Shown piece after piece: positions 1 through 32,000 of a stretch of DNA of 32,000 nucleotides (the first letter of the stretch is position 1; each line of letters opens with the position of its first letter). The stretch is taken from NCBI RefSeq assembly GCF_000020385.1, contig NC_010814.1, positions 3,540,001 to 3,572,000 on the forward strand, written 5' to 3'. Below the pieces are notes generated by a model, which saw nothing but the letters and a program-made list of their open reading frames with translations, had not been told where the DNA came from and did no database searches. A program made the position numbers and the translations under genes. The DNA comes from Trichlorobacter lovleyi SZ (GTDB taxonomy: Bacteria; Desulfobacterota; Desulfuromonadia; Geobacterales; Pseudopelobacteraceae).

Positions 1-1034
1 GGCTTGATGATGATATCCCGTGCGCCGTATTTAAGCGCTTTTAGCACGGCAGTACGGGTCCATCTCTGGGCACACATAATTATCGGTACCGGCTGGTCCT
101 GGCGTAAGGCATTAATCTTGATACAAACCGCCAGTTCACGGTCGTCGGCATCCTGAGAGCCGATCACCACCAGCCGTACATTACCTTGCGAAAAGACCTC
201 CTTGACATCTGCGTTCAGGGTTGATTCTGCCAGTTTGAAACCGGAAAACTTCAGCGATTCCAACAGTTGCGCACGTTCCTCATCGCTGTCTTCAAAGACA
301 GCAATCATATCCTCACCGGTAGTACCGGCAATACCGCCAGCCTTGCGGAGCGGCACCTCCTCACCGGTTTCAGTCGAAATGCCGGATGCGACTACGGCAG
401 GCTCTCCGGCCTGCTCTGCGGCAATTTCTTCGGCAGGAGCAGCCGGGGGGGCTTCAGGCGGCGGATCATACTGATTCCCAAGCTCGACCGGAATCAGCAC
501 ATCCAGATGATGCATTTCCTGGCCTTCCATCTCCAGCCGGGAGCGAAACATCAGATAATCGCCATTAGGCAGGGGATCTTCATCAGTGAGCGGATCAATC
601 TCGGGGACATACTTCTTTGAACCGAGCAGCTTCAGGTGTGCCTTACCGGAAAGGGAGCCCTGGAAGATCGAATTCATGGCTCCATTGATCATATTCCCAA
701 TTTCGCCGAAGGCGTCGATGTCGTCAGGCTCAATGATGGACAGACGCTGTTTTTCCTTAATCCTCGGCGCCGGAATCCCTAACAGCAGACTACTCATCAA
801 AATGGCATCCCGCAGATTGAAGACCAGATGGAACTGACCGGGATACTCTTCCCGCGATTCAACAGCCAGCACGAAAACGCCGTCATCAAGATCGCCAAAG
901 TAGGCGGCCTTGCTAAAGGTCAAAGAATCCGTCAGGGTTGCAGTCAAACCCTGTCCCAACAGCATACCGGCCTCTTCACCGGCCTGCCGTAGAGCGGTCT
1001 CCAGCATTTCGTGCAGCTTTACATAACCATCCAT
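1..1034 (-). CDS. CheC/CheX-like domain protein with a C-terminal receiver-like domain (3' end runs off the left edge; at least 344 aa)
   Basis: Absent from the ORF track because there is no stop codon in the window. My manual minus-strand translation from the ATG at 1034-1032 stays open to position 1. It reads MDGYVKLHEMLETALRQAGEEAGMLLGQ...DAFGEIGNMINGAMNSIF (D-x3-E-x2-N, CheC/CheX-type signature), then a Pro/Ala-rich linker. The rest reads MIAVFEDSDEE...VRLVVIGSQDADD...PIIMCAQ...ARDIIIKP, a receiver-like beta/alpha pattern ending in KP. The + strand ORFs at 202-837 are antisense to it. Confidence 0.7.
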   Translation of the reverse strand, partial: MDGYVKLHEMLETALRQAGEEAGMLLGQGLTATLTDSLTFSKAAYFGDLDDGVFVLAVESREEYPGQFHLVFNLRDAILMSSLLLGIPAPRIKEKQRLSIIEPDDIDAFGEIGNMINGAMNSIFQGSLSGKAHLKLLGSKKYVPEIDPLTDEDPLPNGDYLMFRSRLEMEGQEMHHLDVLIPVELGNQYDPPPEAPPAAPAEEIAAEQAGEPAVVASGISTETGEEVPLRKAGGIAGTTGEDMIAVFEDSDEERAQLLESLKFSGFKLAESTLNADVKEVFSQGNVRLVVIGSQDADDRELAVCIKINALRQDQPVPIIMCAQRWTRTAVLKALKYGARDIIIK

Positions 1035-1066
1035 CAGGGGCTCGCGGGAGATACAGAGTGAGCTGC

Positions 1067-1090
1067 ACGGGGTGCACCTTCGCACCCCGT
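1067..1090 (-). other. Perfect 9-bp stem-loop in the cheX / downstream-gene spacer
   Basis: ACGGGGTGC-ACCTTC-GCACCCCGT. No U-tract follows on the transcribed (minus) strand, so it is not a classical intrinsic terminator. It could be an mRNA processing or stability element. Confidence 0.4.
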
Positions 1091-1108
1091 ACTAGCTAAA
1101 TCGGGGGA

Positions 1109-1627
1109 TTACTCTTCTTTCTTGAGGGTCAGACCAACCAGGAAGCGTTCACTGGCATCAACATTGAACGGAATTACCACACAATCGATGTCCGAAAGCG
1201 AGTTAACCGTGTAATCTTCGCCAGCAATCACCGTCGGAATGGAGAGTTTGACATCAAGCCCACCTTTGGAAAGAATCATTTTGACACTGCCACCCAGCAT
1301 ATTGGCAATCTCACCAATGGCGTCATTCAGGTCTTCTCCCCCCTCTTCAACCTCGCTCTCATCCATCCCCAGCATGGCGCCGGTGATTTTCTTCGCAAGG
1401 TGCATCGGGCAGTGCATGGAGATAACACCGGAATAGGTACCGGCAAAACCCACCATGCCGGTGATGCTGCATTTAAAATGGGTAATCGGCTCCTTGAGCG
1501 GAAAATCGTCGGCCGGCTCCATCATCACCATGGTGGAAAAAACTTCACGCGTGGCGTTGATAATGTACTCGGAAAGCTGCTGCTCCGAGAACTTGAGGCT
1601 ATCAGCAATCTCGGCATTCAGACTCAT
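1109..1627 (-). CDS. cheX: CheX-family CheY-P phosphatase
   Basis: 172-aa ORF. It carries NDAIGEIANMLGGSV (D-x3-E-x2-N) and has CheX-like size and layout. Its start overlaps the cheY stop by 4 nt (ATGA). Confidence 0.85.
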   Translation of the reverse strand: MSLNAEIADSLKFSEQQLSEYIINATREVFSTMVMMEPADDFPLKEPITHFKCSITGMVGFAGTYSGVISMHCPMHLAKKITGAMLGMDESEVEEGGEDLNDAIGEIANMLGGSVKMILSKGGLDVKLSIPTVIAGEDYTVNSLSDIDCVVIPFNVDASERFLVGLTLKKEE

Positions 1628-1992
1628 AGGAGTCCCCCAAGTTTTTCATTCAGCTGCTCAGGCGTAAAGGGTTTTTTGATGCTGTCCTTGGCACCGCTGG
1701 CAATGGCGTCGGCAATCACATCCTCGCCACCTTCAGTGGTTATCATGACGATCGGCATCGAGAACCCGTTGGCACGCACGGCCTTGACAAACTCGAGCCC
1801 ATCCATGTTGGGCATATTGATATCAGAAAGGATCAGGTCGACGGTTTTACCCGAAGTCTGCAGAACGTTCAGCCCTTCAATGCCGTCACCCCCCTCAAGA
1901 ATGTCGTCAACCGGCAGTCCTGCCTGACGTAGTGAGCGGGAAATTATCTTTCTCATAGTGGATGAATCGTCAACGATCAGGATGTTTGCCAT
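1624..1992 (-). CDS. cheY: Single-domain response regulator CheY
   Basis: 122 aa. MANILIVDDSSTMR (acidic pocket DD), LILSDINMPNMDG (phospho-acceptor Asp) and KKPF (conserved Lys). SD GGGAGGAA lies upstream. Confidence 0.9.
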   Translation of the reverse strand: MANILIVDDSSTMRKIISRSLRQAGLPVDDILEGGDGIEGLNVLQTSGKTVDLILSDINMPNMDGLEFVKAVRANGFSMPIVMITTEGGEDVIADAIASGAKDSIKKPFTPEQLNEKLGGLL

Positions 1993-2084
1993 ATACCTGT
2001 TCCTCCCTGTGCCCCCTGGGCCTTAATTGATTCGTATCATGCAATAGCAATGCTGCTATTTTTAACACAGCTTACACCCAAAAT

Positions 2085-3686
2085 TCAAACCCTGAATTTT
2101 CCCATCAGCCGCTGAAGCTCTTCAGCCAGACGGGACAGTTCCTCTGCAGAACGTGAGGAATCCTGTGCCTTGTCAGTGCTTTCCTGCACCACATCGGTAA
2201 TCTGGCGGATACTCTGACTGATGGAGTTGGTGGTGGCACTCTGTTCTTCAGCCGCTGTGGCAATCTGGCTCATCTGTTGGGTAACATTCTGTATTTCATT
2301 GGTTATAACCCCAAGTGCCTCACCGGATCGGCTGGCCTCCCGAGTACCGTTTTCAACCTCAGCCACGCCGTTTTCGATGGCCCGCACCGCGCCACCGGTC
2401 TCCTGCTGAATCATGCGGATCATATCACCAATTTCCTTGGTGGCCTTGGTGGTCCGCTCCGAAAGCGCCCGTACTTCATCGGCAACCACGGCAAATCCCC
2501 GTCCCTGTTCACCGGCACGGGCTGCTTCAATGGCAGCATTCAAAGCCAGCATATTGGTCTGATCTGCAATATCTTCAATGGTACCGACGATGGTACCGAT
2601 CTGGTTTGATTTTGCCCCCAGCTCTTCCACGTTGGCAGCAGCTTCACCAACCCGCTCTGCAATCCGCTGCATACCGGCAATGGTCTCCTGAATCACCCGC
2701 GCCCCGGTCTCGGTAGCCTGGTCCGCCTCAGCAGCACTTGCTGCAGAGCGGGTGCATGAGCTGGCGATCTCAAACGCAGTGGCAGACATCTCTTCTGCTG
2801 CTACCGCCACAGAAGCCGCCTGTCCGGCCATTTCTTCCGAACTTGCCACCATGGCCGAAGAATTACGCCGTACACTTTCGGCAACAGCCGTAACCTGACG
2901 GGCATTTGCTGCCACCTGCCCGATTATGACAGCCAGGTTCTCAACAAAGGTATTGAACCAGCCAGCCGTTTCACCGATCTCATCCCTGCTTGAAACCTCT
3001 ATCCGCTTGGTCAGATCACCTTCTCCGGTGGCAATATCCTTCAACCGCTCAGTCATGCTTGAAATTGATCTAAGTACCGGCAGCACGATAAAGAGCAACA
3101 ACACGACCTGTCCAATGGCCGATCCGACCAGAACAACCAGCATGATGGTCTTACCCTTGGCAATGGTGCTATCAAGTTCAGCACTGGCCTTCTTGTGCAG
3201 TGCTGCGGCAATTTTAGGGATGTAGTCTTCCAGCTGGGGCTGAAACTCATTGATGACATCACGCAGCTCTTCACGCCCTTCAATAACATCACCGCCGCCC
3301 TTAAAGGTCGCCACCAATCCCTTGAACTGCTCCACATAGGCCTTGCCAAGCTGCTGGGCCTTGGCGCTGTGCTCCTTGATCTTCTTGTCGACATTAACCT
3401 TGTCAAGCTGCTCAAGCACCTTGTAGACCTCACCCACCTCCTTCTCAACCCGGGCGGTCCACTTGTCGTCTTTACGGGTAAAAAACTCACCTTCATATTC
3501 GCGGGCCTTCAGCATATGAATCGAGCCCTGCATGGCAGCATGCTGAATCTTGGTGATCCGGTCCATCTGGTCCAGAGATGAGTTAATCTTGTAAAAGGTA
3601 AACAGCATCAACCCGGTGACCAACACCGCCACCCCAAGGAGAAAGGCAATTAATGCTGTCATCTTCTGTTTAATCGTAAAATTCAT
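2085..3686 (-). CDS. Methyl-accepting chemotaxis protein (two TM segments, periplasmic sensor, HAMP, MA signalling domain)
   Basis: 533 aa. There is an N-terminal TM helix and a second TM ([25 protein letters not shown]). A HAMP-like segment follows, then the highly conserved hairpin [48 protein letters not shown] lies upstream. Confidence 0.9.
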
Positions 3687-3788
3687 GACAAGGCAGCTCC
3701 TTTACGCTAAATGCTTATTTATCAACCAAAGGTAGTAGCATAAAAAGAGGTGATGTCAATCGCTAAAAGCACGCTGGAAGGGGATTGC

Positions 3789-4739
3789 ATGAAACAATCG
3801 CATCGTATAGCTCTGGGAGTCAGCAGTTGCCTGTTAGGCCAAAATGTTCGCTATGATGGCGGCCACAAACTGAACCACTACATCGCCGACCTGCTTTCAA
3901 TCTATTTTGACTTTGTTCCGGTCTGCCCGGAGGTTGAATGCGGCCTGCCAACCCCTCGCGAGGCGATGCATCTGACAGGCGACCCTGCAGCGCCCCGCCT
4001 GATCGCGGTCAGGACCGGACGTGATCTGACCGCACAGATGCACAGCTGGTCTGCGCAACGGATACAAGAACTGAAACCACTCCGGTTGCGCGGCTTTATC
4101 TTTAAAAAGAACTCTCCCAGTTCCGGACTGTTCCGGGTCAAGGTCTATCAGGACAAAGGCCCTCCACTCACCAGCGGCAGAGGATTATTCGCCCATGCCG
4201 TTACGCGTGCCTTTCCACTTCTACCGGTGGAAGAAGAGGGACGCCTTACCGATACCCGGCTGCGGGAGAATTTCATTGAACGGGTCTATGGATACGACCG
4301 CCTGTTAACCTTGCTTGACAGTAATCCGGCCAAAGCTGATCTGATCCAGTTCCACACGCTGCACAAGCTGCTGCTGATGGCCCATTCCCCTGATCACTAC
4401 CGGCGTCTGGGAAAACTGGTGGCCAGCACGTCCCCCGTTCATGCACTGCTGCCATCCTATGCGTCGCTGTTCATGGAGGCACTGCAACTGCTGGCGACGC
4501 CTGCCAAACAGACCAATGTCCTGATGCACTGCATGGGCTATTTCAAGAAACAGCTGGAAGCGTGGGAAAAGCAGGAGTTGCTGGAGTTGATTGAGCGTTA
4601 CCGCATGCAGCAGCTACCGCTGATTGTGCCGATCACGCTGCTTAAGCACCACATGCAACGTTTCGGCCAGCCGTATCTGGAGCAACAACTCTATTTTTCG
4701 CCCCATCCGGACGAGTTGATGCTCCGGAACCACGCCTAG
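3789..4739 (+). CDS. DUF523 (TudS-like, Cys-cluster) + DUF1722 (YbgA-like) fusion protein
   Basis: The N-terminus GVSSCLLGQNVRYDGGHK...VPVCPEVECGLPTPRE matches the DUF523 Cys pattern. The C-terminal half is helical and YbgA-like. I moved the start from the track's 3750 to the ATG at 3789, which has GGAAGGGG upstream. Confidence 0.75.
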   Translation: MKQSHRIALGVSSCLLGQNVRYDGGHKLNHYIADLLSIYFDFVPVCPEVECGLPTPREAMHLTGDPAAPRLIAVRTGRDLTAQMHSWSAQRIQELKPLRLRGFIFKKNSPSSGLFRVKVYQDKGPPLTSGRGLFAHAVTRAFPLLPVEEEGRLTDTRLRENFIERVYGYDRLLTLLDSNPAKADLIQFHTLHKLLLMAHSPDHYRRLGKLVASTSPVHALLPSYASLFMEALQLLATPAKQTNVLMHCMGYFKKQLEAWEKQELLELIERYRMQQLPLIVPITLLKHHMQRFGQPYLEQQLYFSPHPDELMLRNHA

Positions 4740-4767
4740 CCATTATGGCCAGGACCGTTCAAACCGG

Positions 4768-4795
4768 TTGCACACAGCCCCCTCTCTGGTATACT
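4768..4795 (+). promoter_or_regulatory. Sigma-70-like promoter for the cheY-cheC-DGC-cheA operon
   Basis: TTGCAC (4768-4773), 16-nt spacer, TATACT (4790-4795). It sits about 50 nt upstream of the ATG at 4846, which has an AAGGAG SD. Confidence 0.35.
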
Positions 4796-4845
4796 CACAC
4801 GCCAGACGGACAGGGCGGCTCGGGCTGCCCCAAAGGAGATAATCT

Positions 4846-5220
4846 ATGGCCAGGATTATGATTATTGATGACTCGCTTGTCGCCCGGATGAGTCTCAAGG
4901 CATGCATCCCTAAAGACGCGGGCCACGAGCTTACAGAAGGAAACGACGGCAGTGTCGCGATTGAGCTGTACCAGTCGTTCAAGCCGGATGTCACCTTCAT
5001 GGACCTTACCATGCCGGGGGTGGATGGAATCGTCGCCCTGGAGGCGATTCGCAGACTGGACCCGTCTGCCCGGGTGATCATCCTTACCGCTGATATCCAG
5101 CGCCGCACGATTGAACGGGTCACTGAGCTGGGGGCCTGTGCCGTCGTCAAAAAACCGCCGGCCAAAGAGGCCGTACTTGCAGAATTGGACAAGGTCCTGG
5201 CTGACGGTACAAAGCCATGA
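4846..5220 (+). CDS. cheY: CheY-like single-domain response regulator
   Basis: 124 aa. IMIIDDS, VTFMDLTMPGVDG, ILTAD and VVKKP are all present, so every canonical receiver residue is there. Confidence 0.9.
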   Translation: MARIMIIDDSLVARMSLKACIPKDAGHELTEGNDGSVAIELYQSFKPDVTFMDLTMPGVDGIVALEAIRRLDPSARVIILTADIQRRTIERVTELGACAVVKKPPAKEAVLAELDKVLADGTKP

Positions 5221-5858
5221 CCAACTCCACACGTGAACTGACCGAACTTGAAAAAGATGCACTGCAGGAGATCATGAACATCGGTTTTGGCCGGGCTGCT
5301 GCCGATCTGGCCGAGATCATCAACCTGCATGTAATCCTGTCTGTACCGCACATCGCTGTCCTGCAGTCGGACGAAGTGATCCGCTACGTACAGGAAGAGA
5401 TACCCGACACCACCGACATGAGCATGATCACCCAGTTTTTCAGTGGCAAGTTCAGTGGTGGCAGTTTCCTGGTTTTTCCCCACGGAGAAGGCCGTAAGCT
5501 TCTGAGAATTTTCGATGGGGAAATGTCTTTACTTGGTGAAAATTACGATATAGATATCCTTGAAAAGGAAACTCTGGTTGAGGTAGGAAACATCATTATC
5601 GGCGCCTGTGTCGGCAAGATTGCAGAGATGCTCGGAGATGTCGTCACCTACGCCCCCCCCCGCTTCTTTTCTCAGGAACAGATTTACGGCACCCTGGGAA
5701 ATGTTCTGAACACATCCGACTCTTTTGCGATTCTATTCAAGACCGTCTTTAATTTTGAGCAGTACAATGTCAGTGGCTACCTGTTTCTGGTCAGCCAATA
5801 CAGCATCATGCCATGGCTGAAACAGGCCATTGCAGAATTCCTGGGTCCTTATGAGTGA
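5217..5858 (+). CDS. cheC: CheC-type CheY-P phosphatase (two pseudo-repeats)
   Basis: 213 aa. Site 1 is D-ALQ-E-IM-N-x22-P (DALQEIMNIGFGRAAADLAEIINLHVILSVP). Site 2 is E-TLV-E-VG-N-x21/22-PP. The start overlaps the cheY stop by 4 nt. Confidence 0.8.
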   Translation: MTNSTRELTELEKDALQEIMNIGFGRAAADLAEIINLHVILSVPHIAVLQSDEVIRYVQEEIPDTTDMSMITQFFSGKFSGGSFLVFPHGEGRKLLRIFDGEMSLLGENYDIDILEKETLVEVGNIIIGACVGKIAEMLGDVVTYAPPRFFSQEQIYGTLGNVLNTSDSFAILFKTVFNFEQYNVSGYLFLVSQYSIMPWLKQAIAEFLGPYE

Positions 5859-6774
5859 GTACCACCAGATATTCAACACCATCAATCTCGGGTTGGTGGT
5901 ACTTGATCGCGAACTTACCGTTACCTGCTGGAACCGCTGGATGGAGTTGCACAGCGACATCCCGGCCGAGAGGATTATCGGCCGGAAAATCTGTGATGTC
6001 TTCCCTGCACTCTGCGAAAACAGCTTTATCCGGATTGTAAAAAGCGTCTTTGCCTTCGGCAACTACGCCTCATACTCGCAGAAGCTGCATAAATATCTCT
6101 TTCCCATGAAAAACCCCCATGGTTCATCTGCGTTATTCCCCCAGATGCAGCAAAACTGCACCTTTGGACCATTGCGGAATGACAACAAAGAGATTTCAGC
6201 CATCTACATCACGGTTCAGGATGTAACCGATTTTGTTATCTATGAACACAAACTGATTCAGATGGCCAAGGTCGACGGCTTGACCGGCGTCTTCAACCGC
6301 CGTTATCTTGACACCCGGCTTCAGGAGGAGCTGGAGCGTTCCCGGCGGCACGGCAATCCCTTAAGCATCATGATGCTTGATATTGACCACTTTAAAGAGA
6401 TCAACGACACCCATGGGCATATCTGCGGTGACTACACCCTGCGCAAAATTTCTGAACTGCTGCTGGAACTTGTACGGACCTCAGACATTCTCGGGCGTTA
6501 CGGCGGCGAGGAGTTTTGCTGCATCCTGCCGGAGACCTCGTTCGAGCAGGCCCTTGTGCTTGCCGAACGCTGTCGTACACAAGTTGCAGCCAGCCAATTT
6601 TCCTGTACCGATCACCAAAGCAGAGTGACCGTCAGCATCGGGGTGACCGACCTGCACCGTGACGACACCCTGGACAGTATTATCAAACGGGCAGACGACG
6701 CCCTCTATCAAGCGAAACGGACTGGCCGCAACCGGGTCTGCAGCTCTCCCGTACCAGTTGAAAATGCCACATGA
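5851..6774 (+). CDS. PAS-GGDEF diguanylate cyclase (no receiver domain)
   Basis: N-terminal PAS (LGLVVLDRELTVTCWNRWMELHSDIPAERIIGRKICDVFP). The GGDEF domain has an intact GGEEF and an RxxD I-site exactly 5 residues upstream (RTSD-ILGRY-GGEEF). Start set at the ATG at 5851 (MSEYHQ), overlapping the cheC stop by 8 nt; the track start at 5830 is also possible. Confidence 0.85.
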   Translation: MSEYHQIFNTINLGLVVLDRELTVTCWNRWMELHSDIPAERIIGRKICDVFPALCENSFIRIVKSVFAFGNYASYSQKLHKYLFPMKNPHGSSALFPQMQQNCTFGPLRNDNKEISAIYITVQDVTDFVIYEHKLIQMAKVDGLTGVFNRRYLDTRLQEELERSRRHGNPLSIMMLDIDHFKEINDTHGHICGDYTLRKISELLLELVRTSDILGRYGGEEFCCILPETSFEQALVLAERCRTQVAASQFSCTDHQSRVTVSIGVTDLHRDDTLDSIIKRADDALYQAKRTGRNRVCSSPVPVENAT

Positions 6775-8381
6775 TCGATGAATTAGCCGAGATACGGGAG
6801 GCCTTTGCCCTCGAATCGGTCGAGATGCTGGCTGAAATGGAATCGGCACTTCTGGCCCTTGAAACAGTTCCAGCGCTGGGAGACGACTTCAACCGCCTCT
6901 TCAGGGCAGTTCACACCATCAAGGGCTCTGCAAGTATTGTCTCCGCCGATCAGGTAGAGGCTTTCTGCCACGCCCTTGAACATCTGCTGGTGAAGGTCCG
7001 GGAACATGAACTGCCGCTGACAAAAGAGCTGTTCACACTCTGTCTGCAGTGTCACGACCATATCAGAAACCTGATCGTTGCCTTTGAATCGGCAGAGACA
7101 GAACTCCCCCCCCGCCATGATCAACTCCTGACCATGATTACCCGGTGGCAGCCACCTGACGTTATTGAAGCGGCAGTTCCAGCAGAACCGGATCTGTTGC
7201 AAACTGACGAGGTGAACACCGAAGAATCTGCTGCTTCTCAAAAAGTTGTCCGGGTTGACGCTCAAAAGCTGGACCAACTGATCAATCTGGTGGTTGAACT
7301 GGTTACCGCCTCTTCAGAACTGGAATCACACGTCAAGCAGACAGGCGACAATGCGTCCCTTGAATCAGCTGCTGCGGTCTCGCTGCTGGTTAAGAAGATT
7401 CAGGAACGGGCCATGGTGTTCCGCATGGTACCGGTGGGTGACCTCTTCCGGCGTTTTCAACGCCTGGTGCATGACCTGGCCGCTTCAAGCGGCAAAAAAA
7501 TCCAACTGATCATTGCCGGGGCCGACACCGAGCTGGACAAGGTTATGGCGGAGCGGCTGCGAGAGCCGCTGGTTCACCTGATCAGAAATGCCATAGACCA
7601 CGGCATTGAACCCCCTGCAGAACGGCAGGCAGCCGGTAAGCCGGCCACCGGCACCATCAGGATGAACGCCTTTCAGGAAGCCGGCAGTATTGTGATTGAG
7701 GTGCGGGATGATGGACGGGGCATCTGCCGGGAGCGGGTGCTGCAGCGTGCAGTTGAACGAGGGTTAATCCGGCCGTTGGAGGTGGTTGACCGTGATCCAT
7801 TGGCGCTGATCTTTGAACCTGGTTTTTCCACCACGGAAGAAGCCACTCTGCTTTCCGGACGCGGGGTGGGCATGGATGTGGTCAAACGGACCATTGAAGA
7901 GCTACGCGGCAAGATCGATGTCACCAGCAGCGAGGGACAGGGGGCCTGTTTTCAGCTCAGGTTGCCACTCTCACTGGCCCTGATTGACGGTTTTATGGTT
8001 ACAGTCGGAAATGACGCCTACATCCTTCCCATGGATCTGGTGGATGAGACCATTGATCTGCCGGCAGAGGCCGCTGCCGGGCTGCTGCTGCGCGGTTATC
8101 TGAATATTCGCGGCGAGGCATTGCCCTGCCTTGATCTGCGCGACATAGTCAAGCCTGCGGTCCCGGCACCGCTTTCACGCTTTATTGTAGTGGTCAAACA
8201 GGACGGACGACGGATCGGTCTGGCAGTCGACGTTCTGGTGGGCGAGGTCAAAGCGGTCATCAAACCGCTGGGACGGCTCTACCGGGATGCCCGCATCATC
8301 TCCGGAGCCACCATTCTGGGAGACGGTACCATCGCCCTGATTCTGGATCTGCCGGAGTTGTTACGAATACACGGCAGCTAA
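6771..8381 (+). CDS. cheA: CheA-type histidine kinase (Hpt-P3-HATPase-CheW-like; no obvious P2)
   Basis: 536 aa. Hpt motif FRAVHTIKGSASIV, N-box HLIRNAIDHGIE, G-boxes RDDGRGI / GRGVGMDVV, and a C-terminal CheW-like domain (ALIDGFMV...GATILGDGTIALILD). ATGA overlap with the DGC stop. Confidence 0.9.
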   Translation: MIDELAEIREAFALESVEMLAEMESALLALETVPALGDDFNRLFRAVHTIKGSASIVSADQVEAFCHALEHLLVKVREHELPLTKELFTLCLQCHDHIRNLIVAFESAETELPPRHDQLLTMITRWQPPDVIEAAVPAEPDLLQTDEVNTEESAASQKVVRVDAQKLDQLINLVVELVTASSELESHVKQTGDNASLESAAAVSLLVKKIQERAMVFRMVPVGDLFRRFQRLVHDLAASSGKKIQLIIAGADTELDKVMAERLREPLVHLIRNAIDHGIEPPAERQAAGKPATGTIRMNAFQEAGSIVIEVRDDGRGICRERVLQRAVERGLIRPLEVVDRDPLALIFEPGFSTTEEATLLSGRGVGMDVVKRTIEELRGKIDVTSSEGQGACFQLRLPLSLALIDGFMVTVGNDAYILPMDLVDETIDLPAEAAAGLLLRGYLNIRGEALPCLDLRDIVKPAVPAPLSRFIVVVKQDGRRIGLAVDVLVGEVKAVIKPLGRLYRDARIISGATILGDGTIALILDLPELLRIHGS

Positions 8382-8395
8382 ACAGAACTGACAGG

Positions 8396-8423
8396 CAATA
8401 GATCCAGCATTTGACATCTATTG
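8396..8423. terminator. Weak AT-rich hairpin between the convergent cheA and small ORF
   Basis: CAATAGAT (8396-8403), 12-nt loop, ATCTATTG (8416-8423), followed by TTT. The large loop and AT-rich stem make this weak support. Confidence 0.3.
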
Positions 8424-8433
8424 TTTCGCCGTA

Positions 8434-8604
8434 CTAAAGCTCTTTACGGTAGCGGATCAGCAGATACAACGATCCTGCCCCTGCAACCAGACAGCCGGTC
8501 TCCAGCAGCCAGTTCATCGGCTTATCCACCCCCAGGGTCATCATCGGATAGATCATCACCGAGATCAGGCAGTTAACTGCAATCAACGTCAGTAGCCATT
8601 TCAT
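8434..8604 (-). CDS. Small (56 aa) putative two-helix membrane protein
   Basis: Below the ORF-track size cutoff. My translation is MKWLLTLIAVNCLISVMIYPMMTLGVDKPMNWLLETGCLVAGAGSLYLLIRYRKEL, with two hydrophobic stretches. The ATG lies 4 nt after the phosphoglucomutase stop. The SD is weak. Confidence 0.4.
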   Translation of the reverse strand: MKWLLTLIAVNCLISVMIYPMMTLGVDKPMNWLLETGCLVAGAGSLYLLIRYRKEL

Positions 8605-8608
8605 CCCG

Positions 8609-10015
8609 TCATACTCCGGCTATCCGGTGTGCTGCCCGCAGCAGCGTATCAACCATGCCCGGCTCCCCTGCTTCACTGTAGAGGCGCAAAACCGGCTCAG
8701 TGCCGGAGGGGCGCACCAGCAGCCAGTCGCCATTATCAAACACAAACTTGAAGCCATCGCTAAAGTTGGTGGTGGCAACCGTCCGGCCTGCAATGGTCGC
8801 AGGCGGTTCGTTCCTCAAGCGCTGCAGCAACGCCTCTTTTGCCTCGCTACTGATATGGGTGTCAATCCGGCGGTAGTAAAAGTGGCCAATCTCATCCATA
8901 ATCTCTTCCAGCTGTTGACGCAGCCCCTTACCGGTCATTGCCACCGTTTCCAGCAACAAAAGCCCCATCAACACGCCGTCCCGCTCCGGGATATGGCCGC
9001 TGATACCCAGGCCACCTGACTCCTCCCCACCCATCAGGATCTGCTTCTCCAGCATCAGCTCGCAGATATGTTTGAAGCCAATCGGTGTCTCATACAGCGC
9101 CAGATCATATTTTCGGGCCAGCAGGTCAATCATGCGGGTTGATGAAACGGTCTTGACCACACCGCCTGACAGACCTTTGCGTTCCACCAGGTGTTTCAGC
9201 AACAGGGTAAAGATCGCATGGGATGAAAAGAACTCGCCGCGCTCATCCACCGCACCGATCCGGTCGGCATCACCATCCAGGGCCAGGCCGACCCGATAGC
9301 GGCCGGTTGCCAGCAGGCCGCACAACTCCTGCAGATTTTCGCCGATCGGCTCCGGCGGACGGCCACCAAACGAGGGATTCTGTTCAGCATGGATTTCATC
9401 AATTCCCAGCAGGCGCTTAAAAAAACCGCTGCCAGCCCCAAACATCGGGTCAGCCACAGCAGGTATAGCGGCCTTGCGGATCGCCTCAATATCAACCAGA
9501 TGACCAAGCTGTTGCAGATACCCGGTGGCGGCATCAACCTGCTCAATCCTGCCGCTACGAAAGGCTTCTTCAAACGGAACCGAACGGATCAGACGCCCTT
9601 CAGCCCTGTTGTAGGCTACAATCTGTTCCAGCAACCGGGTCGTTTCCGGACGCGCTGAGCCGCCAAAATTTTCCTTAATCTTAAAACCGTTATAGATTGG
9701 AGGGTTATGACTGGCCGTAATCATGACGCCAGCCCCGGCCTTCAGTTCTTTGGCCGCCCAGGAAACTGCCGGTGTCGGCGCCACCTCATCACACAAAAAT
9801 ACCCGGATATCATTGCCGGCTGCGACTTCAGCCACCCGGCAGGCAAATTCCCGCGACAGAAAACGCCGGTCATACCCTACCACCAGCCCTTGATCCGCCA
9901 ACCCCTCACGGGTCATCCAATCCATGGTTGCCTGGGCCACCAGCCCCAGATTATCAAAGGTAAATTCACGGGCAATCACCCCGCGCCAGCCGTCGGTTCC
10001 AAATTTTATTTCCAC
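8609..10015 (-). CDS. Phosphoglucomutase/phosphomannomutase family protein
   Basis: 468 aa. Active-site loop GVMITASHNPPIYNGFK, Mg-binding LALDGDADR, and GGEESGG. GTG start with GGAGGGGG SD. Confidence 0.9.
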   Translation of the reverse strand: MEIKFGTDGWRGVIAREFTFDNLGLVAQATMDWMTREGLADQGLVVGYDRRFLSREFACRVAEVAAGNDIRVFLCDEVAPTPAVSWAAKELKAGAGVMITASHNPPIYNGFKIKENFGGSARPETTRLLEQIVAYNRAEGRLIRSVPFEEAFRSGRIEQVDAATGYLQQLGHLVDIEAIRKAAIPAVADPMFGAGSGFFKRLLGIDEIHAEQNPSFGGRPPEPIGENLQELCGLLATGRYRVGLALDGDADRIGAVDERGEFFSSHAIFTLLLKHLVERKGLSGGVVKTVSSTRMIDLLARKYDLALYETPIGFKHICELMLEKQILMGGEESGGLGISGHIPERDGVLMGLLLLETVAMTGKGLRQQLEEIMDEIGHFYYRRIDTHISSEAKEALLQRLRNEPPATIAGRTVATTNFSDGFKFVFDNGDWLLVRPSGTEPVLRLYSEAGEPGMVDTLLRAAHRIAGV

Positions 10016-10060
10016 GCTACCCCCTCCAGGACAATCAGGGCTAAGGAAACGAGAAGCTTC

Positions 10061-10336
10061 CTATTGTTTGCCCTCCATTTTATAGATCCATACCAGTATC
10101 TCGGCAACGGCTCGATAGAGCTCAGCCGGGATATGCTCATCCAGGTCAACCTGCATCAACAGGGTCACCAGTTCCGGTGACTCATGCACATAGACGCCTG
10201 CTTCCTTGGCACAGGCAATGATCGCCTCGGCCATGATCCCCTTCCCCTTGGCCACCACCACCGGCGCATAAAAGCCCTGCTTATAGGATAGCGCTGCTGC
10301 CATCCGCTGGTCATGCAGCTGACGTTCACGAGCCAT
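10061..10336 (-). CDS. FlhB C-terminal-domain-like protein (EscU/YscU/HrcU-type fragment, YlqH-like)
   Basis: 91 aa. AAALSYKQGFYAPVVVAKGKGIMAEAIIACAKEAGVYVHESPELVTLLMQVDLDEHIPAELYRAVAEILVWIY matches the post-cleavage FlhB-CC region. No NPTH motif and no TM domain. The start overlaps the upstream gene by 11 nt. Confidence 0.8.
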   Translation of the reverse strand: MARERQLHDQRMAAALSYKQGFYAPVVVAKGKGIMAEAIIACAKEAGVYVHESPELVTLLMQVDLDEHIPAELYRAVAEILVWIYKMEGKQ

Positions 10337-12446
10337 GTTTCACCACAATGTTCCCCGGATCAAAACCGGCTGCCAGCAGTTGTCCGTGCAACTCTCCGCG
10401 TTCCTCTTCCATCAGACTGGCTGTACCCTCATGCTCGGCACCGATCACCAGGTCCAGGCGGGTCCCGTTCAGACTCAAGGCGACCTCCACCCGTCCCAAC
10501 TGCGGCAGGGTCAAGGCCAGCGAGGTCTCCCAGGGGGTGGTCTGCTGTTCTTCGCTACCACTGCGCCCCCGCCCTTCCCGGTCCTTGATACGCCACTCCA
10601 TCGGCTGGCCGGGAAACAGTTCGCCATGAAACAGCAATTGACCGGTCTGCAGTGAGGCCAGCTGTTCCTTGACCATTGCAAGGGTACGGGGATCGCTCCC
10701 TTCCTCTCGGTGCAGCTGAGCTGAGCGGGCCTCCTGACTGCCCGGCTGTTGGGAAAGCTGTCCCTGCGGCTCCTGCAGCAGTTGTTCCAGGCTGTACTCG
10801 CCACTGAACCAGCGGGAAAGATGGGCCTCATAGAACAGGCCGCTCTCCTTCAACCCCTTGCGCAGCATCTGCTCCAGCTGAACCGGATCGGACGGAGCCC
10901 CCTGCAACAGGGTGCGCAGGATACCCAGCCCTTCCTTGAGGGGTGCCGCTTGATTCTGCATGCCCAGCAGGGTACTGACCCAGCGCCCGGTCTGGCTGAC
11001 CAGGGCATCGCCCCCCTTGCCGTAGCGCACCAGTAGAAAGGTGGCAGGATCTTCACCGATAAAGAACAGATTCAGATTGTCACCGACCTTCACTCCCTTG
11101 GGCAGCAGCACCGCCATGGCCTGACCACCCACCTGGACCATGAACCGGCCACCACCGAGGGACTGCAGCACATCACCGCGCAGTTGCTGACCGGCCTGGA
11201 ACCCCTTTAAGGCATCAGCGGAGACCTGGGGTTCAAGCAGGGTAAGACGGTTGCCCTGCATCAATGACTGCAGCAATTTCAGGACACTCTCATCTATTTT
11301 TCCGTCAGCGGCAGGTGCAGCACGGTTTTGCAGTGAACGTGCGGACAGATTGGCCGAGGCTCCGTAGGTCATCGCCTCGTCCAGAATGGCAGCCAGGGCA
11401 GAGGAGCCGGGCGGCAAACTGCTGACAACCTGCTGCAACCGTCCCATAACAGCACGCTGTGCCTCGCCCTGCCCTTCTTCCTTGCTTACCAGAGCACTGA
11501 GCCAACGGGCGGCATCACTTACATTGCTGGGCTGTTCCTGAACCGGCTGCCCCAACAGGGCAAAAACCAGCCTGGGCTGTTGCGTCACCAGTGCCAGTCG
11601 CAGTATTTCTCCCTGTGTCATCGGTTTTGACAGCTGCAGTTCCAGCGATTCGCCAGCCAACTGTACTAACACCCGCCCACCGGGTAAACGCCCCTGCACC
11701 AGGGCATTGGCCTCTTCACCGGGCTGCAACGGCAAAGGCGCCAGGGGCTGATTGGCCACATCCACCAGGGTCAGCCGCGCCCGCTGAGCAAGATTGAGCA
11801 ACATCTTCGCAGCAGCATCTTCAAAACCGCCGGTGGAACGTCCGGCAAGCCCTGCAGCGGTATTCGGCGTTTGACCGGACTCACCACCAACTGTCTGGGT
11901 AGGCCGCTCAAGCAGCCCGCCGGGCGGGACCACCACCGCGCGACCATCAGTACGATAGGTTAGAAAATCATCCAGAAAACCGGCCAACACACTGGTCTGT
12001 CCACTTGATTGGCGCAGCAGATCACCGATACTTTGCAGGGACGAGCGCTGGTGGGGTTCCATGAACTGCTCATTGGAGACCAGCAGAGACAGGAGCCGGG
12101 AGGCATCGGACAGGCTGACCGGCGGTGCGCTGACCCCTGGTCTGGCCAGGGCAAAGGTCGGACGGGGATCATTGCCGACAAAGGTCAGTTCAAGGTTTTG
12201 CCCCTGACGCACCGCCATCTGCAGATCAAGCTGCAGCTGCAACCCACCGATCTGAACCGGAATCTTGCCTGCCTGGGGCTGGCCGGTCACCTCGGCCGTT
12301 ACCCGCTGCCCCGGCGCAAGGGTAAGCGGCTGTTGGCTGACCCCAATCGTAGTCGGTTCAACAGGTTCTGCAGGTATTATCGCCAAGTTGGAACTGCGGG
12401 ACAGCAGGTCATAGACCTGCTGTTGTATGTCAGAGGGAAAGGCCAT
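10326..12446 (-). CDS. FliK-like (hook-length-control C-terminal domain) protein with three internal about 120-aa modules
   Basis: 706 aa, rich in Q/L/G/P. The C-terminus LALTLPQLGRVEVALSLNGTRLDLVIGAEHEGTASLMEEERGELHGQLLAAGFDPGNIVV follows the FliK C-terminal (Flg_hook) pattern. No SD precedes the ATG. Confidence 0.7.
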   Translation of the reverse strand: MAFPSDIQQQVYDLLSRSSNLAIIPAEPVEPTTIGVSQQPLTLAPGQRVTAEVTGQPQAGKIPVQIGGLQLQLDLQMAVRQGQNLELTFVGNDPRPTFALARPGVSAPPVSLSDASRLLSLLVSNEQFMEPHQRSSLQSIGDLLRQSSGQTSVLAGFLDDFLTYRTDGRAVVVPPGGLLERPTQTVGGESGQTPNTAAGLAGRSTGGFEDAAAKMLLNLAQRARLTLVDVANQPLAPLPLQPGEEANALVQGRLPGGRVLVQLAGESLELQLSKPMTQGEILRLALVTQQPRLVFALLGQPVQEQPSNVSDAARWLSALVSKEEGQGEAQRAVMGRLQQVVSSLPPGSSALAAILDEAMTYGASANLSARSLQNRAAPAADGKIDESVLKLLQSLMQGNRLTLLEPQVSADALKGFQAGQQLRGDVLQSLGGGRFMVQVGGQAMAVLLPKGVKVGDNLNLFFIGEDPATFLLVRYGKGGDALVSQTGRWVSTLLGMQNQAAPLKEGLGILRTLLQGAPSDPVQLEQMLRKGLKESGLFYEAHLSRWFSGEYSLEQLLQEPQGQLSQQPGSQEARSAQLHREEGSDPRTLAMVKEQLASLQTGQLLFHGELFPGQPMEWRIKDREGRGRSGSEEQQTTPWETSLALTLPQLGRVEVALSLNGTRLDLVIGAEHEGTASLMEEERGELHGQLLAAGFDPGNIVVKHGS

Positions 12447-12453
12447 AATTTGT

Positions 12454-12461
12454 TTATCGGC
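12454..12461 (-). promoter_or_regulatory. Perfect sigma-28 (FliA) -10-type box GCCGATAA, 7 nt upstream of the fliK-like ATG
   Basis: The minus strand reads GCCGATAA-ACAAATT-ATG. The expected TAAA -35 is not matched (TTAG/TTTT at the expected distance). Confidence 0.25.
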
Positions 12462-12580
12462 AGAAAAGGCAGCGATCTAAAAAATGATCAAGCTCCTCGT
12501 CTCTGCAATAAGACGCAGAAAATCATCGGAACTGGCGTATTGCCGGCACGATGATGGGCAGACGACCTTCGCAGCACGTT

Positions 12581-15145
12581 TTACCCCCAGATCAGATAGC
12601 CCGGCTCGTATATCAGCCCCAACTCCGTATGCCTCGGCATCACCCGCACCATAAAACCATAGCGTCCGCAGAAACGGCACTCAAGCTCTCCGGCAAAGCG
12701 GTAGCGGCCGCTTTCCAACGTTTCCGTCACTGCCAGTGGAACAATCTCGCCACCACGGATGACCCCCTGATTGTCCAGGACGCCGAAGTACCCTTCCACT
12801 GCCACTTCATCCGGCTTCAGGCCACCAAGTCTGACGGTAACACTGACCGGCAGGCTGCTGCCCACCGCCACCGAATCGCTTAATTTTGCCTCGGTGGCCT
12901 CAATCCCGACCTGATTCCAGCCTCCGAAGACCCGTTTCTTCCAGGCTGCCAGTTCCTTGGCAAGCCCGAGATCATTGGCCTCAAGCCGCGTCCATTGCCG
13001 ATAGGAAGGGATATAGGAGAGCTGGGCATACTCCTCAACCATCCGGTCGGTTGAAAAGACCGGACAGAGCGACTGCATCGAGGCCTTCATCATGCTGACC
13101 CAATCACGGGGAATACCATCACCGCCGCGCTGATAGTAGAGCGGCACCACTTCCTTTTCCAGCAGGTCATACAAAGCGCCACTCTCCACCTGATTCTGAT
13201 ATTCCAGATCAGCGTAGACCTCACCTTTGCCGATGGCCCAGCCGTTATTGCCCTGGTAGCCCTCACACCACCAGCCATCCAGGATGGAAAGGTTCAGGCC
13301 CGCATTAAAGGCCACCTTCATACCGCTGGTACCGCTGGCCTCCATCGGGCGACGGGGTGTGTTCAGCCAGACATCCACCCCCTGCACCAGATGACGGGCC
13401 ACCTCCATATCGTAATCCTCAATAAAGACGATCCGGTGCCGGAAACGCTCCTGGTGGGAAACCTGTACAATCTGGCGGATCAGTTCCTTGCCTTCGGTGT
13501 CGTGGGGATGGGCCTTACCGGCAAAAATGATCTGTACCGGACGATCGGTGTTGTTCAAGATCCGGTCCAAGCGGTCCAGATCCCGCATCAACAGGGTACC
13601 CCGCTTGTAGGTGGCAAAACGACGGGCAAAACCGATGGTCAGCACCTCAGGGTCCAGCACCTCATCCGCTGTGGCGATCTCCTTGGCAGTGGCACCAACC
13701 TTTTTCAACTGCTCCTTCAGGCGGCAACGGGCAAAATCCACCAGCCGTTCGCGGGTGCTCTGGCGGGTACGCCAGATCTCGGCATCCGGTATCTTGCCGA
13801 TCCTGCGCCAGACATTGTGATCGGTCGGGTCATCCAGCCAGCGGGTACCCAGGTAGCGTACCAGCAGACTGCCCATCTGGCCTGACATCCAGGTGCGGGT
13901 ATGGACCCCGTTGGTAATGGAGCTGAGCGGCAACTGCTCTTCCGGCAGCTCCGGCCAGAGGTTCTTCCACATGCTGCGGGAAACCTCGCCATGCAGCTGA
14001 CTGACACCATTGGCATGACCGGCCAGTTTCAGGGCCAGCACCGCCATGCAGAAGCTCTCGTACTGGTCTGCCGGGTTCTGACGTCCCAGCCCCAGAAATT
14101 CGTCCCGCGAAAGGTTGAATGACCTGATATATTTAGTGAAGTACTTATCCAGCATTTCAGTAGGGAAGTGATCAATGCCGGCCTCAACCGGGGTGTGGGT
14201 GGTAAAGATGTTACCGGCCCTGGTCACCTCACGGGCCTCGTTAAAGCTGATCTTGCGCTTCTCCATCACCAGCCTGATCCGCTCCAGGGCCAGGAAGGCG
14301 GCATGGCCTTCATTCATATGGCAGACATTGGGAATGATCCGCAGGGCACGCAGGGCACGCACCCCGCCGATCCCCAGCAGGATCTCCTGCAGCATCCGCA
14401 TTTCCTGATTGCCGCCGTACAGTTGTGACGTGATCAGGCGATCTTCAGGGTTGTTTTCCTCCAGATTGGTGTCCAGCAGATAGAGCGGCACCCGTCCCAC
14501 CTGCACCCGCCAGATATGGGCCTTGAAGTGACGCGGCCCAAACTCCAGCTCCACCTCAAAGGGGCGGCCCAGCTGATCCCGCTCCAGAATCAGCGGCAGG
14601 TTGTAAAAATCATTTTCCGGATAAATCTCCTGCTGCCAGCCCTCGTTGTTCAAATACTGACGGAAATAGCCCTGACGATACAGCAGCCCTACCCCAACCA
14701 GCGGCAAGCCCAGATCAGAGGCTGACTTGAGGTGGTCGCCGGCCAGAATCCCCAGACCACCTGAGTAGACCGCCAGCGATTCATGCAGGCCGAACTCCAT
14801 GGAAAAGTAGGCGGTCTTCAGTTCAGCATCGCCGTTGTACTCCTTCTGAAACCAGGATTTCTCAGACATATAGGCGGTCAGCTTCTCATCCACCATCTGC
14901 AGGTGGGCCATAAAGCCTTCATCCTGCTTCAGGGACTCAAGGGTTGTCTGCTGCAGTATTCCCAGCATCTCCACCGGATTGTGGCGGGTGGCGTTCCAGA
15001 GATCAATATCCAAGCGCTTGAACAGGGCAATCGCATCCGGGTCCCAGGACCACCAGAGGTTGTAGGCGATCCGTTGCAGCGGGGCCAGTTCATCGGACAG
15101 GGAAGGGACAACGGTGAATTTATGGAGCAGTTTGGAAAAATCCAT
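12581..15145 (-). CDS. glgP: Alpha-glucan (glycogen/maltodextrin) phosphorylase, GT35 family
   Basis: The N-terminus YNLWWSWDP is typical of the alpha-glucan phosphorylase subfamily. The PLP-Lys region is PMEASGTSGMKVAFNAGLNLSILDGWW. Start moved from 15220 to the ATG at 15145 (MDFSKLL), which has a GAGGTG SD. Confidence 0.9.
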   Translation of the reverse strand: MDFSKLLHKFTVVPSLSDELAPLQRIAYNLWWSWDPDAIALFKRLDIDLWNATRHNPVEMLGILQQTTLESLKQDEGFMAHLQMVDEKLTAYMSEKSWFQKEYNGDAELKTAYFSMEFGLHESLAVYSGGLGILAGDHLKSASDLGLPLVGVGLLYRQGYFRQYLNNEGWQQEIYPENDFYNLPLILERDQLGRPFEVELEFGPRHFKAHIWRVQVGRVPLYLLDTNLEENNPEDRLITSQLYGGNQEMRMLQEILLGIGGVRALRALRIIPNVCHMNEGHAAFLALERIRLVMEKRKISFNEAREVTRAGNIFTTHTPVEAGIDHFPTEMLDKYFTKYIRSFNLSRDEFLGLGRQNPADQYESFCMAVLALKLAGHANGVSQLHGEVSRSMWKNLWPELPEEQLPLSSITNGVHTRTWMSGQMGSLLVRYLGTRWLDDPTDHNVWRRIGKIPDAEIWRTRQSTRERLVDFARCRLKEQLKKVGATAKEIATADEVLDPEVLTIGFARRFATYKRGTLLMRDLDRLDRILNNTDRPVQIIFAGKAHPHDTEGKELIRQIVQVSHQERFRHRIVFIEDYDMEVARHLVQGVDVWLNTPRRPMEASGTSGMKVAFNAGLNLSILDGWWCEGYQGNNGWAIGKGEVYADLEYQNQVESGALYDLLEKEVVPLYYQRGGDGIPRDWVSMMKASMQSLCPVFSTDRMVEEYAQLSYIPSYRQWTRLEANDLGLAKELAAWKKRVFGGWNQVGIEATEAKLSDSVAVGSSLPVSVTVRLGGLKPDEVAVEGYFGVLDNQGVIRGGEIVPLAVTETLESGRYRFAGELECRFCGRYGFMVRVMPRHTELGLIYEPGYLIWG

Positions 15146-15220
15146 GGGACACCTCGGGGGCAGGACAATAGATAACTGATCAGGAAACGAGGATTTTCTT
15201 GTTCCAGTTGCGGCTACCAA

Positions 15221-15268
15221 GGGGCGGCAGCGGAAGCGTACCAGGCAGTACGTTGAGCATGCCGCCCC
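15221..15268 (-). other. Long GC-rich hairpin between dapF and glgP
   Basis: GGGGCGGCA (15221-15229) pairs with TGCCGCCCC (15260-15268), with an inner GCGTAC/GTACGT helix. Only TT follows on the minus strand, so its role as terminator or attenuator is uncertain. Confidence 0.35.
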
Positions 15269-15303
15269 GCAGGTTGACGTGACTGGGGCGAAAAAGACCG
15301 TTT

Positions 15304-16140
15304 CTACAACGCAATCTCACCAGAAAACACTTCCGTTGCCGGACCGGTCATAAACACCGGCCCGTTCTCAACCCACTCCAGCTCCAGGTCACCGCCAGCC
15401 AGATGGTTGAGGATCTTGCGGTCGGTCAGGTTGTTCAACACACCTGCCACGCAGACCGCGCTGGCACCGGTGCCGCAGGCCAGGGTCTCGCCTGCACCAC
15501 GTTCCCAGGTACGCTGCTTGACTTCAGTGCGGGAGATAATCTGAATAAACTCCACGTTGGTACGGCGGGGAAACAGCTGGTGGTTCTCGATCAACGGGCC
15601 GTAGGTGGCCACCGGAAAGTTGTCCACGTCATCCACATAGATAATGCAGTGGGGGTTACCCATGGAGACACAGGTGATCTTGAAGGTCTTGTCCAACACC
15701 GTCAGTTCTTCAGCCACCACCTGGGCAGCCGGCGTGCCGTTCATCGGGATCTCTTCACGGGAAAGCCGTGGCGGTCCCATGTTGACCCGTACCCGCTCCA
15801 CCTTGTTCTCTGCATTGGGGAACAGTTGCAGGGTCAGGATACCGGCACCGGTTTCGGCCGTAATCTCGGTCTTGGTCACAATACCATGATCATACGCGTA
15901 CTTGGCCACACAGCGGATACCGTTACCACACATCTCCGACTCGGAACCGTCGCTGTTGAACATCCGCATCCGCACATCGGCCTTATCAGTGGGCATGATC
16001 AGGATCAGGCCGTCAGAGCCGATCCCGAAGTTGCGATTTGAAACCTTGATCGCTGTTTCAGCAGGATTATCCACGGTCTCCTTGAAACAGTCCACATACA
16101 CGTAATCGTTGCCAGCACCATGCATCTTGGTAAACTTCAT
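15304..16140 (-). CDS. dapF: Diaminopimelate epimerase
   Basis: 278 aa. [33 protein letters not shown] and LACGTGASA (two catalytic Cys motifs). Confidence 0.92.
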
Positions 16141-16285
16141 TACCGTTCCTCCATTGAAAGCAATGTATTAGAATCAAGAAAGTAGCAGAATACCGTCACG
16201 GCAACAAGACGAAATCATGGACGTGGCATGAATGTAACGTGTATACTTTTCGCTCCATTCAGACCTGTTAAGGAGAACCAAACCC

Positions 16286-16846
16286 ATGATCCGCCCCTTC
16301 AAAGGCATCACCCCTCAAATCGACCCATCTGCCTTTATTGCCGAGACCGCCGTGGTAATCGGCGAAGTCAGTATCGGTGCCCAGGCCAGTCTTTGGTACA
16401 ATGTGGTGGCCCGTGGTGACGTCAACTCCATCAGCATTGGTGCCCGCAGTAACATCCAGGATCTGACCATGCTGCATGTGACCCATAAGAAGCACGCCGA
16501 TGATCCCGGCGCCCCGCTGGTCATCGGCAATGACGTGACAGTGGGCCACTCCGTCACCCTGCATGGCTGCACCTTGAAGGATGGCTGCTTTATCGGCATG
16601 CAGGCCATGGTGATGGATAAAGCCGTTGTTGGCGAAGGCGCCCTGGTGGGTGCCCGGGCGCTGGTCACTGAAGGGACCGTTATCCCGCCCCATACCCTCT
16701 GGGTTGGCGCTCCGGCCAAGTACAAGCGGGACCTGACCCCGGACGAGATCGCCTGGCTGAACAAGTCTGCTGACAATTATGTACGCTATTCGCGGGAGTT
16801 TCTTGAGGAAGGACTGGGCGAGCAATTTGAGCAGCCATCTGTTTGA
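16286..16846 (+). CDS. Gamma-class carbonic anhydrase / hexapeptide-repeat (YrdA/PaaY-like) protein
   Basis: 186 aa. Left-handed beta-helix hexapeptide repeats (IAETAVVIGEVSIGAQASLWYNVVARGDVNSISIGARSNIQDLTMLHV) with His ligand positions. AAGGAG SD. Confidence 0.85.
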   Translation: MIRPFKGITPQIDPSAFIAETAVVIGEVSIGAQASLWYNVVARGDVNSISIGARSNIQDLTMLHVTHKKHADDPGAPLVIGNDVTVGHSVTLHGCTLKDGCFIGMQAMVMDKAVVGEGALVGARALVTEGTVIPPHTLWVGAPAKYKRDLTPDEIAWLNKSADNYVRYSREFLEEGLGEQFEQPSV

Positions 16847-16880
16847 TATATCTAAACACAACCCCTGAAAAACAAAACAG

Positions 16881-16909
16881 TTGACGGACTGATCCGGTCT
16901 TCTTATGAT
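16881..16909 (+). promoter_or_regulatory. Sigma-70 promoter of the leuA leader
   Basis: TTGACG (16881-16886), 17-nt spacer, TATGAT (16904-16909). The predicted TSS is about 16916, just ahead of the T-box leader. Confidence 0.5.
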
Positions 16910-16916
16910 GTCGTCA

Positions 16917-17170
16917 CATTTGTTGTAAAGGCTGGGAAGAGGAGTAGTAACAGAGGTACATCCTTGAGAGAGCCGGTGGGTGGTGCGAACCGGTGGATGG
17001 AAACTGTGAACTCGCCTTGGAGCCGCTCCGGTGAACCGCCAGTAGTCGGAGACGAGTTATCCACGTAACGGATCAATTAAGGTTTGCAGCTCGCTGCAAA
17101 CGAAGTAGGGTGGTACCACGAAAGCTACGCGCCTTCGTCCCTGCAACAGGGCGGAGGCGTTTTTTATTTC
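16917..17170 (+). promoter_or_regulatory. T-box leader (tRNA-Leu sensing, specifier CUC) with intrinsic terminator
   Basis: AG-bay GAGAGAG (16966-72) and distal-loop-like GGTGGTGCGAA (about 16978-88). Specifier-loop GAA-CTC-G has CTC at 17011-13. The stem III hairpin is GTTTGCAG-CTCG-CTGCAAAC (17082-17101). The T-box sequence is AGTAGGGTGGTACCACG (17104-20), whose UGGU bulge can pair with an ACCA 3' end. A terminator follows. Confidence 0.75.
17130..17170 (+). terminator. Intrinsic terminator of the T-box leader
   Basis: CGCCTTCGTCCCTG-CAA-CAGGGCGGAGGCG followed by TTTTTTATTT. The 5' arm overlaps sequence that can alternatively pair with the T-box (antiterminator). Confidence 0.7.
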
Positions 17171-17196
17171 AGGACACCACACACAGGAGGTGGAGC

Positions 17197-18756
17197 ATGG
17201 CAAAGGCCAAGCAGTCAACAAAAGACGAGACACGGACAATCAAAATTTTTGACACCACGTTGCGGGATGGCGAGCAGGCACCGGGCAACAGCATGAATAT
17301 TGAGGAAAAACTACGCTTTGCCAAGCAGCTACAAAAGCTGAACGTAGACGTGATTGAGGCAGGCTTCCCGATCGCTTCAGAAGGTGACTTTGAGGCGGTC
17401 AAGAAAGTAGCCCAATCCATCAAGGGGCCTGAGATTGCCGGTCTGTGCCGCTCTAACCTGAAGGATATAGACCGGGCCTGGGAGGCACTGAAATACGCCG
17501 GTGAAAAAGGGCGGATCCACACCTTCATCGCCACCTCAGATATCCATATGAAGTACAAGCTGCAGATGGAACCGGCACAGGTACTGGAGTCAGCCGTCAA
17601 AGCGGTCAAGCGGGCTGCAGGCTATACCCCCAACGTTGAATTCTCCTGCGAGGATGCGGTACGGACCCAGCTGCCGTTTCTGGCCCAGGTGGTAGAAGCG
17701 GTGATCGCTGCCGGTGCCACCACGGTTAACATCCCGGACACCGTCGGCTACACGGTACCGTTTGAGTACTTCAATATCATCAAGTACCTGAAGGATAACG
17801 TGCCCAACATTGAAAAGGCCGTGATCTCGGTGCATTGTCACAATGACCTGGGGCTGTCGGTGGCCAACTCCATTGCAGCGATACAGGCCGGCGCCGGCCA
17901 GGTGGAATGCACCATCAACGGCATCGGTGAACGGGCCGGTAACTGTTCGCTGGAAGAGTTTGTCATGATCCTGCGGACCCGCCGCGACATCCTGCCCTTT
18001 GTCACCGGCATCGCCACGGAGCAGCTGACCCCGGCCAGCCGCCTGCTGACGAACATCACCGGCATTGCGGTGCAGCCCAACAAATCGGTGGTCGGTGCCA
18101 ACGCCTTTGCCCATGAGGCCGGCATTCACCAGCACGGCATGCTGATGGACAAATCCACCTATGAGATCATGACCCCTGAATCAGTCGGCCTGACTGCCAG
18201 CGCCCTGGTACTGGGCAAACACTCCGGCCGCCACGCCTTTAAAAAGCGGCTGGAGGAGCTGGGGCATGACCTGGATGACGAGATGTTGAACCGCGCCTTT
18301 GAACGTTTCAAGGCCTTGGCGGACCTGAAGAAAGAGGTCTTTGACGAGGACCTGGATGCGATTGTAACCGATGAATCACGGGAAGAGGATCAGTACAAGC
18401 TGGAACATATTACCGTGACCTGCGGTTCTTTTGCTGTGGCGACGGCTACGGTGCAGATGGAGATCAACGGCAAACCGGTTCGTACGGCTGAACTGGGGGA
18501 CGGACCGGTTGACTCCGCCTTCAAGGCGATCCGCAAGCTGACCAAAACCAAGGCCAAGCTGACCCAGTACAACGTCGGCTCGATCACCGGCGGCACCGAT
18601 GCCCAGGGCGAGGTAACCGTCAGAGTGGAAGAAGGCGGTCACACCGTGGTGGGCAAAGGGGCCTCAACGGATATCATCGTGGCCTCGGCCAAGGCGTACA
18701 TCCACGCCCTGAACCGGCTGCACTGCAAGCAGAAGCGTTTGACGGACGCTGTTTGA
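17197..18756 (+). CDS. leuA: 2-isopropylmalate synthase
   Basis: IKIFDTTLRDGEQAPG, HCHNDLGLSVANS and a C-terminal LeuA-dimer regulatory domain. Start moved from the track's 17110, which lies inside the T-box, to the ATG at 17197 with an AGGAGG SD. Confidence 0.92.
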   Translation: MAKAKQSTKDETRTIKIFDTTLRDGEQAPGNSMNIEEKLRFAKQLQKLNVDVIEAGFPIASEGDFEAVKKVAQSIKGPEIAGLCRSNLKDIDRAWEALKYAGEKGRIHTFIATSDIHMKYKLQMEPAQVLESAVKAVKRAAGYTPNVEFSCEDAVRTQLPFLAQVVEAVIAAGATTVNIPDTVGYTVPFEYFNIIKYLKDNVPNIEKAVISVHCHNDLGLSVANSIAAIQAGAGQVECTINGIGERAGNCSLEEFVMILRTRRDILPFVTGIATEQLTPASRLLTNITGIAVQPNKSVVGANAFAHEAGIHQHGMLMDKSTYEIMTPESVGLTASALVLGKHSGRHAFKKRLEELGHDLDDEMLNRAFERFKALADLKKEVFDEDLDAIVTDESREEDQYKLEHITVTCGSFAVATATVQMEINGKPVRTAELGDGPVDSAFKAIRKLTKTKAKLTQYNVGSITGGTDAQGEVTVRVEEGGHTVVGKGASTDIIVASAKAYIHALNRLHCKQKRLTDAV

Positions 18757-18770
18757 TTTCACGGAATCAC

Positions 18771-18795
18771 AGGGGCAGGTCTCAGACCTGCCCCT
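18771..18795. terminator. Bidirectional hairpin between the convergent leuA and sigma-54 activator gene
   Basis: AGGGGCAGGTC-TCA-GACCTGCCCCT, a perfect 11-bp stem. It overlaps the activator stop codon by 2 nt. The flanking U-tracts are poor. Confidence 0.55.
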
Positions 18796-21601
18796 ACAAA
18801 CGCACCGTCTTGTAGAGGAAATTCTTAAACTTATACAGCGCCTTACGCTGCTCATCATCGCTCATGCCGTCAGTCAAGGCTCTCAGATTCCGCGCCACTG
18901 CCGGCAGTGGCCGACCTGCAAAGGCGCGACTCTTCTCCACCACCAGCCTGACCACATCACGAGAGATATCATTGCGGGTAAACGGTTCGTAGAGATCCTG
19001 CCAGAAGTTGCCCCCCTGGCGGATCTTCTCAATAATCGTATCAGCCAGATGGCTTGCCAACTCCCGGCCATCACCGGCCGAGGTAACACTGCCCAGTCCG
19101 ACTCCCTTGATTGCCTGCCGGATCGATTCCCCGCCGATCACATTCCCCCGCCTGAAGAACATCGCCCGCAGCAGGATTGAACGCAGCTCCCGGATGTTCC
19201 CCTCATACTGGTGCAGTACCAGCTCTGATTTGGCGTCTGCCGCCAATACCGGCGGATCATCAGGGTCGTTCTGGCCCCGGTAGGTGCGGTAGAGCTTGCC
19301 CAGAAAATGCACCGCCAGGTCGGGAATATCCTCCCGCCGCTCATTCAGGGACGGCAGGCGGATCGAGAGCTCTGCCAGACGGTGATAAAGATCCTCCCTG
19401 AAACGGCCTGCTGCAATCTCGGCCGGCAGATCCCTGTTGGTGGCTGCCACCAGCAACACCCGGCTGAAACGTTCCATGTTCTCCCCCAACCGGACAAACC
19501 CGCCGTTATCCAGAAAGCGCAGCAGTTGTACCTGGGTTTTGGGGTCGGCATCACCGATCTCATCCAGAAAGACCACCCCGCCCATACACTCTTCCAGGAT
19601 ACCGCGCCGGTCACTGGAGGCACCGGTAAAAGCCCCCTTTTTGTGCCCAAACAGCTCTGAATAGGTCAGCTCACCACTATAGGCAGCGATATTGGTCTTT
19701 TTTACCGGCAACTCGCCCTGAGGATTCAGTTGCAGCCGGTATAGCGAGTTGAGTGTGTTATAGAGGTTGTTGAAAAAAAACTCCTTGCCTGAACCGGTCG
19801 GTCCGGTAATCAGAATCGACGGCAGACCGATGGTGGCCTCCTGCATCACATTTTTGCTCCAGAGCGTAACCCGGTTAAAGAGCGGCTGTGATACCGTATT
19901 GATAAAATCAATCACCGCCTGGGAGGTGGGACTGACCCCGATGATGTTTCCCAGGCGGTAGGAAGAGACATGAGGATCCTTGTAGCCGACATCGGTGGTC
20001 AGACGCTGCACTTCCCCCTGCAGTCCCTCGATCCGCTGCAGATCAGAGAGATGGCGGGCCGTCAAAGACCCGATAATCTGCAGGATGCGACGGTGTTCCT
20101 CGGTAAAATAGCTGTAACGCAACGAGTTAAGGCAGATAACCGCAATCACCTCACCATCACAGACCACCGGCACCGCAATCTCACTCTTCAGCAGATCGCT
20201 CATGGAGCGGTGAAATCCCTCACCGGTCCGCTCTTCATCCACACTGCCGATAATCTTGGGCTGCTGGCTCCAGGCCACATAGCCGGTCAGGCTGCGTTCT
20301 TCAGGGGCTAGCTCCCCACCCCCCACAAGAAAAGGAGGGATGTAACGCTTCAGCCACTCCTTATTTTTGGCTCCGACAAGCGTCCCTTGCTCATCCTCCA
20401 CCACCAGCCAGCGCCGGCCATCCCGTTCTTCAACCAGGGCAATGCTACCGGTATCGGCACCGATCAGCTCAGTGGCCTTGGCCAGCACCTTGGTCAAAAA
20501 CGGCTGCAGGGTGGCATCTCCTTGATTCAGCAGGTCGGTGATCTCGGACAACACCCGGATCTCCAGGTGCTCGCCACCGACGCCGCTGACCACGCTGGCA
20601 AGCATCTCGGCATGCCCCTGCAAAAGCCCCATCTCAAACTCTGAAAAACGATATTCTTCTCGACAGAAATAATTGACCAGACAGATCACCCGGTGGCTGT
20701 GGGGATCAAAACGCGGTACCACATAGAGGCTACGCAGCGACATCTGTTCGGTCAGCTCACGCTTCTGCAGATCATGGCGGGCCAGGTCATTGATAAAGAG
20801 CGGCTTAAGTAGCCTGTCATCTCTGATGATGGCCTGCACATCCACATAGCGGGAGATTAGCGATGCACCGGGCTCCAGCAGGATCGCACCCAGACGGTCA
20901 TACTGCATCTGCAGGGCAGGATCTTCGGCATAGCTGGCCAGCACCTCAAGCGCAGCAGAACCGTCACTGGAAACCAATGGGGTCAGCACCGAGGCCAGGG
21001 CCACCTTTTCCACCAGGCGCACTGCTGAGCGAACCATCTGCCCAGCAGCCTCCCGTTTTTTTGATTCCTCAAGCCGGCGGGCCAGCTGCACCTGCTGATG
21101 GTAGCTGCGTGCCTCATCCAGCCGTTCCGCCAGCTGCAGGATGAATTCTGCCAGGCGGGACTTGACCTTGCCGGACAGCGCCAAATCGCCATGCCTGCTG
21201 TCAATGCACAGCACGCCGATGGAGCGGCCACGACTGACAAGGGGCAGATAACTGCTGGACGCGATATTGAAGCGACCGGCAACCGCACCATCAAGCGTTC
21301 CGGCTGCACCGTCACCGCTACGGAAGTCAGCGGGGTACTGACTGACAAAAACCCGTGATACCACGGCGTCTTGCGTAATAATAGGAAAAGCCACCTCACG
21401 CAGTTCAGCCCCATCAGGACCGCTGGCAAAGGCACAGGTCAATGCACCTGAGATCAGGTCTTCAAGATAGATCCTGACCAGATCAACGCCCGAAATCAGT
21501 CTGACCCCTTCGGCCAGCACATAGAGCAGCTCAGTCTGGTTTTCCTTACCATAGCCATCAATCTTTACGCGTAACGCCTGCAGCGACTCATCCTGTGGCA
21601 T
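18794..21601 (-). CDS. Sigma-54-dependent transcriptional activator (EBP) with about 560-aa N-terminal sensor region (three GAF-like domains)
   Basis: AAA+ core: Walker A GPTGSGKE, GAFTGA loop (GHKKGAFTGA), Walker B VVFLDEIGD, and VRLGENM...RVLLVAATNRDL. The N-terminus is GAF-like (..IGVLCIDS.., ..VICLVNYF.., ..IAVICLNS..). Start set at the ATG at 21601 (MPQDESL) with AGGAGGGTG SD, rather than the track's 21652. Confidence 0.85.
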   Translation of the reverse strand: MPQDESLQALRVKIDGYGKENQTELLYVLAEGVRLISGVDLVRIYLEDLISGALTCAFASGPDGAELREVAFPIITQDAVVSRVFVSQYPADFRSGDGAAGTLDGAVAGRFNIASSSYLPLVSRGRSIGVLCIDSRHGDLALSGKVKSRLAEFILQLAERLDEARSYHQQVQLARRLEESKKREAAGQMVRSAVRLVEKVALASVLTPLVSSDGSAALEVLASYAEDPALQMQYDRLGAILLEPGASLISRYVDVQAIIRDDRLLKPLFINDLARHDLQKRELTEQMSLRSLYVVPRFDPHSHRVICLVNYFCREEYRFSEFEMGLLQGHAEMLASVVSGVGGEHLEIRVLSEITDLLNQGDATLQPFLTKVLAKATELIGADTGSIALVEERDGRRWLVVEDEQGTLVGAKNKEWLKRYIPPFLVGGGELAPEERSLTGYVAWSQQPKIIGSVDEERTGEGFHRSMSDLLKSEIAVPVVCDGEVIAVICLNSLRYSYFTEEHRRILQIIGSLTARHLSDLQRIEGLQGEVQRLTTDVGYKDPHVSSYRLGNIIGVSPTSQAVIDFINTVSQPLFNRVTLWSKNVMQEATIGLPSILITGPTGSGKEFFFNNLYNTLNSLYRLQLNPQGELPVKKTNIAAYSGELTYSELFGHKKGAFTGASSDRRGILEECMGGVVFLDEIGDADPKTQVQLLRFLDNGGFVRLGENMERFSRVLLVAATNRDLPAEIAAGRFREDLYHRLAELSIRLPSLNERREDIPDLAVHFLGKLYRTYRGQNDPDDPPVLAADAKSELVLHQYEGNIRELRSILLRAMFFRRGNVIGGESIRQAIKGVGLGSVTSAGDGRELASHLADTIIEKIRQGGNFWQDLYEPFTRNDISRDVVRLVVEKSRAFAGRPLPAVARNLRALTDGMSDDEQRKALYKFKNFLYKTVRL

Positions 21602-21710
21602 CGCCACCCTCCTGAGTGTTTTAACTACACGCTTAAGATACACGCTATACACGACACAGGCAAGGACACAAGAGTTTACCGCCTGATACTGCTGTTCATA
21701 TTTCTAGCGA

Positions 21711-21739
21711 TTGACTTAAGCTTATTATTTAAATATTAT
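21711..21739 (+). promoter_or_regulatory. Sigma-70 promoter in an AT-rich spacer upstream of the first GGDEF-EAL gene
   Basis: TTGACT (21711-16), 17-nt spacer, TATTAT (21734-39). It is followed immediately by the palindrome AATTTTAAAATT (21740-51). Confidence 0.45.
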
Positions 21740-21758
21740 AATTTTAAAATTTAATCAG

Positions 21759-23891
21759 ATGCAGTTTTTTCTGCCACCTGCGAGCGTTCCTGTACAAAAG
21801 GGTCTTCCGATGCCCGATACCAGCATACCCTACAAACAGGTTTTTTCAGCAATCCCGGCACCGGTGATTATGCTGGACACTCAGGGGCACTTTGCCTTTG
21901 CAAACAAGGCCGCCTACCAGATTCTCCCCTCCTGCATCCCTCTCGACGACGGGGTAAGCTGCACACCACCAGACTGGCTTGCCACTGAAATAGATACATT
22001 CCTGTATCATGCCAAAGAAGAGCATACATTCGAACACTGCCTGCCACTTGACACGGGGCACCGTCATATCCAATTCACCCTGACCCGGTTGGACCAGGAC
22101 AAGCGCCAGAACGGCATCCTGATTACACTGCACGACATCAGCCGACACAAGCGGGCCGAGCAGGCCCTGCGCCTAAGCGAAGAACGGTACCGCATGCTGG
22201 TTGAACATCAGAGTGATCTGGTTGTCAGGGTTGATATCGAAGGCAGACTGCAGTTTGCCAGCCCCTCCTTCTGCATGCTGTTCGGCATTGACGAAGAACA
22301 GCTGGTGGGGCGGGAGCTCTGCCCGATCATCAACAGCAGCGGTCAGGCGGTTATGAAAGAGGCCATGCAGCGCCTGGACTGCCACCCCAAGTCCTGTTAT
22401 CACGAAATCTGCTCCCAGACCCTGGATGGTCTCCGCTGGATCGGCTGGGCCATGAAGGGGGTGGTGGATGAAAAGGGCCATATTGAGGCCATCGTCGGTA
22501 TCGGGCGCGACATTACCGACCGCAAAAAGGCCGAGCAGGAGATACTCCAGCTTGCCCATTACGATACCCTGACCGGCCTGCCTAACCGCAGCCTGCTCCA
22601 GGACCGCTTGTCCCAGGCCCTTTCGCTGGCCAACCGGGGCAATGTCACCCTGGCGGTACTTTTTCTCGATCTGGATCGTTTTAAGCACGTCAATGACGCC
22701 TTTGGTCACCAGATTGGCGATCTGTTGCTGCAGGAGGTCAGCCGCCGCCTGAAAGACTGCGTGCGTGCCACCGACACAGTATCCCGGATCGGCGGCGATG
22801 AGTTTGTGATCATCCTGACCAATCTGATCAAGTGCAGCCAGGCCGGATCAATAGCCGCCAAGATCATCAGCTCCATGAGCCGCCTCTTTCAGCTGGGAGG
22901 CCATGAACTGTACAGTGGCACCAGCATCGGCATCGCCCTCTACCCGACAGACGGCAATGATGTTGACACCCTGCTGAAGCATGCCGATATGGCCATGTAC
23001 CAGGCCAAAGCGAGTGGCCGGGGCACCTTCAAGTTCTTTTCTCCGGAACACAACGAGAAAATGCTGCAGCGTATGCAACTTGAACAGGCGTTACGCCGGG
23101 CAATTGAGCATCAGGAGCTGTCCCTTGACTACCAGCCACAGATCGACAGTGCAACCGGCAGCATCAACGGCCTTGAAGCCTTGCTGCGCTGGCAGCACCC
23201 CCAGCTGGGGCTGTTACTGCCGGGACTGTTCATCACCATTGCAGAGGAAACCGGACTGATCATCCCGTTGGGGGAATGGGTATTACGGACCGCCTGCAGG
23301 CAGGCACGGGCCTGGCAGCGGGCCGGCTACCACCGGCTGCGGATAGCGGTCAACATCTCTCCGCGCCAGTTCCAGCAACGGGGTCTGATACCGATGATCG
23401 ACGCAATCCTGCAGGAAACCGGCTGCGATCCGCGCGGGCTTGAACTTGAGCTGACCGAGACCACCCTGATGGACAGCCCCAAGGAAGCGACTGCCCTGCT
23501 GAAGGCGTTGAAACGCCGCGGGATCAGTCTGGCTATTGACGATTTCGGCACCGGCTATTCATCGCTCAGCCACCTCAAGCACTTTCCGATCGACCGGCTC
23601 AAGATCGACCGGTCCTTCGTCAATGATCTGACCCGCAGCCGCGAGGATAGCGCCATTGTCGAGGCAATCATCGCCATGGCCCACCGGCTGGGGCTGGAGG
23701 TAGTGGCCGAAGGGGTGGAACATCCTGATCAACATGCCATACTCAGCGACTGGGGCTGCAAGACATGCCAGGGCTTTCTCTACAGCAAGGCCGTTTCAAC
23801 CGAAGAGGCAACGGCACTACTAGCCACAGCTCAGTATTCCACAGGGATCCCAAGCACTTTGACGCCCCAGACAAAACCAGCAGACGATTGA
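21759..23891 (+). CDS. PAS-PAS-GGDEF-EAL c-di-GMP turnover protein
   Basis: 710 aa. Two PAS domains, GGDEF (RIGGDEF, I-site RATD 5 aa upstream), and EAL with EALLRW, NISPRQ, ELELTE, DDFGTGYSSL, KIDRSF, EGVE and QG. The start is uncertain (21759 or the ATG at 21807); neither has a good SD. Confidence 0.85.
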   Translation: MQFFLPPASVPVQKGLPMPDTSIPYKQVFSAIPAPVIMLDTQGHFAFANKAAYQILPSCIPLDDGVSCTPPDWLATEIDTFLYHAKEEHTFEHCLPLDTGHRHIQFTLTRLDQDKRQNGILITLHDISRHKRAEQALRLSEERYRMLVEHQSDLVVRVDIEGRLQFASPSFCMLFGIDEEQLVGRELCPIINSSGQAVMKEAMQRLDCHPKSCYHEICSQTLDGLRWIGWAMKGVVDEKGHIEAIVGIGRDITDRKKAEQEILQLAHYDTLTGLPNRSLLQDRLSQALSLANRGNVTLAVLFLDLDRFKHVNDAFGHQIGDLLLQEVSRRLKDCVRATDTVSRIGGDEFVIILTNLIKCSQAGSIAAKIISSMSRLFQLGGHELYSGTSIGIALYPTDGNDVDTLLKHADMAMYQAKASGRGTFKFFSPEHNEKMLQRMQLEQALRRAIEHQELSLDYQPQIDSATGSINGLEALLRWQHPQLGLLLPGLFITIAEETGLIIPLGEWVLRTACRQARAWQRAGYHRLRIAVNISPRQFQQRGLIPMIDAILQETGCDPRGLELELTETTLMDSPKEATALLKALKRRGISLAIDDFGTGYSSLSHLKHFPIDRLKIDRSFVNDLTRSREDSAIVEAIIAMAHRLGLEVVAEGVEHPDQHAILSDWGCKTCQGFLYSKAVSTEEATALLATAQYSTGIPSTLTPQTKPADD

Positions 23892-23943
23892 CAGAGGCAC
23901 CTGCCAGAGCCTATTATGCCCCTGCACCATCAGGAGGCACCCT

Positions 23944-26841
23944 ATGGAACAGGCATCTGACTGCTATACACAGATAGTTGAGGCATTACCGACACCAATT
24001 CTGCTCCTCAGGCACAATGGCGTCATACTGCACGCCAACGCCCCCGCCGCCTGTCTGCTGGAAACCCTTGAAGGCATTATCCCCCAGCCGGAAATAACCC
24101 TGGCTCCGCATTGGATCATGGAAGAGCTTGAGTGTTACCACTCACAGGGCCTGCCTTCCCACCAAGCAGAAAAAAGTCTGATCAGCACCACCAACAGCCA
24201 TTCCTTTGTCCTGATCAGCATTAAACGCCTGCGCCCCGACAACGACAATCTGCTGCTGGTCACCATCAACGATCTTTCCAAACTGCATCTGGTTGAAGAC
24301 GGCCTGCGTCAGCTGGTGGAAGGGATCTCCGAGGCCACCGGTGAAAAATTTTTCCAGTTCCTGGCCTTGCATCTGGCAAAGGGTCTGGATGCCGATTTTG
24401 CCTTTATCGGTGAGTTTGCCGATAGCGAGCGCACCATCATCCAGACCGTGGCGGTTGCTGCCGATGGCGCCATACATGCCAACTTCCGGTTCCCGCTTGC
24501 GGAGACCCCCTGCGAACAGGTACTGACCAACGGCCTGCGGATCTACCCCAAAGCGATCCCCGAGTTATTCCCGCTTGATCATCTTGCCCTGGAGATGGGT
24601 GTTGAGAGCTATATCGGCATCCCGCTCGTCAGCTCCCGCAGGATAACCCTGGGACCGATGGCGGTCTTCAGCCGGCGTCCGATCAGAGAGACCCACTTGG
24701 CCGCATCCATGCTGCAGGTATTTGCCGTACGGGCAGCCTCGGAACTGGAACGCCGCCAGGCGGAACGGGTCCTGAAAGAGACAGAGGCACGTCTTAAGAC
24801 CATTGTTGATTCGGTCCATACCGGTATTCTGGTGATTGATCCTGAAAACCACCGGATCGTTGATGTCAATGAGCTGGCTGCCAGCAGCCTCGGCAGAACA
24901 CGCGAAGAGATGATCGGCACTTCATGCCATCGCTTCATCTGCCCCAATGAGGAAGGGCGCTGCCCCATCACCGACCTGCAGCAGGAGCTGGACAATGAAG
25001 AGCGTGATCTGATCCGGGCTGATGGCAGCCGCCTGCCGGTGATCAAGACCGTCAGTCGTGTCGTGCTGGATGGGCGAGAGCATCTTCTGGAAAGCTTTGT
25101 CGACATCAGCAGGCGCAAACAGGTGGAGAACAGCCTGAAGGAAAGTGAAGAGCGCTATCGAATGCTGGTTGAAAACCAGGCAGACCTGGTCATCAAGACC
25201 GATATGACAGGCAACCTGCTCTTTGTCAGCCCCTCATTCTGCAAACTTTTCGGCCAGACCGAGGAAAAACTGCTCGGCAAAGCGCTCTTGCCGGTCATCA
25301 TGTTGCCTGAGCAGCTCGCCACAGCCGCTGGGATGGAGCAGATGATCTGCAGTGATACCAGCTATTACCGCGAGTATCTCTCTCCGACACGGGAGGGCAA
25401 GCGCTGGATCGGCTGGGCGTTGCGCTGCATCTTCAACCAGTCCGGTCAGGCAGAGGCGATTATCGGTATGGGGCGGGATATTACTGATCGCAAAACAGCT
25501 GAAAGCACCATTGAGCAGTTGGCCTACCATGACCCGGTCACCGGCCTGCCGAACCGGACGCTGCTGCATGATCGTCTTCAGCTGGCAATCAACCGTGCTG
25601 AACGGGACAGCCAGGGTGTGGCGATCCTGTTTCTTGACCTGGATCGTTTCAAGGCAATTAACGATTCACTGGGGCATGCCATGGGCGATCAGCTACTGCG
25701 CCTGGTCGGCAATCGGCTGCTTGACTGTGTTCGTTCATCGGATACAGTGGCCCGCCTAGGGGGTGATGAGTTCGTAGTGTTGATTTCAGCCCTTGATAAT
25801 GACCATGCCGTGGGCAGCGTGGTCATGAAGATCCTGGAGCAGCTGTGTGAGCCGTACCAGATTGACGATCATGAGGTCTACACCTCTTCCAGTATCGGCA
25901 TCTCACTCTTTCCCCGTGATGGCCGCGATGCCGAAGAACTGTTGAAAAATGCCGACATGGCCATGTACCAGGCCAAAGAGGCCGGTCGTAACACCTGCCA
26001 CTTCTTCTCACCGGAGCTGAACATGCGGGCGACTGAACGGTTGCTGCTTGAGAGCACCATGCGCCGGGCCCTGGAACGGGAGGAATTTTTTCTGGTCTAT
26101 CAGCCCCAGATGGAGTTACGCAGCGGACATATTGCGGGGATCGAGGCATTGCTGAGATGGCGGCATCCAGATCTGGGGGTTGTGCCGCCAAACAATTTTA
26201 TTCCAATTGCAGAAGAAACCGGCCTGATTGTGCCGTTGGGGGAATGGGTACTGGCCGAGGCCTGCCGGCAGGCGGTGCGCTGGCAACAGGAGGGGCAACC
26301 CCCGCTGCGGATGGCGGTGAACGTTTCTGCCCGTCAGTTTCGCCAACGCAACCTCGGCCTGCGGATCGAAAAAATCCTGATGGAAACCGGCCTTGACCCT
26401 GCATTGCTGGAGCTTGAGCTGACTGAAAGCGCAGTCATGGAAAACCCGGAAGAAGCGATCCTGACCCTGCGTCAGCTGAAAAAGATGGGGATTACTCTCT
26501 CCATCGACGACTTCGGCACCGGCTACTCATCACTGTCACATCTCAAACACTTTCCGATCGACCGGCTCAAGATCGATCGTTCCTTTGTCAAGCATGTCAC
26601 CCGGGACCACAATGACGCCACCATTGCCGAGGCGATCATCGCCCTGGCCCACAGTATGAAGCTGACGGTTGTTGCCGAGGGGATCGAACACAGTGAGCAG
26701 ATGGAGTTTATGCACCAGCGTCACTGCGACACCATGCAGGGCTACTACCTGTCGCGACCGGTAACCGCCGAGGAGTTCGGCACGTTTCTCAAAAGGCTGG
26801 GGGAATCGGACGGCAAGGCCCATGGTCTGCTGGGAGGATAA
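23944..26841 (+). CDS. PAS-GAF-PAS-PAS-GGDEF-EAL c-di-GMP turnover protein (paralogue of the upstream gene)
   Basis: 965 aa. AGGAGG SD. GGDEF (RLGGDEF, I-site RSSD) and an EAL domain with all catalytic motifs. The C-terminal ~580 aa aligns along its length with the preceding protein, including the identical stretch IDDFGTGYSSLSHLKHFPIDRLKIDRSFV. Confidence 0.88.
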   Translation: MEQASDCYTQIVEALPTPILLLRHNGVILHANAPAACLLETLEGIIPQPEITLAPHWIMEELECYHSQGLPSHQAEKSLISTTNSHSFVLISIKRLRPDNDNLLLVTINDLSKLHLVEDGLRQLVEGISEATGEKFFQFLALHLAKGLDADFAFIGEFADSERTIIQTVAVAADGAIHANFRFPLAETPCEQVLTNGLRIYPKAIPELFPLDHLALEMGVESYIGIPLVSSRRITLGPMAVFSRRPIRETHLAASMLQVFAVRAASELERRQAERVLKETEARLKTIVDSVHTGILVIDPENHRIVDVNELAASSLGRTREEMIGTSCHRFICPNEEGRCPITDLQQELDNEERDLIRADGSRLPVIKTVSRVVLDGREHLLESFVDISRRKQVENSLKESEERYRMLVENQADLVIKTDMTGNLLFVSPSFCKLFGQTEEKLLGKALLPVIMLPEQLATAAGMEQMICSDTSYYREYLSPTREGKRWIGWALRCIFNQSGQAEAIIGMGRDITDRKTAESTIEQLAYHDPVTGLPNRTLLHDRLQLAINRAERDSQGVAILFLDLDRFKAINDSLGHAMGDQLLRLVGNRLLDCVRSSDTVARLGGDEFVVLISALDNDHAVGSVVMKILEQLCEPYQIDDHEVYTSSSIGISLFPRDGRDAEELLKNADMAMYQAKEAGRNTCHFFSPELNMRATERLLLESTMRRALEREEFFLVYQPQMELRSGHIAGIEALLRWRHPDLGVVPPNNFIPIAEETGLIVPLGEWVLAEACRQAVRWQQEGQPPLRMAVNVSARQFRQRNLGLRIEKILMETGLDPALLELELTESAVMENPEEAILTLRQLKKMGITLSIDDFGTGYSSLSHLKHFPIDRLKIDRSFVKHVTRDHNDATIAEAIIALAHSMKLTVVAEGIEHSEQMEFMHQRHCDTMQGYYLSRPVTAEEFGTFLKRLGESDGKAHGLLGG

Positions 26842-26987
26842 CATGGCAAGAGTAAACATTGATAAAGGACAAGCAGATCAGGAATGAGGATTTTTTTGTT
26901 CTGGCTGTAACGAGCAAAGTCTGGCGCGGAGGCGTACTACCGAGGCAGGTACCATTCGAAATTATTTCCAAAAACCACTCAGCTGTC

Positions 26988-27113
26988 ATTCCAGTTTTAT
27001 AGCAAGGATGAAATCAAGGCGGCAAGGAGGTTGCGACGCAGGCGTATATGACAATACGTCGAGGAGCAACCGACGAAGCCAACGCAGATAGCGCCTTGAT
27101 AGAAAATTGGAAT
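26988..27113. repeat. 126-nt structured imperfect palindrome between convergent genes
   Basis: The outer arms ATTCCAGTTTTATAGCAAGG (26988-27007) and CCTTGATAGAAAATTGGAAT (27094-27113) are inverted repeats matching at 17 of 20 positions. An inner perfect 9-bp pair joins ATCAAGGCG (27013-21) and CGCCTTGAT (27092-27100). GGTTGC/GCAACC and CGTAT/ATACG helices lie inside. CAAGG occurs 3 times on the left side. Confidence 0.4.
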
Positions 27114-28954
27114 CACAAGCCCTGGCGGATCTGATACATCTCCTCCAGATCCAACCCGTTCTGCTCATAGTACTCCCGCTCCAGCTCCTCGACATAGAAA
27201 CGGTCCAACCCGGCATTGGCCAGAAAGTCCTCCCTCAGGTGCGCATTTTTCTCAGCAATAATGGTTGGCAACAGAGACTGCAGGTAGACCGCTTCCTTCT
27301 GGATTGTAGTAACTGTTTCCTGAAAAACATGGTCCGGCAGGTCTACGGCCAGTTTTTTACGGGCCTTTAACTCTTCCAGCACTTCTCGGCGCAGCACATC
27401 CTGCTCCGCCTTGGTGCCATAACTTGAATAGAAGTTTCGTACCCGATGCCGTACCAGTTCAAGCACCATCAGATAGAGCCGTTCCTCCTGATCAACGGCA
27501 ATCAGGCGACTGTGCAGCGCCTCAAGTGTCTGCTGGTCCTCCTGCACCAGAGGCAGGCCCTCCATCAGGGCCGTCATCTTCATCCGCCCAAAGCGCCCCA
27601 GGTAGGGGTTTTCAAACAATTCCTTCACAAACAGCTCTTCAAAACAGCCGGGCTCCAGATTTTCAAAGGCGGCACGATGTTCCAGCAGGCCCTGCAGCAT
27701 CTCTTCGGTTATGCGCACATTTTCCATGAAAGCCAACTGCCCGATCAGAGACAGGGTACTGTCCAGCCGGTCAAGATAGGTAATCACATAGGAAAACCCC
27801 TCCAACAAGGCAGGGTCGGCACCATCCCTGATTTTTTCGTCACAGGTACGACTGAAATCCAGCATCAGCTGATCAAAATGATGGTCTCGGGCGGCAATTG
27901 CCCATTTTTTTGCCTTGATCAGGGTCAGCATATCGTCCCGATCAATGGAGCTGTCAATCTCTTGCTGATGCAGGAAGAACCCCTCCAGAATCTGGCGGGT
28001 CTGGGCAATGTAGTCGGCCTCCTCACGGGCCTCCTTCAGGTTGCGGCCCTTCTTCAGCAGTTCGTCGAGGGTAAAGAAGAGGGCACCGGGGATCTTGTTG
28101 CGTACGGAGAGCGCCTTCAAGCGATTCAAACGGGCATTTTCCAGTGTGCTGATCTCGCCCCTGGCAGTACAGCCGATCAGGATACTGCGGTATTCATCAA
28201 CAATCCGGCGGTTCAACGGATGACGGTACATCACATCAATCCGCATCCGCTCCTGCTGATAACGGTCAATCTGATGGCCACTTGCCAGGCTCATCAAACG
28301 GGCAAAATCATCATCGGCAATCTTTTTCGAACGGAAATACAGTGAACGGAACAGGTCGCGATAGGCCTTGTGGCGCGTATTGATCAGCTTGATAATAAAC
28401 AGCTGGGCACCTTCATCCTGCAACAGCGGAAACAACTCGTCAACCAGCAGGTCGTCGCGTTCTTCACCTACTGCCGGGGTACGTTTCAGGGTCTTGCCCA
28501 GCAGGCGGACCAGCTCCTGCTGTTGCTCGCCCAGCTTGCGGGAAAGTCTGGGAGAATGGACGCAGAAAAAATAGTTGCAGACCGCATTTCCTTCAAAAAA
28601 AATGGTGTCGTAGGATTCATGCCCACTGGTCTGTTCACTGAAGTGAAGGCCTCCCCCCTCTTCCTCAAGGCAGGCACCGTTCATGACCAGACGGTTGATG
28701 ATCTCTGTCTTGGTCAGGTCGGAAGTGGGTTGTTCCACCCCGAACATATATTCGCAGAAATGACCGCCGTTCCCCTCAAAGCGGATCCCTTTCTGGCCCA
28801 GGACAAATTCGTTGCCGGGCGAAAAGATTCGCAGCTCATCAGCTTCCTGCACAATATTGAAAAAATAGCGCTGGTAGGCCTCGGTGCCCACCACCAGCAC
28901 AAAATACTCGATCCCGTTAGCAAGCTGGCCATGGAGGCGTATATCTTTCTGCAT
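27113..28954 (-). CDS. Hypothetical 613-aa cytoplasmic protein (beta-rich ~150-aa N-domain + long acidic helical region); no motif recognised
   Basis: Long ORF with a GGGGGGAG SD, 68 nt downstream of the MBL gene on the same strand. No signal peptide, TM segment, Walker A or other catalytic signature is visible. Coding-like composition. Confidence 0.7.
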   Translation of the reverse strand: MQKDIRLHGQLANGIEYFVLVVGTEAYQRYFFNIVQEADELRIFSPGNEFVLGQKGIRFEGNGGHFCEYMFGVEQPTSDLTKTEIINRLVMNGACLEEEGGGLHFSEQTSGHESYDTIFFEGNAVCNYFFCVHSPRLSRKLGEQQQELVRLLGKTLKRTPAVGEERDDLLVDELFPLLQDEGAQLFIIKLINTRHKAYRDLFRSLYFRSKKIADDDFARLMSLASGHQIDRYQQERMRIDVMYRHPLNRRIVDEYRSILIGCTARGEISTLENARLNRLKALSVRNKIPGALFFTLDELLKKGRNLKEAREEADYIAQTRQILEGFFLHQQEIDSSIDRDDMLTLIKAKKWAIAARDHHFDQLMLDFSRTCDEKIRDGADPALLEGFSYVITYLDRLDSTLSLIGQLAFMENVRITEEMLQGLLEHRAAFENLEPGCFEELFVKELFENPYLGRFGRMKMTALMEGLPLVQEDQQTLEALHSRLIAVDQEERLYLMVLELVRHRVRNFYSSYGTKAEQDVLRREVLEELKARKKLAVDLPDHVFQETVTTIQKEAVYLQSLLPTIIAEKNAHLREDFLANAGLDRFYVEELEREYYEQNGLDLEEMYQIRQGL

Positions 28955-29022
28955 GCTGAACTCCCCCCAGTTTCAGATCGAGGATGCTGTCAAGGCGACC
29001 GGACAGTATCGCGACATGGGAC

Positions 29023-29784
29023 TCAGCGTTCCAGCTCGAAGTTCATGCCGTCATATGCGAATTCAACACCGTTCGGCAGCCGACGCTCATCTGCGTGGCG
29101 CACCTCGTGGGTCAGGTGGGTCAGGATCATGCGCCGCACCCCCAGTTCTCTGAGCGCAGCAATGGCCCCTTCAATATTAAAGTGAAAAGGATGGGGCGAC
29201 CAGCGCAGACCGTCAACCACTACTGTAGCAACTCCCTGCAACAATGCAAGTGATGCCGGTGGAATTGCACTGCAGTCAGTCAGATAAGCAAAAGAACCGA
29301 TCCGGTAGCCACAGGAGCCATCAACACCATGCTCCAGCGGAACCGGCAGCACCTGCAGCCCGAACAGATCAAAGGGACCGCCGGTCACCCTGGCCTCCAG
29401 AAGCGGGGGATGAGTGGCACCCTTCTCTTGATGGAAGACATAGCCAAATCCGCTCAACAGGCGTTCCATGGTGGCCGGGCAGGCATAACAGGGGATCACC
29501 TGACGGTGCAGAAAATAAAAACCTCGCAGGTCATCGATACCATTGACATGGTCGGCATGGGCATGGGTAAACAGCACCGCATCAATCTGCGGTACCATCT
29601 CACGCAGCATCTGGCTGCGCAGATCAGTTGAACTGTCCACCAGGATGTTCTTTCCGGCATGACGAATCAGCAGTGACGCCCTGCTGCGGCGATCGCGCGG
29701 GTCGGAAGAGCTGCAGACCGGACAGCTGCAGCCAACCATGGGAACTCCGGTGGAAGTTCCACTGCCAAGGACAATAATCTTCAT
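29023..29784 (-). CDS. MBL-fold metallo-hydrolase, PhnP-like subgroup
   Basis: 253 aa. HAHADH motif (LFTHAHADHVNGIDD), an N-terminal Cys knuckle GCSCPVCSS as in PhnP-type phosphodiesterases, and downstream His/Asp ligands (LEHG.., THLTHE). Confidence 0.85.
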   Translation of the reverse strand: MKIIVLGSGTSTGVPMVGCSCPVCSSSDPRDRRSRASLLIRHAGKNILVDSSTDLRSQMLREMVPQIDAVLFTHAHADHVNGIDDLRGFYFLHRQVIPCYACPATMERLLSGFGYVFHQEKGATHPPLLEARVTGGPFDLFGLQVLPVPLEHGVDGSCGYRIGSFAYLTDCSAIPPASLALLQGVATVVVDGLRWSPHPFHFNIEGAIAALRELGVRRMILTHLTHEVRHADERRLPNGVEFAYDGMNFELER

Positions 29785-29793
29785 AGGTCAGGC

Positions 29794-29822
29794 AGAATAC
29801 CAGATGGCCTTGACGCAGGCAA
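29794..29822 (-). promoter_or_regulatory. Sigma-70-like promoter for the MBL / 613-aa operon (very short leader)
   Basis: The minus strand reads TTGCCT, 17-nt spacer, TATTCT, then 9 nt, then the ATG (29784). No SD. Confidence 0.3.
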
Positions 29823-29836
29823 GGCGGTTTTCCCCC

Positions 29837-29865
29837 TTGCATCAACTCCGGTCAGCCGCCATAAT
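29837..29865 (+). promoter_or_regulatory. Sigma-70-like promoter for the GT4 gene (predicted leaderless)
   Basis: TTGCAT (29837-42), 17-nt spacer, CATAAT (29860-65), then 6 nt, then the ATG (29872). No SD. Confidence 0.35.
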
Positions 29866-29871
29866 GTCACC

Positions 29872-30903
29872 ATGCGCATTGCACTTTTCTGTCCCTTTAC
29901 CCAGGGCCCTACCCGGGGAAACATTACCAGCGTGCAGCGAATAGCACGGCATTTGCAGCTCAACGGCAACCAGGTTGACCTGATCCCCCTTGACGCCCCT
30001 GACCGTTCCCTCTGCCTGCAGCGGCTGATTGCAGCACCACCAGACCTGCTGCATGCCTTCCATGCCTTTCACGCCGGACCAATAACCCGCAGTATGGCAC
30101 ACACGCTTGGAGTTCCGTATCTGATCACCCTAACCGGCAGCGACCTGTTTGACCCAGCCTTGCGAGATCACCCCGAAACCCTGCTGGCCCTCAACGATGC
30201 GACCAGCATTACCTGCTTTGACCACTTGGTGGCAGAACTTGCAACCCAGACATTCCCTCGGATTGCCGGCAAGCTGGTGGTGATCCCCCAAGGGGTTGAA
30301 CCCTTTGCGGTTCCTGTCGCAGCGGAACGGACTACTGACCGTTTTTGCATCCTGCTGCCTGCAGCACTGCGGCCGGTCAAGGGGATCGACTACGCCATCA
30401 CTCACCTGGCTCCGCTTGCAGCAGAGCGGCCCGAGCTGCGGCTCTGGATTGCCGGCGGGAGCCTTGACGACACGTATACTGAAGCAATAGAGAGGCAAGC
30501 AGCCGGGCTGCCATGGGTAAAACTGTTAGGCGAGATCCCCCATCAGGAGATGGGAGCTCTCTATGCCGTTGCGGATCTGGTGCTGAACAGTTCGCAGTTT
30601 GAGGGGGGAATGGCTAACGCCCTGCTGGAAGCCATGGCAATGGCAAAACCGGTACTGGCCCGTGATGTACCGGGCAACCGCTCACTGATCCACCATGGCA
30701 GGACCGGCTGGCTCTACCGGGACGGCAGCGACTTATGCAACCAGACCAGACAACTGATGGATGATCCGGCACTGCGGGACACTGTTGCGCGTCAAGCCCG
30801 GCAGCATGTTCTGACGCAGTACTCTCCGCAACAGGAGGCCGGTTTACTGATCCGGCTTTACCACTCTCTGCTGCCTGCCCCTGGCAGCGGTGGAGCAAAA
30901 TAA
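29872..30903 (+). CDS. Family 4 (GT-B) glycosyltransferase
   Basis: 343 aa. MRIALFCPF start, and a C-terminal E-x7-E region FEGGMANALLEAMAMAKPVLARDVPGNRSLI typical of GT4/GT1 retaining transferases. Confidence 0.85.
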   Translation: MRIALFCPFTQGPTRGNITSVQRIARHLQLNGNQVDLIPLDAPDRSLCLQRLIAAPPDLLHAFHAFHAGPITRSMAHTLGVPYLITLTGSDLFDPALRDHPETLLALNDATSITCFDHLVAELATQTFPRIAGKLVVIPQGVEPFAVPVAAERTTDRFCILLPAALRPVKGIDYAITHLAPLAAERPELRLWIAGGSLDDTYTEAIERQAAGLPWVKLLGEIPHQEMGALYAVADLVLNSSQFEGGMANALLEAMAMAKPVLARDVPGNRSLIHHGRTGWLYRDGSDLCNQTRQLMDDPALRDTVARQARQHVLTQYSPQQEAGLLIRLYHSLLPAPGSGGAK

Positions 30904-30929
30904 AAACGGGGAGCAGCAGCCCCCCGTTT
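30904..30929. terminator. Bidirectional intrinsic terminator between GT4 and the OMP gene
   Basis: AAACGGGG-loop-CCCCGTTT. It has an A-run upstream and a T-run downstream, and the minus strand reads ...CCCCGTTTTTA. Confidence 0.65.
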
Positions 30930-30960
30930 GTTCCTGCAGTATAGACCAACCTATACAGTC

Positions 30961-31722
30961 CTAGAAGTTGATGTCCAGTTGGGTAGTAAAGGTCGGTTTG
31001 CCGCCGTACAGGGTCTTCTGGAAGGGGTTGTAGAAGTTTGCGCCAACCAGCACAGAGACGTTTGGCGTAAAGGCCCAGGAAGCACCTGCAGAAAGCGCAC
31101 TGTAGTAGTTATTGCCGCCCATGTAGTCTACTGCCATCCAGAGTTTGTCAGAGATCTCACTCATGGTCCGGTCCCAGGAAACCAGCACGCCATTGTTGTA
31201 CTTATGGCCCAGGTTTTTCTCTGCCCCATTGTAACCACCTGCTGAAAGACGCCCAACTACCGGCAGGGTCTTGGCCACAAGTCCATACGCAACGTTGGAC
31301 ATGGTGTTGCCGGAAAGCCCGCGATCAAACGTACCGATACCATACATACCTGCAGCTAACGCCGGCATGCCTTTGAAGAAGGCATCTTCAGGAATGGCGC
31401 CTTTAAAGTTAAAGTAGATGGGATGCTTGCTGGCAATTGAATCATTGCCCTGAAGCCCGTCCGTCATGTAATCGACACCGATTTCCAGCTTGAATTTTTC
31501 AAAAGGGAGTACACCTACGGTCACACCGGCATCATAGGTATTAGCACCGGCATCGTTGGCATTCGAAAAACGGATATAGTTATCAATACTGATGTTGACC
31601 TCTTTGAAGCCTTTGGCATCGGTGGACGGAATCCAGATTTGTCCTGACGGTGTGGCCAGGGCTGCGGTAGCACAGGACAGGGTCAGGGCTGCTGCCAGGA
31701 TCATGCTGCGAACTGATTTCAT
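30961..31722 (-). CDS. Small outer-membrane beta-barrel protein (253 aa)
   Basis: Signal peptide MKSVRSMILAAALTLSCATAALA. Alternating aromatic/Gly-rich beta-strand pattern and a C-terminal ...TTQLDINF (terminal Phe). Strong GGAGGAG SD. Confidence 0.7.
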   Translation of the reverse strand: MKSVRSMILAAALTLSCATAALATPSGQIWIPSTDAKGFKEVNISIDNYIRFSNANDAGANTYDAGVTVGVLPFEKFKLEIGVDYMTDGLQGNDSIASKHPIYFNFKGAIPEDAFFKGMPALAAGMYGIGTFDRGLSGNTMSNVAYGLVAKTLPVVGRLSAGGYNGAEKNLGHKYNNGVLVSWDRTMSEISDKLWMAVDYMGGNNYYSALSAGASWAFTPNVSVLVGANFYNPFQKTLYGGKPTFTTQLDINF

Positions 31723-31972
31723 AAGTACTCCTCCTATGGGGGGTGATTGGCACCTGCATAAAGCGGATCAAATGCGCCGTTGTTGACATTGCTGTAACAG
31801 TAAGCGTGCCAATAATGAGCACAAATTTGGTTGCAGTTGTTTGGCATTTGATTACAATAGGTTACAAACAGGAGCAATTGGAACCTGATGCACTTAATCG
31901 CACCACGCCCATGCAACATGACCATTTATTCAGCATTTCGTGCCCTATTGTGCAGCACCCAGGAGTTAGACC

Positions 31973-32000
31973 ATGCCCAACTATCTTGCATTTGCCAGTG
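31973..32000 (+). CDS. Possible start of a gene running off the right edge
   Basis: AGGAG SD, 6 nt, then ATG CCC AAC TAT CTT (MPNYLAFAS...). Only 9 codons are visible, so this cannot be assessed further. Confidence 0.2.

Follow-up and report, generated by a model that had tools for sequence, protein, structure and literature searches.

The Wsp cluster of Pseudomonas (WspA-F and WspR) encodes an MCP, two CheW proteins, CheR and CheB and is not known to include CheC, and a cyclase such as SiaD can be switched through a small partner protein that becomes available or not according to phosphorylation. In Bacillus, CheC is mainly a CheY-P-dependent binding partner of a protein encoded adjacently; its binding to CheD is stronger with CheY-P, and binding outweighs catalysis in importance (PMC3513319). 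CheY3-P of Shewanella oneidensis contacts REC-less diguanylate cyclases, controlling biofilm formation (PMC7666153), and PlzC of Vibrio cholerae binds and inhibits CheX (PMC12799141). The locus analysed here is a four-gene operon from Trichlorobacter lovleyi SZ, located in a window (the whole stretch of DNA under study) of 32,000 nucleotides, with the following features:

4828-4845, + strand: operon ribosome-binding region, AAAGGAGATAATCT preceding the cheY ATG (read from the sequence)
4846-5220, + strand: cheY, a 124-aa single-domain response regulator
5217-5858, + strand: cheC, a predicted 213-aa CheC-type CheY-P phosphatase with both active sites
5851-6774, + strand: PAS-GGDEF cyclase gene, ATG start at 5851
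5851-6225, + strand: N-terminal PAS domain of the cyclase (residues 1-125), CheC-associated PAS subfamily (AF2 fold, conservation)
6226-6270, + strand: helical PAS-to-GGDEF linker (residues 126-140; DSSP on the AF2 model)
6265-6774, + strand: GGDEF catalytic domain, then a short tail and the stop codon (Pfam, TIGR00254, Foldseek)
6771-8381, + strand: cheA, a 536-aa P1(Hpt)-P3-P4-P5 histidine kinase without P2

Reading of the junctions bore out the preliminary description of four ORFs chained by overlaps on the + strand: cheY and cheC share 4 nt (ATGA), cheC and the cyclase gene 8 nt (ATGAGTGA, with ATG 5851 as the cyclase start), and the cyclase gene and cheA again 4 nt (ATGA). An alternative cyclase start returned by ORF calling, TTG 5830, was rejected because homologues begin at ATG 5851. 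The only strong Shine-Dalgarno sequence of the four genes is the canonical AGGAG located about 7 nt 5′ of the cheY start, and none is present at the starts of cheC, the cyclase gene and cheA. From the gene overlaps, the four products may have the fixed stoichiometry proposed in the preliminary description. A promoter and terminator scan of positions 3600-8700 returned no more sites than shuffled sequence.

The cheY product consists of a receiver domain only (Pfam Response_reg, E = 3.5e-22) with D8, D9, D53, T81 and K102 intact. D12, D13, D57 and K109 have invariant counterparts throughout 56 family members, and the counterpart of T87 is T or S. Motor-binding CheY proteins possess an aromatic residue at the Y106 position of E. 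coli CheY, while the equivalent is Val in the window CheY and V, L, I or T, never aromatic, in the 56 members; flagellar-motor output of this CheY is therefore read as disfavoured. The cheC product matched Pfam PF04509 in two stretches and displays the motifs D14-x3-E18-x2-N21-x22-P44 and E118-x3-E122-x2-N125-x22-P148 in translation, of which D14, E18, N21, P44, E118, E122, N125 and P147/148 are invariant among 17 diverse homologues. Its profile matches T. maritima CheC (1XKR and 2F9Z, E = 3e-17) over residues 7-194, and it matches NCBIfam CheC_Thtogales at E = 5.6e-15, under the equivalog cut-off. With two pseudo-symmetric D/S-x3-E-x2-N-x22-P sites and homology to characterised CheC, the protein is assigned by sequence to the CheC/CheX/FliY class. 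No annotated ORF of the window gave a domain match to CheD, the Bacillus-type class I CheC partner.

The third gene encodes PAS and GGDEF domains only, with no Pfam match to Response_reg. Its N-terminus matches PAS_4 weakly (Pfam, residues 8-63), adopts a PAS fold in the AF2 model (mean pLDDT 89.8) and carries the subfamily signature WNRWM, FGN[YF]x[FY]SQKLH, MQQxCxxGP[LI]R and QDVT. The fold resembles LOV, NifL and FixL-type PAS domains at merely 12-20% identity, and the NCRFL motif of LOV PAS domains was not seen in the sequence. His80 is invariant and Cys103 nearly invariant, in or beside a non-regular, strongly conserved segment (76-101), and a PAS domain with these two residues could hold a cofactor or ligand and sense on its own. 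The GGDEF domain (residues 139-295; Pfam E = 1e-49, TIGR00254 E = 7e-56) carries RTSD-x5-GGEEF, an RxxD I-site five residues before the A-site. R209, D212, the GGEEF A-site (G218-F222), the Mg-binding D177 and D179, and the guanine-contacting N185 and D194 do not vary among 48 homologues, consistent with a predicted active, product-inhibited diguanylate cyclase. Hypr GGDEF proteins, the cGAMP-producing enzymes of Geobacter, bear Ser replacing the guanine-specific Asp (the PleD D344 position), a signature absent here, where Asp194 in NDTHGHICGD is invariant across the family. Structural matches of the model in Foldseek include PleD, WspR and SiaD.

CheA was divided by Pfam into Hpt (7-99), H-kinase_dim (158-215), HATPase_c (262-401) and CheW-like (407-532) domains, and it matches NCBIfam CheA PRK10547 at E = 1e-109, under its cut-off. 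The phospho-acceptor motif VHTIKGSA (Hpt HxxKG) is seen in translation, the P2 CheY-docking domain gave no match at E <= 0.01, and the linker from Hpt to P3 is just 58 residues. These data agree with what had been described before for the individual products, namely a CheC keeping both phosphatase motifs, a cyclase with intact GGEEF and RxxD motifs and a PAS domain in place of a receiver, and a CheA with Hpt, kinase and CheW-like domains but no P2.

The operon had also been described as devoid of MCP, CheW, CheR and CheB, which holds for the operon itself; a divergent cluster with an MCP, conserved in relatives, lies nearby:

1109-3686, - strand: divergent neighbour cluster (MCPsignal and HAMP, Response_reg, CheX; Pfam)
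2085-3686, - strand: MCP (Pfam MCPsignal and HAMP)
1624-1992, - strand: second CheY (Pfam Response_reg)
1109-1627, - strand: CheX (Pfam CheX)

This MCP-CheY-CheX cluster lies 1.1 kb upstream of the operon and is kept there in all close relatives (the Trichlorobacter/Geobacter loci L006-L016, L039 and L093-L100), and an MCP and/or CheW is adjacent in related loci such as L005 and L033. Since an MCP is close by, the operon is possibly receptor-coupled, and the cluster may feed receptor input to it, a functional link suggested by position. CheW, CheR and CheB were absent from the scanned annotated ORFs of the 32-kb window; CheR and CheB may be encoded elsewhere in the genome. Two further PAS-GGDEF-EAL genes are located within the same window.

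Comparison of loci revealed that the conserved unit is smaller than the operon. When loci were retrieved by the CheC subfamily, the same PAS subfamily was in the cluster at 67 of 82 genome loci; when they were retrieved by the PAS domain, CheC stood beside it in 69-70 of 70 informative metagenome loci, and it adjoins all three of three arbitrarily chosen PAS-GGDEF homologues. Desulfobacterota, Chrysiogenota, Spirochaetota and Planctomycetota are among the taxa represented. The CheC-to-PAS overlap is 8 nt in most loci, and wherever the PAS gene follows cheC it is 4, 8 or 14 nt in all but two, across phyla. Conservation in about 150 independent loci indicates an arrangement far beyond chance, and in several bacterial phyla this PAS domain appears almost never without an adjoining cheC. 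The PAS subfamily is always N-terminal (residues 1-135), its members are 40-60% identical, and it is joined to GGDEF, GGDEF-EAL, HisKA-HATPase-REC(-Hpt), cNMP_binding plus PatA_N, or an unmodelled 4-Cys domain; in the PAS-4Cys relatives the linker helix is longer (126-153, versus 126-140 in the window cyclase). Fusions of every output type follow CheC wherever upstream DNA is visible. The kinase also varies between loci, yet an Hpt is always supplied, by CheA P1 or by a hybrid kinase that replaces CheA in some loci (L017, L034). The translationally coupled CheC-PAS pair is near-obligate, with swappable outputs and Hpt kinases.

A stand-alone CheY is missing from three loci (L017, L019 and L020) in which CheC-PAS and its 8-nt overlap persist; CheC and not CheY is therefore what constantly accompanies the PAS domain. 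On these comparative grounds the invariant core is CheC plus a PAS-output protein, usually with CheY, and CheA is accessory. What is conserved is accordingly CheY-CheC-PAS-output rather than the whole Che operon of the preliminary description; CheA is adjacent at only about 37 of the 82 genome loci. The survey also bears on whether the cyclase might be a fortuitous insertion: in the great majority of homologous operons the cyclase or a different output fused to this PAS domain is present, and by this comparison the cyclase is no chance insertion. No PAS partner accompanies CheY-CheC in about nine loci, and in two close relatives (L011 and L016) the cyclase is deleted and CheY-CheC-CheA kept, with a remnant of the gene's 3′ end retained in L011; CheY-CheC can therefore work without the cyclase. 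Mirror-tree correlations are equally high for every component pair (r about 0.9) and thus do not single out the CheC-PAS pair. A natural REC-CheC fusion exists (P0112), and no natural CheC-PAS fusion was present among the proteins listed or scanned. The co-occurrence suggests a route from chemotaxis-type signal to output, and we found no paper describing this route or the CheC-PAS cassette.

We propose, with a probability of about one half, that the operon is a chemotaxis-type phosphorelay with c-di-GMP synthesis as its output, relayed via CheC. Gene adjacency indicates functional linkage, but neither signal direction nor physical contact; phosphotransfer, the CheC-PAS contact and the effect on the cyclase are deduced from domain content and comparative genomics. 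CheA would autophosphorylate on Hpt (P1), with input possibly from the neighbouring MCP via a CheW encoded elsewhere, and the phosphoryl group would go to the stand-alone CheY. CheC would bind CheY-P and, alone or as a CheC:CheY-P complex, engage the PAS domain dedicated to it at the N-terminus of the cyclase, altering the dimer of PAS and linker helix and changing GGDEF activity; the constancy of CheC beside the PAS domain favours the CheC:CheY-P option of the preliminary description. Hydrolysis of CheY-P at the two phosphatase sites of CheC would reset the signal, and the RxxD I-site would contribute product inhibition. The PAS-output protein would take the place of CheD in a Bacillus-like CheC-CheD-CheY-P logic.

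CheC adjacency would be equally compatible with a reverse flow, in which the PAS domain would itself sense a ligand, redox state or cofactor, switch its own output in cis and regulate the CheC phosphatase in trans, in the manner of CheD, which stimulates CheC. A single stimulus would thereby increase c-di-GMP while decreasing CheY-P, with CheY directed at another target. A PAS domain N-terminal to GGDEF or histidine-kinase modules is a classical sensor, the present one comes closest in fold to LOV, FAD and heme PAS domains, the conservation of His80, Cys103 and segment 76-101 fits such a role, and PlzC-CheX provides a precedent for a partner protein modulating a CheC-family phosphatase (PMC12799141). 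We nevertheless consider this possibility doubtful, since no cofactor signature was recognised in the PAS domain and the frequent company of an Hpt kinase and a dedicated CheY is left unexplained; that CheY has no aromatic switch residue, and the cassette encodes no alternative target for it. Moreover, heme PAS domains carry their His on the F-alpha helix, whereas in the AF2 model the conserved His follows helix 57-69 and falls within a segment of no regular structure. The first option of the preliminary description, direct binding of CheY-P to the PAS domain or cyclase with CheC merely a dedicated phosphatase shortening the signal, has its precedent in Shewanella, where CheY3-P contacts receiver-less cyclases (PMC7666153), and CheY is encoded in the great majority of loci with a CheY-PAS distance-matrix r of 0.91. 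It is unlikely in view of the three loci that pair CheC and PAS by the 8-nt overlap without a stand-alone CheY, of the tight overlapping junction, which is that of cheC with the PAS gene in loci where PAS follows CheC, and of the informative PAS-bearing loci, none of which is without CheC.

Alternatively, the PAS protein might act on CheA, as a soluble receptor substitute or as a CheD-like feedback element (a loop from CheA to CheY-P, CheC, PAS and back to CheA), with GGDEF as a side output. A receptor substitute would explain the absence of MCP and CheW from the operon; 4 nt are shared by the cyclase gene and cheA, cheA lies directly downstream in 12 of 12 PAS-4Cys loci, whose output is not an enzyme, and in Bacillus kinase activity receives feedback from the CheC-CheD loop (PMC3513319). 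However, in most loci with PAS-GGDEF no cheA adjoins (26 genome loci with sufficient flanking sequence, and most metagenome loci within 3.5 kb), and an MCP adjoins the operon throughout the Geobacter/Trichlorobacter clade. The P5 CheW-like domain, which usually signifies receptor-array coupling, is also retained in this CheA, and we regard action on CheA as quite improbable. Least probable of all is mere co-expression, with an independent PAS-sensor cyclase co-transcribed with motility signalling and no coupling at the protein level. Cyclase genes are indeed common and mobile (the window holds the two more PAS-GGDEF-EAL genes), and two close relatives dropped the cyclase and kept the other three genes, but the near-obligate co-occurrence of CheC and PAS in both directions across phyla, the fact that it concerns a single PAS subfamily irrespective of the fused output, the conserved overlapping cheC/PAS junction and the survival of the pairing without cheA amid unrelated housekeeping flanking genes argue against it.

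The proposed relay via CheC shares with Wsp a CheA-type kinase ultimately controlling a GGDEF cyclase with an RxxD I-site, and an output, here proposed from the genes, of c-di-GMP instead of flagellar switching; the GGDEF fold of the window cyclase matches the WspR structures 3bre and 3i5a-c (Foldseek). However, WspR has its own receiver and is phosphorylated directly, whereas the cyclase here has PAS and no REC, and the operon lacks MCP, CheW, CheR and CheB but contains CheC and a stand-alone CheY. With the CheC-CheD-CheY-P system of Bacillus subtilis and Thermotoga maritima (1XKR, 2F9Z) it shares a homologous CheC with both active sites. The partner here, with no cheD in the window, would be a PAS-output protein instead of the CheD deamidase, and the output an enzyme or kinase instead of receptor modification, with CheC-PAS binding as our proposal. 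Shewanella CheY3 likewise combines a stand-alone CheY with a REC-less cyclase, but there the cyclase genes are unlinked, CheC is absent and the role is independent of CheA3, whereas here one overlapping operon has CheC as the conserved neighbour. The wiring, which the preliminary description took to differ from known Che-to-c-di-GMP systems, is indeed unusual, although REC-less cyclases that work with CheY-P by contact have the Shewanella precedent (PMC7666153). As in PlzC-CheX, a CheC/CheX-family phosphatase would be linked with a c-di-GMP network protein and CheY-P turnover tied to c-di-GMP, but the partner there is a PilZ effector, not a cyclase, and the genes are no conserved overlapping pair. 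SiaD-SiaC (7e6g) and the sensor PAS/LOV-GGDEF cyclases 8c05 and PA0861 (5xgb) resemble the window cyclase in PAS-helix-GGDEF architecture and GGDEF fold (Foldseek); SiaC differs as an unrelated protein under a Ser/Thr partner switch, and cofactors let LOV and heme PAS cyclases respond to light or gas, whereas the PAS subfamily here, in which we recognised no cofactor motif, takes its definition from the neighbouring CheC.

The operon under study consists of four chained open reading frames on the plus strand, for which Pfam gave the following domain content:

4846-5220, plus strand: cheY (gene 1), REC only
5217-5858, plus strand: cheC (gene 2), CheC in two stretches
5851-6774, plus strand: PAS-GGDEF cyclase gene (gene 3), PAS weak and GGDEF strong
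6771-8381, plus strand: cheA (gene 4), Hpt, H-kinase_dim, HATPase_c and CheW-like

Read from the sequence, cheY and cheC overlap by 4 nt (ATGA), cheC and the cyclase gene by 8 nt (ATGAGTGA), and the cyclase gene and cheA by 4 nt (ATGA), which together with the domain content confirms the four overlapping frames proposed in the preliminary description. Automatic ORF calling placed the cyclase start at TTG 5830; since all homologues start at the Met of ATG 5851, the 8-nt overlap is the real one. Among the four genes a canonical AGGAG precedes cheY only, which would fit a coupled translation of the remaining three. A promoter and terminator scan of 3600-8700 was uninformative, with site counts equal to those of shuffled sequence, and Rfam detected no RNA leader, riboswitch or otherwise, ahead of cheY. 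The motifs first ascribed to the individual proteins were likewise recovered: the cyclase has both the GGEEF A-site and the RxxD I-site, CheC has both phosphatase active-site motifs, and the linker between Hpt and P3 in CheA measures 58 residues, leaving no room for a P2 domain.

The CheC of the window shares 91-94% identity with proteins assigned to Geobacter and Trichlorobacter metagenome-assembled genomes and 92% with CheC of Trichlorobacter thiogenes ATCC BAA-34, an organism that shares the operon (L006), and all four operon proteins recur at 99-100% identity on one metagenome contig (L092). Scanning an alignment of this CheC subfamily against 185,579 species genomes revealed 166 relatives, from which 80 loci were retained; mapping the window's proteins onto these and five loci found earlier gave 82 non-redundant loci. 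A PAS gene of the same subfamily as the N-terminal domain of the cyclase lies in the same cluster in 67 of the 82; the cyclase is thus not the fortuitous insertion that had been considered. The gene orders were distributed as follows:

CheY-CheC-PAS-GGDEF-CheA: 17 loci, in Geobacter/Trichlorobacter, Chrysiogenes arsenatis, Desulfuromonadaceae and Spirochaetota
CheY-CheC-PAS-GGDEF without adjacent CheA: 12 loci with enough flank and 5 ended by a contig edge, in taxa including Geomonas, Desulfobacterales and Candidatus Anammoxibacter
PAS-GGDEF-CheY-CheC: 23 loci, mostly Smithella and other Syntrophales, with a divergent CheA in 3 of 23
CheY-CheC-PAS-x-CheA: 6 loci
CheC, then a PAS gene running into the contig edge: 4 loci, with stand-alone CheY absent in 3 (L017, L019 and L020)
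CheY-CheC without a PAS gene: about 9 of the 82 loci

Two of the PAS-less loci, L011 and L016, come from close relatives of the window and have the order CheY-CheC-CheA. About 45 nt resembling the 3′ end of the cyclase gene are left just before cheA in L011 (940-1000), indicating that the absence of the cyclase is a secondary deletion; the corresponding cyclase-less stretch of L016 lies at 6628-6705.

The reverse test, from PAS to CheC, is stronger than this survey. When the PAS domain by itself was used to scan metagenomes, 80 loci were recovered, 66 with CheC directly upstream, 3 with the Smithella order (plus one such order cut by the contig end) and 10 with the upstream region cut, and CheC is present in 69-70 of the 70 informative loci. 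Three arbitrarily chosen PAS-GGDEF homologues on long contigs all stand behind REC-CheC, amid unrelated housekeeping genes. Where PAS follows CheC, only two loci lack an overlap of 8 nt (or 4 or 14) between the two genes.

This two-way co-occurrence extends to loci in which outputs and kinases are swapped. Searching exhaustively with HMMER for the 135-residue PAS domain, at E ≤ 1e-10, yielded 259 cluster representatives; the close matches almost always carry the domain at residues 1-135 and are 200 to 900 residues long. Pfam scans found it fused to HisKA-HATPase-REC (with or without further REC-Hpt), to GGDEF-EAL, to cNMP_binding plus PatA_N, and to additional PAS domains plus a histidine kinase. 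CheC precedes these further PAS-output genes too, wherever upstream DNA is visible. Locus L089 thus reads REC-CheC-PAS-cNMP-PatA_N, and in L091 (2-3284), whose upstream region is cut, a CheC 63% identical to that of the window overlaps a PAS-hybrid kinase gene by 8 nt. In L017 (1-3859) a hybrid kinase ending in Hpt is followed by CheC and then by PAS-HisKA-HATPase-REC, with stand-alone CheY absent. The phosphodonor is interchangeable, yet always Hpt-ended, being either CheA P1 or an Hpt-bearing hybrid kinase. Given that both outputs and phosphodonors can be swapped, the invariant core is CheC plus the PAS-output protein, normally with CheY, and CheA is an accessory that the window happens to carry.

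Several related arrangements were recorded alongside. L017, L019 and L091 represent a paralogous Trichlorobacter/Geobacter cassette, in which a CheC gene shares 8 nt with the gene of a PAS-HisKA-HATPase-REC(-REC-Hpt) hybrid kinase; this CheC is 60-63% identical to that of the window, and L019, like L017, is without stand-alone CheY. Another locus, L034 (1279-7074), encodes a dCache-PAS-PAS-HisKA-HATPase-REC-REC-Hpt hybrid kinase, then CheY and CheC, followed by a 211-aa REC-containing protein where the PAS-output gene would stand. The 338-aa protein P0112 is a natural fusion of an N-terminal REC to a C-terminal CheC of this subfamily; neither the 120 listed cyclase homologues nor the scanned PAS representatives include a natural CheC-PAS fusion.

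The six "PAS-x" proteins are not truncated and are members of a family whose proteins have about 203 residues (P0121-P0150; L005:7638-8249; L101-L106) and in which a 4-Cys domain of about 65 residues with the motif IPICxYCKKIRDDxxSWQQ..Y..HS.A.FSHGICP[DE]C replaces GGDEF. The domain has no Pfam or NCBIfam model, its AF2 pLDDT is only 57-67, and Foldseek with the PAS-4Cys model returned matches restricted to the PAS part and none over the 4-Cys domain. In 12 of 12 loci the gene lies between cheC and cheA, with cheA directly downstream.

Residue conservation was followed in each protein of the cassette. All eight CheC active-site residues are invariant (8/8), and the CheC profile matched T. maritima CheC structures at E = 3e-17. 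The 56 CheY members all retain the residues equivalent to D12, D13, D57 and K109 and have Thr or Ser at T87. At the Y106 position they carry V, L, I or T but no aromatic residue, which suggests, without proving it, that FliM is not the target of this CheY. The 48 cyclase homologues show no variation at GGEEF, RxxD, N185/D194 or either Mg-binding Asp; judged by these residues, the cyclase should be active, product-inhibited and GTP-specific. Identity as a Hypr GGDEF (cGAMP synthase) was rejected, Asp194 being present. The AF2 model of the cyclase (pLDDT 89.8) comprises a PAS fold, a helix at 126-140 and the GGDEF domain, and its Foldseek matches include the PAS-GGDEF-EAL protein PA0861, a LOV-cyclase, PleD, WspR and SiaD-SiaC. 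The best-conserved stretch of PAS, residues 76-101 (SQKLH...MQQ), is mostly non-regular in the model, lying between a short strand at 73-75 and a strand at 101-109; this segment might be where a partner docks, or it might form a lid over a ligand. In EcDOS-type heme PAS domains, a His and a Met are 18-19 residues apart, and H80 and M99 are both invariant here. That type was set aside because H80 is modelled in the non-regular segment after the F-alpha helix, a weak argument.

The best-supported reading, with a probability of about 0.5, is a relay running from CheA through CheY-P, CheC and PAS to the cyclase. CheA would phosphorylate CheY, and CheY-P would bind CheC; CheC or the CheC:CheY-P complex would then engage the PAS domain and change cyclase activity, after which CheC would reset the signal by hydrolysing CheY-P, and the I-site would limit the product. 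The gene structure, the conserved residues and the two-way co-occurrence, with outputs and kinases exchanged, are direct observations; within this scheme we infer the phosphotransfer, the contact between CheC and PAS, and its sign. Mirror-tree distance-matrix correlations for CheY, CheC, PAS and GGDEF all fall at about 0.88-0.92, with partial correlations alike, and single out no partner pair.

Four other explanations were weighed against the relay. That PAS is a true sensor governing both its own output and CheC is conceivable, if doubtful. Direct binding of CheY-P to PAS, with CheC merely resetting the signal, appears unlikely, being weakened by loci in which CheC-PAS persists although no stand-alone CheY is present. 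It is quite improbable that CheA is the target of the PAS protein, whether the latter replaces a receptor or provides feedback. Mere co-expression of the genes is very improbable: so specific a pairing weighs heavily against it.

The window also holds the following features:

1-1085, minus strand: ORF running off the left edge, directly downstream of cheX, with a CheX-like ExxN stretch and a REC-like match
1109-3686, minus strand: MCP, second CheY and CheX cluster, divergent, just upstream of the operon
10326-12446, minus strand: 706-aa protein with a C-terminal FliK hook-length-control domain
16925-17145, plus strand: T-box leader (Rfam RF00230, 122.5 bits, E = 6e-27)
18794-21652, minus strand: GAF-sigma54 activator, just upstream of the next two genes
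21759-23891 and 23944-26841, plus strand: two tandem PAS-GGDEF-EAL genes
27113-28954 and 30961-31722, minus strand: ORFs encoding 613 and 253 aa that lack any Pfam match at E ≤ 0.01

The MCP-CheY-CheX cluster keeps its position beside the operon in all close relatives, throughout the Trichlorobacter/Geobacter clade, so that the operon is not necessarily receptor-less and two CheY proteins are encoded at the locus, with a separate CheC-family phosphatase for each. No CheW, CheR, CheB or CheD was found among the scanned ORFs of the window. With its two PAS-GGDEF-EAL genes and the activator just upstream, the window is rich in c-di-GMP genes. The ORF at the left edge matches the window's CheX weakly by BLASTP (ExxN stretch DAFGEIGNMINGA, E = 0.002), and its C-terminal REC-like match is below threshold (Pfam E = 0.0085). 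The T-box, the sole Rfam match in the window, lies directly upstream of a LeuA/HMGL-like synthase gene (17110-18756) and overlaps its annotated start. The FliK-domain gene stands between phosphoglucomutase and glycogen-phosphorylase-like genes, with no further flagellar genes nearby.

We tentatively propose that CheC and its dedicated N-terminal PAS form a general adaptor-to-PAS output module for phosphorelays. If so, a CheC-type phosphatase would act as an adaptor reading CheY-P, or a REC phosphorylated from any Hpt donor, and would pass the phosphorylation state to PAS through protein contact; PAS would then drive the fused output, be it c-di-GMP synthesis or turnover, a hybrid histidine kinase, a cNMP-binding/PatA_N protein or the 4-Cys domain, which may feed back on CheA. 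This would add a new output class, with representatives in at least four phyla, to chemosensory pathways and, more generally, to phosphorelays, supply a function for CheC proteins without CheD, and make PAS domains protein-signal receivers for a phosphatase adaptor. Hosts of the cassette include metal-reducing and syntrophic Desulfobacterota, in which c-di-GMP is linked to biofilm formation. The relay is directly testable, with four small soluble proteins and hundreds of natural sequence pairs for co-evolution analysis. No description of the CheY-CheC-PAS-GGDEF cassette was found in full-text literature or in Geobacter/Desulfuromonas chemotaxis surveys, prior mention, for example in CheC reviews, being possible, and none of a CheC-PAS signal-transfer module in the literature searched.

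Known routes from chemotaxis-type kinases to c-di-GMP use receiver-fused cyclases such as WspR, and the REC-GGDEF output that defines Wsp is not found in the cyclase of the window; if CheC relays CheY-P occupancy to PAS, this would be a second, modular route. The proposed relay fits two precedents, namely the receiver-less cyclases contacted by CheY3-P in Shewanella (PMC7666153) and the binding and inhibition of CheX by the c-di-GMP effector PlzC in Vibrio (PMC12799141). Its logic would copy that of Bacillus CheC-CheD-CheY-P, in which the binding role of CheC outweighs catalysis and CheY-P strengthens the CheC-CheD interaction (PMC3513319), but with a PAS-output protein in place of CheD as the partner of CheC.

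Follow-up and report, generated by a model that had tools for sequence, protein, structure and literature searches.

A 613-aa open reading frame in Trichlorobacter lovleyi SZ, read in a first-pass annotation as an orphan gene in a candidate module with a hydrolase, a glycosyltransferase, and an outer membrane protein (OMP), raised the question of what this protein does and which of the genes around it belong with it. The window analyzed, the whole 32,000-nt stretch, contains the features listed in Table 1. The ORF is a real gene, with a product 100% identical to RefSeq WP_012471359 / ACD97035 of T. lovleyi SZ, and relatives of the protein are encoded in 469 species genomes. Four proteins of the window passed the curated cut-offs (equivalog or hypothetical-equivalog) of NCBIfam. 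The 613-aa protein matched TIGR04442 with 1090.8 bits (cut-off 150) over profile positions 1-608 of 608, and matches were obtained for the metallo-β-lactamase (MBL)-fold protein with NF038231, "GPMC system MBL fold metallohydrolase" (406.3 bits, cut-off 360), the glycosyltransferase (GT4) with NF038229, "GPMC system family 4 glycosyltransferase" (436.5 bits, cut-off 400), and the activator with NF038230, "GPMC system transcriptional regulator" (1580.6 bits, cut-off 1200). Because all four cut-offs were passed and the identical T. lovleyi SZ proteins already bear the GPMC-system names in RefSeq, it is close to certain that Trichlorobacter (Geobacter) lovleyi SZ carries here its copy of what NCBI names the "GPMC system", with a PhnP-family MBL-fold hydrolase and the TIGR04442 protein alongside a GAF-type sigma-54 activator and a SenB-like GT4. 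No differences from the NCBIfam set (NF038229, NF038230, NF038231, and TIGR04442 / PF27907) were seen. The "GPMC system" and TIGR0444x names put forward in the first-pass annotation were exactly right by profile match, and "orphan" was too strong a label for a family represented by models in both NCBIfam and Pfam (PF27907, CHP04442). The catalog entry gives a name without a function, and a literature search found no publication on the GPMC system. To this already named entity, the present work adds a synteny survey that defines its stable core.

Table 1. Positions of the GPMC genes and neighboring features in the window.
Feature	Position	Strand	Basis or remarks
613-aa ORF, TIGR04442 / Pfam PF27907 (CHP04442) protein	27113..28954	-	NCBIfam match
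Intercistronic spacer, 68 nt, with Shine-Dalgarno of 613-aa ORF	28955..29022	-	sequence
253-aa GPMC-system MBL-fold metallohydrolase	29023..29784	-	NF038231 and Pfam Lactamase_B_2
Divergent promoter spacer (predicted), 87 bp	29785..29871	between MBL (-) and GT4 (+)	sequence
343-aa GPMC-system family 4 glycosyltransferase (GT4)	29872..30903	+	NF038229
G+C-rich hairpin between GT4 and OMP-like gene	30904..30929		A-run and T-run flanks
253-aa OMP-like ORF	30961..31722	-	signal peptide, C-terminal Phe; convergent on GT4
GPMC-system transcriptional regulator (sigma-54 activator)	18794..21652	-	NF038230
Tandem PAS-GGDEF-EAL paralogues	21759..23891 and 23944..26841 (span 21759..26841)	+	

The coordinates and gene order first proposed, including the 68-nt gap, the 87-bp spacer, the divergent GT4, and the convergent OMP-like ORF, were confirmed throughout. 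A Shine-Dalgarno sequence (GGGGGAG) lies 7-8 nt 5' of the ATG of the 613-aa ORF, which is separated from the activator gene by 5.46 kb containing the two PAS-GGDEF-EAL genes (54% identical to each other), and the hairpin beyond GT4 is a predicted bidirectional terminator shared with the OMP-like gene. The divergent spacer appears to hold two back-to-back sigma-70-type promoters. Toward the MBL operon, a candidate -35 element (TTGCCT, 29822..29817) is followed by N17, a TGn, and a -10 element (TATTCT, 29799..29794) 9 nt before the ATG; toward GT4, a -35 element (TTGCAT, 29837-29842) is followed by N17 and a -10 element (CATAAT, 29860-29865) 6 nt before the ATG. Conservation of these elements extends over 11 loci of the Trichlorobacter clade, and since neither side of the spacer carries a Shine-Dalgarno sequence, both starts look near-leaderless. 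No TGGCAC-N5-TTGC match was found in the spacer, and no -24/-12 promoter was found 5' of the MBL operon or GT4, either in the window or in 80 loci, which speaks against the sigma-54 control of the module that had been suggested.

Gene neighborhoods were then compared in 80 related genomes or loci and in distant metagenomic relatives, with denominators varying by feature. The MBL gene was directly upstream of the TIGR04442 gene on the same strand in 75/78 loci. Its stop lay at most 100 nt from the TIGR04442 start in 77 of the 80 related loci, with gaps mostly between -8 and +30 nt and an overlap in 11. Adjacency was retained at 30% identity in locus L081, with overlapping genes, and at 33% identity in L084, with the order swapped; some distant TIGR04442 members, in the Thermoanaerobaculia loci L088 and L089 and in L083, have no adjacent MBL gene. 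The activator was found downstream of the pair on the same strand in 44/61 loci and also at L090, where the TIGR04442 protein is 56% identical. GT4 was adjacent in only two lineages, the Trichlorobacter clade (11/68 loci) and the distant lineage of L090, and is found elsewhere in unrelated housekeeping contexts, unlinked in most Geobacteraceae; the orthologues of mainstream Geobacteraceae score 377-389 bits, under the 400-bit cut-off of NF038229. The stable core is thus the MBL-TIGR04442 pair, then the regulator, with GT4 as an intermittent neighbor. Together with the NCBIfam matches, the linkage upholds the claim of a genuine, conserved, and uncharacterized module, with the difference that the postulated tie to GT4 is confined to these two lineages.

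The MBL protein carries the metal motif HxHxDH (FTHAHADH) and a CxCxxC structural-Zn knuckle with three cysteines (GCSCPVCS), and it matches Pfam Lactamase_B_2. Among PDB sequences it matched PhnP (3g1p, 8.5e-17), the 5-phosphoribosyl-1,2-cyclic phosphate phosphodiesterase of the E. coli phosphonate pathway, and the Brucella structures 3py5 and 3md7. The closest match was 6b9v (8e-64), a Mn2+ "FAD photoproduct diphosphatase" (PMC7599082). The protein shares the fold, the HxHxDH motif, the N-terminal Cys-rich structural-Zn knuckle, and full-length alignment with PhnP and the PRK02113 / 6b9v / 3py5 group, but remains well short of the cut-off for PhnP equivalogs (92 versus 272 bits) and short of that for PRK02113 (227 versus 386 bits); it has no phn genes nearby and is paired with TIGR04442, a partner absent from PhnP enzymes. 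A Nramp divalent-metal importer is encoded directly upstream in 23/66 loci, a link that, at about a third of loci, could be plain synteny.

The TIGR04442 protein (613 aa, 71 kDa) is predicted to be cytoplasmic and consists of an N-terminal α/β domain (about residues 1-210) followed by an all-helical body. In the AF2 model (pLDDT 85), strands extend to about residue 133 and recur at 184-192, with about 17 helices beyond. The description of a beta-rich head and a long acidic helical body therefore stands for the architecture and for the overall pI of 5.3, but not for residues 141-300, which are basic (pI 9.3), conserved, and rich in invariant Lys and Arg. As first noted, no known motif was recognized: the protein had no match in the Pfam copy searched, among PDB sequences, or in PADLOC, and the family alignment contains no conserved His or Cys. 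Foldseek searches with the AF2 model gave no significant structural neighbor. Since the protein has no characterized homologue by sequence or fold and its linkage to the MBL and activator genes is conserved, neither a family of known function nor a lack of conserved linkage speaks against the module.

Conservation of TIGR04442 runs from end to end, with 67% identity across Geobacteraceae genera, and within the N-terminal domain it is sharpest in block 61-93 (GNGGxFCEYMFGVxQPxxDLxKxExxNRLV). Such conservation, very high for a mere scaffold, would also fit a new type of enzyme. Its domain at about 1-230 might, for instance, be a PPM/PP2C-like hydrolase or transferase that has diverged strongly and is regulated by the helical body, with TIGR04442 and the MBL protein catalyzing the two steps of one pathway. 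PPMs are also Mn2+ enzymes, and PP2C-family proteins (RsbU domain 3ke6, SpoIIE 5mqh/5ucg, SiaA 6k4e, human PP2Ca 4raf, and giant-virus PP2Cs) recurred at or near the top of the Foldseek matches to the N-terminal ~230 residues with both independent AF2 models and in both structure libraries searched. However, these matches were non-significant (E 0.03-1.7, TM ≤0.35, rmsd 8-15 Å), the N-terminal profile aligned by hhalign to PstP plus tPphA with a probability of 0.1-0.2%, and a Pfam search of 40 members gave no match to PP2C or SpoIIE even with E relaxed to 10. The set of four metal-binding aspartates of the PPMs has no counterpart: D79 is the only Asp before residue 240 that is near-invariant, and positions E16, E49, and E84 are acidic in 85-93%. 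We consider a catalytic TIGR04442 protein unlikely.

The basic segment and the secondary matches of the MBL protein to RNase Z models could also point to RNA processing or repair. RNA ends would then be the substrate of the RNase Z/PhnP-like MBL protein, working as a nuclease or 2',3'-cyclic phosphodiesterase, and the helical TIGR04442 would bind the RNA for it. The Rtc system likewise has a sigma-54 activator of its own, and RtcR is the second-best NCBIfam match of the activator. This similarity is limited to the AAA+ region and generic to all enhancer-binding proteins, however, and the RNase Z matches cover the N-terminal metal motif only, far under the cut-off (45 versus 293 bits). With no RNA-binding domain detected and no linked RtcA, RtcB, or tRNA genes, a role on RNA appears quite improbable.

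The activator contains the Pfam domains GAF, Sigma54_activat, and AAA_lid_14, with GAFTGA at residue 673; GAF domains are present as reported, although Pfam gives two stretches (best 382-534) rather than three. In most Geobacteraceae the genes run MBL-TIGR04442-(FlgM-like)-regulator on a single strand; the distance to the regulator is at most 1 kb in 33/61 loci, and a FlgM-type anti-sigma-like ORF lies in between in 28/74. A large soluble protein just upstream of a GAF-AAA+ sigma-54 activator on the same strand resembles NifL-NifA type pairs, and by this analogy TIGR04442 might be an anti-activator or co-sensor of the enhancer-binding protein, while the MBL protein, which weakly matches the cyclic-nucleotide phosphodiesterase families Apyc1 and NF041851, would degrade the GAF ligand, e.g., a cyclic nucleotide. 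The pair has no sigma-54 promoter in front and is therefore not obviously a target of the regulator, for which no targets were found. Against such a circuit, TIGR04442 is tied more tightly to the MBL gene than to the regulator, the distant pairs L081 and L084 have no such regulator nearby, and in T. lovleyi pair and regulator are kept apart by 5.5 kb of genes in the opposite orientation. TIGR04442 also lacks homology to NifL, PAS or GHKL domains, and any similarity to the regulator or to known anti-activators. A circuit centered on the activator is thus rather doubtful.

GT4 is a compact GT-B enzyme of about 340 aa, and its nearest families and structures are SenB and the small-molecule GT4 enzymes BshA and MshA. 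Its second-best NCBIfam family is the selenosugar synthase SenB (TIGR04348), and its top four matches among PDB sequences are SenB or TIGR04348 proteins. The alignment with SenB is full-length, but a score of 92 bits, with the cut-off at 300, excludes a SenB orthologue, and the window showed no genes for SenA, SenC, or SelD. These relatives build small-molecule glycosides, not polymers, and weigh against the first-pass proposal of an envelope glycoconjugate or signaling module in which hydrolase, GT4, scaffold, and OMP would be under sigma-54 and c-di-GMP control. In its favor, all these genes are neighbors in the window, an adjacent, divergent GT4 occurs both in the Trichlorobacter clade and in L090, the OMP-like gene bears a conserved sigma-54-like -24/-12 motif, and one distant TIGR04442 locus encodes a PilZ protein two genes downstream. 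The neighbors are inconstant, however. The OMP-like gene, whose product had no Pfam, NCBIfam, PDB, or PADLOC match, lies within 10 kb in only 11/80 loci at variable positions and is a mere neighbor, and GGDEF-EAL genes are adjacent in only 5/65 related loci, all of the Trichlorobacter clade, where the c-di-GMP pair is an insertion specific to this lineage that separates TIGR04442 from the regulator; both stand outside the conserved set. Neither signal peptides nor TM segments occur in the three conserved proteins, and no flippase, polymerase, polyprenyl-phosphate transferase, export, or other polysaccharide assembly gene accompanies the set. The proposal is poorly supported and is the least probable of the readings considered.

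The explanation we favor, tentatively, is that the MBL product of the core is a Mn-dependent phosphodiesterase of the cytoplasm, that TIGR04442 is the obligate partner of this enzyme, and that the target is a small metabolite or signal containing a phosphodiester. The co-translated pair would be the functional unit, because the MBL gene is upstream in nearly all loci, the gaps are tight, and adjacency persists at 30-33% identity; set against this are the distant loci without an adjacent MBL gene and the mostly unlinked GT4 of Geobacteraceae. The metal motif with its three-Cys knuckle, the 6b9v, 3py5, 3md7, and PhnP matches, and the upstream Nramp gene suggest an MBL protein with phosphodiesterase or diphosphatase activity in the cytoplasm, probably dependent on Mn2+. 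TIGR04442, which has no conserved His or Cys, no database match, and no fold neighbor, would be its non-catalytic partner in substrate recognition, regulation, or scaffolding. The pair, transcribed in T. lovleyi from a putative sigma-70-type promoter, would have as its substrate a small phosphodiester in the cytoplasm, for example a metabolite or signal of sugar-phosphate or nucleotide-like type. Given its SenB-, BshA-, and MshA-like affinities, GT4 may make or modify this compound in the GT4-linked lineages. A link to the regulator is suggested by its downstream position on the same strand, its presence at L090 as well, and the GAFTGA motif; its GAF domains may sense the compound or its product and thereby switch on sigma-54 promoters elsewhere.

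On re-reading, the coordinates and gene order of the first-pass annotation were all present in the window. The product of the 613-aa ORF was 100% identical to WP_012471359/ACD97035 of Trichlorobacter (Geobacter) lovleyi SZ, and because an identical RefSeq protein exists and relatives are encoded in 469 of the 185,579 species-representative genomes scanned, the ORF is, judged by sequence, a real, expressed-type gene and no chance ORF. It matched the hypothetical-equivalog model TIGR04442 with 1090.8 bits (cut-off 150), residues 3-611 covering profile positions 1-608 of 608. The accompanying products matched NF038231 (GPMC system MBL fold metallohydrolase; 406.3 bits, cut-off 360), NF038229 (GPMC system family 4 glycosyltransferase, GT4; 436.5 bits, cut-off 400) and NF038230 (GPMC system transcriptional regulator; 1580.6 bits, cut-off 1200), the four components spanning 12.1 kb in the window. 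A "GPMC system" with a TIGR0444x protein had been tentatively named in the first-pass annotation, and the naming proved right, the four proteins passing four curated NCBIfam cut-offs. All TIGR04442 homologues were labelled with the newer Pfam family PF27907 (CHP04442), and the identical T. lovleyi proteins in RefSeq already bear GPMC-system names. A full-text search of 8 million papers and preprints returned no relevant publication on TIGR04442, the GPMC system, CHP04442 or PF27907. As an entity the set is already known from RefSeq names and NCBIfam and Pfam models; since these names exist and the literature search was empty, it is catalogued with no published function found. The OMP-like protein gave no match in NCBIfam, Pfam or the PDB.

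Coordinates of features in the window and in relatives' loci (L handles) fetched for neighbourhood comparison
Feature	Sequence	Position	Strand	Remarks
246-aa ORF	window	4743-5483	-	no NCBIfam match at 1e-5
706-aa ORF	window	10326-12446	-	between phosphoglucomutase-like and alpha-glucan phosphorylase genes; no NCBIfam match at 1e-5
dapF	window	15304-16140		ancestral orientation retained
LbH	window	16286-16810		ancestral orientation retained
T-box leader, full-length	window	16925-17145	+	Rfam RF00230, 122.5 bits vs gathering score 93; before leuA-like gene
Sigma-54 activator	window	18794-21652	-	5.46 kb from 613-aa gene, across two PAS-GGDEF-EAL genes
PAS-GGDEF-EAL gene	window	21759-23891	+	tandem paralogue of the next, 54% identical
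PAS-GGDEF-EAL gene	window	23944-26841	+
270-nt gap	window	26842-27112		between convergent GGDEF-EAL and TIGR04442 stops; no credible ORF, Rfam family or listed terminator-like site
613-aa ORF (TIGR04442)	window	27113-28954	-	from translation
Intercistronic gap MBL/613-aa ORF	window			68 nt, contains GGGGGAG
MBL	window	29023-29784	-	253 aa; from translation
Divergent spacer MBL/GT4	window	29785-29871		87 bp
GT4	window	29872-30903	+	343 aa
Hairpin	window	30904-30929		between GT4 and OMP-like gene
OMP-like gene	window	30961-31722	-	253 aa, secreted, C-terminal Phe; convergent on GT4
Sigma-54-like -24/-12 element	window	31797-31812	-	TTGGCACG-N4-CTGT, 75-90 nt upstream of OMP-like gene
Nramp gene	L071	7881-9134		upstream of MBL, same strand
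Three tandem Nramp copies	L035	4421-8192
TIGR04442, 178-aa ORF, 633-aa PilZ-domain protein	L083	11978-14417		in this order
Lone TIGR04442 with flanking genes	L088	6885-12592		Thermoanaerobaculia MAG
Lone TIGR04442 with flanking genes	L089	7558-13223		Thermoanaerobaculia MAG

The neighbourhood survey covered 80 species loci with 10-kb flanks, searched with the window's proteins; these were the best-scoring 80 of 469, Geobacterales dominate them, and denominators are loci with enough flank. Among these best 80 of 469, the MBL gene lay directly upstream of TIGR04442 on the same strand in 75 of 78, with 100 nt or less between its stop and the TIGR04442 start in 77 of 80 (overlapping in 11), and the regulator gene lay downstream on the same strand within 10 kb in 44 of 61 and within 1 kb in 33 of 61. 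The expectation that homologues of the 613-aa protein neighbour the MBL and regulator genes thus stood; the GT4 part of it did not, this gene being divergently adjacent in only 11 of 68 (best 80 of 469) and in the metagenomic locus L090. All 11 adjacent-GT4 loci of the surveyed 80 of 469 fell in the Trichlorobacter clade, and other Geobacteraceae carried a 50-55%-identical GT4 orthologue behind a recC-like gene or in different housekeeping surroundings, scoring 377-389 bits, just below the NF038229 cut-off. The OMP-like gene occurred anywhere within 10 kb in 11 of 80 loci and PAS-GGDEF-EAL genes were adjacent in 5 of 65 (best 80 of 469 in both cases); the PAS-GGDEF-EAL pair, which separates TIGR04442 from the regulator gene and runs in the opposite orientation, was confined to the Trichlorobacter clade. 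The core is the MBL-TIGR04442 pair, with the regulator as a frequent third member and the GT4 as an intermittent fourth; the OMP-like and c-di-GMP genes are no more than local neighbours. It had been proposed that the hydrolase, the glycosyltransferase, TIGR04442 as a scaffold and the OMP form an envelope glycoconjugate or signalling module under sigma-54 and c-di-GMP control. Three things count against this module: the OMP and c-di-GMP genes are not conserved neighbours, export or assembly genes are absent, and no sigma-54 promoter drives the genes. We regard it as very unlikely indeed.

The commonest Geobacteraceae layout was dapF(-) / LbH-Nramp-MBL-TIGR04442-FlgM-like-regulator(+) / leuA-like(-), and across the 80 species genomes surveyed, almost all of which bear Geobacter-type labels, the locus held a conserved chromosomal position. 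Among the best 80 of 469, an FlgM-type small ORF (Pfam FlgM, 3e-9) lay between TIGR04442 and the regulator gene in 28 of 74, and an Nramp metal importer gene directly preceded the MBL gene in 23 of 66 (L071 and 22 others). The FlgM-like ORF, of ~95 aa with a C-terminal FlgM (anti-sigma-28) domain, sits ~50-150 nt past the TIGR04442 stop in loci including L024, L025, L033, L036, L057 and L067. Compared with the usual locus, the MBL-to-leuA segment of the window (~17000-29800) is inverted, Nramp and FlgM have been lost, and the GGDEF-EAL pair has been inserted. In PADLOC, neither TIGR04442 nor the GT4 nor the OMP-like protein had a match, and the MBL had only a generic 22-bit one; an anti-phage defence role was rejected on this lack of PADLOC support, and a mobile-island context on the conserved position between dapF and the leuA-like gene. 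The mechanical GTG start at 17110 overlaps with the T-box leader, which places the real start of the leuA-like gene further downstream. A T-box, an unusual element outside Firmicutes, also precedes the leuA-like gene's orthologue at L057 and at L080.

As a whole, TIGR04442 forms a small family: an exhaustive HMMER scan covering 1.84 billion representative proteins found only 196 clusters at 50% identity. About 35 of the 196 are full-length, all of 580-638 residues and none with a consistent extra domain. Domain fusions were dropped as a clue to partners, the extra domains being heterogeneous (CelD_N, BNR, ABC2, receiver and others); we take these apparent fusions, found among short database matches, to be assembly chimeras. 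The protein is unusually conserved in Geobacteraceae (~67% identity between genera), and 24-40%-identical members are found in lineages elsewhere, Thermoanaerobaculia (Acidobacteriota) MAGs among them; some MAG labels on short contigs (Dongiaceae, Verrucomicrobia) are probably binning errors. In L081, whose TIGR04442 is 30% identical, the MBL gene lies immediately upstream and overlaps, and its product is a clear NF038231 member (410 bits); in L084 (33% identity) the order is swapped, TIGR04442 preceding an abutting MBL gene. Locus L090 (56% identity) shows a compact GT4(-) / MBL-TIGR04442-regulator(+) arrangement, and GT4 adjacency was therefore kept or regained in a second lineage. An adjacent MBL gene is missing at the Thermoanaerobaculia copies (L088, L089) and at L083. 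The lone Thermoanaerobaculia gene lies between xerC-type recombinase and 680-aa thioredoxin-domain (DsbH-like) genes, a context common to two MAGs. The PilZ neighbour at L083 is a second, weak, association of TIGR04442 with c-di-GMP. Paralogy of TIGR04442 with this PilZ protein, and with the GPMC regulator, was tested and rejected.

PhnP is the phosphodiesterase of the phosphonate C-P lyase pathway. Like PhnP, the MBL carries an HxHxDH metal motif (THAHADH) and a Cys-rich structural-Zn knuckle (GCSCPVCS), and it aligned end to end with PhnP-family structures (6b9v, 8e-64; Brucella 3py5 and 3md7, ~1e-46; E. coli PhnP, 3g1p, 8.5e-17); its sequence has all the hallmarks of an active PhnP-type metallo-phosphodiesterase. 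Unlike PhnP, it scored below the equivalog threshold (92.1 bits, cut-off 272) and has no phn context among the window's annotated ORFs, and orthology was rejected. In a paper citing the structure, 6b9v is described as a Mn2+ 'FAD photoproduct diphosphatase' (PMC7599082). A role in RNA-end processing we judge very unlikely. For the GT4, the nearest families and solved structures were the SenB selenosugar synthases, followed by BshA and MshA, enzymes that glycosylate small molecules. All of these matches were far under the equivalog cut-offs, and identity as a SenB (TIGR04348) orthologue was rejected (92.2 bits, cut-off 300), SenB still being the closest solved relative.

The TIGR04442 protein, of 71 kDa, has an overall pI of 5.3 and a basic stretch at 141-300 with conserved Lys/Arg. 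Neither a signal peptide nor a TM segment was found, and aligned members share no conserved His or Cys; conservation peaks at 61-93, 119-130, 231-255, 275-298, 360-398, 449-459 and 573-596. Searches of all PDB sequences, with phmmer and with a 40-sequence profile, returned noise only (E >= 0.33), and a Pfam copy lacking PF27907 gave nothing at E 0.01 and no consistent family at E <= 10 across 40 members. An AF2 model built on a 40-sequence alignment (19-89% identity) reached a mean pLDDT of 85 and a pTM of 0.53, and featured an alpha/beta domain up to ~residue 210 followed by ~17 helices. Foldseek with the whole chain found nothing in the PDB at E <= 0.001, and the view that the protein belongs to no characterised family accordingly held in both sequence and fold comparisons. 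That TIGR04442 is a novel enzyme we consider rather unlikely. PP2C-type proteins (RsbU, SpoIIE, SiaA, PP2Ca, giant-virus PP2Cs) recurred at the top of three whole-chain Foldseek searches, in which two models and two libraries were used; their E values were 0.03-1.7 and their TM <= 0.35. At the sequence level a PP2C identity of residues 1-230 was rejected, hhalign of the N-terminal profile giving 0.1-0.2% probability against PstP and tPphA; none of 40 members matched the Pfam PP2C or SpoIIE models, and the PPM metal-binding Asp constellation is absent, D79 being the sole near-invariant Asp before residue 240. Positions E16, E49 and E84 are 85-93% acidic. The resemblance in the predicted model is a lead, not a finding.

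Sigma-54 promoters (TGGCAC-N5-TTGC) were searched with strict and relaxed patterns in the window and the 80 loci. No match was found in the 87-bp MBL/GT4 spacer, nor, across the 80 loci, in front of the MBL, Nramp, LbH or GT4 genes, relaxed -12 included. In 10 loci a match 62 nt ahead of TIGR04442 was discounted because it lies inside the MBL coding sequence. The spacer is conserved in the Trichlorobacter clade (11 loci), and from consensus matches alone we read it as two predicted back-to-back sigma-70-type promoters: one, TTGCCT-N17-TGgTATTCT, stops 9 nt short of the MBL ATG, and the other, TTGCAT-N17-CATAAT, stops 6 nt short of the GT4 ATG. That neither start has a Shine-Dalgarno sequence and each -10 ends 6-9 nt before its ATG suggests that both mRNAs are leaderless or near-leaderless. 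An Rfam search found no riboswitch or other RNA element near the MBL-TIGR04442 operon. The regulator itself (Pfam Sigma54_activat, 3.8e-44; GAFTGA loop at residue 673) is predicted to be a competent enhancer-binding protein, whose targets, by this promoter search, are not the MBL-operon and GT4 promoters. The sigma-54-like element upstream of the OMP-like gene is kept at 7 of 11 homologues (L001, L005, L008, L014, L015, L062, L075) in the form TTGGCACG-N4-CTG[T/A/C], its -12 base non-canonical in most; as the sole good sigma-54-type site found in a locus with the GPMC regulator, it is a candidate target. On account of the FlgM-like neighbour we also considered FgrM, an enhancer-binding protein of the Geobacter flagellar system, and dropped it because nothing tied it to the GPMC regulator. 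A regulatory circuit resembling NifL/NifA is unlikely in our estimate.

The MBL and TIGR04442 genes are thus a tightly coupled, vertically inherited pair with cytoplasmic products, to which a dedicated GAF/sigma-54 activator is often linked and a SenB-like GT4 and a divalent-metal importer are occasionally linked. Our tentative preference, held with less than even confidence, is that MBL and TIGR04442 form a single working unit whose substrate is a small phosphodiester, sugar-phosphate or nucleotide-like; in this unit TIGR04442 would be a non-catalytic specificity or regulatory partner and the activator would sense the same chemistry. A further reading, in our view distinctly unlikely, unites MBL, TIGR04442 and the activator in a new kind of self-contained circuit for small-molecule signalling. 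TIGR04442, which has no recognisable relative and whose fold may be a remodelled PPM type, would either make a phosphodiester signal or gate it; the signal would be a non-canonical cyclic nucleotide or a sugar-phosphodiester that the SenB-like GT4 helps to build. A Mn-dependent MBL would destroy this signal, and the GAF domains would read it into sigma-54 transcription in Geobacter-type metal reducers.

Three points are new here: the core has been delimited, no sigma-54 promoters were found at its genes, and a 71-kDa protein that was modelled with confidence has no neighbour in fold; to a specialist this is a well-defined conserved hypothetical system and no surprise. The narrower, practical value lies in separating genes that belong (MBL and TIGR04442, then the regulator) from those that do not (OMP-like, c-di-GMP), which guides an experimenter's choice of deletions and co-expression. 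Geobacter and its relatives serve as models in work on extracellular electron transfer and on bioremediation. In them the GPMC set brings together a predicted phosphodiesterase, a dedicated sigma-54 activator and a protein for which no relative of known structure or function could be detected, and the substrate of MBL/TIGR04442, once found, would give a function to a whole catalogued 'system' and could reveal a new metabolite or signal.
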